This document shows positions 1-54,075 of a stretch of DNA of 54,075 nt, piece by piece; the stretch's first letter is position 1, and every line of letters starts with the position of its first letter. The stretch is from the IMG/VR virus record IMGVR_UViG_3300027896_000056, positions 1-54,075 of that record; one strand, 5' to 3'. The stretch is from a virus. Its lineage: Duplodnaviria > Caudoviricetes. Position numbers and translations under genes: made by a program. The notes beneath the pieces were generated by a model, which saw only the letters and a program-made list of their open reading frames with translations, searched no databases and was not told where the DNA came from.

Positions 1-255
1 TATATTTGGATTGCAGTAGCAGTTGTCTCTTATGGCATTTATTGTTATTTGCTAGGCAGAGGTAAGATTGAGTTTCACGATGATAGTGATAGTCAGCCAA
101 TTACATTCATTATGTTCTTTGCTTGTGCTGCATGGCCATTTGCAATAACTGCTTTAGCTATGGTTGGTCCCTTTATTCTGCTACACAAGCTAGGTTCCAA
201 GCACCGGAAAATTGATAAAGAAAAGAAGCTGATGTGGGAAAAGCTGAAGGCTTGA
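1..255 (+). CDS. membrane protein, 5'-truncated by window edge
   Basis: Frame open from base 1; two hydrophobic segments. Confidence 0.6.
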   Translation, partial: YIWIAVAVVSYGIYCYLLGRGKIEFHDDSDSQPITFIMFFACAAWPFAITALAMVGPFILLHKLGSKHRKIDKEKKLMWEKLKA

Positions 256-335
256 TAGATATAACGAATCCAATATAATTTTCGGTTATTTGAACACGAC
301 AATAGTTATATTTTGCACATTAAGTAACTTTTTGG

Positions 336-364
336 TTGACAGCCGGATCGAGCCGAGCTATGCA
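336..364 (+). promoter_or_regulatory. sigma70-type early promoter
   Basis: GG-TTGACA (336-341), 17 nt, TATGCA; T-rich upstream. Confidence 0.6.
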
Positions 365-395
365 TTGCTCATAGATTCTAACAAAGGATTTCAAA

Positions 396-1058
396 ATGAG
401 TTTTTATCGCAATAGCTCTGCTCGCAAAGTCTTTGATCCCGTTCGCTTCAATACTCGTGAAGCGTTTGCTGCTGCGTGTGCTGCTCAGCGCGTGAACGGA
501 GAGTATCTCAAGCAGGGTGAGTATGATGAACAGGGCGATCAGACGCGCATTGCAAACAAGTATCTGACCCGCGATTTTCTCGACGGAAAGTTTGACATCC
601 GCGATGAAGATCGTGAATTGTCTGAACTCGTGATTCGTCACTTTCAGTCTCTGACTTTCAAGATTTTGCAGGGGGAAGTACTCTCCGATTTCGAAAGCAA
701 GGCTATGGCATGTGCGGCTAGCGAAGATGTTGGTTTGTTCGACATTGCTGTGATTTCTTCGCTTCCGTCTTGCTATATTCGCAATGAAGCGAAAGCTGCT
801 ATCAATCGCCGTCTGCGTGATGCTAATGGGCATGTCGGTCAGGTCGGTGACAAGCTGGAATTGACTGTCGAAGTTCTTCGCTGCAATTACTCGCAGCAGT
901 GGAACACGTGGTTCATCACAGGTATCACTGCCGATAACAAATCGGTGTTTTTCAGCTTCAAGCGTCTTGTCGCTACTGGTTCTACTATGAACATTATGGG
1001 TAAGGTCAAGGCTCACCGCGAAGATGCCACTCAGCTTAATTATGTGAAGGAGGTGTAA
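396..1058 (+). CDS. conserved phage protein with C-terminal OB-fold-like domain
   Basis: AAGGA RBS; C-terminal HVGQVGDKLELTVEV...GKVKAH...TQLNYVK pattern. Confidence 0.6.
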   Translation: MSFYRNSSARKVFDPVRFNTREAFAAACAAQRVNGEYLKQGEYDEQGDQTRIANKYLTRDFLDGKFDIRDEDRELSELVIRHFQSLTFKILQGEVLSDFESKAMACAASEDVGLFDIAVISSLPSCYIRNEAKAAINRRLRDANGHVGQVGDKLELTVEVLRCNYSQQWNTWFITGITADNKSVFFSFKRLVATGSTMNIMGKVKAHREDATQLNYVKEV

Positions 1059-1059
1059 G

Positions 1060-1221
1060 ATGGATTACGAGTTCAAATGGTATGTGATTGCGGTTGCGGT
1101 CATCTTCTTGGTAATGTTTGGTTCGCTCGGATATACCGAACACACCAAGAGTGAATGTCTGCAAGCATATGCTCAAACCAATCGCAGTGCTGCTGAGATT
1201 AAGCAGATTTGCGGGAACTAA
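1060..1221 (+). CDS. small membrane protein (53 aa, not in ORF track)
   Basis: GGAGG RBS; MDYEFKWYVIAVAVIFLVMFG...QICGN. Confidence 0.65.
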   Translation: MDYEFKWYVIAVAVIFLVMFGSLGYTEHTKSECLQAYAQTNRSAAEIKQICGN

Positions 1222-1227
1222 CACCCG

Positions 1228-1452
1228 ATGTTCGGGGCGCGGGAAGCATTCATTAAGGATTTTTGCAATGCAGGTCACGGCGTGAAAGGTCGTGGTGATT
1301 GGAAATCCTTCTTTGCCTGGTTCCCCGTCAAAACTGAGAACAAGTATATTTGGCTCAAGAAAGTTTACCGCAGACAAATCTACTATAGACTCGGTGATCA
1401 GATATTAGTAGAGTATGAATATGGTAATCTGTTTACCATACTGAAAGGTTAA
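1228..1452 (+). CDS. hypothetical protein (W-x-x-x-FAWFPV type)
   Basis: ORF in operon; WKSFFAWFPVK motif resembles WDRHFSLFPRK of 4295..4504. Confidence 0.6.
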   Translation: MFGAREAFIKDFCNAGHGVKGRGDWKSFFAWFPVKTENKYIWLKKVYRRQIYYRLGDQILVEYEYGNLFTILKG

Positions 1453-1456
1453 AACG

Positions 1457-1648
1457 ATGAACAAGAAGCAAAAGTTTTTCGCATGGTTAGTTGTAATCTG
1501 GGACGCGGTGTTCCTGTTGCTTGCTGGTAGCAGCCTCGCATATGATTACAATCACCCACATTTCTGGTCTATTGCGTTGAATCTTTTCCTGTTTTTCTTT
1601 TGGGCACTTTCGTTCATTAGTGATACCGAAAGGCTTCGTCAGAGGTGA
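1457..1648 (+). CDS. small two-TM membrane protein
   Basis: Two hydrophobic helices; AAAGG RBS. Confidence 0.6.
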   Translation: MNKKQKFFAWLVVIWDAVFLLLAGSSLAYDYNHPHFWSIALNLFLFFFWALSFISDTERLRQR

Positions 1649-1651
1649 CAC

Positions 1652-1858
1652 ATGTACATGTCAGAGCAGGCATTTGACAATCTGACAGATTGGTTGCTTG
1701 ACACTGGTCATGATTGGAAAAGTATTGGTATCAGTAATATGTATATCAACAAAGTTATTGTTCCTGCTGCTGGTCTGTATCTCGTAGACTGGGTAAACCG
1801 TCAGTTTGAAATCATCGATGAGAAGCGGTATGTAGCCTTTTCGTTGATGTATCTATGA
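1652..1858 (+). CDS. microprotein, FxL(R/K)(W/Y) C-terminal family #1
   Basis: Ends FEIIDEKRYVAFSLMYL*; ATGA overlap with next gene. Confidence 0.7.
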   Translation: MYMSEQAFDNLTDWLLDTGHDWKSIGISNMYINKVIVPAAGLYLVDWVNRQFEIIDEKRYVAFSLMYL

Positions 1859-2076
1859 CTTGCCTCTGGACACTGAAGGAACAGGGTGTTCGCTTCACCT
1901 ACCAACCTTCAGTTAAAACCTTTTTTTGGGTTGACGAAAAGTTTTATACTGCTAATAAAGAAGAGATTCTTGAATGGGCTGAGCGATATAACTGTGAGGT
2001 TCCTTCAAAAACTTATGGTTGGGTAACTTGTCCCGATGACGATGTTGTATTGATTTTTAGGATGATGTGGTCATGA
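1855..2076 (+). CDS. microprotein family #2
   Basis: Ends PDDDVVLIFRMMWS*; ATGA overlap. Confidence 0.7.
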   Translation: MTCLWTLKEQGVRFTYQPSVKTFFWVDEKFYTANKEEILEWAERYNCEVPSKTYGWVTCPDDDVVLIFRMMWS

Positions 2077-2318
2077 TCTTAGATGTTTCAAGTTACCCAG
2101 TAATCACTGATATGCCGTCTCGTGTCATTGACCAGTGGTTAAATGACAACATTGGACCACTCATTTCGGCTGATGCAGGTGAACTTGGGTGTGACAGTTG
2201 GGGAACTGGGTGGCGTCTTTATTGGCATACAAGCGAAGACTACGGTGTCTGTGGTAAATGGTTGCTTGACGTTGATGACGAATCTAAAATAACTCTGTTT
2301 CTGTTGAGGTGGTCATGA
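2073..2318 (+). CDS. microprotein family #3
   Basis: Start moved to ATGA overlap; ends VDDESKITLFLLRWS*. Confidence 0.7.
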   Translation: MILDVSSYPVITDMPSRVIDQWLNDNIGPLISADAGELGCDSWGTGWRLYWHTSEDYGVCGKWLLDVDDESKITLFLLRWS

Positions 2319-2524
2319 AATGGGTTCGTGAGCATAGTAAGCCTTATAGGCTGGAACTGAAATATAATCTTAGCGAGGAACGTTGGTCAGAAGTTCAAGA
2401 TACACTAAATGAAGCTAAGAAGTGGTGTAGACAGAACAATATGTTTATCTGGGACGATGGGTTGTTCTACATTGGTTTCATTAACCATCGTGATTTAGCT
2501 TGGTTTCTTTTGAGGTGGTCATGA
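2315..2524 (+). CDS. microprotein family #4
   Basis: GAGGTG RBS; ends FINHRDLAWFLLRWS*. Confidence 0.7.
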   Translation: MKWVREHSKPYRLELKYNLSEERWSEVQDTLNEAKKWCRQNNMFIWDDGLFYIGFINHRDLAWFLLRWS

Positions 2525-2808
2525 GTTACTATGAAGCAAAAGATAGAGAACTGTACTCTAAGCTGATTCAGTTTTATCCTAGGGTAGAACCTGGTCATGC
2601 GTTTGTATCCAATCTCTTTAACGAGTTTGAAAAGCAAGATGCTATGCCCAATTATGCGGGCCATATAAATTCATGGGCCAAACGGCTTGAGCAGTGGCTG
2701 CCCGGTAAAGTCGGTTTAATTAGAAATCCAGATGATGCTGATAATTGGGACACGTTTATTGTTGTTGATCAAGGGTTGTATGCCTTTGCATTGTTGAGGT
2801 ATTCATAA
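2521..2808 (+). CDS. microprotein family #5
   Basis: GAGGTG RBS; ends VVDQGLYAFALLRYS*. Confidence 0.7.
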   Translation: MSYYEAKDRELYSKLIQFYPRVEPGHAFVSNLFNEFEKQDAMPNYAGHINSWAKRLEQWLPGKVGLIRNPDDADNWDTFIVVDQGLYAFALLRYS

Positions 2809-3017
2809 TGAGACTGTATTTTAAAGACACGAAAATGATGTATAAAGAGATTAGCGACCTTATGACAAAATCATTTGGCCCTGCAGGTCCTGATACGTGG
2901 CAGAACGGTTGTACAACACACACTGAATCTGTAAATAATGGGCACTTCGGCGGATATGTTGAAATCTATGATACCGAAAATCCTCTTGCTACGTTCATCC
3001 CGCTGAGTTGGTCATGA
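2808..3017 (+). CDS. microprotein family #6
   Basis: TAATG overlap; ends LATFIPLSWS*. Confidence 0.7.
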   Translation: MRLYFKDTKMMYKEISDLMTKSFGPAGPDTWQNGCTTHTESVNNGHFGGYVEIYDTENPLATFIPLSWS

Positions 3018-3238
3018 AAACTGCATTTACATTCAAGCGATGGTGGTGGGGTATAGATCACGAAGATCAACCTCCCCAATGGTGGAAAAACTTCCTTGAT
3101 GCATATAGCCCGTCGGGAGAAGCTGCATATAAAGAACTTAGTAAGATTGCTAAAGTTAGACACAAGACCAACGGAAATATCCGTGTAGTGTTCAACAGCC
3201 CGGGTGACCTTGCGTTTTTCATTTTAAAGTGGTCATGA
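3014..3238 (+). CDS. microprotein family #7
   Basis: Ends VFNSPGDLAFFILKWS*. Confidence 0.7.
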   Translation: MKTAFTFKRWWWGIDHEDQPPQWWKNFLDAYSPSGEAAYKELSKIAKVRHKTNGNIRVVFNSPGDLAFFILKWS

Positions 3239-3429
3239 AAACTATAAAACTTTCTTCTGCGAAATGGCGAGAAGTGGCTTTGGAATACAAACCTAAGACT
3301 AACTTTGATAACGTTATGCATGATGTTTATGGATTAAAGCGTGTAATTCTACAAGATGACATTTTTGGACATTATTACAAAGTCTTGGATGAACAAAAAT
3401 ATCTTATGTTTGTATTGAGGTGGGCATGA
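3235..3429 (+). CDS. microprotein family #8
   Basis: Ends VLDEQKYLMFVLRWA*. Confidence 0.7.
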   Translation: MKTIKLSSAKWREVALEYKPKTNFDNVMHDVYGLKRVILQDDIFGHYYKVLDEQKYLMFVLRWA

Positions 3430-3626
3430 TTAACATGATGATTACGCTAGAAAAATACTATGAGCTAGCTGGTCTGATCAATGATGGACTTGGTACTGAA
3501 CTGGGAAAGTTTCAGCGAGTGTACAAATGTAATCCCATGCTACTTGCCGGTGCTGAACCAGGCACACTAAGATTAGATTTTGATGAAGAAAAAGATATGG
3601 TTTGGTTTAAGTTGAAATATCTATGA
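3426..3626 (+). CDS. microprotein family #9
   Basis: Ends FDEEKDMVWFKLKYL*. Confidence 0.7.
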   Translation: MINMMITLEKYYELAGLINDGLGTELGKFQRVYKCNPMLLAGAEPGTLRLDFDEEKDMVWFKLKYL

Positions 3627-3886
3627 GTAAGAAAACTATCAGAGAGTCTACCCACTTCAAGTTCATTCAGAGCAAACACGCTCCGCCGGGTAATCAATGG
3701 GCACAGCCGTTGTATATCATTGACGCTCGTAAGGGGTGGACTGCTACTAGCATTGATATGGAAGAGGTCAGAAACATTGTTGATCCTAATCGCAATATCA
3801 GCGGTAAGAATGGTACTCGTTGGAAGTTCCGCAAGTTTGAAGATGCTGACAAACTGTGGATGTATCTTGTATTGAGGTATTCGTAA
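3623..3886 (+). CDS. microprotein family #10
   Basis: Ends FEDADKLWMYLVLRYS*. Confidence 0.7.
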   Translation: MSKKTIRESTHFKFIQSKHAPPGNQWAQPLYIIDARKGWTATSIDMEEVRNIVDPNRNISGKNGTRWKFRKFEDADKLWMYLVLRYS

Positions 3887-4293
3887 TGCAATATACTCTC
3901 CCTAGCGATGGCTCAACAAGTGAAATGTTTTGGGATGCACAAGAACGTGCATACGGAGGCGTTTATGTAGAATGTAGGTGTGGCATACAGCATTACGCGG
4001 TCGATTCACGATATGCACATGAATATGATGAAGATGCTCTTATTCCGGAAGAATCAGACGAGGGTGACTACAAAGTTAAACATCATCATGGCTGTGATAG
4101 TGTAGCTCATTTTGAGTTTATTGGACAACAGTTTGTGTATGGATGTGATGGATGCTCTAAGTATCTGCACCGATATGAAGATTTCATTTGGGCAGAACGT
4201 GACACTATTAGAAATTATCTCAAAATCAGGATTGATCAAGAGAAAAAGTGGGCCGATCAGGAACATTTGAAAAACATTTTGGCAGGAATATGA
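3886..4293 (+). CDS. hypothetical Cys/His-containing protein
   Basis: TAATG overlap, GAGGT RBS; CRCGIQH and CDGC motifs. Confidence 0.65.
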   Translation: MQYTLPSDGSTSEMFWDAQERAYGGVYVECRCGIQHYAVDSRYAHEYDEDALIPEESDEGDYKVKHHHGCDSVAHFEFIGQQFVYGCDGCSKYLHRYEDFIWAERDTIRNYLKIRIDQEKKWADQEHLKNILAGI

Positions 4294-4294
4294 T

Positions 4295-4504
4295 ATGGCA
4301 TACTATTATGACGATGATCAGTATAGACCCAAACAGCAGTGGGATCGGCATTTCTCTCTGTTCCCAAGAAAGTGTGGCCGCAGTGGAAAATCCCTGTGGT
4401 TTAAATGGGGATATCGCTTAAGAGATTACCCTGATGTAACTTGGCCGGATGATTTTTGGATATCTGAACGAGAATATATGTGGATGGTGCTGAAACAAGA
4501 TTGA
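4295..4504 (+). CDS. hypothetical protein
   Basis: AGGA RBS; resembles 1228..1452. Confidence 0.6.
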   Translation: MAYYYDDDQYRPKQQWDRHFSLFPRKCGRSGKSLWFKWGYRLRDYPDVTWPDDFWISEREYMWMVLKQD

Positions 4505-4529
4505 CAAACACCTGTGTTTGTTATATACT
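4501..4529 (+). promoter_or_regulatory. sigma70-type promoter for ligase
   Basis: TTGACA-17-TATACT. Confidence 0.7.
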
Positions 4530-4552
4530 CAAGCATATTAAGGAGATATTAC

Positions 4553-5902
4553 GTGTCTGCATCTTGGATTCAAAAGCTCAACGAAAGTGATTCGCGCCTT
4601 CACAAGGAAGATGTGATCAGGCAGGCACTTACTGCTGCAAAGCTGGGTAACATCATTTCTACTCGTTTCTTGCGAGGACTGAATTGGTGCTATAATCCAT
4701 ATATGACCTTTGGTATCAAGCAGATTCCTGATACAGTTGGCATTGTTGATGCTGAAAACCCATATGAAGATTTCTTCATTGTGATGAAGGACCTCAATGA
4801 GCGTAGGCTGACTGGTCATGATGCTCGTGATGCTATTGCTGAATTGGCTGAACGATTTGATAGTGATGAATGGAACCTATTCCTCGCGCCGATCCTTCGT
4901 CGTGATATGCGTAGCGGCATCAGTGTTACTACTATCAACAAGATTTGTAAGGGCACTGACTGGGAGATTCCCGTATTCAGTTGTCAGCTTGCTACTAACA
5001 GCGAAGGTCGCCCTGAAATGCGTGGCACCAAGCGGCTTGAACCTAAGTTGGATGGTGTTCGGGTATTGATGGTGGTTAATATCACTGATAGCGGCACCTA
5101 TTCAACATGCTATAGTCGTAACGGTAAGGTCTTTGAAAACTTCAAGCATATTGAAGACCAGATTCTGGAAAATTTGGCTAAGTTGCTACATGCTCGTCAC
5201 AAGATTTCTATCCTCGGTTCTGATATTACTCGTGGGTTTGTACTTGATGGTGAAGTTGTAGGTAACAGCTTCCAAGAACTGATGCGACAAGCCCGGCGTA
5301 AAGAAAATGTCACAGCCGAAGACAGCGTATTTCATATCTTTGATATTCTTCCTATCGCTGATTTCAGTCGCGGTCATTGGAATGCACAGTTGAGCAAGCG
5401 CATTAAGTTGCTTGAAGCTATGCATCCTGCAATTGACAAGATGCCCAATGTAGAACTGCTTCCTCACATCGAAGTTAATCTTGATGAACACGAAGGTCGT
5501 AGCAAGTTTGAGCGTTACTGCCGTGATATGGTTGAAGCCGGTTACGAGGGCGTTATGATCAAGGACCTCGATAGTCCTTATCTCTGTAAGCGCAGTACCA
5601 GTTGGATGAAGTATAAGCCCACGATCACTGTTGATCTTCAAGTTATTGGTCTTGAAGAAGGAACTGGTCGCAACAAGAACCGTTTGGGCGCACTTGTTTG
5701 CAATGGGATTGACGATGATAAGGAAATCACTGTCAATGCCGGTAGCGGGTTCAGTGATAGTGAGCGTGACAGCCTTTGGGAAGATCGCAACTTGATTGTA
5801 GGTCGTACTGTTGAAATTATGGCTGATGCTATCACTCAGAATCAAGATGGCACTTACAGTCTTCGTTTTCCCCGTTTCGTTCGTTTTAGGGATGATAAGT
5901 GA
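4553..5902 (+). CDS. lig: ATP-dependent DNA ligase
   Basis: Motif I EPKLDGVR, LDGE, EGVMIK, WMKYKP, C-terminal SLRFPRFVRFRDDK; GTG start after AAGGAG. Confidence 0.95.
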   Translation: MSASWIQKLNESDSRLHKEDVIRQALTAAKLGNIISTRFLRGLNWCYNPYMTFGIKQIPDTVGIVDAENPYEDFFIVMKDLNERRLTGHDARDAIAELAERFDSDEWNLFLAPILRRDMRSGISVTTINKICKGTDWEIPVFSCQLATNSEGRPEMRGTKRLEPKLDGVRVLMVVNITDSGTYSTCYSRNGKVFENFKHIEDQILENLAKLLHARHKISILGSDITRGFVLDGEVVGNSFQELMRQARRKENVTAEDSVFHIFDILPIADFSRGHWNAQLSKRIKLLEAMHPAIDKMPNVELLPHIEVNLDEHEGRSKFERYCRDMVEAGYEGVMIKDLDSPYLCKRSTSWMKYKPTITVDLQVIGLEEGTGRNKNRLGALVCNGIDDDKEITVNAGSGFSDSERDSLWEDRNLIVGRTVEIMADAITQNQDGTYSLRFPRFVRFRDDK

Positions 5903-6171
5903 TGGCTTATCATAATGAACGAAACGGTTGGGTAGACAACGGTAAGAAGTTGAATAACGAACCATGTCCAAACTGCGGCAGTAAGAACTTCACGGAAACC
6001 GTGAGTCGTGAATACTGCCCTGATTGTAAGATGGAATGTGACTATTGGGGCGACGGTTCTAACGAAGTATATGATGCATATTGTGAGCGTAAGTGGTCCG
6101 AGGATGAACGGCGACGAGAAGAAGACTTTCGTAGACAAATGCGCGAAGAATGGGGCGACCACAATAGATAA
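5902..6171 (+). CDS. zinc-ribbon protein
   Basis: CPNC...CPDC. Confidence 0.6.
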   Translation: MAYHNERNGWVDNGKKLNNEPCPNCGSKNFTETVSREYCPDCKMECDYWGDGSNEVYDAYCERKWSEDERRREEDFRRQMREEWGDHNR

Positions 6172-6205
6172 CAGTATACCTTCCAAAGAAGAACAAATCT
6201 TGGAA

Positions 6206-6400
6206 ATGTTCAAGTGGCTTGAAGAAAATGCAGAAGCACTAGGTGGATGCTCTGACGGAAACTGCGTGATTCATAAACCAAAAGGTATGCACACTAACGG
6301 TGGATGCAGATGTGCATCTGATAGAAACAGAATTTATAGATACGTTCAATATGTTGCCTATTTTCGCAGCAAAGTTCGTAAAATACGGGATGAAAACTAA
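6206..6400 (+). CDS. hypothetical Cys-rich protein (start uncertain)
   Basis: GCSDGNC...GMHTNGGCRC. Confidence 0.5.
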   Translation: MFKWLEENAEALGGCSDGNCVIHKPKGMHTNGGCRCASDRNRIYRYVQYVAYFRSKVRKIRDEN

Positions 6401-6606
6401 TGATTAATGCTATGTTTGGGGGCGATGCACGCCTGACAGGTAACGATACTGATTATAATCGTTGCCATAGTTGCGGATTGATCACGACTACTCTTCCAGT
6501 TGGTATCAGTCACGAAGAGGTTTGTGTGGAATGTGCGGAAAAGGAAGAGTTCGTTACTGTGACTCGTATGATGGAATGCATCATTGTTGAGGACTCAGAA
6601 TCCTAA
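6400..6606 (+). CDS. small zinc-finger protein
   Basis: CHSC...CVEC; TAATG overlaps. Confidence 0.55.
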   Translation: MINAMFGGDARLTGNDTDYNRCHSCGLITTTLPVGISHEEVCVECAEKEEFVTVTRMMECIIVEDSES

Positions 6607-6830
6607 TGGAAGACGATGACGGTCCAAAAATGGAAGACTACATGTGGATTGTAGGAAAATCCCGTGTGTTCGAGGACGGCGATAGTATCGAAGTCATTCA
6701 GATTAAGCGCAGAGAAACAGGTCCTTGGGTAACCTTCCATATCACTCAGGGCCCGGGAATTCCTCGTAAGCTACTGCTGACTTTGGAAGAATTTAATTCT
6801 TCATACGGACATCTGTTCGAAAGAGACTGA
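6606..6830 (+). CDS. hypothetical protein
   Basis: Coupled ORF. Confidence 0.6.
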   Translation: MEDDDGPKMEDYMWIVGKSRVFEDGDSIEVIQIKRRETGPWVTFHITQGPGIPRKLLLTLEEFNSSYGHLFERD

Positions 6831-6846
6831 AACGACTAAATATATC

Positions 6847-8415
6847 ATGTTCTTAAAAAAGTTATTTAGTTTTGCTACATTAACCTTATTAGTTGCTCTC
6901 ACTCTGAGTAGTATTGCGGCTTGGTATTCCGTATTAGGATTGACTGCGATCTTCGCCGCAGCCGTAATTCCAATCACGATCATGGGCGGATCGCTCGAAA
7001 TTGCCAAAGTTGTAACAACGGTATGGCTGCACAAATACTGGAATCGTGCTGGATGGAAGTTGAAGCTCTATCTTGTTCCCGCCGTAATCATGCTTGCATT
7101 CCTGACGAGCATGGGTATCTTTGGCTTTTTGTCTAAGGCTCACAGTGACCAATCGCTAGTAAGCGGTGACATTCAGGCCAAGATTTCAGTATACGATCAA
7201 AAGATTCAGACTGCTAAAGAAAATATCACCAGTGACCGCAAGGCTTTACAGCAAATGGACGCTGCGGTTGATCAGGTTATGGGGCGATCCACTGATGTAA
7301 GAGGTGCCCAGCAATCTACTAATATTCGCAAGTCACAGTCAAAAGAAAGAGCTAGACTTAACAAGGATATTGAAGATAATCAAACAATTATCTCTAAGCT
7401 GAATGACGAAGCTGCTCCTATTCGTGCCCAAGTGCGTAAGGTTGAAGCAGAGGTTGGTCCCGTCAAGTATATTGCTGCTTTTATCTATGGTGATAACCCT
7501 GACAATAATTTACTTGAACGTGCTGTTCGATGGGTAATCATTGTTATTGTATTTGTGTTTGATCCGCTAGCTCTTACTCTTGTTCTAGCTGCACAATCAA
7601 GTTATGAATGGCTTGATGAGGATTTGAATAAGCAAGAAGAAGAATTTGACGAAGACGATTTCAAGGAAAAGTTCTTTGATTCGAAGGGGAAGGTCGATCC
7701 TGATATTAATCTAGGATTTGATGATCCCGAAGAAGTAGTGCATGACAAATGCGGAACACCTGAATGCTGTGGACAATGCGATACTGCGGTAGATGACGAG
7801 TTCCTCGCAAAACTAAATGCCGTAAAACCTAAGGAGGTTGCCCATGATGTTTCAAATGATGTACAGTCAGATGATGTTGAATCAGATGCTTTGGTGGGAG
7901 AAGACCTACCAGAAACATCTGTTCCAGCCACAGATGAACCTGTTGAAGAACTGGAACCGAGTGAAGAGGGAACTGTCTCAGAACCTGAATCCATCGGAGA
8001 AGTAGAAATAGAGACTGAGGGCGTAACCATTCATGAAATGGAACATGGTTACGTTCAAGTTGATGGAAAACAGATGCATAAATCTGCATATTTGGGAATG
8101 CATCCTCGTCTCTTAGCATCACCAAATGACGAGAAAAGTGGCCCTGGATTTGGATCAATATTCCCTCAATTCGCAGCTAAAGGTGATGTCTTTGTACGAG
8201 TTGACACACTGCCAAACCGAGTTTACAAGTTCGACGGAGTTCGTTGGATCGAAATCAATAAAGACCTCTCCGATTCATATCTTTATGACGAAGAATATTT
8301 AAAGCATTTGGTTGCTAAGATTGAATCAGGCGAGTATGATGTCGAGCTACTTTCTGACAATGAACGCTCTCAAATCGAAGAATATCTTCAACGCACGACT
8401 AATACGGATAAATAA
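6847..8415 (+). CDS. multi-TM, coiled-coil, acidic-tail membrane protein
   Basis: 3-4 N-terminal TM helices, coiled coil, TM (FDPLAL), D/E-rich linker; preceded by CTAAATA. Confidence 0.8.
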   Translation: MFLKKLFSFATLTLLVALTLSSIAAWYSVLGLTAIFAAAVIPITIMGGSLEIAKVVTTVWLHKYWNRAGWKLKLYLVPAVIMLAFLTSMGIFGFLSKAHSDQSLVSGDIQAKISVYDQKIQTAKENITSDRKALQQMDAAVDQVMGRSTDVRGAQQSTNIRKSQSKERARLNKDIEDNQTIISKLNDEAAPIRAQVRKVEAEVGPVKYIAAFIYGDNPDNNLLERAVRWVIIVIVFVFDPLALTLVLAAQSSYEWLDEDLNKQEEEFDEDDFKEKFFDSKGKVDPDINLGFDDPEEVVHDKCGTPECCGQCDTAVDDEFLAKLNAVKPKEVAHDVSNDVQSDDVESDALVGEDLPETSVPATDEPVEELEPSEEGTVSEPESIGEVEIETEGVTIHEMEHGYVQVDGKQMHKSAYLGMHPRLLASPNDEKSGPGFGSIFPQFAAKGDVFVRVDTLPNRVYKFDGVRWIEINKDLSDSYLYDEEYLKHLVAKIESGEYDVELLSDNERSQIEEYLQRTTNTDK

Positions 8416-8420
8416 TTTAT

Positions 8421-9620
8421 ATGTCTGACAAAAAATTACACCACTGCTCCTTCTGCGGGAAGCACAAGGATCAGGTTACCAAACTAATCGTCGGTGAAGA
8501 TGTTGCAATTTGTAGCATTTGTATTGATCTATGCAATGACCTTATCGATAAGGATCATGGCGCGGAAAAGGTCAAGCAACCAGAAGATATCAGCTTTGAT
8601 GCATATTCCATCAAGGAATACCTTGACCAGCATGTCATTGGTCAAAGTGCTGCCAAAGAGGTTTTAGCCGTTGCAATTTCCAATCACTACAAGCGTATCA
8701 ACCATCCACCTAAGGATTTGGAAATCCAAAAGGGAAACGTTCTTTTTGTCGGACCAACTGGGTCAGGTAAAACATTGCTCGCAAAAACAGTTGCGAAGTG
8801 CCTTAACGTTCCATTCGTAGTAGCAGATGCTACCAATCTTACCGAAGCAGGTTATGTAGGCGAAGACGTTGAATCCATGATTGCAATGCTTCTTGCCAAT
8901 GCCGACAACGATGTTTCTTTAGCTGAACGCGGTATCGTGTTTATCGATGAGATTGACAAGATTTCTCGCAAGAGCGAGAGTGCTAGTATTACTCGTGACG
9001 TATCAGGTGAGGGTGTCCAACAGGCATTGCTTAAGCTGGTAGAAGGTGCCAAAATCCGCGTGAGCCCTGTTGGTAAGCGCAAGCATCCTCAGGCTGAAAA
9101 CATTGAGGTTGATACTAAGAATATTCTATTCATCGCCGGCGGCGCGTTCGTTGGACTTGACAATATTATCAAGGGTCGAACAGATGGAAGTTCGATTGGA
9201 TTTGGTTCTACTATTCGTTCAAAGAATGAAACTGCTGATTTGAAGCTAGTTACCCCAGACGATCTTACCCGTTTTGGTATGATTCCAGAGTTTATCGGAC
9301 GCTTTACAACTACCATCACTCTTGAGGAACTAACACTCAAACAGCTAGTAGAAGTGCTACTCAACATTAAGAATAGCTTCATTGATCAATACAAGTATCT
9401 CTTTGAACTTGATGGAATTAAGCTGACATTCACTGATGAGGCTATTCACAAGATTGCACAGAATTGCATCGACCTTAAGACAGGTGCGCGTGGTCTGCAC
9501 ACTGAAATTGAACGTGTGTTGATGCCACACATGTTCCACATTCGCAAGTACAAGGAAAACGATATTGTGGAATTGGTAATCGACACTGATTTGATTGAAA
9601 AGCCCAAAGCACTTATTTGA
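8421..9620 (+). CDS. clpX: ATP-dependent Clp protease ATPase subunit ClpX
   Basis: C4 zinc finger CSFC..CSIC, Walker [13 protein letters not shown] pore loop, Walker B FIDEID, RKH and IGF loops. Confidence 0.96.
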
Positions 9621-9663
9621 CCAAAATACTAGAAGTTTTTGCGAAAAAGTAGTATATAAGTAT

Positions 9664-9723
9664 TGTTGTAGATGCTTGATAGGTCTACAACATTAGTCTT
9701 GCTTAAAAGGAGATAAAAACATG
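9664..9723 (+). promoter_or_regulatory. ROSE-like structured 5' leader of hsp20
   Basis: Hairpin TGTTGTAGA/TCTACAACA, then TCTTGCTT-AAA-AGGAGA (UUGCU pairs with SD). Confidence 0.5.
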
Positions 9724-10173
9724 ACTAGAGAACTAACCCTTCGTTCCCTCGATATTCCAGCAATTCACAAGTTTGGTATCGGATTTGATTCACTATTTGA
9801 TGAACTTATGCGTAACAACGCGCAACAGGCAACGAACTACCCACCTTACAATATCGTAAAGCACGATGATGACAACTTCATCATTGAACTCGCCGTTGCC
9901 GGTTTCAACGAAGGCGATATTCACATTACATTGGAAAAGAATCTTCTCACTATTAAGGGTGAGCAGACACAATCTCTTGACGAACTCGAAAAGGAGGTTG
10001 AATACCTGCATCGTGGCATTTCGGCTCGCAGCTTCACACGTACCTTTACACTTGCCGATCACGTGGAAGTGTCAAAGGCACATGCAAAGAACGGCATACT
10101 CAGCATTGAACTTGAACGCAAGGTTCCTGAGGAACAGAAGCCAAAAAGTATTGCAATCTCATACAAAAAGTGA
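9721..10173 (+). CDS. ibpA: small heat-shock protein Hsp20 (IbpA-like)
   Basis: NYPPYNI, ELAVAGF, YLHRGI, FTRTFTL, NGIL. Confidence 0.95.
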   Translation: MTRELTLRSLDIPAIHKFGIGFDSLFDELMRNNAQQATNYPPYNIVKHDDDNFIIELAVAGFNEGDIHITLEKNLLTIKGEQTQSLDELEKEVEYLHRGISARSFTRTFTLADHVEVSKAHAKNGILSIELERKVPEEQKPKSIAISYKK

Positions 10174-10235
10174 TATAAATAAAATCATGCTTGCGGGTAA
10201 TGGTGCCCGCAAGCACCCTTTCAAGGATTAATAAA

Positions 10236-10541
10236 ATGGCAAATGCAGAACCAACTAGTAAGATCAAGCCCAATCTCGCGCTTAAGGAACCACCGTTGTA
10301 CAAGGTCATCTATATGGATGACGATCATACTTCGATGGAGTTCGTAGTTAGGTCTCTGATTGAATACTTCAATTACAACCCGGACACCGCAACTCAGATC
10401 ACGGTCGATGTTCATGAACACGGCAGTGCGGTCGTCGCTGTTCTTCCATACGAAATCGCAGAACAACGCGGGATAGAGGTTACTCTTGACGCTCGCGCAC
10501 ACAACTTTCCCTTGCAAGTTAAAGTTGAGGCGGACGATTAA
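10236..10541 (+). CDS. clpS: Clp protease adaptor ClpS
   Basis: PPLYKVIYMDDDHTSMEFVV...VHEHG..V..LPYEIAE..FPL. Confidence 0.92.
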   Translation: MANAEPTSKIKPNLALKEPPLYKVIYMDDDHTSMEFVVRSLIEYFNYNPDTATQITVDVHEHGSAVVAVLPYEIAEQRGIEVTLDARAHNFPLQVKVEADD

Positions 10542-11154
10542 TTCGGGAACGAGTAACTCGGCCACGGTGCCATCCGATAGGAATATCGGTAGCACCGTGG
10601 ACCCGTCTACTTTCAATTCCATTTGTAATCCAAATCATAGCACTAAATGCCTTGCTTTTTGCAAGATTGTGTTCCGGTGAATGTTTTCTACCCTTCATAG
10701 CCCTGCTATGATTTAGATTTTGTTCAATAGAATGCGGTTTTCCTCTACATCTATCTCCTATTGCCCTACATTGTTCGGGCGTTCGTTTGATTCCTTTACT
10801 ATATTGATTTCCGAATTTAGAAATCGCTATTTTGGCTCTAGTTTCGTTAGATCGGATCGCCCCGGAAGCCCCGTCACCTCCGTCTGTCTCATTACGCAAA
10901 ATTCCGGTATTATTGTCTTTGCGACCATACCAGTTAATACATCGTCTTTCTAATGCTAGAGACCATAACTCAGTTAGCTCTGCGGCTATGATTAGTATGT
11001 AAGAATGATCACGCGGTGGTCTTATTTCATGTTTCATTTTTGTCCATGCGCGTTTATCTTTTCCTTTACCTATATAGTAAGGAGTACCATTTTTACGCAG
11101 ATAGGCATATACATAGAAACCTGATGGCGGGTTTGTTTTTGAGTAAATATTCAT
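10519..11154 (-). CDS. free-standing GIY-YIG homing endonuclease with NUMOD3-like repeats
   Basis: FYVYAYLR..GTPYYIGKG, LRNETDGGDG, HSxE repeats, C-terminal WITNG..IPIGWHRGR. Confidence 0.85.
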   Translation of the reverse strand: MNIYSKTNPPSGFYVYAYLRKNGTPYYIGKGKDKRAWTKMKHEIRPPRDHSYILIIAAELTELWSLALERRCINWYGRKDNNTGILRNETDGGDGASGAIRSNETRAKIAISKFGNQYSKGIKRTPEQCRAIGDRCRGKPHSIEQNLNHSRAMKGRKHSPEHNLAKSKAFSAMIWITNGIESRRVHGATDIPIGWHRGRVTRSRINRPPQL

Positions 11155-11222
11155 ACTGATGCTCCTTCAAAGCGTTAGAGTAGTTGGGGATTGCTGTCCC
11201 GCGAACTACATTTTTATTTATT
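11155..11222 (-). promoter_or_regulatory. late-type promoter plus conserved hairpin leader of GIY-YIG gene
   Basis: ATAAATA then GTAGTT/AACTAC stem; homologous to 41803-41869. Confidence 0.7.
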
Positions 11223-11232
11223 GTAGTTGTAA

Positions 11233-11934
11233 TCAAATTGATATAGTGATTCGTTTAGGCCAATAAGGCTTTTGGTGTAGATACGGATTGTTTATAAAAT
11301 TGATGTTTTCAGACATAGTATCAGCACCCTTTTCGTAAGTACCAAATACCCAGTGCGTCACTTTATGCTCAGTATCATTAGCTAAAGTGGCGCACAACGG
11401 TACTTGATCATCTGATATTATAGGTCTTTCCCCAAAGTATAATTCATTCTTGGGAACAGCATTAGATACTACTATAATGTTCTTGACATCTAAATGTCTC
11501 TGTAGTTTACCCAATGCTAGATAAAGATAGTTGAAATCATCATGTCTTGATGCAGTTTCGAATAGACGCTGAGTGGTAAATGTGTCGCCCGCATTGCTCC
11601 AACCGTTTATTCCTACAATGGCAATTCCATCGACTATGGCAACGTGTTGATGCAATAAACACACATTTTTTATATTTGATACGATTGAAATAATTTCTTC
11701 GGTTCTGATTGAAATGCTATCAGTTGTCTCGTATTCTAGGATTCCTGGAATATAGAACACACCTTGATAATGCTTACCAAGATGAGCTAGAGTTTGATAC
11801 AATGTTCTTAAATCTGAACTGATATTTCCTGCAACTATACAATAAAGGCTAGTTGCCTTGTTTTCCCAGTTGAAGCTCTCATCGGGCGATAAAAAGAGGT
11901 CACTGATGTAATCGAAACCGACTTCGTTTTGCAT
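11233..11934 (-). CDS. degenerate calcineurin-like metallophosphoesterase-fold protein
   Basis: Motif spacing matches 28046..28885 but metal ligands replaced (SDLF, AGNI, PGILE, SNAVP, VFGTY). Confidence 0.7.
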   Translation of the reverse strand: MQNEVGFDYISDLFLSPDESFNWENKATSLYCIVAGNISSDLRTLYQTLAHLGKHYQGVFYIPGILEYETTDSISIRTEEIISIVSNIKNVCLLHQHVAIVDGIAIVGINGWSNAGDTFTTQRLFETASRHDDFNYLYLALGKLQRHLDVKNIIVVSNAVPKNELYFGERPIISDDQVPLCATLANDTEHKVTHWVFGTYEKGADTMSENINFINNPYLHQKPYWPKRITISI

Positions 11935-11939
11935 TTATT

Positions 11940-12251
11940 TTATTTTGCTACGTTTAACTTTGGCTTACGAGATGCACGTGGCTTTTTGACTGGTGCTTCG
12001 ACTTCCTTAGCTACTTCTTCAACTGCTACTTCTGCTTTCTTGGCAGCTTTCTTAGCAACTGATTTAGTAGTCTTTGCGGCGACCTCAGCTACAGTCACAG
12101 CTTCTTCGGTAGCAACTTCAACCTTATCAACCACTGCACTTGTTGTAGTTTCGGCAGTTTCAACGACCTTAGTTACAACCTTTGCAGAGTTTGTTTTTTT
12201 GTATGCGACATATACCAAAAGAAGCAATGCAGCGATAATTAGAATTTCCAT
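11940..12251 (-). CDS. membrane-anchored Ala/Lys/Val/Glu-rich protein
   Basis: N-terminal TM, low-complexity body, basic tail; AGGAG RBS and ATAAATA upstream. Confidence 0.7.
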   Translation of the reverse strand: MEILIIAALLLLVYVAYKKTNSAKVVTKVVETAETTTSAVVDKVEVATEEAVTVAEVAAKTTKSVAKKAAKKAEVAVEEVAKEVEAPVKKPRASRKPKLNVAK

Positions 12252-12398
12252 ATAAGTCTCCTATAGGTTTGGATTTTCCTATAGTATTTATGAACCCGTT
12301 TTACGCAAACAATAAATCTATAATTTGGTTACCAAATATGTTGCATTACATCAAACTCTCGTGTAGTGTGATTTTCTCACTTAACTAAAGGATTTTAA

Positions 12399-13019
12399 AT
12401 GAGTCTCGTACCTATCGTTATTGAACAGACCTCTCGCGGTGAGCGGTCGTATGACATCTACTCCCGACTGCTTAGGGATCGTGTGATCCTTCTAGAAGGC
12501 GAAGTGCATGATCAGATGGCCAATCTTATCGTTGCACAGTTGCTTTTCCTCGAATCGGAAGATCCTGATGCTGATATTTCGCTTTATATCAACTCGCCGG
12601 GTGGTTCAGTAACTGCTGGACTTGCTATCTATGATACTATGAATTTCATTAGGCCCGATGTTTCTACTATTGTTATGGGCCAGGCTTGTTCGATGGGATC
12701 GTTTCTTGCAATGGCAGGGACGCCCGGCAAGCGAATCGTTCTTCCGCAGTCTCGCACTATGATTCACCGAGTCAGTTCTGGTACTCGCGGTACAAAGGGT
12801 TCGGTTCACGTTCAGGAACTCGAATTTGAAGACGCTCGGCGTCATCTGGAGGAATCCAAGAAGATCAATGAGCGCCTGACTCAGTTGTATGTTGAGCATA
12901 ACACTGCCGGCAAGACCTATGAGGAACTGTTTGAAACTATGAAGTTTGACACGTTCCTGTCTGCTTCCGAAGCCGTCGAATACGGTCTTGCAGACAAAAT
13001 CGTAGCAAAGCGTCCTTGA
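12399..13019 (+). CDS. clpP: ATP-dependent Clp protease proteolytic subunit ClpP
   Basis: [15 protein letters not shown], catalytic GQACSMG, MIH, FDTFLSA.EA.EYGL.D. Confidence 0.96.
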
Positions 13020-13057
13020 TGGTTGACATTGCTACTTCAATGTAGTAATGTCGGCTC

Positions 13058-13579
13058 ATGTATACGATAGCTGAACATCTTAAAGGTCGTCACGTTGACC
13101 TCAATCTTCATCGTCCTATGATTGATGAAGTTGAGCGAGTGGCGACCTTTTACCTGTATGATCTTACTGGTCGTGCAGTTGGCTATCATCAATATCGCCC
13201 AGAAGGCGAAAAGAAACTACCCAACGATTTCAAGAGTGGCAAATACTTCACTTGGCGTAAGGGTTATGCTCCATGGGGAGTAGAAAGCCTTTCGCTGACT
13301 CCGTATGTAGTTTTTCTTACCGAAGGTATCTTTGACGCTGCCCGGCTGACAGAGCGCGGGTATAGCGCACTTGCAACGCTTTCTAACGATCCGCAATCAG
13401 ACTTTAAAAACTGGTTGCGTTTTCTTGGTCGTCGTGTTGTTGCGGTATGTGATAACGATAATGCAGGTCGTCGCCTTGCTAAGTTTGGTGACGTTGCCTT
13501 GTTTACTGAGGATAAGGACCTCGGTGATTCGTCTGACGAATATGTTGATTGGCTATTGAAGGAGTATGGAAATGCGTGA
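13058..13579 (+). CDS. TOPRIM-domain (primase-like) protein
   Basis: LTEGIFDA, CDNDNAG, KDLGD. Confidence 0.8.
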   Translation: MYTIAEHLKGRHVDLNLHRPMIDEVERVATFYLYDLTGRAVGYHQYRPEGEKKLPNDFKSGKYFTWRKGYAPWGVESLSLTPYVVFLTEGIFDAARLTERGYSALATLSNDPQSDFKNWLRFLGRRVVAVCDNDNAGRRLAKFGDVALFTEDKDLGDSSDEYVDWLLKEYGNA

Positions 13580-13799
13580 TGTCAAGGAATATACGCATTC
13601 GGTCAGTGTAATCCTGGTTGAGAACATGAACCTCTTTGAGCGTGGCCATATCACTAAAGATCAGTTGCTTACTCTCATTGATAGTCTGGAACAGATTAGT
13701 ATCAATGAACAGCAGCGAAAGTTCTTTGGTGCATATCGGAAGCTTGTTGACAAAGTTGAAAACGCAGCGAAGGGATTTGAAGATGCGTCTGTGGGATAA
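13572..13799 (+). CDS. hypothetical protein
   Basis: AAGGAG RBS region; coupled ORF. Confidence 0.55.
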   Translation: MRDVKEYTHSVSVILVENMNLFERGHITKDQLLTLIDSLEQISINEQQRKFFGAYRKLVDKVENAAKGFEDASVG

Positions 13800-14013
13800 C
13801 GAATCTAATCTTTGGCTATCGACTCCTGAGGAATTCACCGAAGTTCCTGACGGAACAGTATTGCTTAGTGTTAGCGATGATACCAGGGTCAAGGGTAAAG
13901 ACTACATTGATGATGACACACGAGGTGGTTGTATTGCATATGGTCTTACTCCCGCTATGGCAGAATCTCAAGGATTGATGCCTCAGTTTATCATTTGGAA
14001 ACTGAGAAGCTAA
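13783..14013 (+). CDS. hypothetical protein
   Basis: Ends QFIIWKLRS*; KGKDYIDDDTRGG motif. Confidence 0.6.
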   Translation: MRLWDNESNLWLSTPEEFTEVPDGTVLLSVSDDTRVKGKDYIDDDTRGGCIAYGLTPAMAESQGLMPQFIIWKLRS

Positions 14014-14228
14014 TGGCTAAAACCATTAACTTTGGAAGGGTGCCCGGAGAAAAAGACCTTGAATGGTTTGCGAAGAACATTGGACCTCGCAACCATTATA
14101 CAAAGTATAGCATCGGTGGTGAAGGGTGGTGCTTTACCTATGAGCAAGACAACCCGTGGTCCAAACAAGATTGGAACCTGACAGTTGACGATGAAAAGAT
14201 GCTGACATATTATTTGCTGACTCATTGA
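14013..14228 (+). CDS. microprotein family, dispersed member
   Basis: WFAKNIG..GEGW; ends VDDEKMLTYYLLTH*; similar to 2073..2318. Confidence 0.65.
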   Translation: MAKTINFGRVPGEKDLEWFAKNIGPRNHYTKYSIGGEGWCFTYEQDNPWSKQDWNLTVDDEKMLTYYLLTH

Positions 14229-14290
14229 TTTTTTGGTTGACACTGGAGTTCTTATACACTATTGAAGAACTCACAACAACGGAGGTTATC

Positions 14291-14506
14291 ATGCAAACGG
14301 AAACTCTTAAGTACGATTATCGTCACGGTGGTCCCTATGATCGCGGCTCTGCTGACAGCTATTATCGTCGCCAGTTTAATCCCCACTATTATGTCGGTGC
14401 TACCTATAGCAGCGAACTTGTGGAAAAGGATCGGATGACTGACGAGGAAATCGCAGCGTATACGGCTGGCTATGATGAAAACGATGATTTCAAAGATTGG
14501 GGATAA
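14291..14506 (+). CDS. conserved early phage protein
   Basis: GGAGG RBS behind sigma70 promoter; RHGGPYDRGSADSYY. Confidence 0.7.
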   Translation: MQTETLKYDYRHGGPYDRGSADSYYRRQFNPHYYVGATYSSELVEKDRMTDEEIAAYTAGYDENDDFKDWG

Positions 14507-14759
14507 CATGAGCAACTGGCTTTATCTCGCAGGGAGTGCCTGCTTCGCACTCGGCACTATTCTCAACATGTTGAAGTGATATGCATTACCTTCATCTATT
14601 TTTTGCCATTTTCTGCGGGTCGCTCTGCGTAGCGAATGTTGCGGCTATGGTATATTACTATCGCAAGTTTCCACTAGTACTCGTTACCAATGGGTTTGCT
14701 GCTGCACTTACCGCAGTTGCCACATTGATTAGCTGCGTACAACTTTAAAGGAAAGTAAT

Positions 14760-14978
14760 ATGGAACTTCTCAATGTATTTGTGTCTAGCAAACGTGCAGT
14801 ATTCATCAATGGCACTCGAATCACTAGTCGTGGAACAAAGTGGGGGAATCATTGGCATCTTGACGAATTTACTTGCACTGCTGATCAGGTTCGTCAACTA
14901 CTGCGTGAACGGGGACCTGCAAATGGTTATGCCGGAATCGAAATTGATGACGATTATGCCGCTGAATTCGGAATTTAA
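14760..14978 (+). CDS. hypothetical protein
   Basis: AAGGA RBS. Confidence 0.6.
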   Translation: MELLNVFVSSKRAVFINGTRITSRGTKWGNHWHLDEFTCTADQVRQLLRERGPANGYAGIEIDDDYAAEFGI

Positions 14979-15136
14979 GGAGAGTTAAAATGTTGGAACG
15001 TATTCTATTCGCACTAGTTATGGCTATTGGGTACGGTATCGGTTTTTATATGCCTGACTATGTTAAGGGAACACTTGACCGAGCCGACATCGCTGTCCCG
15101 ATGATGGCATTTGTTGCTTCATTCATCACTATGTAT

Positions 15137-15408
15137 ATTAGGGAGAAGTAATATGGCAACACATAATGTAAGGGTTGGTAATGCATTCTTATATTAGTAT
15201 AGGAAACGATAATAAGCATTACTGGTGTATTAATTTTACAGACCAAGAGCTTAAGATTTGGTATAATAACAAAGAGTTTATGGAGCGGAAGACTAGAGTA
15301 TATCTTCCTAGCAAAGAAGAAATTATTGCCGCCTATCCGCACTTAGCAGAAGTATTATAATCTAGATTAGGGAGAAGTAATGTGGCAACGCATAAAGTAA
15401 AGAGTTGG
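15137..15408 (+). repeat. ~42-bp imperfect direct repeat (15137-15178 / 15366-15408)
   Basis: ATTAGGGAGAAGTAAT(A/G)TGGCAAC(A/G)CATAA...GTTGG twice. Confidence 0.8.
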
Positions 15409-15672
15409 ACGGCATTCTTTCAGGCATTCAAGACTGGTGCCAAGAAGCATGATATGCGTGACTTGAAGGATCGTGACTATAAGGTTGGGGACATTCTCAT
15501 CCTGCAAGAATATGATCCGTTTAAGGGTGAGTATACTGGTGAAGAACTGACTCGCCAAATCACTTACATTACCTCGCGTGATACGCCCTGCGCGTTTTCG
15601 TCAGCAGCACTTGATCGTGACTACTGTATTCTTTCTCTCGGTGAAGTTGGGAGTCAAGATGATGTCTACTAA
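15382..15672 (+). CDS. ASCH/PUA-like (DUF3850-type) protein
   Basis: HKVKSW..FF..G.KKHDMR..DRDYKVGDILILQEY..YTG. Confidence 0.8.
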   Translation: MATHKVKSWTAFFQAFKTGAKKHDMRDLKDRDYKVGDILILQEYDPFKGEYTGEELTRQITYITSRDTPCAFSSAALDRDYCILSLGEVGSQDDVY

Positions 15673-15958
15673 GTCTTATCTTTACCTTGTAGCAACTTTT
15701 TTAATTCTGATGGCTGCCGAAAACACTTGGTTTATGACTCGGATGCATCAAGAAGGTAGTTTTACCACTTATCTTCGCGGAGAGGTTGATCGCGTGGGTA
15801 GGCATAACATCAGTCATGCAGTAGATGCAGATTGCAAGTCTATGCTGGCATATCCTGACGCCGATGCAAGCTTTAACAATCTTGACAAGTCGTATCCTTG
15901 GGACTATGATTTCAAGAATATGGTTGTTTATCAAACCAAAACTGAGTGCGATGATTAA
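15662..15958 (+). CDS. hypothetical protein with N-terminal TM
   Basis: GGGAG RBS; hydrophobic N-terminus. Confidence 0.55.
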   Translation: MSTKSYLYLVATFLILMAAENTWFMTRMHQEGSFTTYLRGEVDRVGRHNISHAVDADCKSMLAYPDADASFNNLDKSYPWDYDFKNMVVYQTKTECDD

Positions 15959-16307
15959 TATGCCACATAAGTATCCATATGGGGCCATTGAGAGTGAAAA
16001 GCCGCTGATCTTTGGTTTGATGGGACAAACTTTGTATGCGGTTCATGGACTCGGCACAAAGAGTTACATCCATGAAATGCAGAATGTCCGTAATCTGCAT
16101 ACACTTTCTAATGGTTCTCGTGTTATTCGTTATGATTATAAATCAACGTACTATGGTACCATTATGGAGACTGAGTTGCATCTTACAGATTTCAACATCG
16201 GGGCACATTATAATGATCATTACATTTTTCATACCCTCGAAGATGCCGATGCATATCTGAGTTGGGCCAAGAAGTATACTCATGAGACTGGCGCGAGACT
16301 GGTCTAA
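15951..16307 (+). CDS. hypothetical protein
   Basis: Coupled ORF. Confidence 0.55.
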   Translation: MINMPHKYPYGAIESEKPLIFGLMGQTLYAVHGLGTKSYIHEMQNVRNLHTLSNGSRVIRYDYKSTYYGTIMETELHLTDFNIGAHYNDHYIFHTLEDADAYLSWAKKYTHETGARLV

Positions 16308-16352
16308 ATCCAACGTTCAAATATAATTTCAAGCTGTAACGAAAGTGTAATC

Positions 16353-16616
16353 ATGCCTAAGTATCTAGTTGAAACGGTAAGCATCTTTCGCATTCGGTAT
16401 GTCGTTGACACCGAAAATGCCGAGTATGCTCAAGACACTGTAGTAATGAATGAGGCGGAAGAGTTCAGTCAGAAGCACATTGACGAAAACATCATCGGGT
16501 GCCGTGAAGTTTCTGATGATGAGATTCCGAAGTTGTTTTTTGAGGATCATCCCTATCTGGAACAGCATGGTCCAGAAAAGGCATTTGAGTATGTCCACAA
16601 GGTAGAGGAAACATAA
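16353..16616 (+). CDS. conserved phage protein
   Basis: YLVETVSIFRIRYVV...EEFSQKHIDENI. Confidence 0.7.
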   Translation: MPKYLVETVSIFRIRYVVDTENAEYAQDTVVMNEAEEFSQKHIDENIIGCREVSDDEIPKLFFEDHPYLEQHGPEKAFEYVHKVEET

Positions 16617-16796
16617 TATGTTTATGGTTTGTGCAGTTTTTCTGATAATTGGCGTCTTAATCGGACTTATGCTTGGTCCGTCTACTGAGCGCATTGAATC
16701 AGCCTTTAATGATGGTTTCATGCAAGGTCTGGAAGTCGGACAAGAAAATGCCCATCGTGGCAGAACTCATAGCAAGTGGAAAAAGGAAAAGTAATC

Positions 16797-16949
16797 ATGG
16801 AAAAGTTTGTTCATATTATGAAACTGGCAGAAGCAGACGCCCTTATCCTTTCCGTAGCTAATCAGGTTGGTGAGAACATTGCTGATTCTCTTAAGAGCAT
16901 ATCCAACCAACTAGCAGACATCGCTGATCAACTTGAAGGAGAAGACTAA
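16797..16949 (+). CDS. small protein (50 aa, not in ORF track)
   Basis: AAGGA RBS; ends LEGED*. Confidence 0.55.
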   Translation: MEKFVHIMKLAEADALILSVANQVGENIADSLKSISNQLADIADQLEGED

Positions 16950-17369
16950 TGGGTACTCGCAGTCTTACATATCTCTATCTTGAAAATGCCGAAAAGCCAT
17001 TCACCTGCATCTATCGCCAGTTCGATGGTTATCCTACTGGGCACGGTCTTGAAATCGCAGAGTTTATGAACTCCAAGACTATGGTCAATGGATATAATGA
17101 TGCAGCAAGTCAGATTAATGGCATGGGCTGTCTTGCTTCACAGCTTATCGTGTTGCTTAAGGAGGGCAAGTGCGAAGCTGGTGGAATCTATATTTACCAC
17201 CCGGACGAGACTGACTGTTGGCAAGAATATGAGTATCATATTTGGCCCGACAAAGTGCATATTATCGGTTATCGTGAAGCTCCTATCTTTGAGGGAGACT
17301 GGAAGCAGTTTCTTGAATATTGTAAAAATCCTTATTACCCAAATGAAGATGAAGGAGAAGACTAATGGG
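16934..17369 (+). repeat. 20-bp exact direct repeat flanking gene 16949..17365
   Basis: TGAAGGAGAAGACTAATGGG at 16934-16953 and 17350-17369. Confidence 0.85.
16949..17365 (+). CDS. conserved phage protein (MGTRS...DGYP type)
   Basis: MGTRS..IYRQFDGYP..NGMGCLA..EYEY. Confidence 0.75.
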   Translation: MGTRSLTYLYLENAEKPFTCIYRQFDGYPTGHGLEIAEFMNSKTMVNGYNDAASQINGMGCLASQLIVLLKEGKCEAGGIYIYHPDETDCWQEYEYHIWPDKVHIIGYREAPIFEGDWKQFLEYCKNPYYPNEDEGED

Positions 17370-17814
17370 ACTTGATATGAATCTTTATGCCGAACGCTAT
17401 TTTTGGGGTTTCGGTAACACAGAAGACGCTGCATTGGCATCTGACATCGCACAGTTGATTGGCATTGATCATGCTGGGATGCCAGTGAAGACCATTCGAC
17501 TCGAAGCCGGATATTGGCGTAAGGCAAACCACATTCACAAGTGGTTTGTTGACAATGTTCAGGATGGCGAAGATAATTGTCAGGCCGCAGACGTTGGGCG
17601 TGACCATCTGCGTGAATTGAGAGACCTGTGTCAGCAGGTTCTAGATGATAACTCGAAGGCATCTACATTGCTTCCTACTACTGAAGGATTTTTCTTTGGT
17701 GGGAAGGATTATGATCAGTGGTATTTTTCTGATCTAGTCGATACTATCAAGATCATTGACCAAGCACTTGCTCTTCCTGAAGGTTGGGATTTTTCTTACC
17801 GATCATCCTGGTAA
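17365..17814 (+). CDS. conserved phage protein (MGLD...YWRKAN type)
   Basis: MGLDM, YWRKANHIHKWF, LPTTEGFFFG, YRSSW. Confidence 0.8.
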   Translation: MGLDMNLYAERYFWGFGNTEDAALASDIAQLIGIDHAGMPVKTIRLEAGYWRKANHIHKWFVDNVQDGEDNCQAADVGRDHLRELRDLCQQVLDDNSKASTLLPTTEGFFFGGKDYDQWYFSDLVDTIKIIDQALALPEGWDFSYRSSW

Positions 17815-17841
17815 AAAAAATCCGATTGGTGTATTTTTTGG

Positions 17842-17888
17842 TTGACACTGGTCTCAGTTGAGCGTAGTGATACTGCATCAACTGAGAC
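17842..17888 (+). promoter_or_regulatory. sigma70-type promoter with 11-bp inverted repeat around -10
   Basis: TTGACA-17-TAGTGA; GTCTCAGTTGA / TCAACTGAGAC. Confidence 0.6.
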
Positions 17889-17902
17889 ACAGGAGACTTC
17901 AA

Positions 17903-18163
17903 ATGACTTACATCGTTTACAACATTGCAACGACTCGCATTGAAGATACCTACAACAATGAAACCACTGCGAAGCGGATTCGCACTCGCCTGAACAATAA
18001 GGCTGGAGAAGTTAAGTTCGCCGTCGCGCATAGCGAGGTTTATCATAGCCAGATTGAAAAGATGGTTGAGCGCACGAACATCATGACTGGCAAGACTTTC
18101 ATGGAAAGCGTCAACACTCCCTCCTACTGCTCGCCTTCGAGCGAATCGTATTGGAGCATGTGA
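17903..18163 (+). CDS. conserved early phage protein
   Basis: AGGAG RBS; C-terminal NTPSYCSPSSESYWSM. Confidence 0.75.
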   Translation: MTYIVYNIATTRIEDTYNNETTAKRIRTRLNNKAGEVKFAVAHSEVYHSQIEKMVERTNIMTGKTFMESVNTPSYCSPSSESYWSM

Positions 18164-18164
18164 C

Positions 18165-18413
18165 ATGAAAACGATTCAATACTGGCAGGTCTCTACTGAA
18201 TATGATCGCAGTTCCACTCTTGTGGGTAACTTTGACTCGGAGACTGTAGCCCTTGAAGTCAAAGGCAAGGATATGTATCGCAGCGTTTACAAACAGACGC
18301 TGACCATTTTCGACAGTGTGGAAGACTTCGAAAACAACACTAGGGAAAAGATTCGTGAGCGGGCATTGGCTAAGCTCACGGTCGAAGAACGCAACGCTTT
18401 GGGATTTAAGTAA
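18165..18413 (+). CDS. hypothetical protein (ALAKLTxEER..LG tail)
   Basis: GGAG RBS; similar C-terminal helix in 45026..45361 and 45500..45946. Confidence 0.65.
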   Translation: MKTIQYWQVSTEYDRSSTLVGNFDSETVALEVKGKDMYRSVYKQTLTIFDSVEDFENNTREKIRERALAKLTVEERNALGFK

Positions 18414-18629
18414 ATGGCTGGCATTCTTTTTGAAACTGTCAACAAAAAGCGAATGATCGTGTTGGGTCTTTCGAAGGACTGGCACACACTTACGCCTTGG
18501 ATGCACAAGGGTGAGATTATGCCGTATTTCGGAGTTCGCAAGAACATCAGTGACAGCGGTGATGTAGCATTTACTTACATGTATTTTGGACCGTTCTCTC
18601 TCGTAATCGGCAAATGGATTGGAAACTAA
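18414..18629 (+). CDS. hypothetical protein
   Basis: Abutting ORF. Confidence 0.5.
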   Translation: MAGILFETVNKKRMIVLGLSKDWHTLTPWMHKGEIMPYFGVRKNISDSGDVAFTYMYFGPFSLVIGKWIGN

Positions 18630-18630
18630 C

Positions 18631-18900
18631 ATGTCAGAAGAACTTGATTTGAAGTGGGGAACGCTTAAGGGCTGGAAGCTCAACGAAGGCAGTCCCGCGC
18701 ATGTTCTTATGGAACAGTATCTTAATGAAGGGTCATCTATGTCTGCGATGCTTCAACGTGATACTGAAAACCAAAAGCGTCTGATTCTTGAAATCATTGA
18801 TGCCGTTGACACTGACCAAATCTATCTTGATTGGGACGGAAAGTATGTCAGCAAGGACGAAGCCAAAGAATACGTCTTGAACTACGATAAGGACCGCTAA
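18631..18900 (+). CDS. conserved phage protein
   Basis: LKWGTLKGW...DWDG..SKDEAKEY. Confidence 0.7.
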   Translation: MSEELDLKWGTLKGWKLNEGSPAHVLMEQYLNEGSSMSAMLQRDTENQKRLILEIIDAVDTDQIYLDWDGKYVSKDEAKEYVLNYDKDR

Positions 18901-19038
18901 AATGTATAGCGACGAACAGTGGCCGCCGATCGAGGGTAACCCCAATGATTACGGAATGACCCCTGTTTTTCTTTTTTGCTTGACAGCTATTGTAATTGGT
19001 GTTATGATTGCTAGGTTCTTTTGAGAAGGAGTAGTAAG

Positions 19039-19215
19039 ATGGATATCGACCGCGCAACTCGCATCGTCAACAAGATGGTGAAGGAACGCTATTCCACGGT
19101 TGACAAGGTTCTCGCAGAATTTCTCAAGTACAATAAGAATGGTGAATGCCAGCATTTCTGGCCCGATGAAAACACTGCTTGCAAGATGCTGATTGCGCGT
19201 AGGGTATCAAAGTGA
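19039..19215 (+). CDS. hypothetical protein
   Basis: AAGGAG RBS after TTGACA promoter. Confidence 0.55.
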   Translation: MDIDRATRIVNKMVKERYSTVDKVLAEFLKYNKNGECQHFWPDENTACKMLIARRVSK

Positions 19216-19447
19216 TCATTAAAATCAAAGGTATTACTAATCACGGTAAGAATCGCATTCGTGAACATGGCGAAGAGTGGCGAGTGATTGAACCTATGGT
19301 CACTCCTAAGCCTGCACAGCTTTTCATTGAAAGCGTTAAGACCGGTGATCGCCGGTGGCTAAATCACAACTTTGAGATTGTGCAATGATGCACTATACCA
19401 TTCCCGGCGGGGCTACGCGAAACTATAGTAACACAAAGGAAAGTGAA

Positions 19448-19666
19448 ATGAATACTATTTCTAATATTGTTGGCGTTGCAGTTATTGCGATCATCGCCAT
19501 TTTTGTTCTCGGACTTCTGTTCGCTCTGCCCGTGATGTGGCTGTGGAACGGCTGTCTCGTGGACGCAGTTTCGGGTCTGCATCAGATTGGATGGTTGCAG
19601 GCTTGGGGTATCAACATTCTGTGTGGTATCTTGTTCAAGTCATCCAACACTAACAAGGGTAACTAA
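19448..19666 (+). CDS. small membrane protein
   Basis: PVMWLWN..IGWLQAWG; two TM. Confidence 0.7.
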   Translation: MNTISNIVGVAVIAIIAIFVLGLLFALPVMWLWNGCLVDAVSGLHQIGWLQAWGINILCGILFKSSNTNKGN

Positions 19667-19668
19667 TA

Positions 19669-19986
19669 ATGTTTAAGGTAATTACGCTAAGCGTTCTCGG
19701 GTTTCTTGCTCTTCTGGCAGTGGGCTTTGGATTGGACTATCTCGGCTATGCTGAGTATGGGTTCTTTGCTCCAAAGTATCGCGCTGTTGACAGCAAGGTA
19801 TTCCACGAGTCGGAACAGTACAATGAAGGCATGGTCCGCGATCTTACTGAACTCCAGCGTCAGTATGTGACTTCTGATGAAGCGGGTAAGGAAGCTTTGA
19901 AGCCGCTTATTCGTCATCGTTTCGAAGTCTATCCGGAAGACAAGATGCCGGCTGATCTTCGCAACTTCTACGACTCCATCAAGTAA
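19669..19986 (+). CDS. membrane-anchored protein
   Basis: N-terminal TM; directly upstream of lipoprotein pair. Confidence 0.7.
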   Translation: MFKVITLSVLGFLALLAVGFGLDYLGYAEYGFFAPKYRAVDSKVFHESEQYNEGMVRDLTELQRQYVTSDEAGKEALKPLIRHRFEVYPEDKMPADLRNFYDSIK

Positions 19987-19997
19987 GGAAAAGTAGC

Positions 19998-20495
19998 ATG
20001 AACAAGGTTCTTGTTATCGCTGCTCTGGCAACATCGGTTGCACTGAGCGCATGTGCTCCTACTGAACGTCAACCTACTGCCGATGAGATTCAGAACCGGA
20101 AGCAGGAGGAAATGTCGAAGCAGGGCGTCGAATCTGTCGGTCTTCCTGCTATCAAGAACTTCCAAGAGAAGCGATTGATGAAGGACATTCTTGAAATGCG
20201 TGACGATCCCAAGTTGGCTACGTACACGTATACACAGGACATGAACGGGCATGTCCACAAGATTTGTAACTCTATCGGTTACGGTCTGCCGTACGCGACT
20301 CAGTACACTTCTCCACAGAAGGAATCGGATCACAGCTATCAACTGGCTTTGCCTCAGGCTGATCCGAATGGTCTCTATAGTCCAGTAAGTGCAGATGGCA
20401 CTTGGGTACTCTGCAAGGTTCCTGGCACGGACAAGTTGGAACCCCAGTACATTGAACCTCATATTCTTGTCACTACTTTTCCTCTCTCTAATTAA
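19998..20495 (+). CDS. lipoprotein, paralog A
   Basis: Lipobox LSA-C; GYGLPYATQY, PQADPNGL. Confidence 0.8.
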   Translation: MNKVLVIAALATSVALSACAPTERQPTADEIQNRKQEEMSKQGVESVGLPAIKNFQEKRLMKDILEMRDDPKLATYTYTQDMNGHVHKICNSIGYGLPYATQYTSPQKESDHSYQLALPQADPNGLYSPVSADGTWVLCKVPGTDKLEPQYIEPHILVTTFPLSN

Positions 20496-20506
20496 GGAAT
20501 AATACC

Positions 20507-21007
20507 ATGAATAAAATTACTATTTTTACTGCTCTTGCTGCTACCTTTGCTCTTGCTGGGTGCGAAGCTCCTGTTCCGACTTCGGATCAGATTCAGAATG
20601 CCAAGCAGGAAGAACTGAGCAAGCAGGGTGTCGAGTCTGTTGGGCTTCCGGCTATTCATAACTTTCAGGAAAAGCGCCTGATGAAGGACATTCTTGAACT
20701 TCGTGATCAGCCGAATCTCGTGACCTACTCATACATTCTTGACCTCAACGGGCATACGCACAAGGTCTGTGACTCAATCGGGTACGGTCTTCCGTATGCT
20801 ACGCAGTATACCAATCCTCAGCGAGTTGCTCATTTGTACCAGCATGACGGTATCGCGGCTATTCCTCAGGCTGACCCGAACGGCTTGTTCAGTCCTACTG
20901 CTGCTGATGGCACTTGGGTACTCTGCAAGGTTCCTGGCAAGGATGATGTGAAGCCTCTTTACGTTGAACCTCACGTAATTGTTTCGCCCTTCCCGCTTTC
21001 GATGTAA
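20507..21007 (+). CDS. lipoprotein, paralog B
   Basis: Lipobox LAG-C; highly similar to paralog A. Confidence 0.8.
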   Translation: MNKITIFTALAATFALAGCEAPVPTSDQIQNAKQEELSKQGVESVGLPAIHNFQEKRLMKDILELRDQPNLVTYSYILDLNGHTHKVCDSIGYGLPYATQYTNPQRVAHLYQHDGIAAIPQADPNGLFSPTAADGTWVLCKVPGKDDVKPLYVEPHVIVSPFPLSM

Positions 21008-21014
21008 ATAAGAT

Positions 21015-21046
21015 AGTTGGGGTGTGTTTATCACACCCCAACTTTA
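21015..21046 (+). terminator. 12-bp hairpin, probable terminator
   Basis: AGTTGGGGTGTG / CACACCCCAACT; weak U tract. Confidence 0.55.
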
Positions 21047-21059
21047 GTAAGGAATAAAA

Positions 21060-21854
21060 ATGAGATTTAGTGTTATTCTACCTACACGAGGTAGAAAAGA
21101 ACCCCTTTTGAAGTCTATTCAAAGTCTACTTGATCAAGCTGATGAGCCTGATCAGGTTGAAATTTTATTGGGAATGGACAATGACGATTTGGATACTGTA
21201 GAGTATGTAAAGTCTGTCATCCTTCCTATGTACCCTAACGTAAAGCTTTATATGTACCCTCCATATGGGTATGGTAAGCTCAACGTATACGCAAATTCTC
21301 TTGCTGCCCTGAGTACAGGTCATTGGTTGATGCTGTGGAACGATGATGCGTTAATTCAGAACAAGAGTTGGGATACCATCATTGATGGATACGATAGTCA
21401 TCCCATGCCCCTGCTACGAATGCCAGTCATGTACATGAGCCACCCATTCGCACTTTTCCCTATCGTAAAGCGCAAGTGGTTTGAAATTGTAGGAACTCTA
21501 AGTTCATACGTACACATTGATCGTTTCATCTACAACGTCAACAGCAACATTGATTGGAATCGAAAGCATCTTTGGGTGGTAGACGTTCCCGTAACCGTGT
21601 TGCATGATCGTTATGACCTTACTGGAAATAACAATGATGATACCTTCCAGAAGGCAATTCAGAACTATCAAGAAGGTGAGCCGGAAAATCCATTGTCAGA
21701 TGACTATCCGCCTGCTTTCACTTCTGTTTTGACTGCGACCAACAAGCTCATTCACTATATCAACTCCGAGTTGGGCGGTAATATGCGACTGCTGGATATT
21801 CAAAGTTTGCCCCCAGTAGAAAAGGTTGTCACTCAAAGTCACGGAGCGCATTAA
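21060..21854 (+). CDS. GT-A family 2 glycosyltransferase
   Basis: FSVILPTRGR, DNDD, WNDD. Confidence 0.85.
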   Translation: MRFSVILPTRGRKEPLLKSIQSLLDQADEPDQVEILLGMDNDDLDTVEYVKSVILPMYPNVKLYMYPPYGYGKLNVYANSLAALSTGHWLMLWNDDALIQNKSWDTIIDGYDSHPMPLLRMPVMYMSHPFALFPIVKRKWFEIVGTLSSYVHIDRFIYNVNSNIDWNRKHLWVVDVPVTVLHDRYDLTGNNNDDTFQKAIQNYQEGEPENPLSDDYPPAFTSVLTATNKLIHYINSELGGNMRLLDIQSLPPVEKVVTQSHGAH

Positions 21855-22079
21855 TGCGCTACGAGTTGCGTCAATGGTCTGACTCTGAACATACTAGCTA
21901 CAGCGTTGTAGCTAGGTCAGATACCAAAGAATCCTTGCAATCCATAATCAATCGTCCGTCTACTCCGAACGAGAAGTATTATCGATTCTTTATTGTGGAT
22001 ACCGAGTCCGAAGAAAAACATTGACTTTTCCATCCTTTTAATGCATAGTGAATCATCAGTTATCTTATGGAGATGCGAA

Positions 22080-22391
22080 ATGAATCGTGTTGTTGAGAAT
22101 GGAAAAGTTGCTGTTTTAGTTTCGCCGGGCTACGGTGCAGGATGGTATACGTGGCACGATAATGAGAATTTGCTCTTTGATCCGGTCATTGTGGAAATGG
22201 TTCGCAATGATCGTAAAGACGAAATTGAATCGTATGTCGCTCGTGCCTACCCTGATGAGGGTATCTACTGCGGTGGAGCGGAACAACTACAGATTGAGTG
22301 GGTACCCATTGGTTCGGAATTTCGTGTCGATGAGTACGATGGTGCTGAATCTATTGTTTTTGCAGAACATGAATATTGGATCGTTGCATAA
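22080..22391 (+). CDS. conserved phage protein
   Basis: GGAG RBS; VSPGYGAGW...EYDGAE. Confidence 0.75.
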   Translation: MNRVVENGKVAVLVSPGYGAGWYTWHDNENLLFDPVIVEMVRNDRKDEIESYVARAYPDEGIYCGGAEQLQIEWVPIGSEFRVDEYDGAESIVFAEHEYWIVA

Positions 22392-22855
22392 TGTTTGGAT
22401 GGTTTAAAAAGTCTGCACAAGTTGTGGAATCAAAAAAGGTAATGCTACATGGACATGACTTGTCTAAGTGGCATTACTTAGGTTACACTTGCTGCAAGTG
22501 GACTGATGATAACAAAAAGATTGTTGATAAGAACTTGGTCTTCTTATTCTGCGACAAGCGCAATGAAAAGATTCGTTCTTATCACATTGATAACGACACT
22601 CGTGGTTCTTGTGAAAAGTATCATACTTTTATTAGTTCTCACATTAAGCCTTGGGCAGCAGGTGAGGGTGAACTTTGGCGCATGATCAGCAGTGATGAAT
22701 ACAACAAAGTATCTGATTATCTAAAAGGATATATGTTTGAAAAGTTTCATCATGAATGGGATAACGAATCGAAATGGTGGAAGCGCAGCACGAAGCCTGT
22801 GCCTGCTAAGAATCCAAATGAACCCGAAGTAGTAAAAGTAGAGTTTGGAAAGTAA
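22391..22855 (+). CDS. hypothetical protein
   Basis: TAATG overlap. Confidence 0.6.
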   Translation: MFGWFKKSAQVVESKKVMLHGHDLSKWHYLGYTCCKWTDDNKKIVDKNLVFLFCDKRNEKIRSYHIDNDTRGSCEKYHTFISSHIKPWAAGEGELWRMISSDEYNKVSDYLKGYMFEKFHHEWDNESKWWKRSTKPVPAKNPNEPEVVKVEFGK

Positions 22856-22856
22856 A

Positions 22857-23183
22857 ATGCAAATCGCAATCGCAGATACAGATGGTCGTGTTAATCTCTG
22901 GTGTGATGTTACTAGCATCAACGAAGATGGTTCCATTAACTTTTACGTACTTAATGGCGCCTGGGATGGTAGGTACCACAATGGACAGGTCTTTGTAGAG
23001 TACACTAAGGCAACCTATCCCGGTATGCTTGTATGGGTCGGTAATGCTCCCGGCGACTACAACCACGCTATTCATTGGATTCAAGATCAGATTGACGATC
23101 CTGACTATGTAATGACGCCGCCCGAGCAATATGTTGAACCTGTACAGGAAGAAGATGAAGAATGGGATGACGTTCCTTTCTGA
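22857..23183 (+). CDS. hypothetical protein with SSB-like acidic tail
   Basis: Ends EEDEEWDDVPF*. Confidence 0.65.
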   Translation: MQIAIADTDGRVNLWCDVTSINEDGSINFYVLNGAWDGRYHNGQVFVEYTKATYPGMLVWVGNAPGDYNHAIHWIQDQIDDPDYVMTPPEQYVEPVQEEDEEWDDVPF

Positions 23184-23194
23184 GCGAGGTTTAT

Positions 23195-23449
23195 ATGACT
23201 AAGATCATTCATGTTAATCGGCAACACATTGCCATGAATGCCAAAGATGGCAAGAACCGGCCCGTGTACACTATCAAAGATAGCGGAAAAACTCGCTATG
23301 CTCGTGAAGTTGTCATCGATGGCCCGTCTAAACTGGTATACAATAGTACTCAGTTGAGTTGCGGCGCTCGTGCATGGATTGAAACTGATGCAGAACTTCA
23401 ACTTGTTGATGAAATGACTTTTAAGGAAGCAAGAAACTATGAAGATTAA
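23195..23449 (+). CDS. conserved phage protein
   Basis: IIHVN..LSCGARAWIET. Confidence 0.75.
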   Translation: MTKIIHVNRQHIAMNAKDGKNRPVYTIKDSGKTRYAREVVIDGPSKLVYNSTQLSCGARAWIETDAELQLVDEMTFKEARNYED

Positions 23450-23696
23450 ATATCATTTACTGGGCAAGGCATTGCTGGATGCAACCGCATTGATTGGTGG
23501 TATATTTTTGATATTAGGAGCATTTGTTGGCATTGTCTTAGCAATCATTTGGTCAGCGATTCATATCGGATTATTAATTCTTCCAGTATGGATTTTCTTT
23601 CTACTAGTCATCGGATTCACTATTGTTTTTTACGTTGATCTTCACAAAGATTTTATGGAAGAACAGAAGAAAATTGTAGATACACTTCGTCGGTAA
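23439..23696 (+). CDS. two-TM membrane protein
   Basis: Long hydrophobic stretches. Confidence 0.6.
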   Translation: MKIKYHLLGKALLDATALIGGIFLILGAFVGIVLAIIWSAIHIGLLILPVWIFFLLVIGFTIVFYVDLHKDFMEEQKKIVDTLRR

Positions 23697-23773
23697 AATT
23701 TTACAATTTTTAGGATGACATTTGATATTTTTGGGTGTACAGTGAACCTGTAAATCACAAAAAGGTCATTACA

Positions 23774-24163
23774 ATGCTTACTGTAGGTAACTCGGTCACT
23801 ATCAAAGTTCGCAACGCTCTGTATGATGTGCGTGATCGCTACGCTAACGGCTGGGTCGGCCCCGAGTTCAATGAGTATACCGGTACCGTTGTTCACGAAA
23901 ATTGGTATGGTCCCGAGCGCATCGGAATTACTTCTGACGTTCGGGGCCATCCTGTTCGTGTAATTGACCGGGTGCGGATTGTTGAAATCGGCGGGGCGAA
24001 GTTTACACATGAGAATGCCAAGCCTGTCCGTGAAACTATTGTTGTTAGCGGTTCTAAGGGCAATTCGTACATTGTCACTAAGGATAATGGTAAGGTAAGC
24101 TGTTCGTGCCCTGGTTTCGGTTTTCGTAAGACTTGTAAACACGTTCAAGAAGTGATACAATAA
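23774..24163 (+). CDS. SWIM zinc-finger protein
   Basis: GSKGNSYIV..SCSCPGF..RKTCKH. Confidence 0.8.
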   Translation: MLTVGNSVTIKVRNALYDVRDRYANGWVGPEFNEYTGTVVHENWYGPERIGITSDVRGHPVRVIDRVRIVEIGGAKFTHENAKPVRETIVVSGSKGNSYIVTKDNGKVSCSCPGFGFRKTCKHVQEVIQ

Positions 24164-24167
24164 GATT

Positions 24168-24395
24168 ATGATTGAAGACGAAGCCAAGAGTAAATGGTGC
24201 CCACATGTTCGCTCGTATTCCGGTGGGTGGAACGCAGATAGCTCACACAGGATTCCCACTGTTGCTAGGTGTATAGGATCAGATTGTATGGCGTGGCGTT
24301 GGGTTCAAGACGAGTTGACAACATTCATTGCCAATGATAAGACAGTCGTGACACCGAGTGAACATGGTTACTGCGGTCTAGCTGGGAAACTGTAA
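24168..24395 (+). CDS. Cys-rich phage protein
   Basis: KWCP..CIGSDCMAWRW..GYCGLAG. Confidence 0.7.
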   Translation: MIEDEAKSKWCPHVRSYSGGWNADSSHRIPTVARCIGSDCMAWRWVQDELTTFIANDKTVVTPSEHGYCGLAGKL

Positions 24396-24396
24396 A

Positions 24397-24810
24397 ATGA
24401 CAATGCATCTTTTGGGGCCTGCTTTTTCGACGCTTAACACTGTAAAGCGCAAGAAGAAGATTTCTGACAGCCAATATCACAAGTTTGCTATGGAGCTTAA
24501 TGCATACAACAAGCAGATGAAGAAGTATGGTCTCAAGCCCAAGACGCTTGACGAATACATTGCTTATCGTCAGGGCAAGCACACGCCCCAGATTAAGGGC
24601 GGGGTCAAGGATCCTATGAAGGCTACTACTCTTCTCCGTGAGAGTCCTACTGTTCCTTCCGGTGATGGTGTCGGTACCACTTACGCTCGTAAGGAAAAGG
24701 TTTACACTGGTACGCTGGTTACCGGTATCGCAACTATGCACAAGTCTAACGCTGTTCCTGTTATCAATCAGGAACAGGCTGAGGAAATTGCCCGCATGAG
24801 GAGGGGATAA
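24397..24810 (+). CDS. conserved large-phage protein
   Basis: YTG..GIATMHKSNAVPV..MRR C-terminus. Confidence 0.75.
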   Translation: MTMHLLGPAFSTLNTVKRKKKISDSQYHKFAMELNAYNKQMKKYGLKPKTLDEYIAYRQGKHTPQIKGGVKDPMKATTLLRESPTVPSGDGVGTTYARKEKVYTGTLVTGIATMHKSNAVPVINQEQAEEIARMRRG

Positions 24811-25022
24811 TGGCAAACGCAGCAGAAAAAGAAAATACCTTTCGCAAACTGAATGAGCAGCCATTACTTGCTACTAGGTGGCTGTGCAAATTTGGTTGGC
24901 ATCGTTGGACCAAGTACGGTGAACTTCGCAAAGAACGGCGAGGGGTGTACGATTGCCTTGTGCAATATCGTGGTTGCGATTGCTGTGGCAAAATTCAGCA
25001 GAATGTTGTCAATAGGGCTTGA
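24810..25022 (+). CDS. small zinc-binding protein
   Basis: LCKFGWHRW..CDCCG. Confidence 0.6.
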   Translation: MANAAEKENTFRKLNEQPLLATRWLCKFGWHRWTKYGELRKERRGVYDCLVQYRGCDCCGKIQQNVVNRA

Positions 25023-25075
25023 CAATCTATCAATTTACTTCTATAGTCTCGCTATTGATCTAAAATAGGTGATGT

Positions 25076-25465
25076 ATGATTCCCGAAGAGCATAAGGCAA
25101 GTATTATTACGAGTGGTATTGCATTTCTTCGTTCCATTACCGATGCCTATGGCAGTGACGAAGGTATGAAACTTTGGGACTCCATTGCCAATACCCTTGA
25201 TCCCGCAGTGAAAGGTGAAATCTTTTTCGCAATGCTGCGCGGTGAATATCAGGATCATATCACCCTCAAGGGCGTGGGATATAATGCTAATGCATCTAAG
25301 ATCACTGCAATCAAAGAGATTCGCGGTGTGTCTGGACTTGGGCTGCTGGAGGCAAAGCAGGTATATGAAACTGCCGAACAGGGAATTCCGGTCAAGATTC
25401 CTTGTTCTCCCGATAAAATCGGAGCAGCGATTGCCGCCCTTCGTTATGCTGGAATGGTGATATGA
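25076..25465 (+). CDS. protein with ribosomal L7/L12 C-terminal-like domain
   Basis: KITAIKEIRGVSGLGLLEAKQVYE. Confidence 0.75.
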   Translation: MIPEEHKASIITSGIAFLRSITDAYGSDEGMKLWDSIANTLDPAVKGEIFFAMLRGEYQDHITLKGVGYNANASKITAIKEIRGVSGLGLLEAKQVYETAEQGIPVKIPCSPDKIGAAIAALRYAGMVI

Positions 25466-25656
25466 AACACCACGTTCGTCTTACGTCTGAACAATGGCAT
25501 AAAATGTATGAACGAGTGCCGGTCTATGCTGGCTTTGACAAGTTTTACGAATGTGAAACTGATGAAATCAAATGCTTGAACACTGACGGAACTGATCACT
25601 ATCTTGTGTTTGAAACTGAACAAGATGCAATCATGTGGACATTGAAGTATCTATGA
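25462..25656 (+). CDS. microprotein family, dispersed member
   Basis: Ends VFETEQDAIMWTLKYL*; junction TTGAAGTATCTATGA as at 3612-3626. Confidence 0.7.
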   Translation: MKHHVRLTSEQWHKMYERVPVYAGFDKFYECETDEIKCLNTDGTDHYLVFETEQDAIMWTLKYL

Positions 25657-25877
25657 CAAAGCCTTTGAAATACAAAATCGTTCGGCGGGGCCAGAAGTAT
25701 TGTGTTCGTGTTAAGGGCAAACTTAATACTACTGATACTTTTCGCTATTGCTATGATCGCAAGATGAGCTATCATATTAGGCAACCTTGGCTAAGGCAGA
25801 ATCCTAATTGGGATTTTGACTTCATCTTTGACAAGGAATATGAAGTTACTGCATTTATTATGGGATATTTGGCATGA
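25653..25877 (+). CDS. microprotein family, dispersed member
   Basis: Ends FDKEYEVTAFIMGYLA*. Confidence 0.6.
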   Translation: MTKPLKYKIVRRGQKYCVRVKGKLNTTDTFRYCYDRKMSYHIRQPWLRQNPNWDFDFIFDKEYEVTAFIMGYLA

Positions 25878-26137
25878 TTATCTACAAGATTCGTCACAAA
25901 GAAACTGGAAAGTTTTTGAAGGGGACTCCTACATATCATAGCTATGATAATGATGGGCGCATCTTCCAAACTTTGGGTAAGCTTCGGTCTTTTCTTACCG
26001 CCATTTTGAAATACGAGCATACTCGTGGACGAGTTGCAGTCTGGGACATCATTGAATATGAACTGACTGAAAATAGCGTCAAGGGTGTTCATGAAGTTAT
26101 CAAGCCCGAGCAACTTATCAAGATGTTGAAGGCGTAG
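25874..26137 (+). CDS. hypothetical protein
   Basis: YKIRHKETGKF; ATGA overlap. Confidence 0.65.
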   Translation: MIIYKIRHKETGKFLKGTPTYHSYDNDGRIFQTLGKLRSFLTAILKYEHTRGRVAVWDIIEYELTENSVKGVHEVIKPEQLIKMLKA

Positions 26138-26139
26138 AC

Positions 26140-26364
26140 ATGACTGAATGGCAACCCATTGATACCGCTCCGCGAGACGGAACCGAAATAATCTGCTGGC
26201 CCGGACTAAGAACAGGCGATTGTCCTGTAGTGGGCGCATGGTTGAACACGAGGGGCGGTCCGTGCTGGTATGATCTTGCTGTAGGACATCACAACGGGTA
26301 CTGGAAACCCACACATTGGATGCCGATGCCCGATCCTCCCTCTTTGGAAAACAATCATGAATGA
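26140..26364 (+). CDS. DUF551-like protein
   Basis: WQPIDTAPRDG...PTHWMPMPDPP. Confidence 0.8.
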   Translation: MTEWQPIDTAPRDGTEIICWPGLRTGDCPVVGAWLNTRGGPCWYDLAVGHHNGYWKPTHWMPMPDPPSLENNHE

Positions 26365-26542
26365 ACCATATGACTTAAACGGGAAGGCATATATGGACCT
26401 TCCTAACCGTCTTGAAAAACAGGCTCAAAATGTTGAGAAAGATGGGTGGCTTAATGCTGCCCGTCTTATGCGTAATGCTGCCCTTATCCTGCGTGAACTG
26501 CACGATAGCGGTGTCATTAAACTTGATTTACACGAGGATTAA
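26357..26542 (+). CDS. hypothetical protein
   Basis: Coupled ORF. Confidence 0.5.
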   Translation: MNEPYDLNGKAYMDLPNRLEKQAQNVEKDGWLNAARLMRNAALILRELHDSGVIKLDLHED

Positions 26543-26543
26543 G

Positions 26544-26738
26544 ATGACTGAAAACAAATACAAAGTTGCACTGGAAAAACTGATTTCAGTTCTTGACAGT
26601 TGCCCACAATTTGAATCCGGCGCTGGCGGAATGTCCATTGAGGCACAGATTCGTAGAACCTTTATTAATCGTGTTCCTGCTATGGCAGTAGAAGATGCAC
26701 GTAATGTTTTGTTGGGTATTGATGATTATGAGTCCTGA
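26544..26738 (+). CDS. hypothetical protein
   Basis: GAGGA RBS. Confidence 0.55.
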   Translation: MTENKYKVALEKLISVLDSCPQFESGAGGMSIEAQIRRTFINRVPAMAVEDARNVLLGIDDYES

Positions 26739-27228
26739 ACTTGATCAACATATTAGAGAGAAGTATCCACTTATCTTTCAGAACGCCTGCGAAATGAGTG
26801 TAGGTGACGGATGGTTTGACATCATTGACGCTCTTTGCGCTAACATTCAAGGTCACATTAATAATGTTGAAAAGGGGAGGGAGTATACAATCAAGTGGAA
26901 TGAAGAGGTAAACGATCCTAATTACGACTGGACTGATAGATCATTTTTCAAGCGTGAAGAAAGAAATGTCCCTGAACTTGTTGAGCAAGTTGTAGCTACT
27001 CAAATTAAGGAAAAGTTCGGTACTCTGCGCTTCTATTATATTGGTGGTGACGATTATATTCGGGGACTAGAGGCTATGGCAGATTCAATGTCTGCTGTAA
27101 TCTGTGAGGATTGCGGCTGCCCCGGAAAAAGCCGTAGTACTGAAAAGAGACGCTGGATAAGGGTACTGTGCGATAAACACGCACATGAACAAGGTTATTT
27201 TGAAGACACCGAGTTTGATGATACCTAA
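26728..27228 (+). CDS. conserved phage protein
   Basis: GDGW..QIKEKFGTLRFY..CEDCG..W..LC.KH. Confidence 0.8.
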   Translation: MSPELDQHIREKYPLIFQNACEMSVGDGWFDIIDALCANIQGHINNVEKGREYTIKWNEEVNDPNYDWTDRSFFKREERNVPELVEQVVATQIKEKFGTLRFYYIGGDDYIRGLEAMADSMSAVICEDCGCPGKSRSTEKRRWIRVLCDKHAHEQGYFEDTEFDDT

Positions 27229-28015
27229 AATCATTCACCAAATTGCTCCTGCGAACAAAGACATTTGGCACGTTATGTGGCGCAAGTGCTATGAATCTTG
27301 GCAGGAGCATTTTACTGATTATGAGTTTAAGTTATGGGATGATGATCAGGAGCTTGATGACTTTGTAAAGACCAAGTATCCTGATCTTTATCAAACATAC
27401 TTGTCTTGTCCCATTCACATTATCAAGATAGATTTTGCTCGTTTACTGATTCTAAACTATTATGGCGGCATGTATGTAGACATGGACATGTACTGCTATA
27501 AAGACTTCACAACCGACTTGAACAATCAAATCTGCTTGATTGGCAGCCCATGGCGCAATGAACAGATAAACAACTGTCTAATGGCAGGAATACCTGATCA
27601 TGATTTTTGGAAAAGTCATATCAATGATGTGAAGGCTAACATAGATACAATAGATCACCAAAAGCTGTTTACAGTAGATGGTGTAGAAGATGTTAATATC
27701 AGTAACGATGAAGTCTTACGCATCTCCGGACCATATGCATTATTGAATAGCTATAACAACTATCCTAATAAGAGTGAGATTACTATCTTACCCAGTGAGG
27801 AATTTCAGCAGGATTGGCTGTACTATGGACCTGAAATTAAGACTCGTCATTTTATGACAGGCAGATGGGGTCGAGAGTATTACGAAGTTCTTCAACGCCG
27901 ACACAAGGAAGCTTTCCCGCAGCTAACCGAGAAAGAATATGAAGTCATAGAGTTCTATGGGTTTAGGCAAATCAATATGGATAACTTTGATTTCAGAACG
28001 GACTACAGCACTTGA
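27218..28015 (+). CDS. DXD-motif glycosyltransferase (GT32/OCH1-like)
   Basis: MIPKIIHQ, DFARL..YYGGMYVDMD, SGP. Confidence 0.88.
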   Translation: MIPKIIHQIAPANKDIWHVMWRKCYESWQEHFTDYEFKLWDDDQELDDFVKTKYPDLYQTYLSCPIHIIKIDFARLLILNYYGGMYVDMDMYCYKDFTTDLNNQICLIGSPWRNEQINNCLMAGIPDHDFWKSHINDVKANIDTIDHQKLFTVDGVEDVNISNDEVLRISGPYALLNSYNNYPNKSEITILPSEEFQQDWLYYGPEIKTRHFMTGRWGREYYEVLQRRHKEAFPQLTEKEYEVIEFYGFRQINMDNFDFRTDYST

Positions 28016-28045
28016 CATCGTTGCATAATAGTGTATAATAGCAAA

Positions 28046-28885
28046 ATGAAAATTGCACTAGCCTCTGATCTCCATTTGGAGTTTGAAACAATTACGCTTC
28101 CTAACACAGAGGGAGCGAAGGTACTGATCCTAAGTGGTGATATTTGTGTGGCGCATTCGTTGCATGATCATCCTATTGATAAGCCCATTCCTGCCGATGC
28201 TATGAAGCCGGGACGTAATCAAGGTGCTGCGGTGAGGTTCCGTGAGTTCTTTAACCACGTGAACAGTGAATACGATCATGTGGTATACATTGCAGGTAAC
28301 CATGAGTTCTATCATGGGCGTTTCCCGGACGCATATGATTGGCTTCGCACCGAGATTGCAAACTACAGTAACATTCATTTTCTTGATAATGAACACATTG
28401 AGATTGATGGTGTAACTTTTGTGGGTGGTACCCTTTGGACAAACATGAACAAGGGCGATCCTACGACGATGCAAATCATCGAAGGAATGATGAATGACTT
28501 TAGAATCATTCGCAACAGCAAACGCAACTATGCTAAGTTCAGTCCTCTGGACTCTGTAGTCCATCACCGGGCTACTATGAGTTATATCCAAAGCGTAGTT
28601 GATAGCGATACCACAAAGAAATATGTCGTGGTCGGTCATCATGCTCCTACTCCACTGAGCATTCATGAAAAGTACAAGAAAGAGTACTATATGAATGGTG
28701 GATATCACAGTGACCTTTCTGAGTTCATCTTAGATCGGCCCCATATTGTTCTCTGGACTCACGGGCATATGCATGATCCATTTGACTATATGATGGGTGA
28801 GACTCGCATCGTGTGCAATCCTCGCGGATACAAGGGGCACGATCCTCAAGCCAATCTGTTCCAGTTGAAGTTTTTGGACATCTAA
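28046..28885 (+). CDS. calcineurin-like metallophosphoesterase
   Basis: SDLH, GDI, GNHE, HHAP, HGHMH, NPRGY. Confidence 0.92.
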   Translation: MKIALASDLHLEFETITLPNTEGAKVLILSGDICVAHSLHDHPIDKPIPADAMKPGRNQGAAVRFREFFNHVNSEYDHVVYIAGNHEFYHGRFPDAYDWLRTEIANYSNIHFLDNEHIEIDGVTFVGGTLWTNMNKGDPTTMQIIEGMMNDFRIIRNSKRNYAKFSPLDSVVHHRATMSYIQSVVDSDTTKKYVVVGHHAPTPLSIHEKYKKEYYMNGGYHSDLSEFILDRPHIVLWTHGHMHDPFDYMMGETRIVCNPRGYKGHDPQANLFQLKFLDI

Positions 28886-28937
28886 CAATTGCTTTCTATT
28901 GTAAATAGTTTGATATATAAAGTAAGGAGATTGCAAA

Positions 28938-29306
28938 ATGCAGATTATCGCTTCATTCATTACTAATTTGATCCTGTTTATCGCTGGGATGATAATTGGT
29001 GCAAGGATAGTGATGAACGCTGTCAATCAGCGACAAAAGAAGAATGATCGTAATGATGTTCTTCCTGTCTGCTTTGCGGAATATCTGGAAGGTAGTTATT
29101 ACCTATACGCAGAGAATTCCAATAAGTTTCTGTGCCAGTCTCCTACTATTGAAGGTCTTGCTAAGAATCTTCGAGAAAACAAGAAGATCGATATTGCATT
29201 TGTGATTGCAAAGGGCGGTGATCATGAAATGTTTTGGTTTGCAGGCGGCGAAGCTAGACCTGCTGATCTTGCAGGATTGCAGGCTTTGTCTAGTGAGGCG
29301 AAATGA
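28938..29306 (+). CDS. membrane-anchored hypothetical protein
   Basis: AAGGAG RBS; N-terminal TM. Confidence 0.65.
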   Translation: MQIIASFITNLILFIAGMIIGARIVMNAVNQRQKKNDRNDVLPVCFAEYLEGSYYLYAENSNKFLCQSPTIEGLAKNLRENKKIDIAFVIAKGGDHEMFWFAGGEARPADLAGLQALSSEAK

Positions 29307-29839
29307 AGGTTAACTTAAGCAAATACCATAAAGGTCCCGCTCAACGTTCCATCGACGTTCAGATTGATTCTTATGACACTTGGGGTCTTGATCAGACTCT
29401 TGCACTGATTATTCTTCCCGCACTTATCCAACTCAAGCACACCAAGAATGGTCTCCCAAGCGAGTTCTGCGGTGGAATTGGAAGCGACATGGATCGCAAC
29501 TATTGCTTTGACTTTATCAAAGAGGACGAAAATAGAGTCTTTGATAAAAAATGTGAAAAGTGGGATGAAGTATTTGACAAGATGATCTGGACTTTTCAAC
29601 AGATTGTCGATGATGAGTCTGAAAACAAATACTTTCACGGTAAGCCAGACTATAGTTTTGAAAAGAGTGATATCATTTACAATAATCCTCTCACTGGAAA
29701 AGCAGAAGAAACTTACGAACTTGTGGACAAAAATCCAGGAGAACACTGGTATGATGGTGTTGGCCAAATGATACATAACGAACGCATTCAAGAAGGGCTT
29801 GAATTGTTCGGAAAACATTATCGCTCATTATGGGACTAA
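29303..29839 (+). CDS. conserved large-phage protein
   Basis: DTWGLD.TLA..W..DKMIW.F..EGLELFGK.YRSLWD. Confidence 0.8.
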   Translation: MKVNLSKYHKGPAQRSIDVQIDSYDTWGLDQTLALIILPALIQLKHTKNGLPSEFCGGIGSDMDRNYCFDFIKEDENRVFDKKCEKWDEVFDKMIWTFQQIVDDESENKYFHGKPDYSFEKSDIIYNNPLTGKAEETYELVDKNPGEHWYDGVGQMIHNERIQEGLELFGKHYRSLWD

Positions 29840-29841
29840 AA

Positions 29842-30015
29842 ATGGAAATTCAACCTAAAGATATAAGTCGCGGACATTTCTATGTCAGCATAGCCAAGAG
29901 CATGTTGCGTATCGGTGCAAGCCTTGCATTGATGATGATGCCAGGGGTGTTTGAAATTGCAGGTTGCTTACTCTTTGCAGCAGAACTGTTGGGAATTCTA
30001 GAGGAGCTAGTGTAA
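29842..30015 (+). CDS. small membrane protein
   Basis: HFYVS.AKS.LR..AELLGILEELV. Confidence 0.7.
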   Translation: MEIQPKDISRGHFYVSIAKSMLRIGASLALMMMPGVFEIAGCLLFAAELLGILEELV

Positions 30016-30051
30016 TCATGAAAAATGTCCGAGATATGGTAAAGGCAGAAA

Positions 30052-30570
30052 ATGAAGCCTAAGTTCATCGATTACTTCATGAAGTTTGCTGAGCTTACCA
30101 GCACACTTAGTTATGCAAAGCGTTTACAAGTTGGTTCAGTCATCGTAAAGAATGACCAAATCATTGGCACCGGCTATAATGGTATGCCAAGTGGTTGGGA
30201 TAACGATTGTGAATTTAAAGTTTGGGATAATGGAGCAGGGGGATGGCTTTCTGTTGAAGAGTTTGAATCCCAGTATCCATATGAAACGTGGAATGAGCAG
30301 GCTGGCCGCAATGTTCGATATGGATTAAAGACTCGCCCTGAGGTCCTGCATTCAGAAATGAATGCACTGATGAAGGTTGCACAGTCTACCGAATCCACGA
30401 AGAATGCCACACTTTTTTGCACTCATGCTCCCTGCATTGATTGTGCTAAAGCAATATACCAAGCAGGCATCACTACAGTTTATTATAAGGAAGACTATAG
30501 ATCAACCGATGGTTTGGAATTTTTGCGAAGGTCAGGTGTTAATGTCCATCAATATACCGAACGCACATAG
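30052..30570 (+). CDS. dCMP deaminase
   Basis: GYNG, HSE, PCIDC. Confidence 0.92.
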   Translation: MKPKFIDYFMKFAELTSTLSYAKRLQVGSVIVKNDQIIGTGYNGMPSGWDNDCEFKVWDNGAGGWLSVEEFESQYPYETWNEQAGRNVRYGLKTRPEVLHSEMNALMKVAQSTESTKNATLFCTHAPCIDCAKAIYQAGITTVYYKEDYRSTDGLEFLRRSGVNVHQYTERT

Positions 30571-30742
30571 AGCAAACATCACTGTACAGTTTGGGCAACT
30601 ACAACCTATTCTACAATGGTGCGAACGAAACTGTACCAGTGAATGGCGGTTTATGGAAGACATTAATGATCAGTATAACGGATTCGAGTTTTTCTTTGAA
30701 TCCGAAAGAGACTATGTAGCTTTTTTGATTTGGAAAAAATAA
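30542..30742 (+). CDS. microprotein family, dispersed member
   Basis: WCERNC..; ends FFFESERDYVAFLIWKK*. Confidence 0.65.
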   Translation: MSINIPNAHRANITVQFGQLQPILQWCERNCTSEWRFMEDINDQYNGFEFFFESERDYVAFLIWKK

Positions 30743-30987
30743 TGAAGTTTTTGATATTCAACCGAGAATCTGATAACTTTGATGACATTCTACAAGATGT
30801 CAAGACGCATAAGATACGCTTCAAGCTACGTTTTCTCAATCACCTTATTTTGGGGTTTGATAATAAAACTGAAAAAGAACAATCCCTATTCACATTGAAG
30901 TACGGGGACGACATGATTGACTTTGGTCATATCGTCCCCGATCGTTCTCCAGTAATGTACAGAGATTATATTCCTATTAGGAAGTGA
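30742..30987 (+). CDS. hypothetical protein, internal FTLKYG motif
   Basis: TAATG overlap. Confidence 0.6.
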   Translation: MKFLIFNRESDNFDDILQDVKTHKIRFKLRFLNHLILGFDNKTEKEQSLFTLKYGDDMIDFGHIVPDRSPVMYRDYIPIRK

Positions 30988-30993
30988 TTGTGG

Positions 30994-31512
30994 TTAAAAC
31001 CACATGAAAAGACCTTCGCTCATCAATACGATACCGATTGCCGCGACAGCAAAGCTGCCCCAAAATAGATACATACTGACTGCAAGAATACTTGCTGAAA
31101 GTACAACAATGCTCAACTGAAATGCAGTACTTGCATAGCTGATCCAAGGACTGCTCTTTTTGGCAGCGTCCCGATCAGCTTCCAGTTTCTTTGCAGTTGC
31201 ATATAGTTCTTTCTTGCCTTCTTTACCGTCTTCATAACTGGCAGCCTTTGCTTTCCATTCCTCAGCTAAAGCTGGATTCTTGGTCTGTTCAGCAGCCAAT
31301 TCATACTCGGTTTGCTTGATGCTCTTTGCTTGATAGAAGTTCCAAACATCATTGGCTTTGATCGTATTGTTCATTATAGTTGAACTCAATGAACCACCAA
31401 TAAAGGTATTGACCGCTAGCAATAATGCGAAGAAGTTGATAACTAATCCGGCTTTATCCTTGATCTTTGCTTCCTTTTCGGAACGTGATAGTGGTTTTGG
31501 TGCTTCTGACAT
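30994..31512 (-). CDS. DUF4337-like membrane protein
   Basis: WNFYQAKSIKQ, QLSIVVLSAS, 3 TM; GATAAATA upstream. Confidence 0.75.
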   Translation of the reverse strand: MSEAPKPLSRSEKEAKIKDKAGLVINFFALLLAVNTFIGGSLSSTIMNNTIKANDVWNFYQAKSIKQTEYELAAEQTKNPALAEEWKAKAASYEDGKEGKKELYATAKKLEADRDAAKKSSPWISYASTAFQLSIVVLSASILAVSMYLFWGSFAVAAIGIVLMSEGLFMWF

Positions 31513-31591
31513 GTTGTTTCCTTATTATTATCAGTCACTATTTATCGTTTTTGCTTGCTTTTTACCTGACCCTATGCTATAAATACAAAGT

Positions 31592-32137
31592 ATGAAGATA
31601 ACTGAACTCTTTGAAGATGTCCAAAAAGGCAAACCCATAGTCTATGTGGACATGGATGGAGTCGTAGCTGACTTGTATAGTCATGCTGCTGAACTCAGCA
31701 ACGTTGACCACTACAATGACATGACCGATAAACAGTGGGATCAATTCTTCAAAGATTCCAATGCATATGAACTGTTTCGAGACATTAAGCCATTTTCGAC
31801 TGCAAACAAACTGCTTGAACTTGTAAAGAAGTATGCAGGTGGCTATACTATTCTTAGTAGCCCATTGAGTTTTGATAAGGCAGGTAGCATCAGAGGCAAG
31901 TCGGAATGGCTAAAGAAGCACATTACCGTTAAGCCTGATAACGTAATTTTTGAGCATGACAAGTACAAGTATGCTGTTCAGCCTGATGGCACTCCCAATA
32001 TATTGATTGACGATTACGGTGTCAACACTCGTGCGTGGAATGAACACGGTGGAGTTGCTTGCAAGTATCAAGCTGACGAAGATTCTCTGGATAAGGTGGT
32101 AGCAGTTCTACAAAAGGTCTTCGAAAAAGATAAATAA
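31592..32137 (+). CDS. HAD 5'(3')-deoxyribonucleotidase-like protein with N-terminal leader peptide
   Basis: DMDGV, ILSS, LIDD; begins MKITELFE. Confidence 0.85.
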   Translation: MKITELFEDVQKGKPIVYVDMDGVVADLYSHAAELSNVDHYNDMTDKQWDQFFKDSNAYELFRDIKPFSTANKLLELVKKYAGGYTILSSPLSFDKAGSIRGKSEWLKKHITVKPDNVIFEHDKYKYAVQPDGTPNILIDDYGVNTRAWNEHGGVACKYQADEDSLDKVVAVLQKVFEKDK

Positions 32138-32158
32138 TAATATATTTCGGAGATTATA

Positions 32159-33388
32159 ATGGATACCAGAGACTTATACAAGCTTATTCGCGGCATGGAA
32201 GAAAACCATGAAAGCGAAGACATCAAACTTCATGACAGTTTCGACATTGAGTTGAATGAAAACTTTGTCATTGAGACCGGTGTTGTTGGCTTCACCGAAG
32301 ACGGCGGTGTTATTCTTCACCTTGATGAAGACGCACTTGAGTTTCTAGGATTTCATGGTGTCCTTAACGAATCTGAACAAGTTGATGAATATATGAAGCT
32401 CGGTGGCGGTGGTGACGCTGCTGAAGGTGGAACTCGTGTAATGGGTGAAGACCTAAATGAAACTTATACCAGCGAAGAATCACCAGTTTATAACGCGGTT
32501 CTTAACCGTATCACTCGTCAACACTTAGACCTACTTAGTAAGTATGGCCCTGCTGCTGTTATGTCCGCAGTTGAAGATGTAGCGCACGATGTAGGCGGTG
32601 TTGACGAAATTGGTTCAAGCGATGTTAGCATTTGGACTCGCCGGGCAATCGAATATTTAGAAGCCGGTCACTATGATCATCTTAAGGAAGAAGACGAACT
32701 TAAAGAAATTAAAAGACTTGCGTACGGCAGTAAGAAGACTGACTGCCCTGTTTGTCACGGAACCGGTGGGCACGATAAGTTAACTGTCAGGGATGGACAT
32801 CACACTGTTCCTTGCAGAACTTGCAAGGGCACCGGTGAAGTTGACTCAGATGAAGACAACGAACTTGATGAAGGTCTCGGAAAGATGCTTCTAGGTGGTG
32901 CTGCACTCATTGCTGCTATTACTGGTATCAACAAGTACGAAGCCAATCAGATGATGAAGAATGATCCTCAGCTTGCTAAGCTGGCTCACTTCCGTGAAGT
33001 CGCACAGCAAAAGGGCGATGAAGCTAAGGTTCAGGAACTCGATGACAGAATCAGACAGACAATGGATCACTTGTCAGTAACCGGTGACGAAGTTCGTGAC
33101 GAAATGGGTCGTCCAGTAGATCCTCAATACGAAAGTGTTGAAATGGACGAAGCTGAATATCATGGTCGTAAAGTTCCTCTTGGTAAGCCAATGCAGGGCG
33201 ATGTTAAGAAGTCGAAGGTCTATGTTCGTAAGCCAAATGGCAAGGTCGTAAAGGTTAACTTTGGCGACAAGAACATGCGTATCAAGAAGAACAGCCCAGG
33301 ACACCGTAAGAGTTTCCGCGCTCGTCACCATTGCGAAAACCCTGGCCCTCGCTGGAAGGCCAGATATTGGTCATGCAGAGCTTGGTAA
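32159..33388 (+). CDS. multidomain acidic protein, putative virion-internal polyprotein
   Basis: Modules separated by LNE/VDE/LDE/MDEAE; CxxCxGxG pair; basic C-terminal KVNFG..RARH.C..YWSC domain. Confidence 0.7.
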   Translation: MDTRDLYKLIRGMEENHESEDIKLHDSFDIELNENFVIETGVVGFTEDGGVILHLDEDALEFLGFHGVLNESEQVDEYMKLGGGGDAAEGGTRVMGEDLNETYTSEESPVYNAVLNRITRQHLDLLSKYGPAAVMSAVEDVAHDVGGVDEIGSSDVSIWTRRAIEYLEAGHYDHLKEEDELKEIKRLAYGSKKTDCPVCHGTGGHDKLTVRDGHHTVPCRTCKGTGEVDSDEDNELDEGLGKMLLGGAALIAAITGINKYEANQMMKNDPQLAKLAHFREVAQQKGDEAKVQELDDRIRQTMDHLSVTGDEVRDEMGRPVDPQYESVEMDEAEYHGRKVPLGKPMQGDVKKSKVYVRKPNGKVVKVNFGDKNMRIKKNSPGHRKSFRARHHCENPGPRWKARYWSCRAW

Positions 33389-33425
33389 AAACTGTACAAT
33401 CGCAGTCTAGAGAATAAATAGCAAT

Positions 33426-33599
33426 ATGAACAATAACCCTTCATCTACCCCAAAAGAAGCTAGAGGTGGAACATTTTCTTCCGCTGATATTCCGCTCATC
33501 AAAGCGGCATTACATGCATATGTGAAGACCATAGATTCAGAACACCCAGACGTATCTAAAGCTGCACATCTTCTACATCGTTTGGGTCGTATTTTGTAA
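33426..33599 (+). CDS. small protein (57 aa, not in ORF track)
   Basis: ATG 6 nt after AATAAATA; ends LLHRLGRIL*. Confidence 0.55.
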   Translation: MNNNPSSTPKEARGGTFSSADIPLIKAALHAYVKTIDSEHPDVSKAAHLLHRLGRIL

Positions 33600-33615
33600 T
33601 ATTATGGCAATTTAA

Positions 33616-33801
33616 ATGCCCGCAAAATCCAAAAGAAGTAAGACAAGGTATGAGGTTATCACCCAGGAGGATTCCAACGGTGATATGATCATACCTGTTC
33701 CTATTCCACTCCTAAAATATCTAGGATGGAAAGAGGGCGATGATGTTGAAATTGGCGTGGACGAACGCGGCGAACTATTTTTGAAGAAAGCAAATAAATG
33801 A
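33616..33801 (+). CDS. AbrB/MazE-like small protein
   Basis: IIPVP..L..LGWKEGDDV. Confidence 0.7.
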   Translation: MPAKSKRSKTRYEVITQEDSNGDMIIPVPIPLLKYLGWKEGDDVEIGVDERGELFLKKANK

Positions 33802-34388
33802 CCGATGATACTACTAATGACATTTATGAATTAACTGATGATCAAGAATTAGCTACTGATCTTGGTGCGGCATATAATTATTCAGCTACCTCAGCGTTAA
33901 CGGGCGGGAATTCGTTTAACTACACTAGTGTATTACCTAATGTTACTGCAATTTTGTCCTCGTCACTGGGGACGGGCGGTGCCGGGGCGACCTATACTAC
34001 TGGTGCGGGGTTGGGAACAGTTTTCCCTGCCGGATCAATTACGGCAGGAGCAGGAACATCCACCTGGACTTATAACAATACCATCACCGGTACTGCATCT
34101 CCGTACGCTCAGCACATCTCAACTAACGGATATGTGTATCCAAATACTATTACATCTGGACATACATTACAAGTTAATGGTGATGCTAGAATTGATGGTA
34201 GTCTTACGGTTAAAGGTGTAAATCTGTCTGAAAGATTGGACCAGATTGAACAGCGTTTGGGTATCCTACGCCCAAACAACGATTTAGAAGGAAAGTGGGA
34301 ACAACTAAAAGCTCTCGGTGATCAGTACCGTCAGCTTGAAAAAGAAATCCTAGAGAAGGAATCGATGTGGGATATTTTAAAGAAGTAA
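33798..34388 (+). CDS. Thr/Gly-rich protein with C-terminal coiled coil
   Basis: Composition; RLDQIEQRL..W..LK..YR.LE. Confidence 0.75.
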   Translation: MTDDTTNDIYELTDDQELATDLGAAYNYSATSALTGGNSFNYTSVLPNVTAILSSSLGTGGAGATYTTGAGLGTVFPAGSITAGAGTSTWTYNNTITGTASPYAQHISTNGYVYPNTITSGHTLQVNGDARIDGSLTVKGVNLSERLDQIEQRLGILRPNNDLEGKWEQLKALGDQYRQLEKEILEKESMWDILKK

Positions 34389-34397
34389 TAATGAGTT

Positions 34398-34613
34398 ATG
34401 GCTAAAGACGGTACAATTAAGTTAGAAGGAGAAGTAGTAGATGTGTTACCAAATACGACTTTTCGAGTTAAACTAGAAAACGGTTTAGTTATTCTTGCAT
34501 ATTTGGCAGGAAAAATGCGTCAGCACGAAATACGAATTTTATTGAGTGATAAGGTTGATGTTGAAATCAGCCCTTATGATGTTTCAAGAGGAAGAATCGT
34601 AAGGCGCAAGTAA
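34398..34613 (+). CDS. infA: translation initiation factor IF-1
   Basis: [40 protein letters not shown]. Confidence 0.93.
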
Positions 34614-34659
34614 TCTTTTGATATCCTAAATCATTTCATCGCATTTGAATAAATAGAAG

Positions 34660-35214
34660 ATGCGTGAATATATTACCTTACTTGAAGCCAAATCTAAGCC
34701 TCAAGACATAGAAATCATACCATTGAACTTCACGGAGCGTGAAGTTTCTCCAGTTATGGGGAAGGACACCCTTGACCTTCATTATAACAAGTTGGCTAAG
34801 GGATATGCTCAACGCTACAACGATAATGAAGGTGACTCTGACTTCAACTATGCTGGTGCGTTCTTACATAACATGTGGTTCCCTCAGTTTAGGGAAGTAA
34901 GAACGAACAATAAACCTAACGGCCCGATGCTATCATTCATCAACAAACACTTTGGCGATTACGATAAGTTCAAAGGTGCTTTTCTTGAGGAAGCGTTGAA
35001 GATTGAAGGATCGGGTTGGATTTATCTTGCCCATGATGGCAGTATCAAAACAATCAAAAACCATGAAGTCCGAGATGACATACTGCTTCTTGTTGACTGG
35101 TGGGAACACGCATGGATTCTTGATTACGGCAGCGATAAGAAAACATATCTCAAAGAACTCTGGAAGATTATCAACTGGAATGTGATCAATACTCGTTGGG
35201 GTAAATCACTGTGA
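34660..35214 (+). CDS. sod: Fe/Mn superoxide dismutase with N-terminal leader peptide
   Basis: LHY, FLHNMW, GSGW, DWWEHAW ligands; begins MREYITLLEA. Confidence 0.88.
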   Translation: MREYITLLEAKSKPQDIEIIPLNFTEREVSPVMGKDTLDLHYNKLAKGYAQRYNDNEGDSDFNYAGAFLHNMWFPQFREVRTNNKPNGPMLSFINKHFGDYDKFKGAFLEEALKIEGSGWIYLAHDGSIKTIKNHEVRDDILLLVDWWEHAWILDYGSDKKTYLKELWKIINWNVINTRWGKSL

Positions 35215-36383
35215 GAGCATCCGATTTTGAAATCCACAACTATACAAAGCTAGACAAAATCCTTCTCAAGCTGTGTGAGATGGTTATTGATGAACATCAC
35301 AGTGAACCCAAGTTGGATGGTCTTGTCGGCGCAGCAGTACTTGATCCCAAGAACAACATTGTCACTGGTATAAGCACCAAGTCAGGTGACAAGTGGATTC
35401 ACGCTGAGCGAGAAGCATTAAGCAAATATGAATCCAAATACGGTGAAGTGCCAGAAGGCAGCATTATTGTCACTACACTAAGCCCATGCAATGATAAGAT
35501 GGATAATCGTTACAGTGAAAGCTGCACTGACTTAATCAATAACAGTCCTGTCAAAAAAGTATACTGTGGGTATATTGATCCAACGCAAACTAACGATCAA
35601 CGTAAGTTCACTCAGTTGGAGTCTGGCAATAAAAGCGTAAGAGAACTCTGCAAAAAGATTTCTAATATCTTTCTTGAAAAGAAGGATGACTTCATCAAAG
35701 AAACACAAGAACTTGACGAGATGCCTCTACCGACTGGTTGGGATGAGAATGAACTCAGTTCAGCTAAATCATTCAAAAGCCGTCTCGCATATGCTCTGCA
35801 ACGAGCCAAAAGATTAGGCGGGGGATCAGCAAGAGTAGCAATGATCATTGAGTATGAGGGGCGTCCTACCGCTCTTAAAGTTGCCAAAAACGCAAAAGGT
35901 ATGGCACAGAACCAAGCCGAAGTCAACGTACTTGATGATGGTTATCTCGGTAGACTTCCAATTGTTATTCCGCTTATTGATTATGATCGAAAGAATCCGC
36001 AACCAACATGGCTCCAAACTGAACTTGCAAAGAAGGTAAGTTCTGCTAAACTAGCAACTTTACTACATTGCACACACGTTTGGGACTTCACTGAAGCAGT
36101 TGAAGCCCTCTTGAATAGAAAAGATCGCTGGCGTGGTCGTGAGCTAGGAGAGATTTTACAAGACCTCAAAGAAGCAGGCAAAACAGAACAAGACCTTGAT
36201 ATTTTTATGGATTATGTTCATGAAGCGGGCGATCTTATCAATAGCTCCACTATTCTTATTGGCGATTTAAATCAAGCAGCCAACTGGGGCGAATATGATG
36301 GCAGACCAGTCATTCTCGATTTGGGTTTCACTGAAGAAGTAATGCCACTATATCAACGAAAAGTAAAGAGAGGCTGGGGATGA
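35211..36383 (+). CDS. zinc deaminase fused to kinase-like domain
   Basis: HAE..SPC..C; after ELDE: LGGGSARV, ALKVA, GDL..NWG, ILDLG. Confidence 0.75.
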   Translation: MRASDFEIHNYTKLDKILLKLCEMVIDEHHSEPKLDGLVGAAVLDPKNNIVTGISTKSGDKWIHAEREALSKYESKYGEVPEGSIIVTTLSPCNDKMDNRYSESCTDLINNSPVKKVYCGYIDPTQTNDQRKFTQLESGNKSVRELCKKISNIFLEKKDDFIKETQELDEMPLPTGWDENELSSAKSFKSRLAYALQRAKRLGGGSARVAMIIEYEGRPTALKVAKNAKGMAQNQAEVNVLDDGYLGRLPIVIPLIDYDRKNPQPTWLQTELAKKVSSAKLATLLHCTHVWDFTEAVEALLNRKDRWRGRELGEILQDLKEAGKTEQDLDIFMDYVHEAGDLINSSTILIGDLNQAANWGEYDGRPVILDLGFTEEVMPLYQRKVKRGWG

Positions 36384-36805
36384 GAGCAACAGAGTTTATA
36401 ACTGAAGAACCAATCAAACTCAGTGGCTTTGGACCTTCTGAGAAGACCAAAGCATGGGTGGCTAAAGTTTATGAGAAGTTCCCGGAAAGTCCATTGAGCC
36501 GTAGCAATCGCCTGATGACTTTTGGTAAAGGTGATGACATGCAGATTGTGCAGTTTGAACTTACACCTAAACAGGGAAACAAAGTAGAACTAAAATGGAT
36601 TCAGGCAACGCCTATGCGTGGTGGCGCTGGTTCAAAAGCAATGAAGATATTGCAGGATTTAGCACAACAAGATGGCATCACGCTTACTTTGTTCCCATGG
36701 GATAAAGGCGCAGTATCACAAGCTAAGCTAATCAAGTTCTACAAAAAGCACGGTTTTCAGCATATCGGTAAATCCAAGAACATGCAATGGAGCCCGGCTT
36801 CCTAA
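36380..36805 (+). CDS. GNAT-family acetyltransferase with N-terminal leader peptide
   Basis: RGGAGSKAM, LIKFYKKHGF; begins MRATEFITE. Confidence 0.75.
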   Translation: MRATEFITEEPIKLSGFGPSEKTKAWVAKVYEKFPESPLSRSNRLMTFGKGDDMQIVQFELTPKQGNKVELKWIQATPMRGGAGSKAMKILQDLAQQDGITLTLFPWDKGAVSQAKLIKFYKKHGFQHIGKSKNMQWSPAS

Positions 36806-36837
36806 TCCTTATTGATAAATACTAACATAAGGATTAG
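36802..36837 (+). promoter_or_regulatory. RBS-occluding hairpin with late promoter in loop
   Basis: CTAATCCTTAT / ATAAGGATTAG perfect 11 bp; GATAAATA in loop. Confidence 0.7.
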
Positions 36838-36839
36838 AA

Positions 36840-37955
36840 ATGAGCATCACCGGACAACAAAACATCAACATTGGCTTGCCTAATGAGTCTACAGGAAGTG
36901 ATTCATTATACACTGCGTTTACCAAAACTCAACAGAACTTCACGAATCTGTTTGCGTGTTCTAGCCCCTTCAGTAGTTTTACTTCAGGAAATGGCATTGG
37001 CATCACAGCTAATACTACGACCGGAGTAGTTTCCATAACAAATACTGGTGTTACGCAACTCAATGCTGGTACCGGAATAGTCTTGACCGGAACTACAGGA
37101 AACATCACCATTAGCTCTACAAATAGCGGCAATGGAGGCGGTGGAACAGTTACAAGCGTAGGGTTGATACCAGCGTCCACATCAAGATTGACAGTTTCAG
37201 GCTCCCCTATCGTTTCTTCTGGTAACATGACTATCGATTTGGTATCATCAGGTGTTACTGCTGGAACATATGTCAATCCCAACGTCACTGTAGATGCGTA
37301 TGGCAGAATAACTGCCGCGTCGAATGGTGCGTCAGGTGGAACAGTTACGAGCGTAGGATTGAGTCCTGGAGTTGGTATTCAAATCAACGGTGGTCCTGTT
37401 ACTTCAAGCGGTAACATCACTGTAACAAATACAGGTGTCACTCAACTTACTGCTGGCGCCGGTATCACATTGTCCGGCAGCAATGGGAATGTTACTATTT
37501 CAGCTCCAACCTCAAGCGGCACTGTCACTTCAGTAGGTGTTAGCAGCAGTCAGTTAGTTGTCACTAACAGCCCGGTCGTTTCTGCTGGAACAATCGGCAT
37601 CAATCTTCCTGCAAGTGCTACTTTCTCCGGAAGTTTAACTGCCAACCTTGTTTATCTTGCTGGCGTTGAAAATCTTGCTAATGGTGCAGTAGTAAACTTG
37701 TCAGTTGCAGCCAGCTATTTCAGTACAACAACAGCAGCTACTGCTACTCTAGCAGCAGGCACACTTGGACAACTTAAGAATTTCATTATGACTGCGACAA
37801 CAGGTAATGCAATGGTGATTGCGGTTGCTAATGCAGGGTGGAAGGGTGGAAGCTCCGGTAACGTTTCATTTAATGGTAACGGATACGGATGTTCCTTGCA
37901 GTTCGTAAATAGCAATTGGTATTGCATTGGCAACAACGGCGCTACATTCACATAA
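36840..37955 (+). CDS. virion fibre-like structural protein
   Basis: NIG..N..TGSDSL.TAF N-terminus; GTVTSVG and GVTQL.AG.GI repeats; TVDAYGRIT. Confidence 0.75.
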   Translation: MSITGQQNINIGLPNESTGSDSLYTAFTKTQQNFTNLFACSSPFSSFTSGNGIGITANTTTGVVSITNTGVTQLNAGTGIVLTGTTGNITISSTNSGNGGGGTVTSVGLIPASTSRLTVSGSPIVSSGNMTIDLVSSGVTAGTYVNPNVTVDAYGRITAASNGASGGTVTSVGLSPGVGIQINGGPVTSSGNITVTNTGVTQLTAGAGITLSGSNGNVTISAPTSSGTVTSVGVSSSQLVVTNSPVVSAGTIGINLPASATFSGSLTANLVYLAGVENLANGAVVNLSVAASYFSTTTAATATLAAGTLGQLKNFIMTATTGNAMVIAVANAGWKGGSSGNVSFNGNGYGCSLQFVNSNWYCIGNNGATFT

Positions 37956-37970
37956 AAATAGGAATAACAA

Positions 37971-39656
37971 ATGAGCGGAAATTTAACAGGAATCAAAATC
38001 ACAGCACTCAATAACATTGGGTCCAATATCTCACCTTTATCTTTGATTCCGATCGTTGATACTAGCAACATTTCCAATCCAATCACGGATAAAGCTAACC
38101 TGCAAATTGTAGGTAATTTGATTCTTAGTGGTGCAGGTGGTGCTAATTTTAGCCCAGCTAACATAGCTTTGATTTCTCTTTCTGTAGCTAATGCGGCCCA
38201 ACCAAACATCACTTCAGTTGGCAATCTAACTGGTCTTCGTATCGTAGACGTAAGCACATTGAACATTCCAGGCGGTTATAACGGATATTTTCTTCAAACC
38301 GATGGTTCTGGAAATTTGACCTGGGCAATGGGCGGAGGAAGCGGAAACGGTGAAGTAGGAGGATCAAACACCCAAGTTCAGTATAACAATTCAGGTAACT
38401 TCGGTGGACATGCTGGATTTACATTTAACAGTACAAGTAATGTACTGAATGTTCCCGGCAATATTATCGTAGGATCAGGTACTACTGGGATCATCAACTG
38501 GGACGCCAATTCAATAGGCCTTAGCTCTGACTACGTAAATGACAATACCGGCATTTACCTAGTCAAAAATGCTGAAGTACAAGTATATTCCAACACTAAC
38601 GTTCAAATTTATTCCGATACCAGCAATAACGGATATCAATGGATTTTCGAACAAAATGGAAACTTAACATTACCTACAAATTCAAGTTCAATCAACTATG
38701 CAAATGGTAGTCCATATGGTGTCGGTGGCAATGCAAGCACCGGTAACATCAGATTCACCGGGGACGCAATCTATGACCTTAACGGCATGACTGTAGAAAA
38801 CGCAGATTTATCGCATGGTGCAACTTCTGCGCTGATTATTCCGACAAACGGAAACACTACTGTACCTGCTCAACTCAACAATATATACGGCAATGTAGTA
38901 GTGACTTCGGGTAATACTGCTAACACCTTTACTTTCACGTTTGCCAATGATGGTACACTTTATACTCCAAGCAACGCGGTAGTGGGAGGGACTTCACTTG
39001 CTGTAGGCCCAGGTGCCAATACATTGAATTTCGTTAGTTCCACTCTTGTCATCAGCGATAGCGGTACCGCCTACGTACAAGCTGCAATCACCAATGTATC
39101 TGATATTGGTTCTGCTGACTGGGCAGCATATGGACATCACGGAAACGATGATGCCGGGTGGGTCGATATGGGCTTTACTAGTTCATTTTTCAGTGACCCT
39201 GATTATACCATGACCGGCGCTGGCGATGGTTACGTAATTGTTCAAGGATATTTACCAGGTCAAGCACCTGCTGTTGGGGGAGGAAATTTGATTTTAGCTA
39301 CCGGCAACACAGGTACTACCAGAGACATAATCTTTGGTACTAATGGTTTTTATACTGGAAACATTTTTGGTAGAATAAGCGACTCTAACAATGCGTTTGA
39401 ACTTTCTCGTCCCGGAAGTAAAATAAACTTAACCGGAGGTGGAAATATAATTGGTGCAAAGGTAATATCTTCATCAATATCAATCACTATACCGGTCGCA
39501 GTTGCAAATTTACCATCTGCCACTACTGCGGGACAGAGAGCATTTGTTAACAATGCTAACTTGGTTGCTGTTGGAAATTTCGGAGCAGTAGTTGGTGCAG
39601 GTGGATCGAACATTGTTCCAGTTTATAGCGATGGCACAAACTGGCGCATAGGCTAA
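37971..39656 (+). CDS. virion fibre-like structural protein
   Basis: Asn/Gly/Ser/Thr-rich; AQPNITSVGNL, LQTDGSGNLTW, GGSNTQVQYN; ends PVYSDGTNWRIG. Confidence 0.75.
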   Translation: MSGNLTGIKITALNNIGSNISPLSLIPIVDTSNISNPITDKANLQIVGNLILSGAGGANFSPANIALISLSVANAAQPNITSVGNLTGLRIVDVSTLNIPGGYNGYFLQTDGSGNLTWAMGGGSGNGEVGGSNTQVQYNNSGNFGGHAGFTFNSTSNVLNVPGNIIVGSGTTGIINWDANSIGLSSDYVNDNTGIYLVKNAEVQVYSNTNVQIYSDTSNNGYQWIFEQNGNLTLPTNSSSINYANGSPYGVGGNASTGNIRFTGDAIYDLNGMTVENADLSHGATSALIIPTNGNTTVPAQLNNIYGNVVVTSGNTANTFTFTFANDGTLYTPSNAVVGGTSLAVGPGANTLNFVSSTLVISDSGTAYVQAAITNVSDIGSADWAAYGHHGNDDAGWVDMGFTSSFFSDPDYTMTGAGDGYVIVQGYLPGQAPAVGGGNLILATGNTGTTRDIIFGTNGFYTGNIFGRISDSNNAFELSRPGSKINLTGGGNIIGAKVISSSISITIPVAVANLPSATTAGQRAFVNNANLVAVGNFGAVVGAGGSNIVPVYSDGTNWRIG

Positions 39657-39661
39657 TACAT

Positions 39662-40510
39662 ATGCTTATTAAACCTCCAGTAGTGGACACAGCCCAAGAT
39701 CCAGGATTGCAACATGGATCTCAGGCAACGGTTACTCCGAATCAAATTAAACCAACGCTCCCAAAATATCATTGGTCCAGAGAACCAGTAGATTCTAGAG
39801 ATTTCATTTTTTCTGCGCCGGCCCCTTCCTCTACCCCTAACTCAGTTGATTTGAGGCAGTGGTGTTCTCCTATTGATGATCAAGGTAATCTAGGTTCCTG
39901 TACCGGCAATGCTATTGCAGGATGCATTGAGTATATGGATAGACGCTACAACAGCAAAGCAACTCAAGTCAGTAGACTCTTTATATACTACTATGAAAGA
40001 GTCTTTGAAAACACGGTTAGACAAGACAGTGGCGCATATATTCGTGACGGGATCAAAGTTACATACACGTATGGTGCCCCTCTCGAATCGCTTTGGCCAT
40101 ATAACATTTCTAAATTTGCAACGCAACCCGCATCAGTAGCACTCACTGACGCAGCTAAAAGAAAGGTGATTCGTTACGAATCTGTGCCCAACTTTAGCGC
40201 ATGTATTACTGCATTGTCTCTAGGCTATCCGGTCGTGATCGGTTTCGATGTTTATAACAGCTTCGAAAGTTCAACGGTGGCTAACACCGGAATGATGCCA
40301 TATCCTAATGTATCCAAAGAGAAATTACTAGGTGGCCACTGCGTGTTGCTGGTAGGCTATAACAACGCAACACAACGATTTATTGCCAGAAATTCTTGGG
40401 GTCCAAATTGGGGAGCCGGAGGCTATTTCTTTATGCCATACCAAGTCATTCAAAACACATCGATGTCAAGTGATTTTTGGGTCATCATGTCTGTCAATGA
40501 CCCAGCGTAA
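39662..40510 (+). CDS. papain-family (C1A) cysteine peptidase
   Basis: DQGNLGSC, GGHCV, RNSWG..WG..GYF. Confidence 0.92.
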   Translation: MLIKPPVVDTAQDPGLQHGSQATVTPNQIKPTLPKYHWSREPVDSRDFIFSAPAPSSTPNSVDLRQWCSPIDDQGNLGSCTGNAIAGCIEYMDRRYNSKATQVSRLFIYYYERVFENTVRQDSGAYIRDGIKVTYTYGAPLESLWPYNISKFATQPASVALTDAAKRKVIRYESVPNFSACITALSLGYPVVIGFDVYNSFESSTVANTGMMPYPNVSKEKLLGGHCVLLVGYNNATQRFIARNSWGPNWGAGGYFFMPYQVIQNTSMSSDFWVIMSVNDPA

Positions 40511-40530
40511 AGGCCCCCGAAGGGGCCTTT
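40509..40530. terminator. bidirectional terminator at strand switch
   Basis: AAAGGCCCC-CGAA-GGGGCCTTT between convergent genes. Confidence 0.75.
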
Positions 40531-40532
40531 AC

Positions 40533-40739
40533 TCAATCACGTGGAAGTTCGTCTACTTCTTTAAGTAGAACCAAAACATCTTCTAGGGTGTTGCACACCA
40601 GCTTAACAGTACCCCATTCATCAGTGGCGTCCCGGCCACCAACTTCTACAAGATACGCATTGTCATAGAAGTAGACAGTAAGGTGATCGTTGACCTTAGT
40701 CAGCTTGTCAGCAACTTTGATAATCGGAGCCTTAGCCAT
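40533..40739 (-). CDS. hypothetical protein
   Basis: Coupled to upstream gene. Confidence 0.65.
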   Translation of the reverse strand: MAKAPIIKVADKLTKVNDHLTVYFYDNAYLVEVGGRDATDEWGTVKLVCNTLEDVLVLLKEVDELPRD

Positions 40740-41091
40740 TTACAGCATCCAAAATATCATCGACCGTAGTGATACGAGGGCGAGCCTTGATTGCGTCGAG
40801 AGAGATAGAAGGCTTGACCTTCACATTGCCCTTAGCCGACTCCTTGATCTTGTCCTCAAGTGCATCGCTGATCGTTGCCTGATCATCAGGTGATTGAAAC
40901 TCCGGGCAAGTCAGCATATACTTGAGAGCGTCAATCTTATTCATTTCAGTGGGAAGTTCAATGAAGTCGGTGCGAGTGGCGCCGCCCTTAGTGAACTGCT
41001 TGATACGACGAACCATGTCATCAGTAAAACGTACTTTGGCATTTCCATTGTGGACTGTAATGCCCACGACCTTGAAAGTCTGAGTAGTCAT
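40732..41091 (-). CDS. conserved large-phage protein
   Basis: AGGAG RBS; KVRF..R.K..ELP..M.K.DA. Confidence 0.75.
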   Translation of the reverse strand: MTTQTFKVVGITVHNGNAKVRFTDDMVRRIKQFTKGGATRTDFIELPTEMNKIDALKYMLTCPEFQSPDDQATISDALEDKIKESAKGNVKVKPSISLDAIKARPRITTVDDILDAVNG

Positions 41092-41174
41092 ATTTTCTCC
41101 TAAGAGAGATAAGTTACGTGCGTTATTGCACAGTCTTAATCTAGCAAAAACGGACTAAAAAGTCAAGCCCTTTT

Positions 41175-41327
41175 TTACGGAACCTTAGCACCACATTCGG
41201 AAATCATATTTTCGCGGCCCCAAGTAGCGCGGACCTGCTCAGTTGCGATGAACGGATTCGGTGCCTCAACAATGATCTTGATCATGTTTCCGCGAGAATC
41301 CTTAACAAAAAACCAATACTTATTCAT
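41175..41327 (-). CDS. small protein (50 aa, not in ORF track)
   Basis: AAGGA RBS; MNKYWFFVKD.. Confidence 0.55.
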   Translation of the reverse strand: MNKYWFFVKDSRGNMIKIIVEAPNPFIATEQVRATWGRENMISECGAKVP

Positions 41328-41341
41328 TTTACTTTCCTTTC

Positions 41342-41710
41342 TTACTTAGTAACGATGTAGGGCTTATTCCAATTGCCCAGATTGATGTCAATATAATGAC
41401 TGACACAGAAGTAATCAATCATAGCATCCGAATGATCATAAAATTCCGGACCCTTCATCGCAGCAATGACTTCTGCGAGAAACTTCTTGGCCTTACCGGT
41501 GTAGTGTTCGTGTGCCCAGTAAGTGTTGACCTGATAGTGATATTCGCCGGAAGTAGAATCCTTGGCGAAGTCGATCTTGCCCGACTTGATGTTGAGAACG
41601 AGAGTAGAGTGATGACGAACAGCAAGCGTACCCTTGATACCGTACTTCTTGCAGATAGCCTTGATCGCGGGTGCCAGTTCCTGCTTGTGCTGCTGCGACA
41701 TATAAGCCAT
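41342..41710 (-). CDS. conserved early phage protein
   Basis: AGGAG RBS, TTGACA promoter; D.SDAMIDYF..GNWNKPY. Confidence 0.75.
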   Translation of the reverse strand: MAYMSQQHKQELAPAIKAICKKYGIKGTLAVRHHSTLVLNIKSGKIDFAKDSTSGEYHYQVNTYWAHEHYTGKAKKFLAEVIAAMKGPEFYDHSDAMIDYFCVSHYIDINLGNWNKPYIVTK

Positions 41711-41802
41711 TTAACATCTCCTAACAACTGCTCTCTTGATATATTAGTTGTATCAAAAACGGGTACCCATGTCAACTGAAAAATAGCCATTTTGTGAAAA
41801 AA

Positions 41803-41869
41803 GATAAATAAGTGTGAGTCACGGGACTGCAATCCCTACTCACTCTAATGTTGTAAAGGAACATCAGCA
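41803..41869 (+). promoter_or_regulatory. late-type promoter plus conserved hairpin leader of GIY-YIG gene
   Basis: GATAAATA then GTGAGT/ACTCAC stem; homologous to 11155-11222. Confidence 0.7.
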
Positions 41870-42502
41870 ATGACTATTTACTCAAATAATAACCCGCCGG
41901 AAGGTTTCTACGTCTACTTATATCTTAGGAATGACGGAACACCTTATTATGTCGGTAAAGGATCCGGTAACCGAGCCTGGAACAAAGGAAGAGGTGAGAT
42001 TTATCCGCCCCCGAATACCGAACGAATCATCATAGCTATCTCCGGTCTCACTGAACTGTGGTCGCTTGCTATGGAGCGATGGTATATAAGATGGTATGGA
42101 CGTAAGGACTTAGGAGCTGGAATATTAAGAAACAAGACCGATGGTGGTGATGGCGCCTCCGGTGCGAAAAGATCAAATGAAACATTAGTAAAAATGTCTT
42201 TGGCACAAAAAGGAAGAGAAAATGCCTGGTGCACGAAAGAAGTAACAGTCAATGGCATCAAGTATTCATCTGTTAAAAACGCTTGCCGTGAGTTAAACTG
42301 CACATGGAACGAACTCAAACATATTGAACGCGGTAACGCTCATAAAATCAGGAAGCGTGTAGTTGGACCAGACGGAACAATCTATAAAACCAAGGCTTGT
42401 GCTGCAAAACAATACCGAGTCACGGGAGTGACGATAAAATACTGGTGTGATAGAAATCAACACGGGTGGAGCTATCAACCCGGTATGTGCATTACCTCGT
42501 AA
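41870..42502 (+). CDS. free-standing GIY-YIG homing endonuclease (NUMOD-like C-terminus)
   Basis: [27 protein letters not shown]; paralog of 10519..11154; antisense to neighbours. Confidence 0.85.
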
Positions 42503-42571
42503 TCACGCGGCCCAGAAATCGTCAATATCAACGCCCTTTAGTTCTGTAGACATCTTCTGTTTCCTTGGTCA

Positions 42572-42793
42572 TCAGTCTGCGTGTTTTTTAATGGACATAC
42601 CTGTTTTGACCAGTTTCTTGGCACGTTTGAGAATAATCAATGCTTCATCATCACCAAAATTAGTGACCAACCAAAGGATATAAGTAGCCATTCGATCATA
42701 TTGTGTTTCGAGGTCTTCGACGTCAACTCCTTGCACAATCTTATCCACAAGTTCAGTGGTTGAGTTGGCAAGATCGCAATCTTCTTGAGTCAT
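42572..42793 (-). CDS. hypothetical protein
   Basis: AAGGAG RBS and own TTGACA promoter. Confidence 0.65.
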   Translation of the reverse strand: MTQEDCDLANSTTELVDKIVQGVDVEDLETQYDRMATYILWLVTNFGDDEALIILKRAKKLVKTGMSIKKHAD

Positions 42794-42852
42794 TGTGTGT
42801 CTCCTTGCTATGAATTTTTGTAACAGAATGGGTAATCAGTGTCAACCAGAAA

Positions 42853-42996
42853 TTACCGGGTCCACATATCATCGATATCGATCACATAGACCTTACCAGT
42901 AGCCGACTTGACGCGCACCTTGAAGGGGCCAGCGTACTTGACAAACTTGCCGTTTTCCTCGTCAAGAGTTTCGGGATTGATAAAAGTGACAGACAT
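42853..42996 (-). CDS. small protein (47 aa, not in ORF track)
   Basis: AAGGGA RBS and own GGTTGACA promoter. Confidence 0.55.
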   Translation of the reverse strand: MSVTFINPETLDEENGKFVKYAGPFKVRVKSATGKVYVIDIDDMWTR

Positions 42997-43066
42997 TTTA
43001 GAATTCCCTTTGTTCGTTTTGATGAGTGATTAATATGCCCAAAACATTAGGCTGTCAACCAAAAAA

Positions 43067-43300
43067 TCAAACAAAGTTGAATTTTTTCTTCAATGCCAAG
43101 TGACCATTATAGGCGTCCGGAATGTTATTGTACGATTCCAGATGATCCATATGCTCGAACTCGCCATCCTTAGTGAGCGAGACCATTGCGCTTGCAAAGG
43201 GCATCTTGCCCTCAGCATCACTTTCAAGCAGAATGTCTTTCACCGCAAAAGTAACCAAAGCAATAGTGTTATTGTCGGCTGGGCCACAAGAAAAGAACAT
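43067..43300 (-). CDS. hypothetical protein
   Basis: AAGGGA RBS. Confidence 0.6.
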   Translation of the reverse strand: MFFSCGPADNNTIALVTFAVKDILLESDAEGKMPFASAMVSLTKDGEFEHMDHLESYNNIPDAYNGHLALKKKFNFV

Positions 43301-43378
43301 AAAGGAAATCCCTTCGCTTCAAACTATAATGTTATTTATAGACTTGAAACGAAGGGAAGTCAAATGGATTTATCCAAA

Positions 43379-44029
43379 TTATGCGTTTCTCACATAAAAA
43401 ATATGAGCACCGATTTGTGCGAGACGAGTAACATGTTTCCAATGCGGATGAACGTAGTCAGCATGATAGAACAAAACGTTCTCCATGCCTTTGATTCTTT
43501 TTCCTTCATCTAAAACTTGTTGCGCGATTCGCATACTTTCATTCCACTGTTCTCCTGAAGGGTGACTCCATCTTAGGTGTCTATTGTTTGCCCATGAGAA
43601 TTGATTTGCTGCAAAGACGACACTACACACGTTTCCGGAAAATCTCGGATCCTTCATGCGATTGACTGTTACTTCGGCAACAGCCATTTTGCCCTTTGCA
43701 GACTGATTGCCTGCTTCGTGGAATATGTTTTTTGCAAGACAGAATAGGTCGGTCTTATTGTGTCGGACCTTTTCTGGGGTTTCTACTACAGCCAAAAACT
43801 TTGCATGTTTATATGCGTTATGTAGTTGTTGTTCTTTTGTTAGTACCGGCGCGATCTTAGGTGCTGCCGGCTGAGTTGGCTGCTGTATTGTTGTTGCAGT
43901 GGTTGGTCTAATTATTAAAGACTCAAGCTTTGGTTGCAACTCTAGGTATTGCCAGATAAAAACTATGGAAAGTACGGCAAATAAAACTTTCCAAGACTCG
44001 TTCATCAAACGTTGTTGTGAACTGTACAT
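43379..44029 (-). CDS. SleB-like cell wall hydrolase (Hydrolase_2)
   Basis: CLAKNIFHEA, AVAEV..NR, VC.VV..QFSW, YHADYV.P.W, IGAHIFY; N-terminal TM. Confidence 0.9.
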   Translation of the reverse strand: MYSSQQRLMNESWKVLFAVLSIVFIWQYLELQPKLESLIIRPTTATTIQQPTQPAAPKIAPVLTKEQQLHNAYKHAKFLAVVETPEKVRHNKTDLFCLAKNIFHEAGNQSAKGKMAVAEVTVNRMKDPRFSGNVCSVVFAANQFSWANNRHLRWSHPSGEQWNESMRIAQQVLDEGKRIKGMENVLFYHADYVHPHWKHVTRLAQIGAHIFYVRNA

Positions 44030-44318
44030 TGTATTTCCTTAATTGGGCCGCTCCACGATTCTCCTAGTATGTCGCTGTATGATGAATCATTCAGCACTAG
44101 GTAATCTGCTAAAGTAGCACTTCCGCCGATATGTAGAAAGGAAAAAGCCGTATATATACGGCTTTGTATACATCCTTGCCAATCTATCGCGCAGCAACTA
44201 ACTGAAATATTTCCAGTTAACTTGAAAGCAACGCCTTCATTTTATGACAGTTTTTCAACTGACATAGTATTTAAGTGGGTACTCCCTCTTAAAAATACTT
44301 CTATTTTGTGTGTTTAAC

Positions 44319-44777
44319 TCACTTCATCGCAAATGATACACTCTTCACCGACTTTAGAGTGAAGCTTCTCCACGCTTTTGCCTCTAGATCATACACCGCA
44401 ATGGTATGTTCAGATTGCTTACGAGGAGCCTTATCTTCCTTGATTTCTTTCTTAGGAAGGAGACTTGGCTTCAACGTGCATTCCATTACACGTTCAGTTC
44501 CGTCCTTCTTGGTGAAGGTGATTGTGACCTTGGTGTTATAGAGCGAGTTGATGATCCAGTTTTTGAAACATTCCCACTGAATAGAATCCCAGTCTTCCAT
44601 TGGTTGAGTGATATCCTCAGTAGCCTTAGTGATGCTAAAGGTACCATTTTGGTTGTCGGTGAAGTTTACCATATCACCTTCCTTCACTCCGATATATTCG
44701 AGGATTTCATTGCTCAGAGGAAGAACGACATCTCCGGTCTCCGAGTCCTGCTCAAGGATAACAGTGTATGTAGTCAT
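44319..44777 (-). CDS. AbrB-like domain fused to WYL/Sm-like beta-barrel
   Basis: VVLPL..GVKEGD; FTKKDGTERVMECTL..VYDLE.KAWRSF. Confidence 0.7.
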   Translation of the reverse strand: MTTYTVILEQDSETGDVVLPLSNEILEYIGVKEGDMVNFTDNQNGTFSITKATEDITQPMEDWDSIQWECFKNWIINSLYNTKVTITFTKKDGTERVMECTLKPSLLPKKEIKEDKAPRKQSEHTIAVYDLEAKAWRSFTLKSVKSVSFAMK

Positions 44778-44786
44778 AGTATATTC

Positions 44787-45029
44787 CTATCGTTTCAGTA
44801 GATATGCAGTTAGAGTTGGACCATCCAACTTCACTGCATCATGTGGGTATTTTTGCACAGCCCATCTGGACAATCCCTTGATCCGAAGCATCTTAGGGTT
44901 GAGTTTTTCAATTGTCCCAACCCTAAGAGCATTCGATTCTGGATAGGCAACATAGTCACCCACAGCCAGTAAGTTCCCAAGTATATCACGATGCTCGGGA
45001 ATCACCTGTTCCTTCTTCACTTTGGTCAT
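44787..45029 (-). CDS. hypothetical protein
   Basis: DILG..L.VGD.V. Confidence 0.65.
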   Translation of the reverse strand: MTKVKKEQVIPEHRDILGNLLAVGDYVAYPESNALRVGTIEKLNPKMLRIKGLSRWAVQKYPHDAVKLDGPTLTAYLLKR

Positions 45030-45361
45030 CGTGGCTTACCCGGCTTACGAATACCAAGAGTACGGCGTTCAGTTGCACTTAGGCGATTCCAAACACGCAT
45101 CTTGATTTCATACTCTGCCATCTTCTGCCTGCGTTCTTCGACCTTAGCTGTAGCAGTCTTGACCAAATCACCCCACCAATCACGGGCTTCTTCGTCACGA
45201 AGGAAGAAGAACGTTGCATAACCAGACTTGACAAGTTCAACCATAGCCTTTTTGGCTAGACGTTCGCTCTTGACATAGTATGATCCCCGCTTATCAGTTC
45301 CCTTTAGGATTTCGTCATAGACTTCCTGAGAGATAATGGTTTCACCATCTTCGTCACGCAT
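45026..45361 (-). CDS. hypothetical protein
   Basis: C-terminal RLS..ER..LG helix. Confidence 0.65.
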   Translation of the reverse strand: MRDEDGETIISQEVYDEILKGTDKRGSYYVKSERLAKKAMVELVKSGYATFFFLRDEEARDWWGDLVKTATAKVEERRQKMAEYEIKMRVWNRLSATERRTLGIRKPGKPR

Positions 45362-45499
45362 TTACTTTACTCCGTTCAACTTCGCTAATAAGCGCACCAA
45401 GAAAAATGTTCGTTGCAAACTCGATGCCGTCTTCACGATCACGAGAATGCTCTACCACAGAAATGATCTGCCGAACAATCCACTCTGCATCTTCCTTAG

Positions 45500-45946
45500 T
45501 CACCGCTTCTTACTCTTAGAAACCTTGTTCAGTCCAAATGCTTCCAGTTCTTCCGGAGTCAGTCTGGACATGATTTCAGCTTTTGCTGCTTCCTTAGCAG
45601 CCTTCGCTTCTTCGGCTTTCTGCTTACGAGCAGCTTCGAGAATAGCAGCCTTAGCAGCCTTCTCTTCGCGGGTCTTCATGTCGTTGTAGAAAACACGAAC
45701 AGAAGTATTACGCTTGATCAGTTGCTCAATGGTATGACCCTTCTCAAGTGCATTAAGTGTAGCTTCTGCAACCTTGATTGCCTTATCACGTTCTTCCTGA
45801 TTAACCCAAGTCACTTCTTTTTCCTTTACATCACATTCTAACCATTTGGATTCATCAAAATCAATCCAATTATTTGTGCGGATGAGACTTACTATCTTTT
45901 TATATGTTTGATGAAGTTCACCAATATCCCAATAATCATCACCCAT
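45500..45946 (-). CDS. hypothetical protein
   Basis: GGAGG RBS; RLTPEELEAFGL tail. Confidence 0.65.
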   Translation of the reverse strand: MGDDYWDIGELHQTYKKIVSLIRTNNWIDFDESKWLECDVKEKEVTWVNQEERDKAIKVAEATLNALEKGHTIEQLIKRNTSVRVFYNDMKTREEKAAKAAILEAARKQKAEEAKAAKEAAKAEIMSRLTPEELEAFGLNKVSKSKKR

Positions 45947-46414
45947 TCATGCCTCCAACCGCTCTTTCAGTTCGAGATAGAACATCTGATACTTCGCCAT
46001 ACGAGCGAGGTCCTTTTCAGTGATACCCTTGAGGCGACGAATATCAGTATTGTGCCGAAGATCAGCCATCTTGACGATCATTGCATCACGATTGGAAAAC
46101 ACAACCTGCTTGTATTCATCGTAGGTCTGACCGGGAATCTTAGTGAGTGCCCGAATACCTTCGATGACACGTTCAGACATTCCCTGTTCACGAAGGTCCT
46201 GATACGTAATGTTGGTGTCTTCAACTACATCATGACCAAGAGCAATGCATTGAATCTCTTCATCATTGCTCTTGGTATAATGCATCACCTTCAAGGGGTG
46301 CAGAATATAAGGCGCTCCGCCCTTATCGAACTGGCCGTGATGAGCGGTAGTAGCGATATGCAGCATGTTAGCAAGCATCGTGCCCTTTTTCATATTCTGT
46401 TCCTTCTGTTTCAT
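45947..46414 (-). CDS. HD-domain small alarmone ((p)ppGpp) hydrolase-like protein
   Basis: AHHGQFDKGGAPYILHP, HDVVEDT, VKMADLRHN; alternative start 46393. Confidence 0.85.
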   Translation of the reverse strand: MKQKEQNMKKGTMLANMLHIATTAHHGQFDKGGAPYILHPLKVMHYTKSNDEEIQCIALGHDVVEDTNITYQDLREQGMSERVIEGIRALTKIPGQTYDEYKQVVFSNRDAMIVKMADLRHNTDIRRLKGITEKDLARMAKYQMFYLELKERLEA

Positions 46415-46456
46415 GCGTATAGAATAACAGAGGGATTACCCCGTGTCAACCTCTTT

Positions 46457-47077
46457 TTAGCCAGGTCCGTGACCATTACCCCAGCCATCACCCTTAGCAG
46501 GTTGATATCCAGTTTCTTCCCAACGCTTCTGAATACGAGTTTCGACTTCCTCGAAAGACAGAGGCTCATAGTTGGTGTGTTCAACCGAGACACAAAGGTA
46601 GCGGGGATCAGGTTCACGCGCCAGCGTATTCATGGCATTTAGTGGACGCCACTGCACCTCATTCGCATGAAGGTGCCCATGCACATTGACACGGAATCGA
46701 CCAGACACACAATCAGGGTGCAGCGGAATATGGCTCAGAATGAACTGATCCACAAACACCCGAACGCCATACAGAGTATCAAAGCCAACATCACGGTAAT
46801 CCTGATTCTTAAAGATATCGTGATTGCCAAGAATAAGACGCTTCTTACCGTTCAGACGCTTGACATGATGCAAAGACTTGCGATTGATCACCACATCGCC
46901 CAGATGATAAACGGTGTCATTAGGGCCAACCTTAGCGTTCCAACGCTCTACCATCGTTTCGTCCATTTCCTCAGTGGAAGTGAACGGGCGAAGAGGCTCG
47001 CCGTTGGGCAGCTTGAACTTTTCCCAACTGTTGGTGTGACCAAAGTGTGTGTCACTGATTACAAAACGATTTCCCAT
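46457..47077 (-). CDS. calcineurin-like phosphoesterase
   Basis: SDTHFGH, HLGD, GNHD, SHIP, HGHLH. Confidence 0.9.
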   Translation of the reverse strand: MGNRFVISDTHFGHTNSWEKFKLPNGEPLRPFTSTEEMDETMVERWNAKVGPNDTVYHLGDVVINRKSLHHVKRLNGKKRLILGNHDIFKNQDYRDVGFDTLYGVRVFVDQFILSHIPLHPDCVSGRFRVNVHGHLHANEVQWRPLNAMNTLAREPDPRYLCVSVEHTNYEPLSFEEVETRIQKRWEETGYQPAKGDGWGNGHGPG

Positions 47078-47135
47078 TTCTATTTCCTTTCAATGTAGAA
47101 GACGCTCTACATCAAAGGCGGTAGAGTGTCAAGAT

Positions 47136-47426
47136 TTAATCGTCACTTTTTATTGAAACATTACCGAGTACAGCGACCGTGAACGAGGTCAAAAGAAGCA
47201 CTAGCAAAAATGTCCCAGCACCATATTCATCTACGAACCAAGCAGTGCTTACTACGATGCCTGACATCAACGCTACCAAACCGAAAAGCGATGCAATAGC
47301 TTTGGTGATAGTCCAGATGCCAATGACCCATCTATCACTTATTTCTTTGAGAGAAATAAGAAGATCGTCAAGCTTGGCGAACTCAAGAGTTATTTTTAAG
47401 TTTTTCTTCATGAAGGGTAATTTCAT
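47136..47426 (-). CDS. membrane protein
   Basis: Two hydrophobic helices. Confidence 0.55.
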   Translation of the reverse strand: MKLPFMKKNLKITLEFAKLDDLLISLKEISDRWVIGIWTITKAIASLFGLVALMSGIVVSTAWFVDEYGAGTFLLVLLLTSFTVAVLGNVSIKSDD

Positions 47427-47571
47427 CTTTTAGTCTCAGCTTTTCTTTTTTCAACTCAACGACCTTTTCGTCGGGCTGTCTAGTGTGAACCAATGTGTTG
47501 ATTTCTTGCTGCACCCGATGGTGCTTGTTTTTTAGCTCGTTAAGGTGATGTCTAACTTTATCAGGATTCAT
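47383..47571 (-). CDS. DUF465/YdcH-like coiled-coil protein
   Basis: L..KH...I..LKKEKLRLKDEI. Confidence 0.75.
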   Translation of the reverse strand: MNPDKVRHHLNELKNKHHRVQQEINTLVHTRQPDEKVVELKKEKLRLKDEITLHEEKLKNNS

Positions 47572-48055
47572 GTATTTCCTCTTTTGTTAAAGCCTCTATT
47601 AGGCGATATTTTTCAGCAAGATCGTCATACTTGTCATATGACATTGCAGCCAAATCAGGATACTTTGCTTCTAATTGCAGGTCACGTTTGTCAGGTCTCA
47701 TGCGAAACCAACGTGTATCGTGAAAATGCGGATCGATGTTTTTCTTTCCGGAAAGATAAGGAATTCGTCTATCATGACGGTTTTTATTGTGGTTGAAAGT
47801 TAGATATTCTCTAATGAGAATAATTCTACCATCACCCTCGCATGTCTTGCACTTTTCACGAAAAGTAGCATAATCTCGTTTGTGATAGTCAACGAGTTCT
47901 TCTCTTTCTATGAAACCAAACCCCTTACATCTATCACAAAGCTCAACTGTGTGTTCGATAACAGTATCGCCTGTGATGATTTCTGGAGTGAGTTCTCTTT
48001 GCTTACGTTCGTCCCACGTTTCAGCAATTTTATCAAATTCAGTTTTTTCAGCCAT
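47561..48055 (-). CDS. protein with DnaJ-type zinc finger
   Basis: CDRCKGFG..CKTCEGDG. Confidence 0.7.
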   Translation of the reverse strand: MAEKTEFDKIAETWDERKQRELTPEIITGDTVIEHTVELCDRCKGFGFIEREELVDYHKRDYATFREKCKTCEGDGRIILIREYLTFNHNKNRHDRRIPYLSGKKNIDPHFHDTRWFRMRPDKRDLQLEAKYPDLAAMSYDKYDDLAEKYRLIEALTKEEIHES

Positions 48056-48105
48056 TCTTGCTTATACTATATATGCAAGGTTTAGTCAATCAAAAAGGAA
48101 ACCAC

Positions 48106-48138
48106 AAAAAAACCGCCAACATTTCTGTCGGCGGCTTA
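48106..48138 (-). terminator. rho-independent terminator after tRNA-Gly
   Basis: GCCGCCGACA/TGTTGGCGGT followed by U tract on -. Confidence 0.7.
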
Positions 48139-48145
48139 TTGATTC

Positions 48146-48220
48146 TGGAGCGGATGATGGGATTCGAACCCACGACCTTCTCGTTGGCAACGAGAAGCTC
48201 TACCACTGAGCTACATCCGC
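48146..48220 (-). tRNA. tRNA-Gly(GCC)
   Basis: GCGGATG acceptor, anticodon GCC, TTCGAAT, CCA. Confidence 0.95.
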
Positions 48221-48380
48221 GTTAAAACTTCAAAATCTCTGGGAGACATTCCCGGCAGATTTTTATACTTACATCTGAAATGTGCATATGCACCCGTCAG
48301 ATGTTTACCTATGTAAAACTCTTTTAACTTCTTATGATAATATACATTCATAAGTTGTACCCGCGTTAAAAATATTTATC

Positions 48381-49034
48381 TTAGAACTTGTAACCGATGT
48401 TAAAAGTTGTCTGCTTACTGATAGTATAATCATCAGTGTAAATGTTTGTTACACTCACGTTGACATGATCAGTTATGTCTAGAACCAGTGAAGCCTTGTT
48501 GCGAATGTAATCATGGCTCTTACCATGTTCGATCAGAAACTTCTCGTCAATGTGAGTCTTTGATGTAAACTTGTAACTGGCCCAAATGCTTTCACGAACT
48601 ACAAATTCATTGAGTCCCTTTGCTTCGGTGATGCCTGCAGATGTTTCAAAACTCAACTTTGCAATATCGTTGTGAATCAGGCGGTATCCATTACCTACAC
48701 CAATGACAACCTTATCCTTATAAACTCCAAGCTCATTGTGTTCATAGCGGCCTGATGCTTGCAGATAGTTATGCGAGTCTAGATTATAATCTACCTTAGC
48801 AAACGAATCAAATTCGTTCTTTAGTAGCATTCCCTTAGTGTCGTTATACGCATAATCTAGGTTCAAATAACGCTGCCATCTGCTATCTGTGTTCTTGTGT
48901 TCATAATCAAATGAACCTGCAATCACAGTGTTATCAGAATTTAGGATGTTGCCGCCTATTGTTCCCTGAACAGTGTCTGCCATAGCAGGCGTTGATGCAA
49001 ATACAGCAGCAAAAAGAATAAGTAGTTTCTTCAT
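48381..49034 (-). CDS. DUF481/YdiY-like outer-membrane beta-barrel
   Basis: Signal peptide (AMA), alternating beta strands, C-terminal GYKF. Confidence 0.75.
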   Translation of the reverse strand: MKKLLILFAAVFASTPAMADTVQGTIGGNILNSDNTVIAGSFDYEHKNTDSRWQRYLNLDYAYNDTKGMLLKNEFDSFAKVDYNLDSHNYLQASGRYEHNELGVYKDKVVIGVGNGYRLIHNDIAKLSFETSAGITEAKGLNEFVVRESIWASYKFTSKTHIDEKFLIEHGKSHDYIRNKASLVLDITDHVNVSVTNIYTDDYTISKQTTFNIGYKF

Positions 49035-49192
49035 CGTAGTTCCTTATATCATTAGAAATACTAGTCCTGCAACAGCCCGGGTCGGGCATTTAACGTCTTT
49101 GACAGCAGTTCGTAGTGTATGACTTACATAGCGCCCATATGATTTAGCCTATTTGTTCGCTTGATTTCTCAAGTATGCAAGTTATCTAAATT

Positions 49193-49266
49193 TGGAGCGG
49201 GTAACCGGGTTCGAACCGGTCTCTTTAGCTTGGAAGGCTAAGGCACAACCCCTATACCATACCCGC
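49193..49266 (-). tRNA. tRNA-Gly(TCC)
   Basis: GCGGGTA acceptor, TTAGC-CTTCCAA-GCTAA, CCA. Confidence 0.93.
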
Positions 49267-49267
49267 A

Positions 49268-49957
49268 TTATTTCTTATTTATTATTCTACCCTTCATCCA
49301 TCCGTCCGGAATAGTATCTGAGACTAGAATCTTTTTATTTTCAATGCCATTAGTAATCCACATAGTGCCATATTGTGAGTTTTTCTCACCCTGTGAATGT
49401 CCTATCTTAGCGTAAATCTCTTTCTTTTTTAACCTTACTTGTTCAGTGTTCATCGCTGCGATTCCGGCTTTAGTTGATTCGCGCATACGATTTGTATACT
49501 CCATGTCAACATTCCATTTTTTTCTATGCGATGCTTGCCGTCCGGTTTGTGCTGCTTTCTGTAGCTCAGTGAACCAATCAGCGCCGTGTTTCTCTTCCAT
49601 CTTACGATTTGCAGATTCACGACCTTTTCTCGCTACGTCAGGATTCGAAAATCCATATAGCTTGTTCTTATTTATATAACCGAAACCACCTGTTCCGCCC
49701 AAATTAAGGTTATATGTATCGTCTCTACTACAGTATTCTTCGTTAACCAATTCCTTTTCTTTTGCATTCATTTCATGTTCAGTGTCAAACACAAACAAAA
49801 TCTCTTTAGAAAAGTTCTCAATTCCGTATTTTTTCTTGGCAGCAAGTAATACCTTTCCTGAACCCATGTAACCATCATCTAAATTAGATGTTTCATGTTT
49901 CCCTATGTAGGTTTTACCATTTATCAAATTTGTTATTTTATATACAGTGTAAAACAT
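49268..49957 (-). CDS. GIY-YIG (Seg-like) homing endonuclease in tRNA cluster
   Basis: VYKITNLINGKTYIGKH..YMGSG..YNL..GG.GG; TATAAATA upstream. Confidence 0.88.
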   Translation of the reverse strand: MFYTVYKITNLINGKTYIGKHETSNLDDGYMGSGKVLLAAKKKYGIENFSKEILFVFDTEHEMNAKEKELVNEEYCSRDDTYNLNLGGTGGFGYINKNKLYGFSNPDVARKGRESANRKMEEKHGADWFTELQKAAQTGRQASHRKKWNVDMEYTNRMRESTKAGIAAMNTEQVRLKKKEIYAKIGHSQGEKNSQYGTMWITNGIENKKILVSDTIPDGWMKGRIINKK

Positions 49958-50033
49958 AATACTATTTATATGTTCTCGGAAAAATAGAGAAAGTCTTACA
50001 CAATTGCTTTTTCTATCTTACCGAGACCCTAAG

Positions 50034-50109
50034 TTGCGGGGGTCGGATTTGAACCGACGATTTCCGGCTTATGAGACCAGCGAGGACGACCAGACTCCTC
50101 TACCCCACG
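50034..50109 (-). tRNA. initiator-type tRNA-Met(CAT), CCA not encoded
   Basis: C1:A72 mismatch, CGTGGGG acceptor, anticodon CAT, TTCAAAT. Confidence 0.85.
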
Positions 50110-50120
50110 ATATTAAACTT

Positions 50121-50195
50121 TGGAGCGTCAGGTTGGATTCTCACCAACGTCCCCTTACTTTGCAGGCAAGTGCATGAATACTCTGCCACCGACGC
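50121..50195 (-). tRNA. tRNA-Cys(GCA)
   Basis: Anticodon GCA, U73, CCA; non-canonical T loop TGAGAAT. Confidence 0.85.
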
Positions 50196-50200
50196 ATTAA

Positions 50201-50309
50201 ACTATTTTGAAGAACACACTAAAGTTTCAGTCTTTCAACAAGGAAAGCATATCAGTAACTTATTTAATGTCGCAAACTTACGACTCCTTAATGTGTTCAT
50301 CAAAATAGT
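50201..50309 (-). ncRNA. long-stem hairpin RNA candidate
   Basis: ~24-bp terminal stem enclosing ~60-nt loop. Confidence 0.5.
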
Positions 50310-50329
50310 CTAATATTATTTAGTCCTAT

Positions 50330-51150
50330 TTCTTTGTGAAGCATGAGATTACTGCTTCTAGTGAGAGCCTTTGAGCCGTACCGAGTCCCTTGCGAGGATC
50401 GTTAACCCGTTATCCACTAGAGCCTTTGACGGTCATCTAGTATCTCTCAGTGCTGCCTTTTTTAGAGTCTGGCGTTTGACTCGTCATATCATGCTATTCG
50501 ACTATCAATCTTCCGCTAGCCTTGCGAGCTATTCGGTTCCGCTAAGAACCTACGTCTTCAATCCAATCAATCACTTCAGCCTTGCGAGCCTCCATGAACC
50601 CAATTCACTTTCGCGTCAGGTATTAAGCACCTTTCACATGATACCGTAGCAGTCTTTGCGTTTTGTTTGATTTGCGATCAAAATTAAAAGTTTGGGCAAA
50701 AACTGGTAACCTACCAAGATGTGCTGCTCCAGTTGCTCCATACCTTGTTAGATACAGAATACAACACACCTCATGTCTTTTGCCTTGCGGGCTACTCAAC
50801 CATACTTCACGGATCCGGAGCAAGTGTCCTCCTTCTTCGCTTGTATTGCTATCTTGCCTTTCCTTGCGGGTCAGACTCGATAACTACCTGTTAACCTTCG
50901 ATATTCGTCAGTTTGGCTGTACATCGTGAGAGCGCCAACCCTCTTATCTACTCACCGATTTGGCTCTGTAGACTATCCCTTTCGGGACGCTATACCTGAC
51001 TTACTACCTACCGCCTTTCTACGGACGGGCCTTTCGGCTAGTTCAGGCTTGCATAGATGGACTTGTATTGCTACAAGCGCAAGTTTATAGGAAACCTTGC
51101 TTTGACAGAGATTACTCCCTGCTACCCTAATGAGGCTATGCCCCCAATTC
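50330..51150 (-). ncRNA. large structured ncRNA, GOLLD-like
   Basis: ~820 nt, no credible ORF, nine or more GCAA/GAAA-capped hairpins on -, upstream promoter, tRNA-cluster location. Confidence 0.7.
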
Positions 51151-51200
51151 TTATATTCAATTTTCAAAGAGCTAAGACAGTTTACTGTCTTGATGTAATC

Positions 51201-51229
51201 AGTATATCAAAGTTCGTAACCGTTGTCAA
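51201..51229 (-). promoter_or_regulatory. sigma70-type promoter driving large ncRNA/tRNA operon
   Basis: TTGACA-17-TATACT, A-rich UP element. Confidence 0.75.
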
Positions 51230-51255
51230 GAACTTTTTTACTTTTTTAAAAGTTT

Positions 51256-51489
51256 TTATTCAGCTTCTTCGCGGGTCCCATCTGCGTACTGAAACAGTGC
51301 TACTGCCAGTTCGCGCGCCTGAGCCTTAGTCAGTTGCAGATACCACCAACCAAAGTCAGGCTTGTCGCGCTCAGACTCCGGCTTCTTGAAAGTCAGTTGA
51401 ACGCAGTTACCATTGTCAACGCCACCATAGTAGCTAACCATAGAAACGTCGCCAGTAAGACCTTCGACACCCTTGAGTTGAGTAGACAT
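51256..51489 (-). CDS. hypothetical protein
   Basis: AAGGA RBS, own TTGACA promoter. Confidence 0.7.
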   Translation of the reverse strand: MSTQLKGVEGLTGDVSMVSYYGGVDNGNCVQLTFKKPESERDKPDFGWWYLQLTKAQARELAVALFQYADGTREEAE

Positions 51490-51590
51490 TTGAAATTCCT
51501 TTCTTCGCTCTTGATATACTCTTATAACAAGATATCAGGCCAATGTCAAGAACTTTTTTGCCTATTTACGAAAAAAGTTTGGAAGAGGAA

Positions 51591-51808
51591 GAGTAAGTGA
51601 TAGACAAAACAATATGCAGCGATCAACCCCCACGGGTCAATCTATAAACACTAAACACTAAACAAGCTGCAAAAATAGCGTATACCCAAGCAAGCAATTC
51701 ACAAATCTGAATAAAGCCTGGTTCATGCTATTATAAGCGTTTCGAGCGCCGAGCTGTAAAGTATCATCCGATACCAGGGTGTCTACCCTAATCTCTCTTT
51801 CTCTCCCC
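51591..51808 (-). ncRNA. ~220-nt structured RNA candidate downstream of coiled-coil gene
   Basis: 5' GGGAGAGAAAGAG pairs with 3' CTCTTCCTCTTCC (12/13); internal TGTTTA x3. Confidence 0.5.
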
Positions 51809-51836
51809 GGTAACATCCGAAGATGCTACCAAACTG

Positions 51837-52397
51837 TTAGAGGATATCCTCATTAGTCAGTGTTGCAACTGTCTCGTCGGACAATTCAATGGTCGTGCGA
51901 ACATTAAGTTCAAGCAACTCATCCTGCAACTTCTGCTTTTCCTTCTTTGCCTTGACAGCAAGACGATTAAGGGTCTTGATGTCATTCTGGGTAAAGATAG
52001 AAGTTTCTACTTCTGCCTTAGCATAGTAGCTATCTTCCGTGCGGTTGGCAATCTTCACGAGCTTGCCACGAATGACTTCACCGTCCAAACGTTCCTTAGC
52101 CTTGCTATGAGCAGCGAAGAAAGTTACTTCCTTTTCTAGAAAAGCAAGATCAGCGAGGCGACCATCAATGTCGTTAGCTGCGTTAGCAGATGCAGTTGCC
52201 TTGCGAATCTCATAGAGACTACGGAGCAGTGCATTACGACGGTTGATATTTTCAAAGAAGGTCGTTGACGCAGTAGCGATCACTTCTTCTGGCTTCTGGA
52301 ATTCATTGATGCTGATTTCAGCCTTGAATTCAATGCCCTTAAGAGCTTCGTTGATTGCAACCTGAATTGCGTTTGCCTTACGTAGCGAAACTTGCAT
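51837..52397 (-). CDS. coiled-coil protein
   Basis: AAGGA RBS; helical; LQDELLELN..T.IEL. Confidence 0.75.
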   Translation of the reverse strand: MQVSLRKANAIQVAINEALKGIEFKAEISINEFQKPEEVIATASTTFFENINRRNALLRSLYEIRKATASANAANDIDGRLADLAFLEKEVTFFAAHSKAKERLDGEVIRGKLVKIANRTEDSYYAKAEVETSIFTQNDIKTLNRLAVKAKKEKQKLQDELLELNVRTTIELSDETVATLTNEDIL

Positions 52398-52467
52398 TCT
52401 TCTTTCCTTTGTGTTTCATTACTTATACTATAAACCAATATGATAATCAATCATTTTGGGTAAACTT

Positions 52468-52544
52468 TGGTAGCAGTAGCAGGATCCGAACCTGCGACCT
52501 TCCGGATATGAGCCGGACGCTCTGACCAACTGAGCTATACTGCC
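52468..52544 (-). tRNA. tRNA with CAT anticodon (elongator Met or Ile2)
   Basis: GGCAGTA acceptor, TCCGG-CTCATAT-CCGGA, CCA. Confidence 0.9.
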
Positions 52545-52547
52545 ATA

Positions 52548-52925
52548 TTACGTAAAAGTCTTCAACGCTTTCAAATCGTCACCGATCTTGTCTTCACTGA
52601 TAGGGCCAAGACCAAGACAAGTCGTAGTTGGTTCATTGAACACAGTGAATCCAGCATCAGTTACAAGACTCGTGCCGCAGATGTTCTTATACTTTTCCTG
52701 GAGAGCCTTAAGCTCGTCAACAGTATCTACGATAAGAGTAATCTTGTAAGCACGGTCGCTATTCATATATGCTCGTACTTGATCTATAAAGCACTTCTCA
52801 GGATTCAAAGAATCCCAATAAGCATGTAGATAAGCATGACCTGCTTGAGTACACATCTTACCACGAATACCGTTCATCTTTGCAACGCTTTCTTTAGCGA
52901 AGATGCAGTACATTTTAACTTTCAT
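52548..52925 (-). CDS. pth2: peptidyl-tRNA hydrolase PTH2 family
   Basis: GKMCTQAGHA, KITL, DAGFTV, TCLGLGP. Confidence 0.85.
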   Translation of the reverse strand: MKVKMYCIFAKESVAKMNGIRGKMCTQAGHAYLHAYWDSLNPEKCFIDQVRAYMNSDRAYKITLIVDTVDELKALQEKYKNICGTSLVTDAGFTVFNEPTTTCLGLGPISEDKIGDDLKALKTFT

Positions 52926-53083
52926 CGTTTGAACTTTCGTTTGCCAAAGTGATTTGTCCACGCTTCATCTGTGTAGGCAGGTCCTTGTCTACTCAGAAGA
53001 AGGTCTTTTTCATAAGGATCCAAACTGATCCATTCTTCATGAGTATAACGCTTGCCTGACTTAGCTAATGTCATAGCTGGCAT
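52922..53083 (-). CDS. small protein (53 aa, not in ORF track)
   Basis: GGAGGA RBS; ATGA overlap with pth2. Confidence 0.6.
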   Translation of the reverse strand: MPAMTLAKSGKRYTHEEWISLDPYEKDLLLSRQGPAYTDEAWTNHFGKRKFKR

Positions 53084-53182
53084 ATTATCCTCCAATTATT
53101 GGTCGGTAGTTTCAAGACTTACCGAGGTCTAGTGGACTTACAGAGACCAGCGTTACTGTAAAGATATCTTGCCACAAAACTT

Positions 53183-53278
53183 TAGGGGGAAAGTAGGGAC
53201 TTGAACCCTAGTCAACACCGCTGCCACGGCTGCTTTATACTGGCAGGTATAATGCTGTCACGCACCATGCCCTTCCCC
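53183..53278 (-). ncRNA. atypical tRNA-like RNA
   Basis: Acceptor GGGGAAG/CTTTCCC, T arm TAGGG-TTCAAGT-CCCTA, long variable arm, 6-nt anticodon loop, 3' CTA. Confidence 0.6.
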
Positions 53279-53284
53279 GTTAAT

Positions 53285-53360
53285 TGGTAGACGATCCCGG
53301 GCTCGAACCGGGGGCCTAGGGATTAAGAGTCCCGCGCTCTGCCAACTGAGCTAATCGTCC
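53285..53360 (-). tRNA. tRNA-Lys(CTT)
   Basis: GGACGAT acceptor, anticodon CTT, TTCGAG, CCA. Confidence 0.93.
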
Positions 53361-53450
53361 ATATAAACTGTCCGTTTTGTTTTCAACGACTACGGGGAGA
53401 ACTTAATCTCCTTCAGGCATTGGTTCAGCAGACGGTACTGCTTATTGATA

Positions 53451-53557
53451 AAACAATTTAGAAGGATACTGCCCGTATCTTAGTAGCACACGTAGTCTAC
53501 CCAAATAACTATCCTGCAGGTATAGTCCAAACTGAACAGCACCCGTCTAAGTTGTCT
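53451..53557 (-). ncRNA. long-stem hairpin RNA candidate
   Basis: AGACAACTTAGACGGGTGCTG pairs with CAGTATCCTTCTAAATTGTTT (G-U wobbles, 2 mismatches). Confidence 0.45.
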
Positions 53558-53634
53558 TCAAGCAACGAGAAGCTAGTCCACTTAGCAATAACTAGCAATA
53601 TACGAAAGACCACTCGGAGCTTCTCGTCACTTGA
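53558..53634 (-). ncRNA. long-stem hairpin RNA candidate at start of tRNA operon
   Basis: TCAAGTGACGAGAAGCT / AGCTTCTCGTTGCTTGA 17-bp stem just after TTGACA promoter (53665-53670). Confidence 0.5.
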
Positions 53635-53678
53635 TATACTAGATATACTATACTTCTCGTTGCTTGTCAACCGTTTTT

Positions 53679-54053
53679 TTACTTTTTCAAAGTTTCTTTC
53701 TTACAATATACACTTTCGCTGTAATAACCATTTGAAGTTCCGAGGAACCGAATAGTCACATACCCCTTGAAGGTTGCGAAGTTGTAGAAGGTCCACGTAT
53801 AGGATTCTTCATCCAATTTTGGTCCATCCGCATTGTGATCTTCACGAGCGATTAGCAATGGCCAACCTGCGAGGTCTTCAAGATCACCGGTGATATCCTC
53901 AACCACCACTGATTCGCAACAATCTTGATCATGATAAAGCACATAACATACTTCATCGTTTTCAAAAGTTACAGTGTCTATGTTGGACGTAACCTTAGAG
54001 AAGGTCTTACCAAGCATATCATTAACGTCTACATGAGTATCACGCCAGCCCAT
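53679..54053 (-). CDS. conserved phage protein
   Basis: YHDQDCCESV..TWTFY..T.KGYV.IR..G.SNGYYSE. Confidence 0.8.
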   Translation of the reverse strand: MGWRDTHVDVNDMLGKTFSKVTSNIDTVTFENDEVCYVLYHDQDCCESVVVEDITGDLEDLAGWPLLIAREDHNADGPKLDEESYTWTFYNFATFKGYVTIRFLGTSNGYYSESVYCKKETLKK

Positions 54054-54075
54054 TGCCTTCTCCTTTCTGTGTATT

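Follow-up and report, generated by a model that had tools for sequence, protein, structure and literature searches.

A tandem array of divergent phage microproteins with a shared C-terminal signature whose codons may double as a translation signal

Why do ten consecutive small phage genes with divergent sequences end in the same short motif? The question is raised by a window of 54,075 nucleotides (the whole stretch of DNA analysed here, IMG/VR record IMGVR_UViG_3300027896_000056, Caudoviricetes), whose source is described as an uncultured freshwater jumbo phage. The ORF listing of the window contains ten contiguous plus-strand ORFs of 64-95 aa at positions 1652-3886, with the ATG of each overlap taken as the start. 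All ten fall within the ~50-110 aa range and have the motif at their extreme C-terminus, and their common tail reads Phi-x-L-(R/K/M/S)-(W/Y)-(S/A/L)-stop. A preliminary description of this DNA had reported ten consecutive ORFs with a shared C-terminal motif, which the listing bears out, and the ten tail sequences it quoted are all correct. Scanning ORFs of at least 40 aa on both strands of the window, we found the tail pattern in 12 of 153 plus-strand ORFs versus 1 of 117 minus-strand ORFs, and ten of these 12 are the consecutive ones. We refer to them as cassettes 1 to 10.

1652..1858, plus strand: cassette 1, 68 aa, tail AFSLMYL; a member by tail and position only
1855..2076, plus strand: cassette 2, 73 aa, tail IFRMMWS; helix of the type E-I-x-x-W-x-x-x-N
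2073..2318, plus strand: cassette 3, 81 aa, tail LFLLRWS; junction matches TTGAGGTGGTCATGA exactly
2315..2524, plus strand: cassette 4, 69 aa, tail WFLLRWS; junction matches TTGAGGTGGTCATGA exactly
2521..2808, plus strand: cassette 5, 95 aa, tail FALLRYS; a member by tail and position only
2808..3017, plus strand: cassette 6, 69 aa, tail FIPLSWS; a member by tail and position only
3014..3238, plus strand: cassette 7, 74 aa, tail FFILKWS; helix P-x-W-W-x-N-F
3235..3429, plus strand: cassette 8, 64 aa, tail MFVLRWA
3426..3626, plus strand: cassette 9, 66 aa, tail WFKLKYL; junction without a Shine-Dalgarno sequence
3623..3886, plus strand: cassette 10, 87 aa, tail YLVLRYS; a member by tail, position, and order of predicted structural elements

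Eight of the ten junctions in the array are ATGA stop/start overlaps and two are TAATG. GAGGTGG or GAGGT is found at five, weaker forms at three, and neither at two; cassette 1, for example, overlaps the next gene through ATGA with no Shine-Dalgarno (SD) sequence, and cassette 5 ends in TAATG with GAGGT. The junction DNA TTGAGGTGGTCATGA occurs seven times at up to three mismatches, every time within the array, while shuffled DNA gives a mean of 1.9 and none of 100 shuffles reaches seven. Translational coupling is described (PMC6728339, PMC12548453) for ATGA or TGATG overlaps with the SD sequence inside the 3' end of the upstream gene. The array junctions resemble this arrangement, with stop and start codons that overlap and an SD sequence just upstream in the preceding ORF, and are putatively coupled. 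They differ from it in that one SD-plus-overlap sequence is fixed across the family and in phase with conserved residues, so that the C-terminal signature and the putative coupling signal would be the same 15 bases.

Codon usage was counted in 154 distinct tails, divided into the lineage of the window and other phages, with codons elsewhere in the same frames as background. The tails strongly favour TTG-AGG-TGG-TCA-TGA as their final codons, that is, an SD sequence followed by the ATGA stop/start overlap. Arg at -3 is AGG in 15/17 tails of the window lineage and 87/97 of the other phages (elsewhere 14/102 and 54/586), Leu at -4 is TTG in 22/27 and 76/119 (elsewhere 33/157 and 105/585), and Ser at -1 is TCA in 14/20 and 43/62 (elsewhere 17/108 and 93/508). 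The ATGA overlap itself is present in 20/28 and 72/126 tails, respectively. Where the tail abuts the next start, AGG accounts for 88 of 92 Arg codons, compared with 10 of 19 in the remaining class. By this bias, and by what is generally known of such sites, GAGGTGG is a putative SD sequence; 19 of 40 large ORFs of the phage have an SD-like 4-mer versus 14% of random positions, and their typical sites are AAGGA-like.

The peptide is also conserved where this signal is dispensed with. Orthologues that lie before the ligase gene without an abutting gene retain L-R/K-W-S in recoded form (CTC AAA TGG TCT; CTT CGT TGG TCT). Within the family, the tail W gives way mainly to F (14) and Y (3), either of which requires two base changes, and R is replaced mainly by K. 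At other coupled junctions of the window, the SD sequence lies in codons for quite different peptides. Judged from these codons and replacements, the tail DNA carries both a nucleotide-level signal and protein-level selection. The last four sense codons plus the stop would then provide the end of a core helix, a strong SD sequence (GAGGTGG), and the next start (ATGA), an overlap that would let the cassettes be translated in series. The motif would always lie at the extreme C-terminus because its codons double as SD sequence and ATGA overlap.

When 1.84 billion representatives were searched with a family profile, 208 clusters matched at E<=1e-3. The 150 matches listed of these 208 clusters are proteins of 51-108 aa, and 146 of the 150 have the exact C-terminal motif ending, although the sequences were chosen with a profile that contains the tail, which overstates its constancy. 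The consensus is F-x-[TS]-E-x-D-[AY]-x-x-F-x-L-[RK]-W-S-stop, and among the 150 listed conservation extends well upstream of the codons that form the SD sequence (F at -15 in 145/150, E at -12 in 130/150, D at -10 in 122/150, F at -6 in 139/150). The upstream W(C/L/A)xxN motif proposed in the preliminary description is real: W-x(1,2)-N-hydrophobic occurs near the N-terminus of 116 of the 150 listed relatives, and a W-[CLM]-x-x-N-like form in 23 more. Its statement that the N-termini are unrelated is partly right, but many have the W-x-N helix in common; by eye, the helix is clear in cassettes 2, 3, 4, and 7 and in a further ORF at 25462, doubtful in cassettes 1, 5, and 10, and absent in cassettes 6 and 9. 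Family members have an unusually high Trp content (5.2% of residues) and W, N, R, and acidic positions that hardly vary, and their net charge ranges from -10 to +10.

How many of the ten cassettes belong to this family? A profile built from external sequences only, searched against 907 frames of the window, recovered five array ORFs and ORF 25462 at E<0.01. Cassette 7 is the best member (E 1.6e-11 over positions 10-74 of 74; hhalign 95.8%, or 66% without the last six residues; 34 orthologues placed in alignment A2), followed by cassette 4 (E 2e-6, hhalign 85%, 234 jackhmmer matches), cassette 9 (E 5.6e-5, hhalign 80%), cassette 8 (E 7.8e-4 in the tail region only, hhalign 62%), and cassette 3 (E 2.2e-3, hhalign 87%). 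Cassette 2 is linked by jackhmmer only, which reaches 56 pool sequences with family members among them (external HMM E 0.23, hhalign 3.5%). By these searches, only six of the ten array ORFs are statistically tied to the family. For cassettes 1, 5, 6, and 10, HMM, jackhmmer, and hhalign gave no link beyond tail pattern and position, and their hhalign values (0.6-1.9%) are in the range of unrelated control ORFs (0.1-1.7%). Cassette 1 had no external-HMM match at E<10 (hhalign 1.4%), and its jackhmmer pool search gave only orthologues (5); for cassette 5, the same pool search found no homologue besides itself (hhalign 1.9%); cassette 6 aligned at E 7.4 outside the tail (hhalign 1.3%); and cassette 10, which has 16 orthologues at 63-93% identity, had no HMM or hhalign link to the family (hhalign 0.6%). 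Within the window, the leave-one-out HMM signal is lost once the last six residues are cut, as would be expected if only the final residues were shared, but external profiles align over 13-65 positions, which takes the match beyond the four residues that the preliminary description had named as a refuting outcome.

Further members had been proposed elsewhere in the window, and three candidates are retained at different strengths.

14013..14228, plus strand: dispersed paralogue of cassette 3, decayed tail YYLLTH; BLASTP E 8e-6
25462..25656, plus strand: dispersed family member, 64 aa, tail MWTLKYL; HMM over positions 17-73
30542..30742, plus strand: possible dispersed member of the W-C-x-x-N type, tail AFLIWKK; weak

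ORF 25462 is confirmed (external HMM E 1.5e-7); it has database orthologues (P0010 and P0042) and matches cassette 8 at pairwise E 0.005 over 60 residues. ORF 14013 is a paralogue of cassette 3 over its full length (29% identity over 65 residues in pairwise BLASTP), but its tail has decayed, and the family HMM search of the window frames does not find it. The ORF at 30542 has weak links (external HMM E 0.24, hhalign 10%), and two others, 25653-25877 (external HMM E 8.3, hhalign 0.3%) and 30742-30987 (E 6.5, hhalign 0.7%), find no support.

The family has no assigned function in Pfam, PHROGs, NCBIfam, PADLOC, or the PDB. No family in the first four was matched by more than one of 118 members: Pfam gave four families with one member each, and PADLOC seven, each matched by 1/118 at E 0.001-0.01, so that neither resource places these members in a known defence or anti-defence family. 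The ten array ORFs gave nothing beyond chance-level rows against Pfam at E<=0.1, and the best PDB sequence match of the family has E 0.13. Members were found in phage records only, and one narrow motif pattern scanned across 185,579 cellular species genomes gave no match.

Related jumbo phage contigs (330-374 kb) carry 10-30 family copies each by the family profile. Two near-complete relatives have 11 and 14 matches, five other records have 30, 16, 15, 22, and 10, and single 12-kb loci contain 21, 20, 16, and 16, on one strand throughout; the ligase locus of L001 and L004 has a single member. Together with the charge spread and the cassette turnover described below, these numbers support the earlier proposal of an expanded library of paralogues in which one part is constant and others vary. 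The paralogues appear to be old, because the best pairwise match within the array has E 0.002 while orthologues in other records are 61-95% identical. The window is homologous to L014 in three blocks (370-2529, 2791-3017, and 4295-6000), each of whose four inner ends is no more than 17 bases from a cassette junction, and L014 has other cassettes in the gaps. Cassette 5 is missing from the corresponding place in L014, cassette 6 has an orthologue in L014 and L015 with 88% DNA identity over window positions 2791-3017, and an ORF at 9118-9324 of L014 has, by eye, a cassette 10-like tail in a different array position. DNA similarity can also be limited to the junction, as in the 29 bases shared at 93% identity by window positions 2501-2529 and L016 positions 8081-8109. 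We suggest that the cassettes are old, divergent paralogues that would be gained, lost, and reordered as whole units at the junctions; breakpoints at gene borders are also the expected residue of selection against broken genes.

Conserved gene-boundary sequences have been proposed to serve module shuffling in phages, namely the promoter-stem-loop cassettes of T4-type phages and the boundary sequences of lambdoid phages. The array resembles these in its short conserved border sequence and in whole-gene replacements with breakpoints at the borders. It differs in that the junction lies inside coding sequence and has no promoter or stem-loop.

AlphaFold2 modeled cassette 7 with a pLDDT of 81.4, placing residues 63-73 in a C-terminal helix (block pLDDT 89-90) with no low-confidence tail. 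In this prediction the tail is built into the protein as its C-terminal helix and is not a loose peptide for docking. For cassette 10, the best model reached a pLDDT of 83.9 and the other four 52-58. The two models have the same order of elements only in the C-terminal half (helix-strand-strand-helix); their N-terminal halves differ (one strand plus helices versus three strands), and their best viral look-alikes are different uncharacterised proteins. Foldseek against the PDB gave a best E of 0.44, and VIA best Z scores of 3.7 for the first model and 5.2 for the second, both at noise level. The top VIA row of the second model, the 7eni_C chain from a Cas/anti-Cas complex (Z 5.2 over 59 residues, rmsd 3.4), is tied with kinases and ribosomal proteins and is at noise level by VIA's own note. 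The constant parts would be an N-terminal W-(W)-x-N-F helix and a C-terminal strand and helix with F-x-[TS]-E-x-D-[AY]-x-x-F-x-L-[RK]-W-S. Helix periodicity suggests that they are buried and make up the hydrophobic core of a single small alpha/beta scaffold, whose surface outside the constant parts would vary freely.

Our main reading, to which we give a probability of about one half, is that the array is a polycistronic run of putatively coupled cassettes of a phage-only microprotein family, with tail DNA that does three jobs and with products that form a repertoire of accessory binders. Most likely, the members are accessory and probably early-expressed proteins that bind varied host targets, in takeover or counter-defence, and each would act on its own and not through ClpX. 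If so, each genome in a clade of freshwater jumbo phages gives 10-30 genes to one scaffold without a name in any protein-family library, and a large block of viral dark matter falls under a single, easily searched signature. The small, Trp-rich, surface-tolerant scaffold would be a candidate natural binder library and a target for counter-defence screens, and the 15-base junction would be a clear natural case of several functions in the same DNA.

A further-reaching version, which we regard as doubtful, adds cassette exchange: the tail of ~15 bases would be the end of the core helix, SD sequence, stop, next start, and a homology patch for the duplication of cassettes and their exchange among arrays and phages, and the 10-30 single-domain binders of a genome, a rapidly evolving set on one scaffold, would neutralise varied host defence or toxin proteins. 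This would be a cassette library with a built-in propagation device, a phage counterpart, in its logic, of immunity-protein arrays. Polymorphic-toxin loci carry tandem arrays of diversified immunity proteins, which are thought to neutralise varied protein toxins. The phage family resembles them in its many small, divergent alpha/beta paralogues with a few conserved aromatic residues; unlike them, it has no Pfam immunity match, was found in phage records only, and shows no toxin gene in the array.

A lineage-specific expansion of a small protein in a jumbo phage is described for Bacillus phage G, with ~35 zinc-ribbon copies (PMC7824862). Both cases combine many copies of one small domain with a very large genome and a function that is unknown or regulatory, as far as the relevant passages of that paper go. 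The present proteins have a different predicted fold without metal-binding cysteines; their motif is strictly C-terminal, and they lie in tight tandem arrays that are putatively coupled. In PMC7824862, the passages on ClpX, ClpP, expansion, and paralogs make no mention of the present microprotein family.

The members could instead be interchangeable or co-assembling subunits of one hetero-oligomer, with the conserved helix as interface and coupling that keeps them equimolar. The tight gene coupling (eight ATGA and two TAATG junctions) would suit such a complex, as would the conserved helix, which in the consensus is hydrophobic on more than one face, and small three-stranded alpha/beta proteins often pair their sheets. 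We nevertheless consider it unlikely, as copy numbers of 10-30 and cassettes swapped between relatives are hard to fit to a fixed complex, and the single member at the ligase locus of L001 and L004 and the net charges of -10 to +10 also count against it.

It is quite improbable that the shared tail is a by-product of the junction sequence (SD, stop/start, perhaps a recombination site) in otherwise unrelated ORFs. The strong codon bias of the tail, the loss of the leave-one-out signal without the last six residues, the four of ten ORFs with no other statistical family link, and the junction-only DNA similarity between distant phages would all follow from it. It does not account for conservation that reaches ten or more residues upstream from the SD codons, for the W-x-N motif found separately near the N-terminus (116/150 listed), or for profile matches over up to 65 of 74 positions. 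Members without an abutting gene hold the residues with other codons, replacements keep the chemistry and not the bases, and other coupled junctions do not encode the tail peptide. The junction is a caution that, in operonic microproteins, a peptide motif conserved at the C-terminus can partly be a nucleotide signal.

The preliminary description had speculated that the tail is a docking peptide for ClpX. On this account, L-R-W-S would dock on the zinc-binding N domain of the phage ClpX, and the family would be ClpXP adaptors or inhibitors. The phage encodes a ClpX with a zinc-finger N domain (zf-C4_ClpX, E 2.3e-14) and a ClpP (E 1.2e-67) 5-9 kb downstream, ClpX orthologues occur in three of five further family-bearing records, and the tail resembles the SspB ending in being a short conserved peptide at the very C-terminus with Leu-Arg and then a hydrophobic residue. 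In the relevant part of PMC9963277, the ClpX-binding segment of SspB, a homodimeric adaptor, is the end of a disordered region; here the tail is predicted to lie within a structured helix, in a single domain of 50-110 aa. No SspB domain was found by Pfam among the ten ORFs, and none recurs among the 118 relatives. The ribosome-binding site and the ATGA overlap largely explain why the tail has the R-W-S residues and why it sits at the extreme C-terminus. One relative of 374 kb, rated 100% complete, carries 16 members and lacks ClpX, its best match being 40 residues of an AAA fold (E 1.4e-4). Host ClpX could still be a partner, but we judge the docking account very improbable.

It is just as improbable that the conserved Trp, Asn, and Arg form a common site for a nucleotide signal or nucleic acid, which would make the members sponges or nucleic-acid binders: the Trp content and near-invariant W, N, R, and acidic positions and a weak fold resemblance to RRM-like, ferredoxin-like, and winged-helix domains speak for it, but the fold matches are at noise (Z <=3.7 for the first model, a many-way tie at 5.2 for the second), one conserved ligand would not need 10-30 highly divergent copies per genome, and PADLOC and Pfam gave no match to a known sponge or defence family.

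Three features flank the array.

252..279, plus strand: sigma-70-like promoter match, 11/12, ahead of the array-bearing gene block; consensus match only
4501..4529, plus strand: sigma-70-like promoter match, 11/12, between the array block and the gene for DNA ligase; consensus match only
4295..4504, plus strand: last small ORF before the ligase gene, 69 aa, tail-like ending WMVLKQD

Sigma-70-like sites in positions 1-7000 number 18, which is not above shuffles (mean 15.5). The ORF at 4295-4504 is not supported as a family member (hhalign 0.2%); it has an orthologue in L014 at 9782-9991.

Ten contiguous ORFs fill positions 1652-3886 on the + strand and, with the overlap ATG taken as the start, encode proteins of 68, 73, 81, 69, 95, 69, 74, 64, 66, and 87 aa. 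We name these cassettes by their start coordinates (1652, 1855, 2073, 2315, 2521, 2808, 3014, 3235, 3426, and 3623). Rechecking the ORFs reproduced all ten C-terminal tails, of the form F-x-L-(R/K)-(W/Y)-(S/L/A)-stop, that the preliminary description had quoted. The junctions, each comprising the end of one cassette and the start of the next, are ATGA stop/start overlaps in eight cases and TAATG in two, and their DNA approximates TTGAGGTGGTCATGA. At up to three mismatches, such junctions occur seven times in the window, every one within the array (shuffle mean 1.9; seven reached in 0 of 100 shuffles), and a loose tail pattern matches 12 of 153 + strand ORFs, ten of them in the array, and 1 of 117 - strand ORFs. 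By these counts, the array is real and far from chance. A single polyprotein produced by frameshifting was dropped, as the regular -1 frame step is expected from 4-base and 1-base overlaps. The array lies in a block with the following features:

252-279: sigma-70-like site, 11/12 match (consensus match only), bracketing the array-bearing block
1652-3886, + strand: the ten cassettes
3886-4293: Cys/His-rich ORF of 135 aa, located after the tenth cassette and before the last small ORF, without a Pfam match
4501-4529: sigma-70-like site, 11/12 match (consensus match only), bracketing the array-bearing block

No comparable sigma-70-like site and no strong terminator was found inside this block. The Cys/His-rich ORF has the appearance of a cassette from outside the family that was inserted into the array.

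The tail carries a pronounced codon bias. We tallied 154 distinct tails in two groups, the window lineage and other phages, numbering residues backward from the stop. For Arg at -3, AGG is used in 15 of 17 and 87 of 97 cases, respectively, compared with 14/102 and 54/586 Arg codons in the rest of these frames; for Leu at -4, TTG is used in 22/27 and 76/119 (33/157 and 105/585 elsewhere), and for Ser at -1, TCA is used in 14/20 and 43/62 (17/108 and 93/508 elsewhere). The stop is TGA in 22/28 and 85/126 tails, and an ATGA overlap is present in 20/28 and 72/126. AGG accounts for 88 of 92 Arg codons among the 114 tails whose stop abuts the next start and for 10 of 19 among the other 34 tails, a mixed class that includes ATG inside the Lys/Arg-Trp codons and GTGA overlaps. 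Lys is present in 14 of these 34 tails versus 12 of 114 in the abutting class. The preferred codons spell GAGGTGG followed by TC and ATGA, and GAGGTGGTC can pair over nine positions with the textbook 16S rRNA 3' end, although the 3' end of the phage's own host may differ. The signature tail would double as the ribosome-binding site and start of the next gene, and this coupling architecture would explain why the motif lies at the very C-terminus and, in large part, which residues make up its last four positions. Typically, the large genes of the phage have weaker, AAGGA-like sites (a Shine-Dalgarno-like 4-mer in 19 of 40 versus 14% of random positions), and at other coupled junctions in the window the Shine-Dalgarno sequence is embedded in unrelated peptides.

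The tail residues are also constrained as protein. Orthologues located before the ligase gene and lacking an abutting gene keep L-R/K-W-S with other codons (CTC-AAA-TGG-TCT or CTT-CGT-TGG-TCT, stop TAA or TGA). Substitutions of the Trp are mostly to Phe (14) and Tyr (3), both of which require two base changes, and not to its one-step neighbors, and those of Arg are chiefly to Lys; conservation extends at least 10 residues further upstream than the Shine-Dalgarno codons. Because codon bias thus occurs together with residues kept by different codons, chemistry-keeping replacements, and upstream conservation, we read the tail as genuine dual coding for a protein element and a nucleotide signal.

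Judged from inside the window alone, evidence that the ten ORFs form one family is thin. The best pairwise E value among them is 0.002, none has a match in Pfam or PHROGs, and a leave-one-out HMM ranked the omitted ORF first in five of ten cases (E 0.01-0.2). Relatives from other records form a well-defined group. From 1.84 billion representatives, a profile from alignment A1 (33 members from the window and relatives) retrieved 208 clusters (E<=1e-3). Among the 150 matches listed, all have 51-108 aa, the tail is exactly terminal in 146, an N-terminal W-x(1,2)-N-hydrophobic motif is found in 116, and a W-[CLM]-x-x-N-like helix in 23 more, motif figures that are inflated by a selecting profile that itself contains the tail. 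Column by column, the consensus reads F(-15) x [TS] E(-12) x D(-10) [YA] x x F(-6) x L(-4) [RK] W(-2) S, stop. Two database relatives, P0067 (97 aa) and P0108 (105 aa), carry the tail unit twice in one protein, as if cassettes had fused or a first stop had been lost.

An external-only profile of 113 non-window sequences was then run on the window's full set of 907 stop-to-stop frames.

Window ORFs matched by the external-only profile
3014: E 1.6e-11, positions 10-74 of 74; hhalign 95.8%
25462: E 1.5e-7
2315: E 2e-6; hhalign 85%
3426: E 5.6e-5; hhalign 80%
3235: E 7.8e-4; hhalign 62%
2073: E 2.2e-3; hhalign 87%
1855: E 0.23; jackhmmer link to family members
30542: E 0.24

Across these frames, the profile did not find 1652, 2521, and 3623 and matched 2808 only outside the tail; hhalign values for 1652, 1855, 2521, 2808, and 3623 are 0.6-3.5%, versus 0.1-1.7% for unrelated control ORFs. 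On the profile, jackhmmer, and hhalign results, six of the ten array ORFs are statistically tied to the family and the other four are linked to it by tail and position only. Similarity beyond the last residues, which was to separate a family from a shared terminal peptide, is seen with the external profile in 3014, whereas within the window removal of the last six residues dropped the omitted ORF to ranks 28th-349th. The dispersed copies proposed in the preliminary description fared unevenly: 25462 is a member, 14013 proved to be paralogous to 2073 over its full length (E 8e-6), 30542 is weak, and 25653 and 30742 are unsupported.

The proposed expansion of paralogues is borne out by copy counts: in two near-complete relatives, the profile has 11 and 14 matches, distributed over several clusters. 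The narrower 15-sequence alignment A4 found 13 further viral loci, including arrays of 21, 20, 16, and 16 hits within 12 kb, in which the hits are all on one strand and each hit ends at a stop codon; five further records have 30, 16, 15, 22, and 10 profile matches per whole record. In cellular genomes, one narrow motif pattern gave nine matches, none of them confirmed, and a search for fused forms among proteins of 173-2000 aa gave 4066 candidates with none at E<=0.01, which is weak evidence. In none of Pfam, PHROGs, NCBIfam, and PADLOC did any family match more than one of 118 members, and the best sequence hit in the PDB has an E value of 0.13. Database names of members are 'hypothetical protein' only, and a protein atlas returned only unnamed 'hypothetical protein' virus clusters (scores 0.87-0.88). 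Among the papers listed by searches of open-access full texts, none dealt with the microprotein family or its tandem jumbo-phage arrays, and none combined SspB, LRVVK, and ClpX. The microprotein family, unannotated and found only in phage records, occurs in arrays of coupled cassettes and is larger than first described.

Comparison with the related viral contig L014 points to cassette turnover. DNA homology with the window is restricted to three blocks (370-2529, 2791-3017, and 4295-6000) that leave out the Cys/His-rich ORF, and all four inner block ends fall within 17 bases of a junction. The gaps in L014 are filled by other cassettes, including an ORF with a 3623-like tail at a different position. 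Orthologues in other contigs are 61-95% identical, and because paralogues within the array are far more divergent, the array is an assembly of old cassettes and not a recent burst. In another related contig, L032, the junction occurs twice in tandem just after 7970, the stop of frame 7713-7970, as AGGTGGGCGTA then AGGTGGGCGTAG, perhaps a trace left when slippage or recombination took place between cassettes.

The structure of 3014, modeled from 46 aligned sequences (pLDDT 81.4, pTM 0.63), is predicted to open with a strand (4-7) and a short helix (9-12); two further helices (22-31 and 35-45), two strands (46-50 and 56-60), and a final helix (63-73) follow. In this prediction, the tail forms a structured helix following a conserved strand, and the [TS]-E-x-D stretch lies at the start of this helix, where such a sequence reads as a helix cap. 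For 3623 (15 orthologues), one model is confident (pLDDT 83.9) and the other four have values of 52-58; it has three predicted N-terminal strands, helix 46-53, strands 60-62 and 66-69, and helix 72-86. Both models have helix-strand-strand-helix as the order of elements in their C-terminal halves, but their N-terminal halves differ. Searches with Foldseek against the PDB (best E 0.44) and with VIA (best Z 3.7 for 3014; 5.2, a many-way tie, for 3623) stayed at noise level, and the BFVD fold search returned only uncharacterized proteins of uncultured phages.

As to function, the likeliest reading is a set of accessory binders, each acting independently but built on a common scaffold, which we infer from copy-number variation, net charges from -10 to +10, cassette turnover, and a neighborhood with promoter-like sites. 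The preliminary description had speculated that the tail docks on the phage's ClpX by analogy with SspB. ClpX orthologues do occur in three of five further family-bearing records (56-66% identity), but no ClpX was found in a 374-kb record, rated complete, in which 16 members are accompanied by no more than a 40-residue AAA match. Moreover, SspB tethers via a short segment ending a disordered region, as the pertinent passage of PMC9963277 has it, whereas the tail of the array family is predicted to be structured. Docking on the phage ClpX is therefore very improbable; the host ClpX may be a partner. The window also encodes the following proteins:

shortly after the array: ATP-dependent DNA ligase
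8421-9620: ClpX with a zinc-finger N domain and AAA+
12399-13019: ClpP
30052-30570: deaminase-domain protein (dCMP/cytidine deaminase fold)
35211-36383: deaminase-domain protein of 390 aa with the same domain N-terminal
31592-32137: NT5C-type nucleotidase
elsewhere: glycosyltransferases and a phosphoesterase

The two deaminase-domain proteins and the nucleotidase suggest phage-directed pyrimidine nucleotide remodeling.

Searching with the ligase brought up 25 viral contigs, among them one record of 360,683 bp, which has terminal repeats and is rated complete, and one of 333,115 bp. Among cultured phages, megablast with 1200-6000 gave no match, nor did tblastn with the consensus-like member P0149 at E<=0.01, and the ligase and a 522-aa protein are less than 60% identical to those of the nearest cultured phages. 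Given the size of the ligase relatives and no close cultured phage, the window is a piece of an uncultured jumbo phage. Sequencing runs containing the array stretch are labeled freshwater and, in some cases, marine. None of those listed for 1652-4504 is an RNA data set, which says nothing about expression.

The 522-aa protein (6847-8415) is without a Pfam match. Over residues ~26-260, it resembles hypothetical proteins from Pelagibacter phage Mosig and from the jumbo phages XacN1, Xoo-sp13, SCTP-2, and RsoM2USA (24-42% identity), which hints at the wider phage clade. Adjacent ORFs of 165 and 166 aa (19998-20495 and 20507-21007), both with an MNK start and without a Pfam match, have near-identical tails (P-H-[IV]-[LI]-V-x-x-F-P-L-S) and look like a tandem duplicate. 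A small ORF at 22857-23183, also found in relatives (e.g., 9394-9723 of the related contig L001), is likewise without a Pfam match and has an acidic D-D-[VI]-P-F tail, which we take to resemble SSB C-termini; in several relatives, the orthologue of this ORF immediately precedes the last pre-ligase family member.
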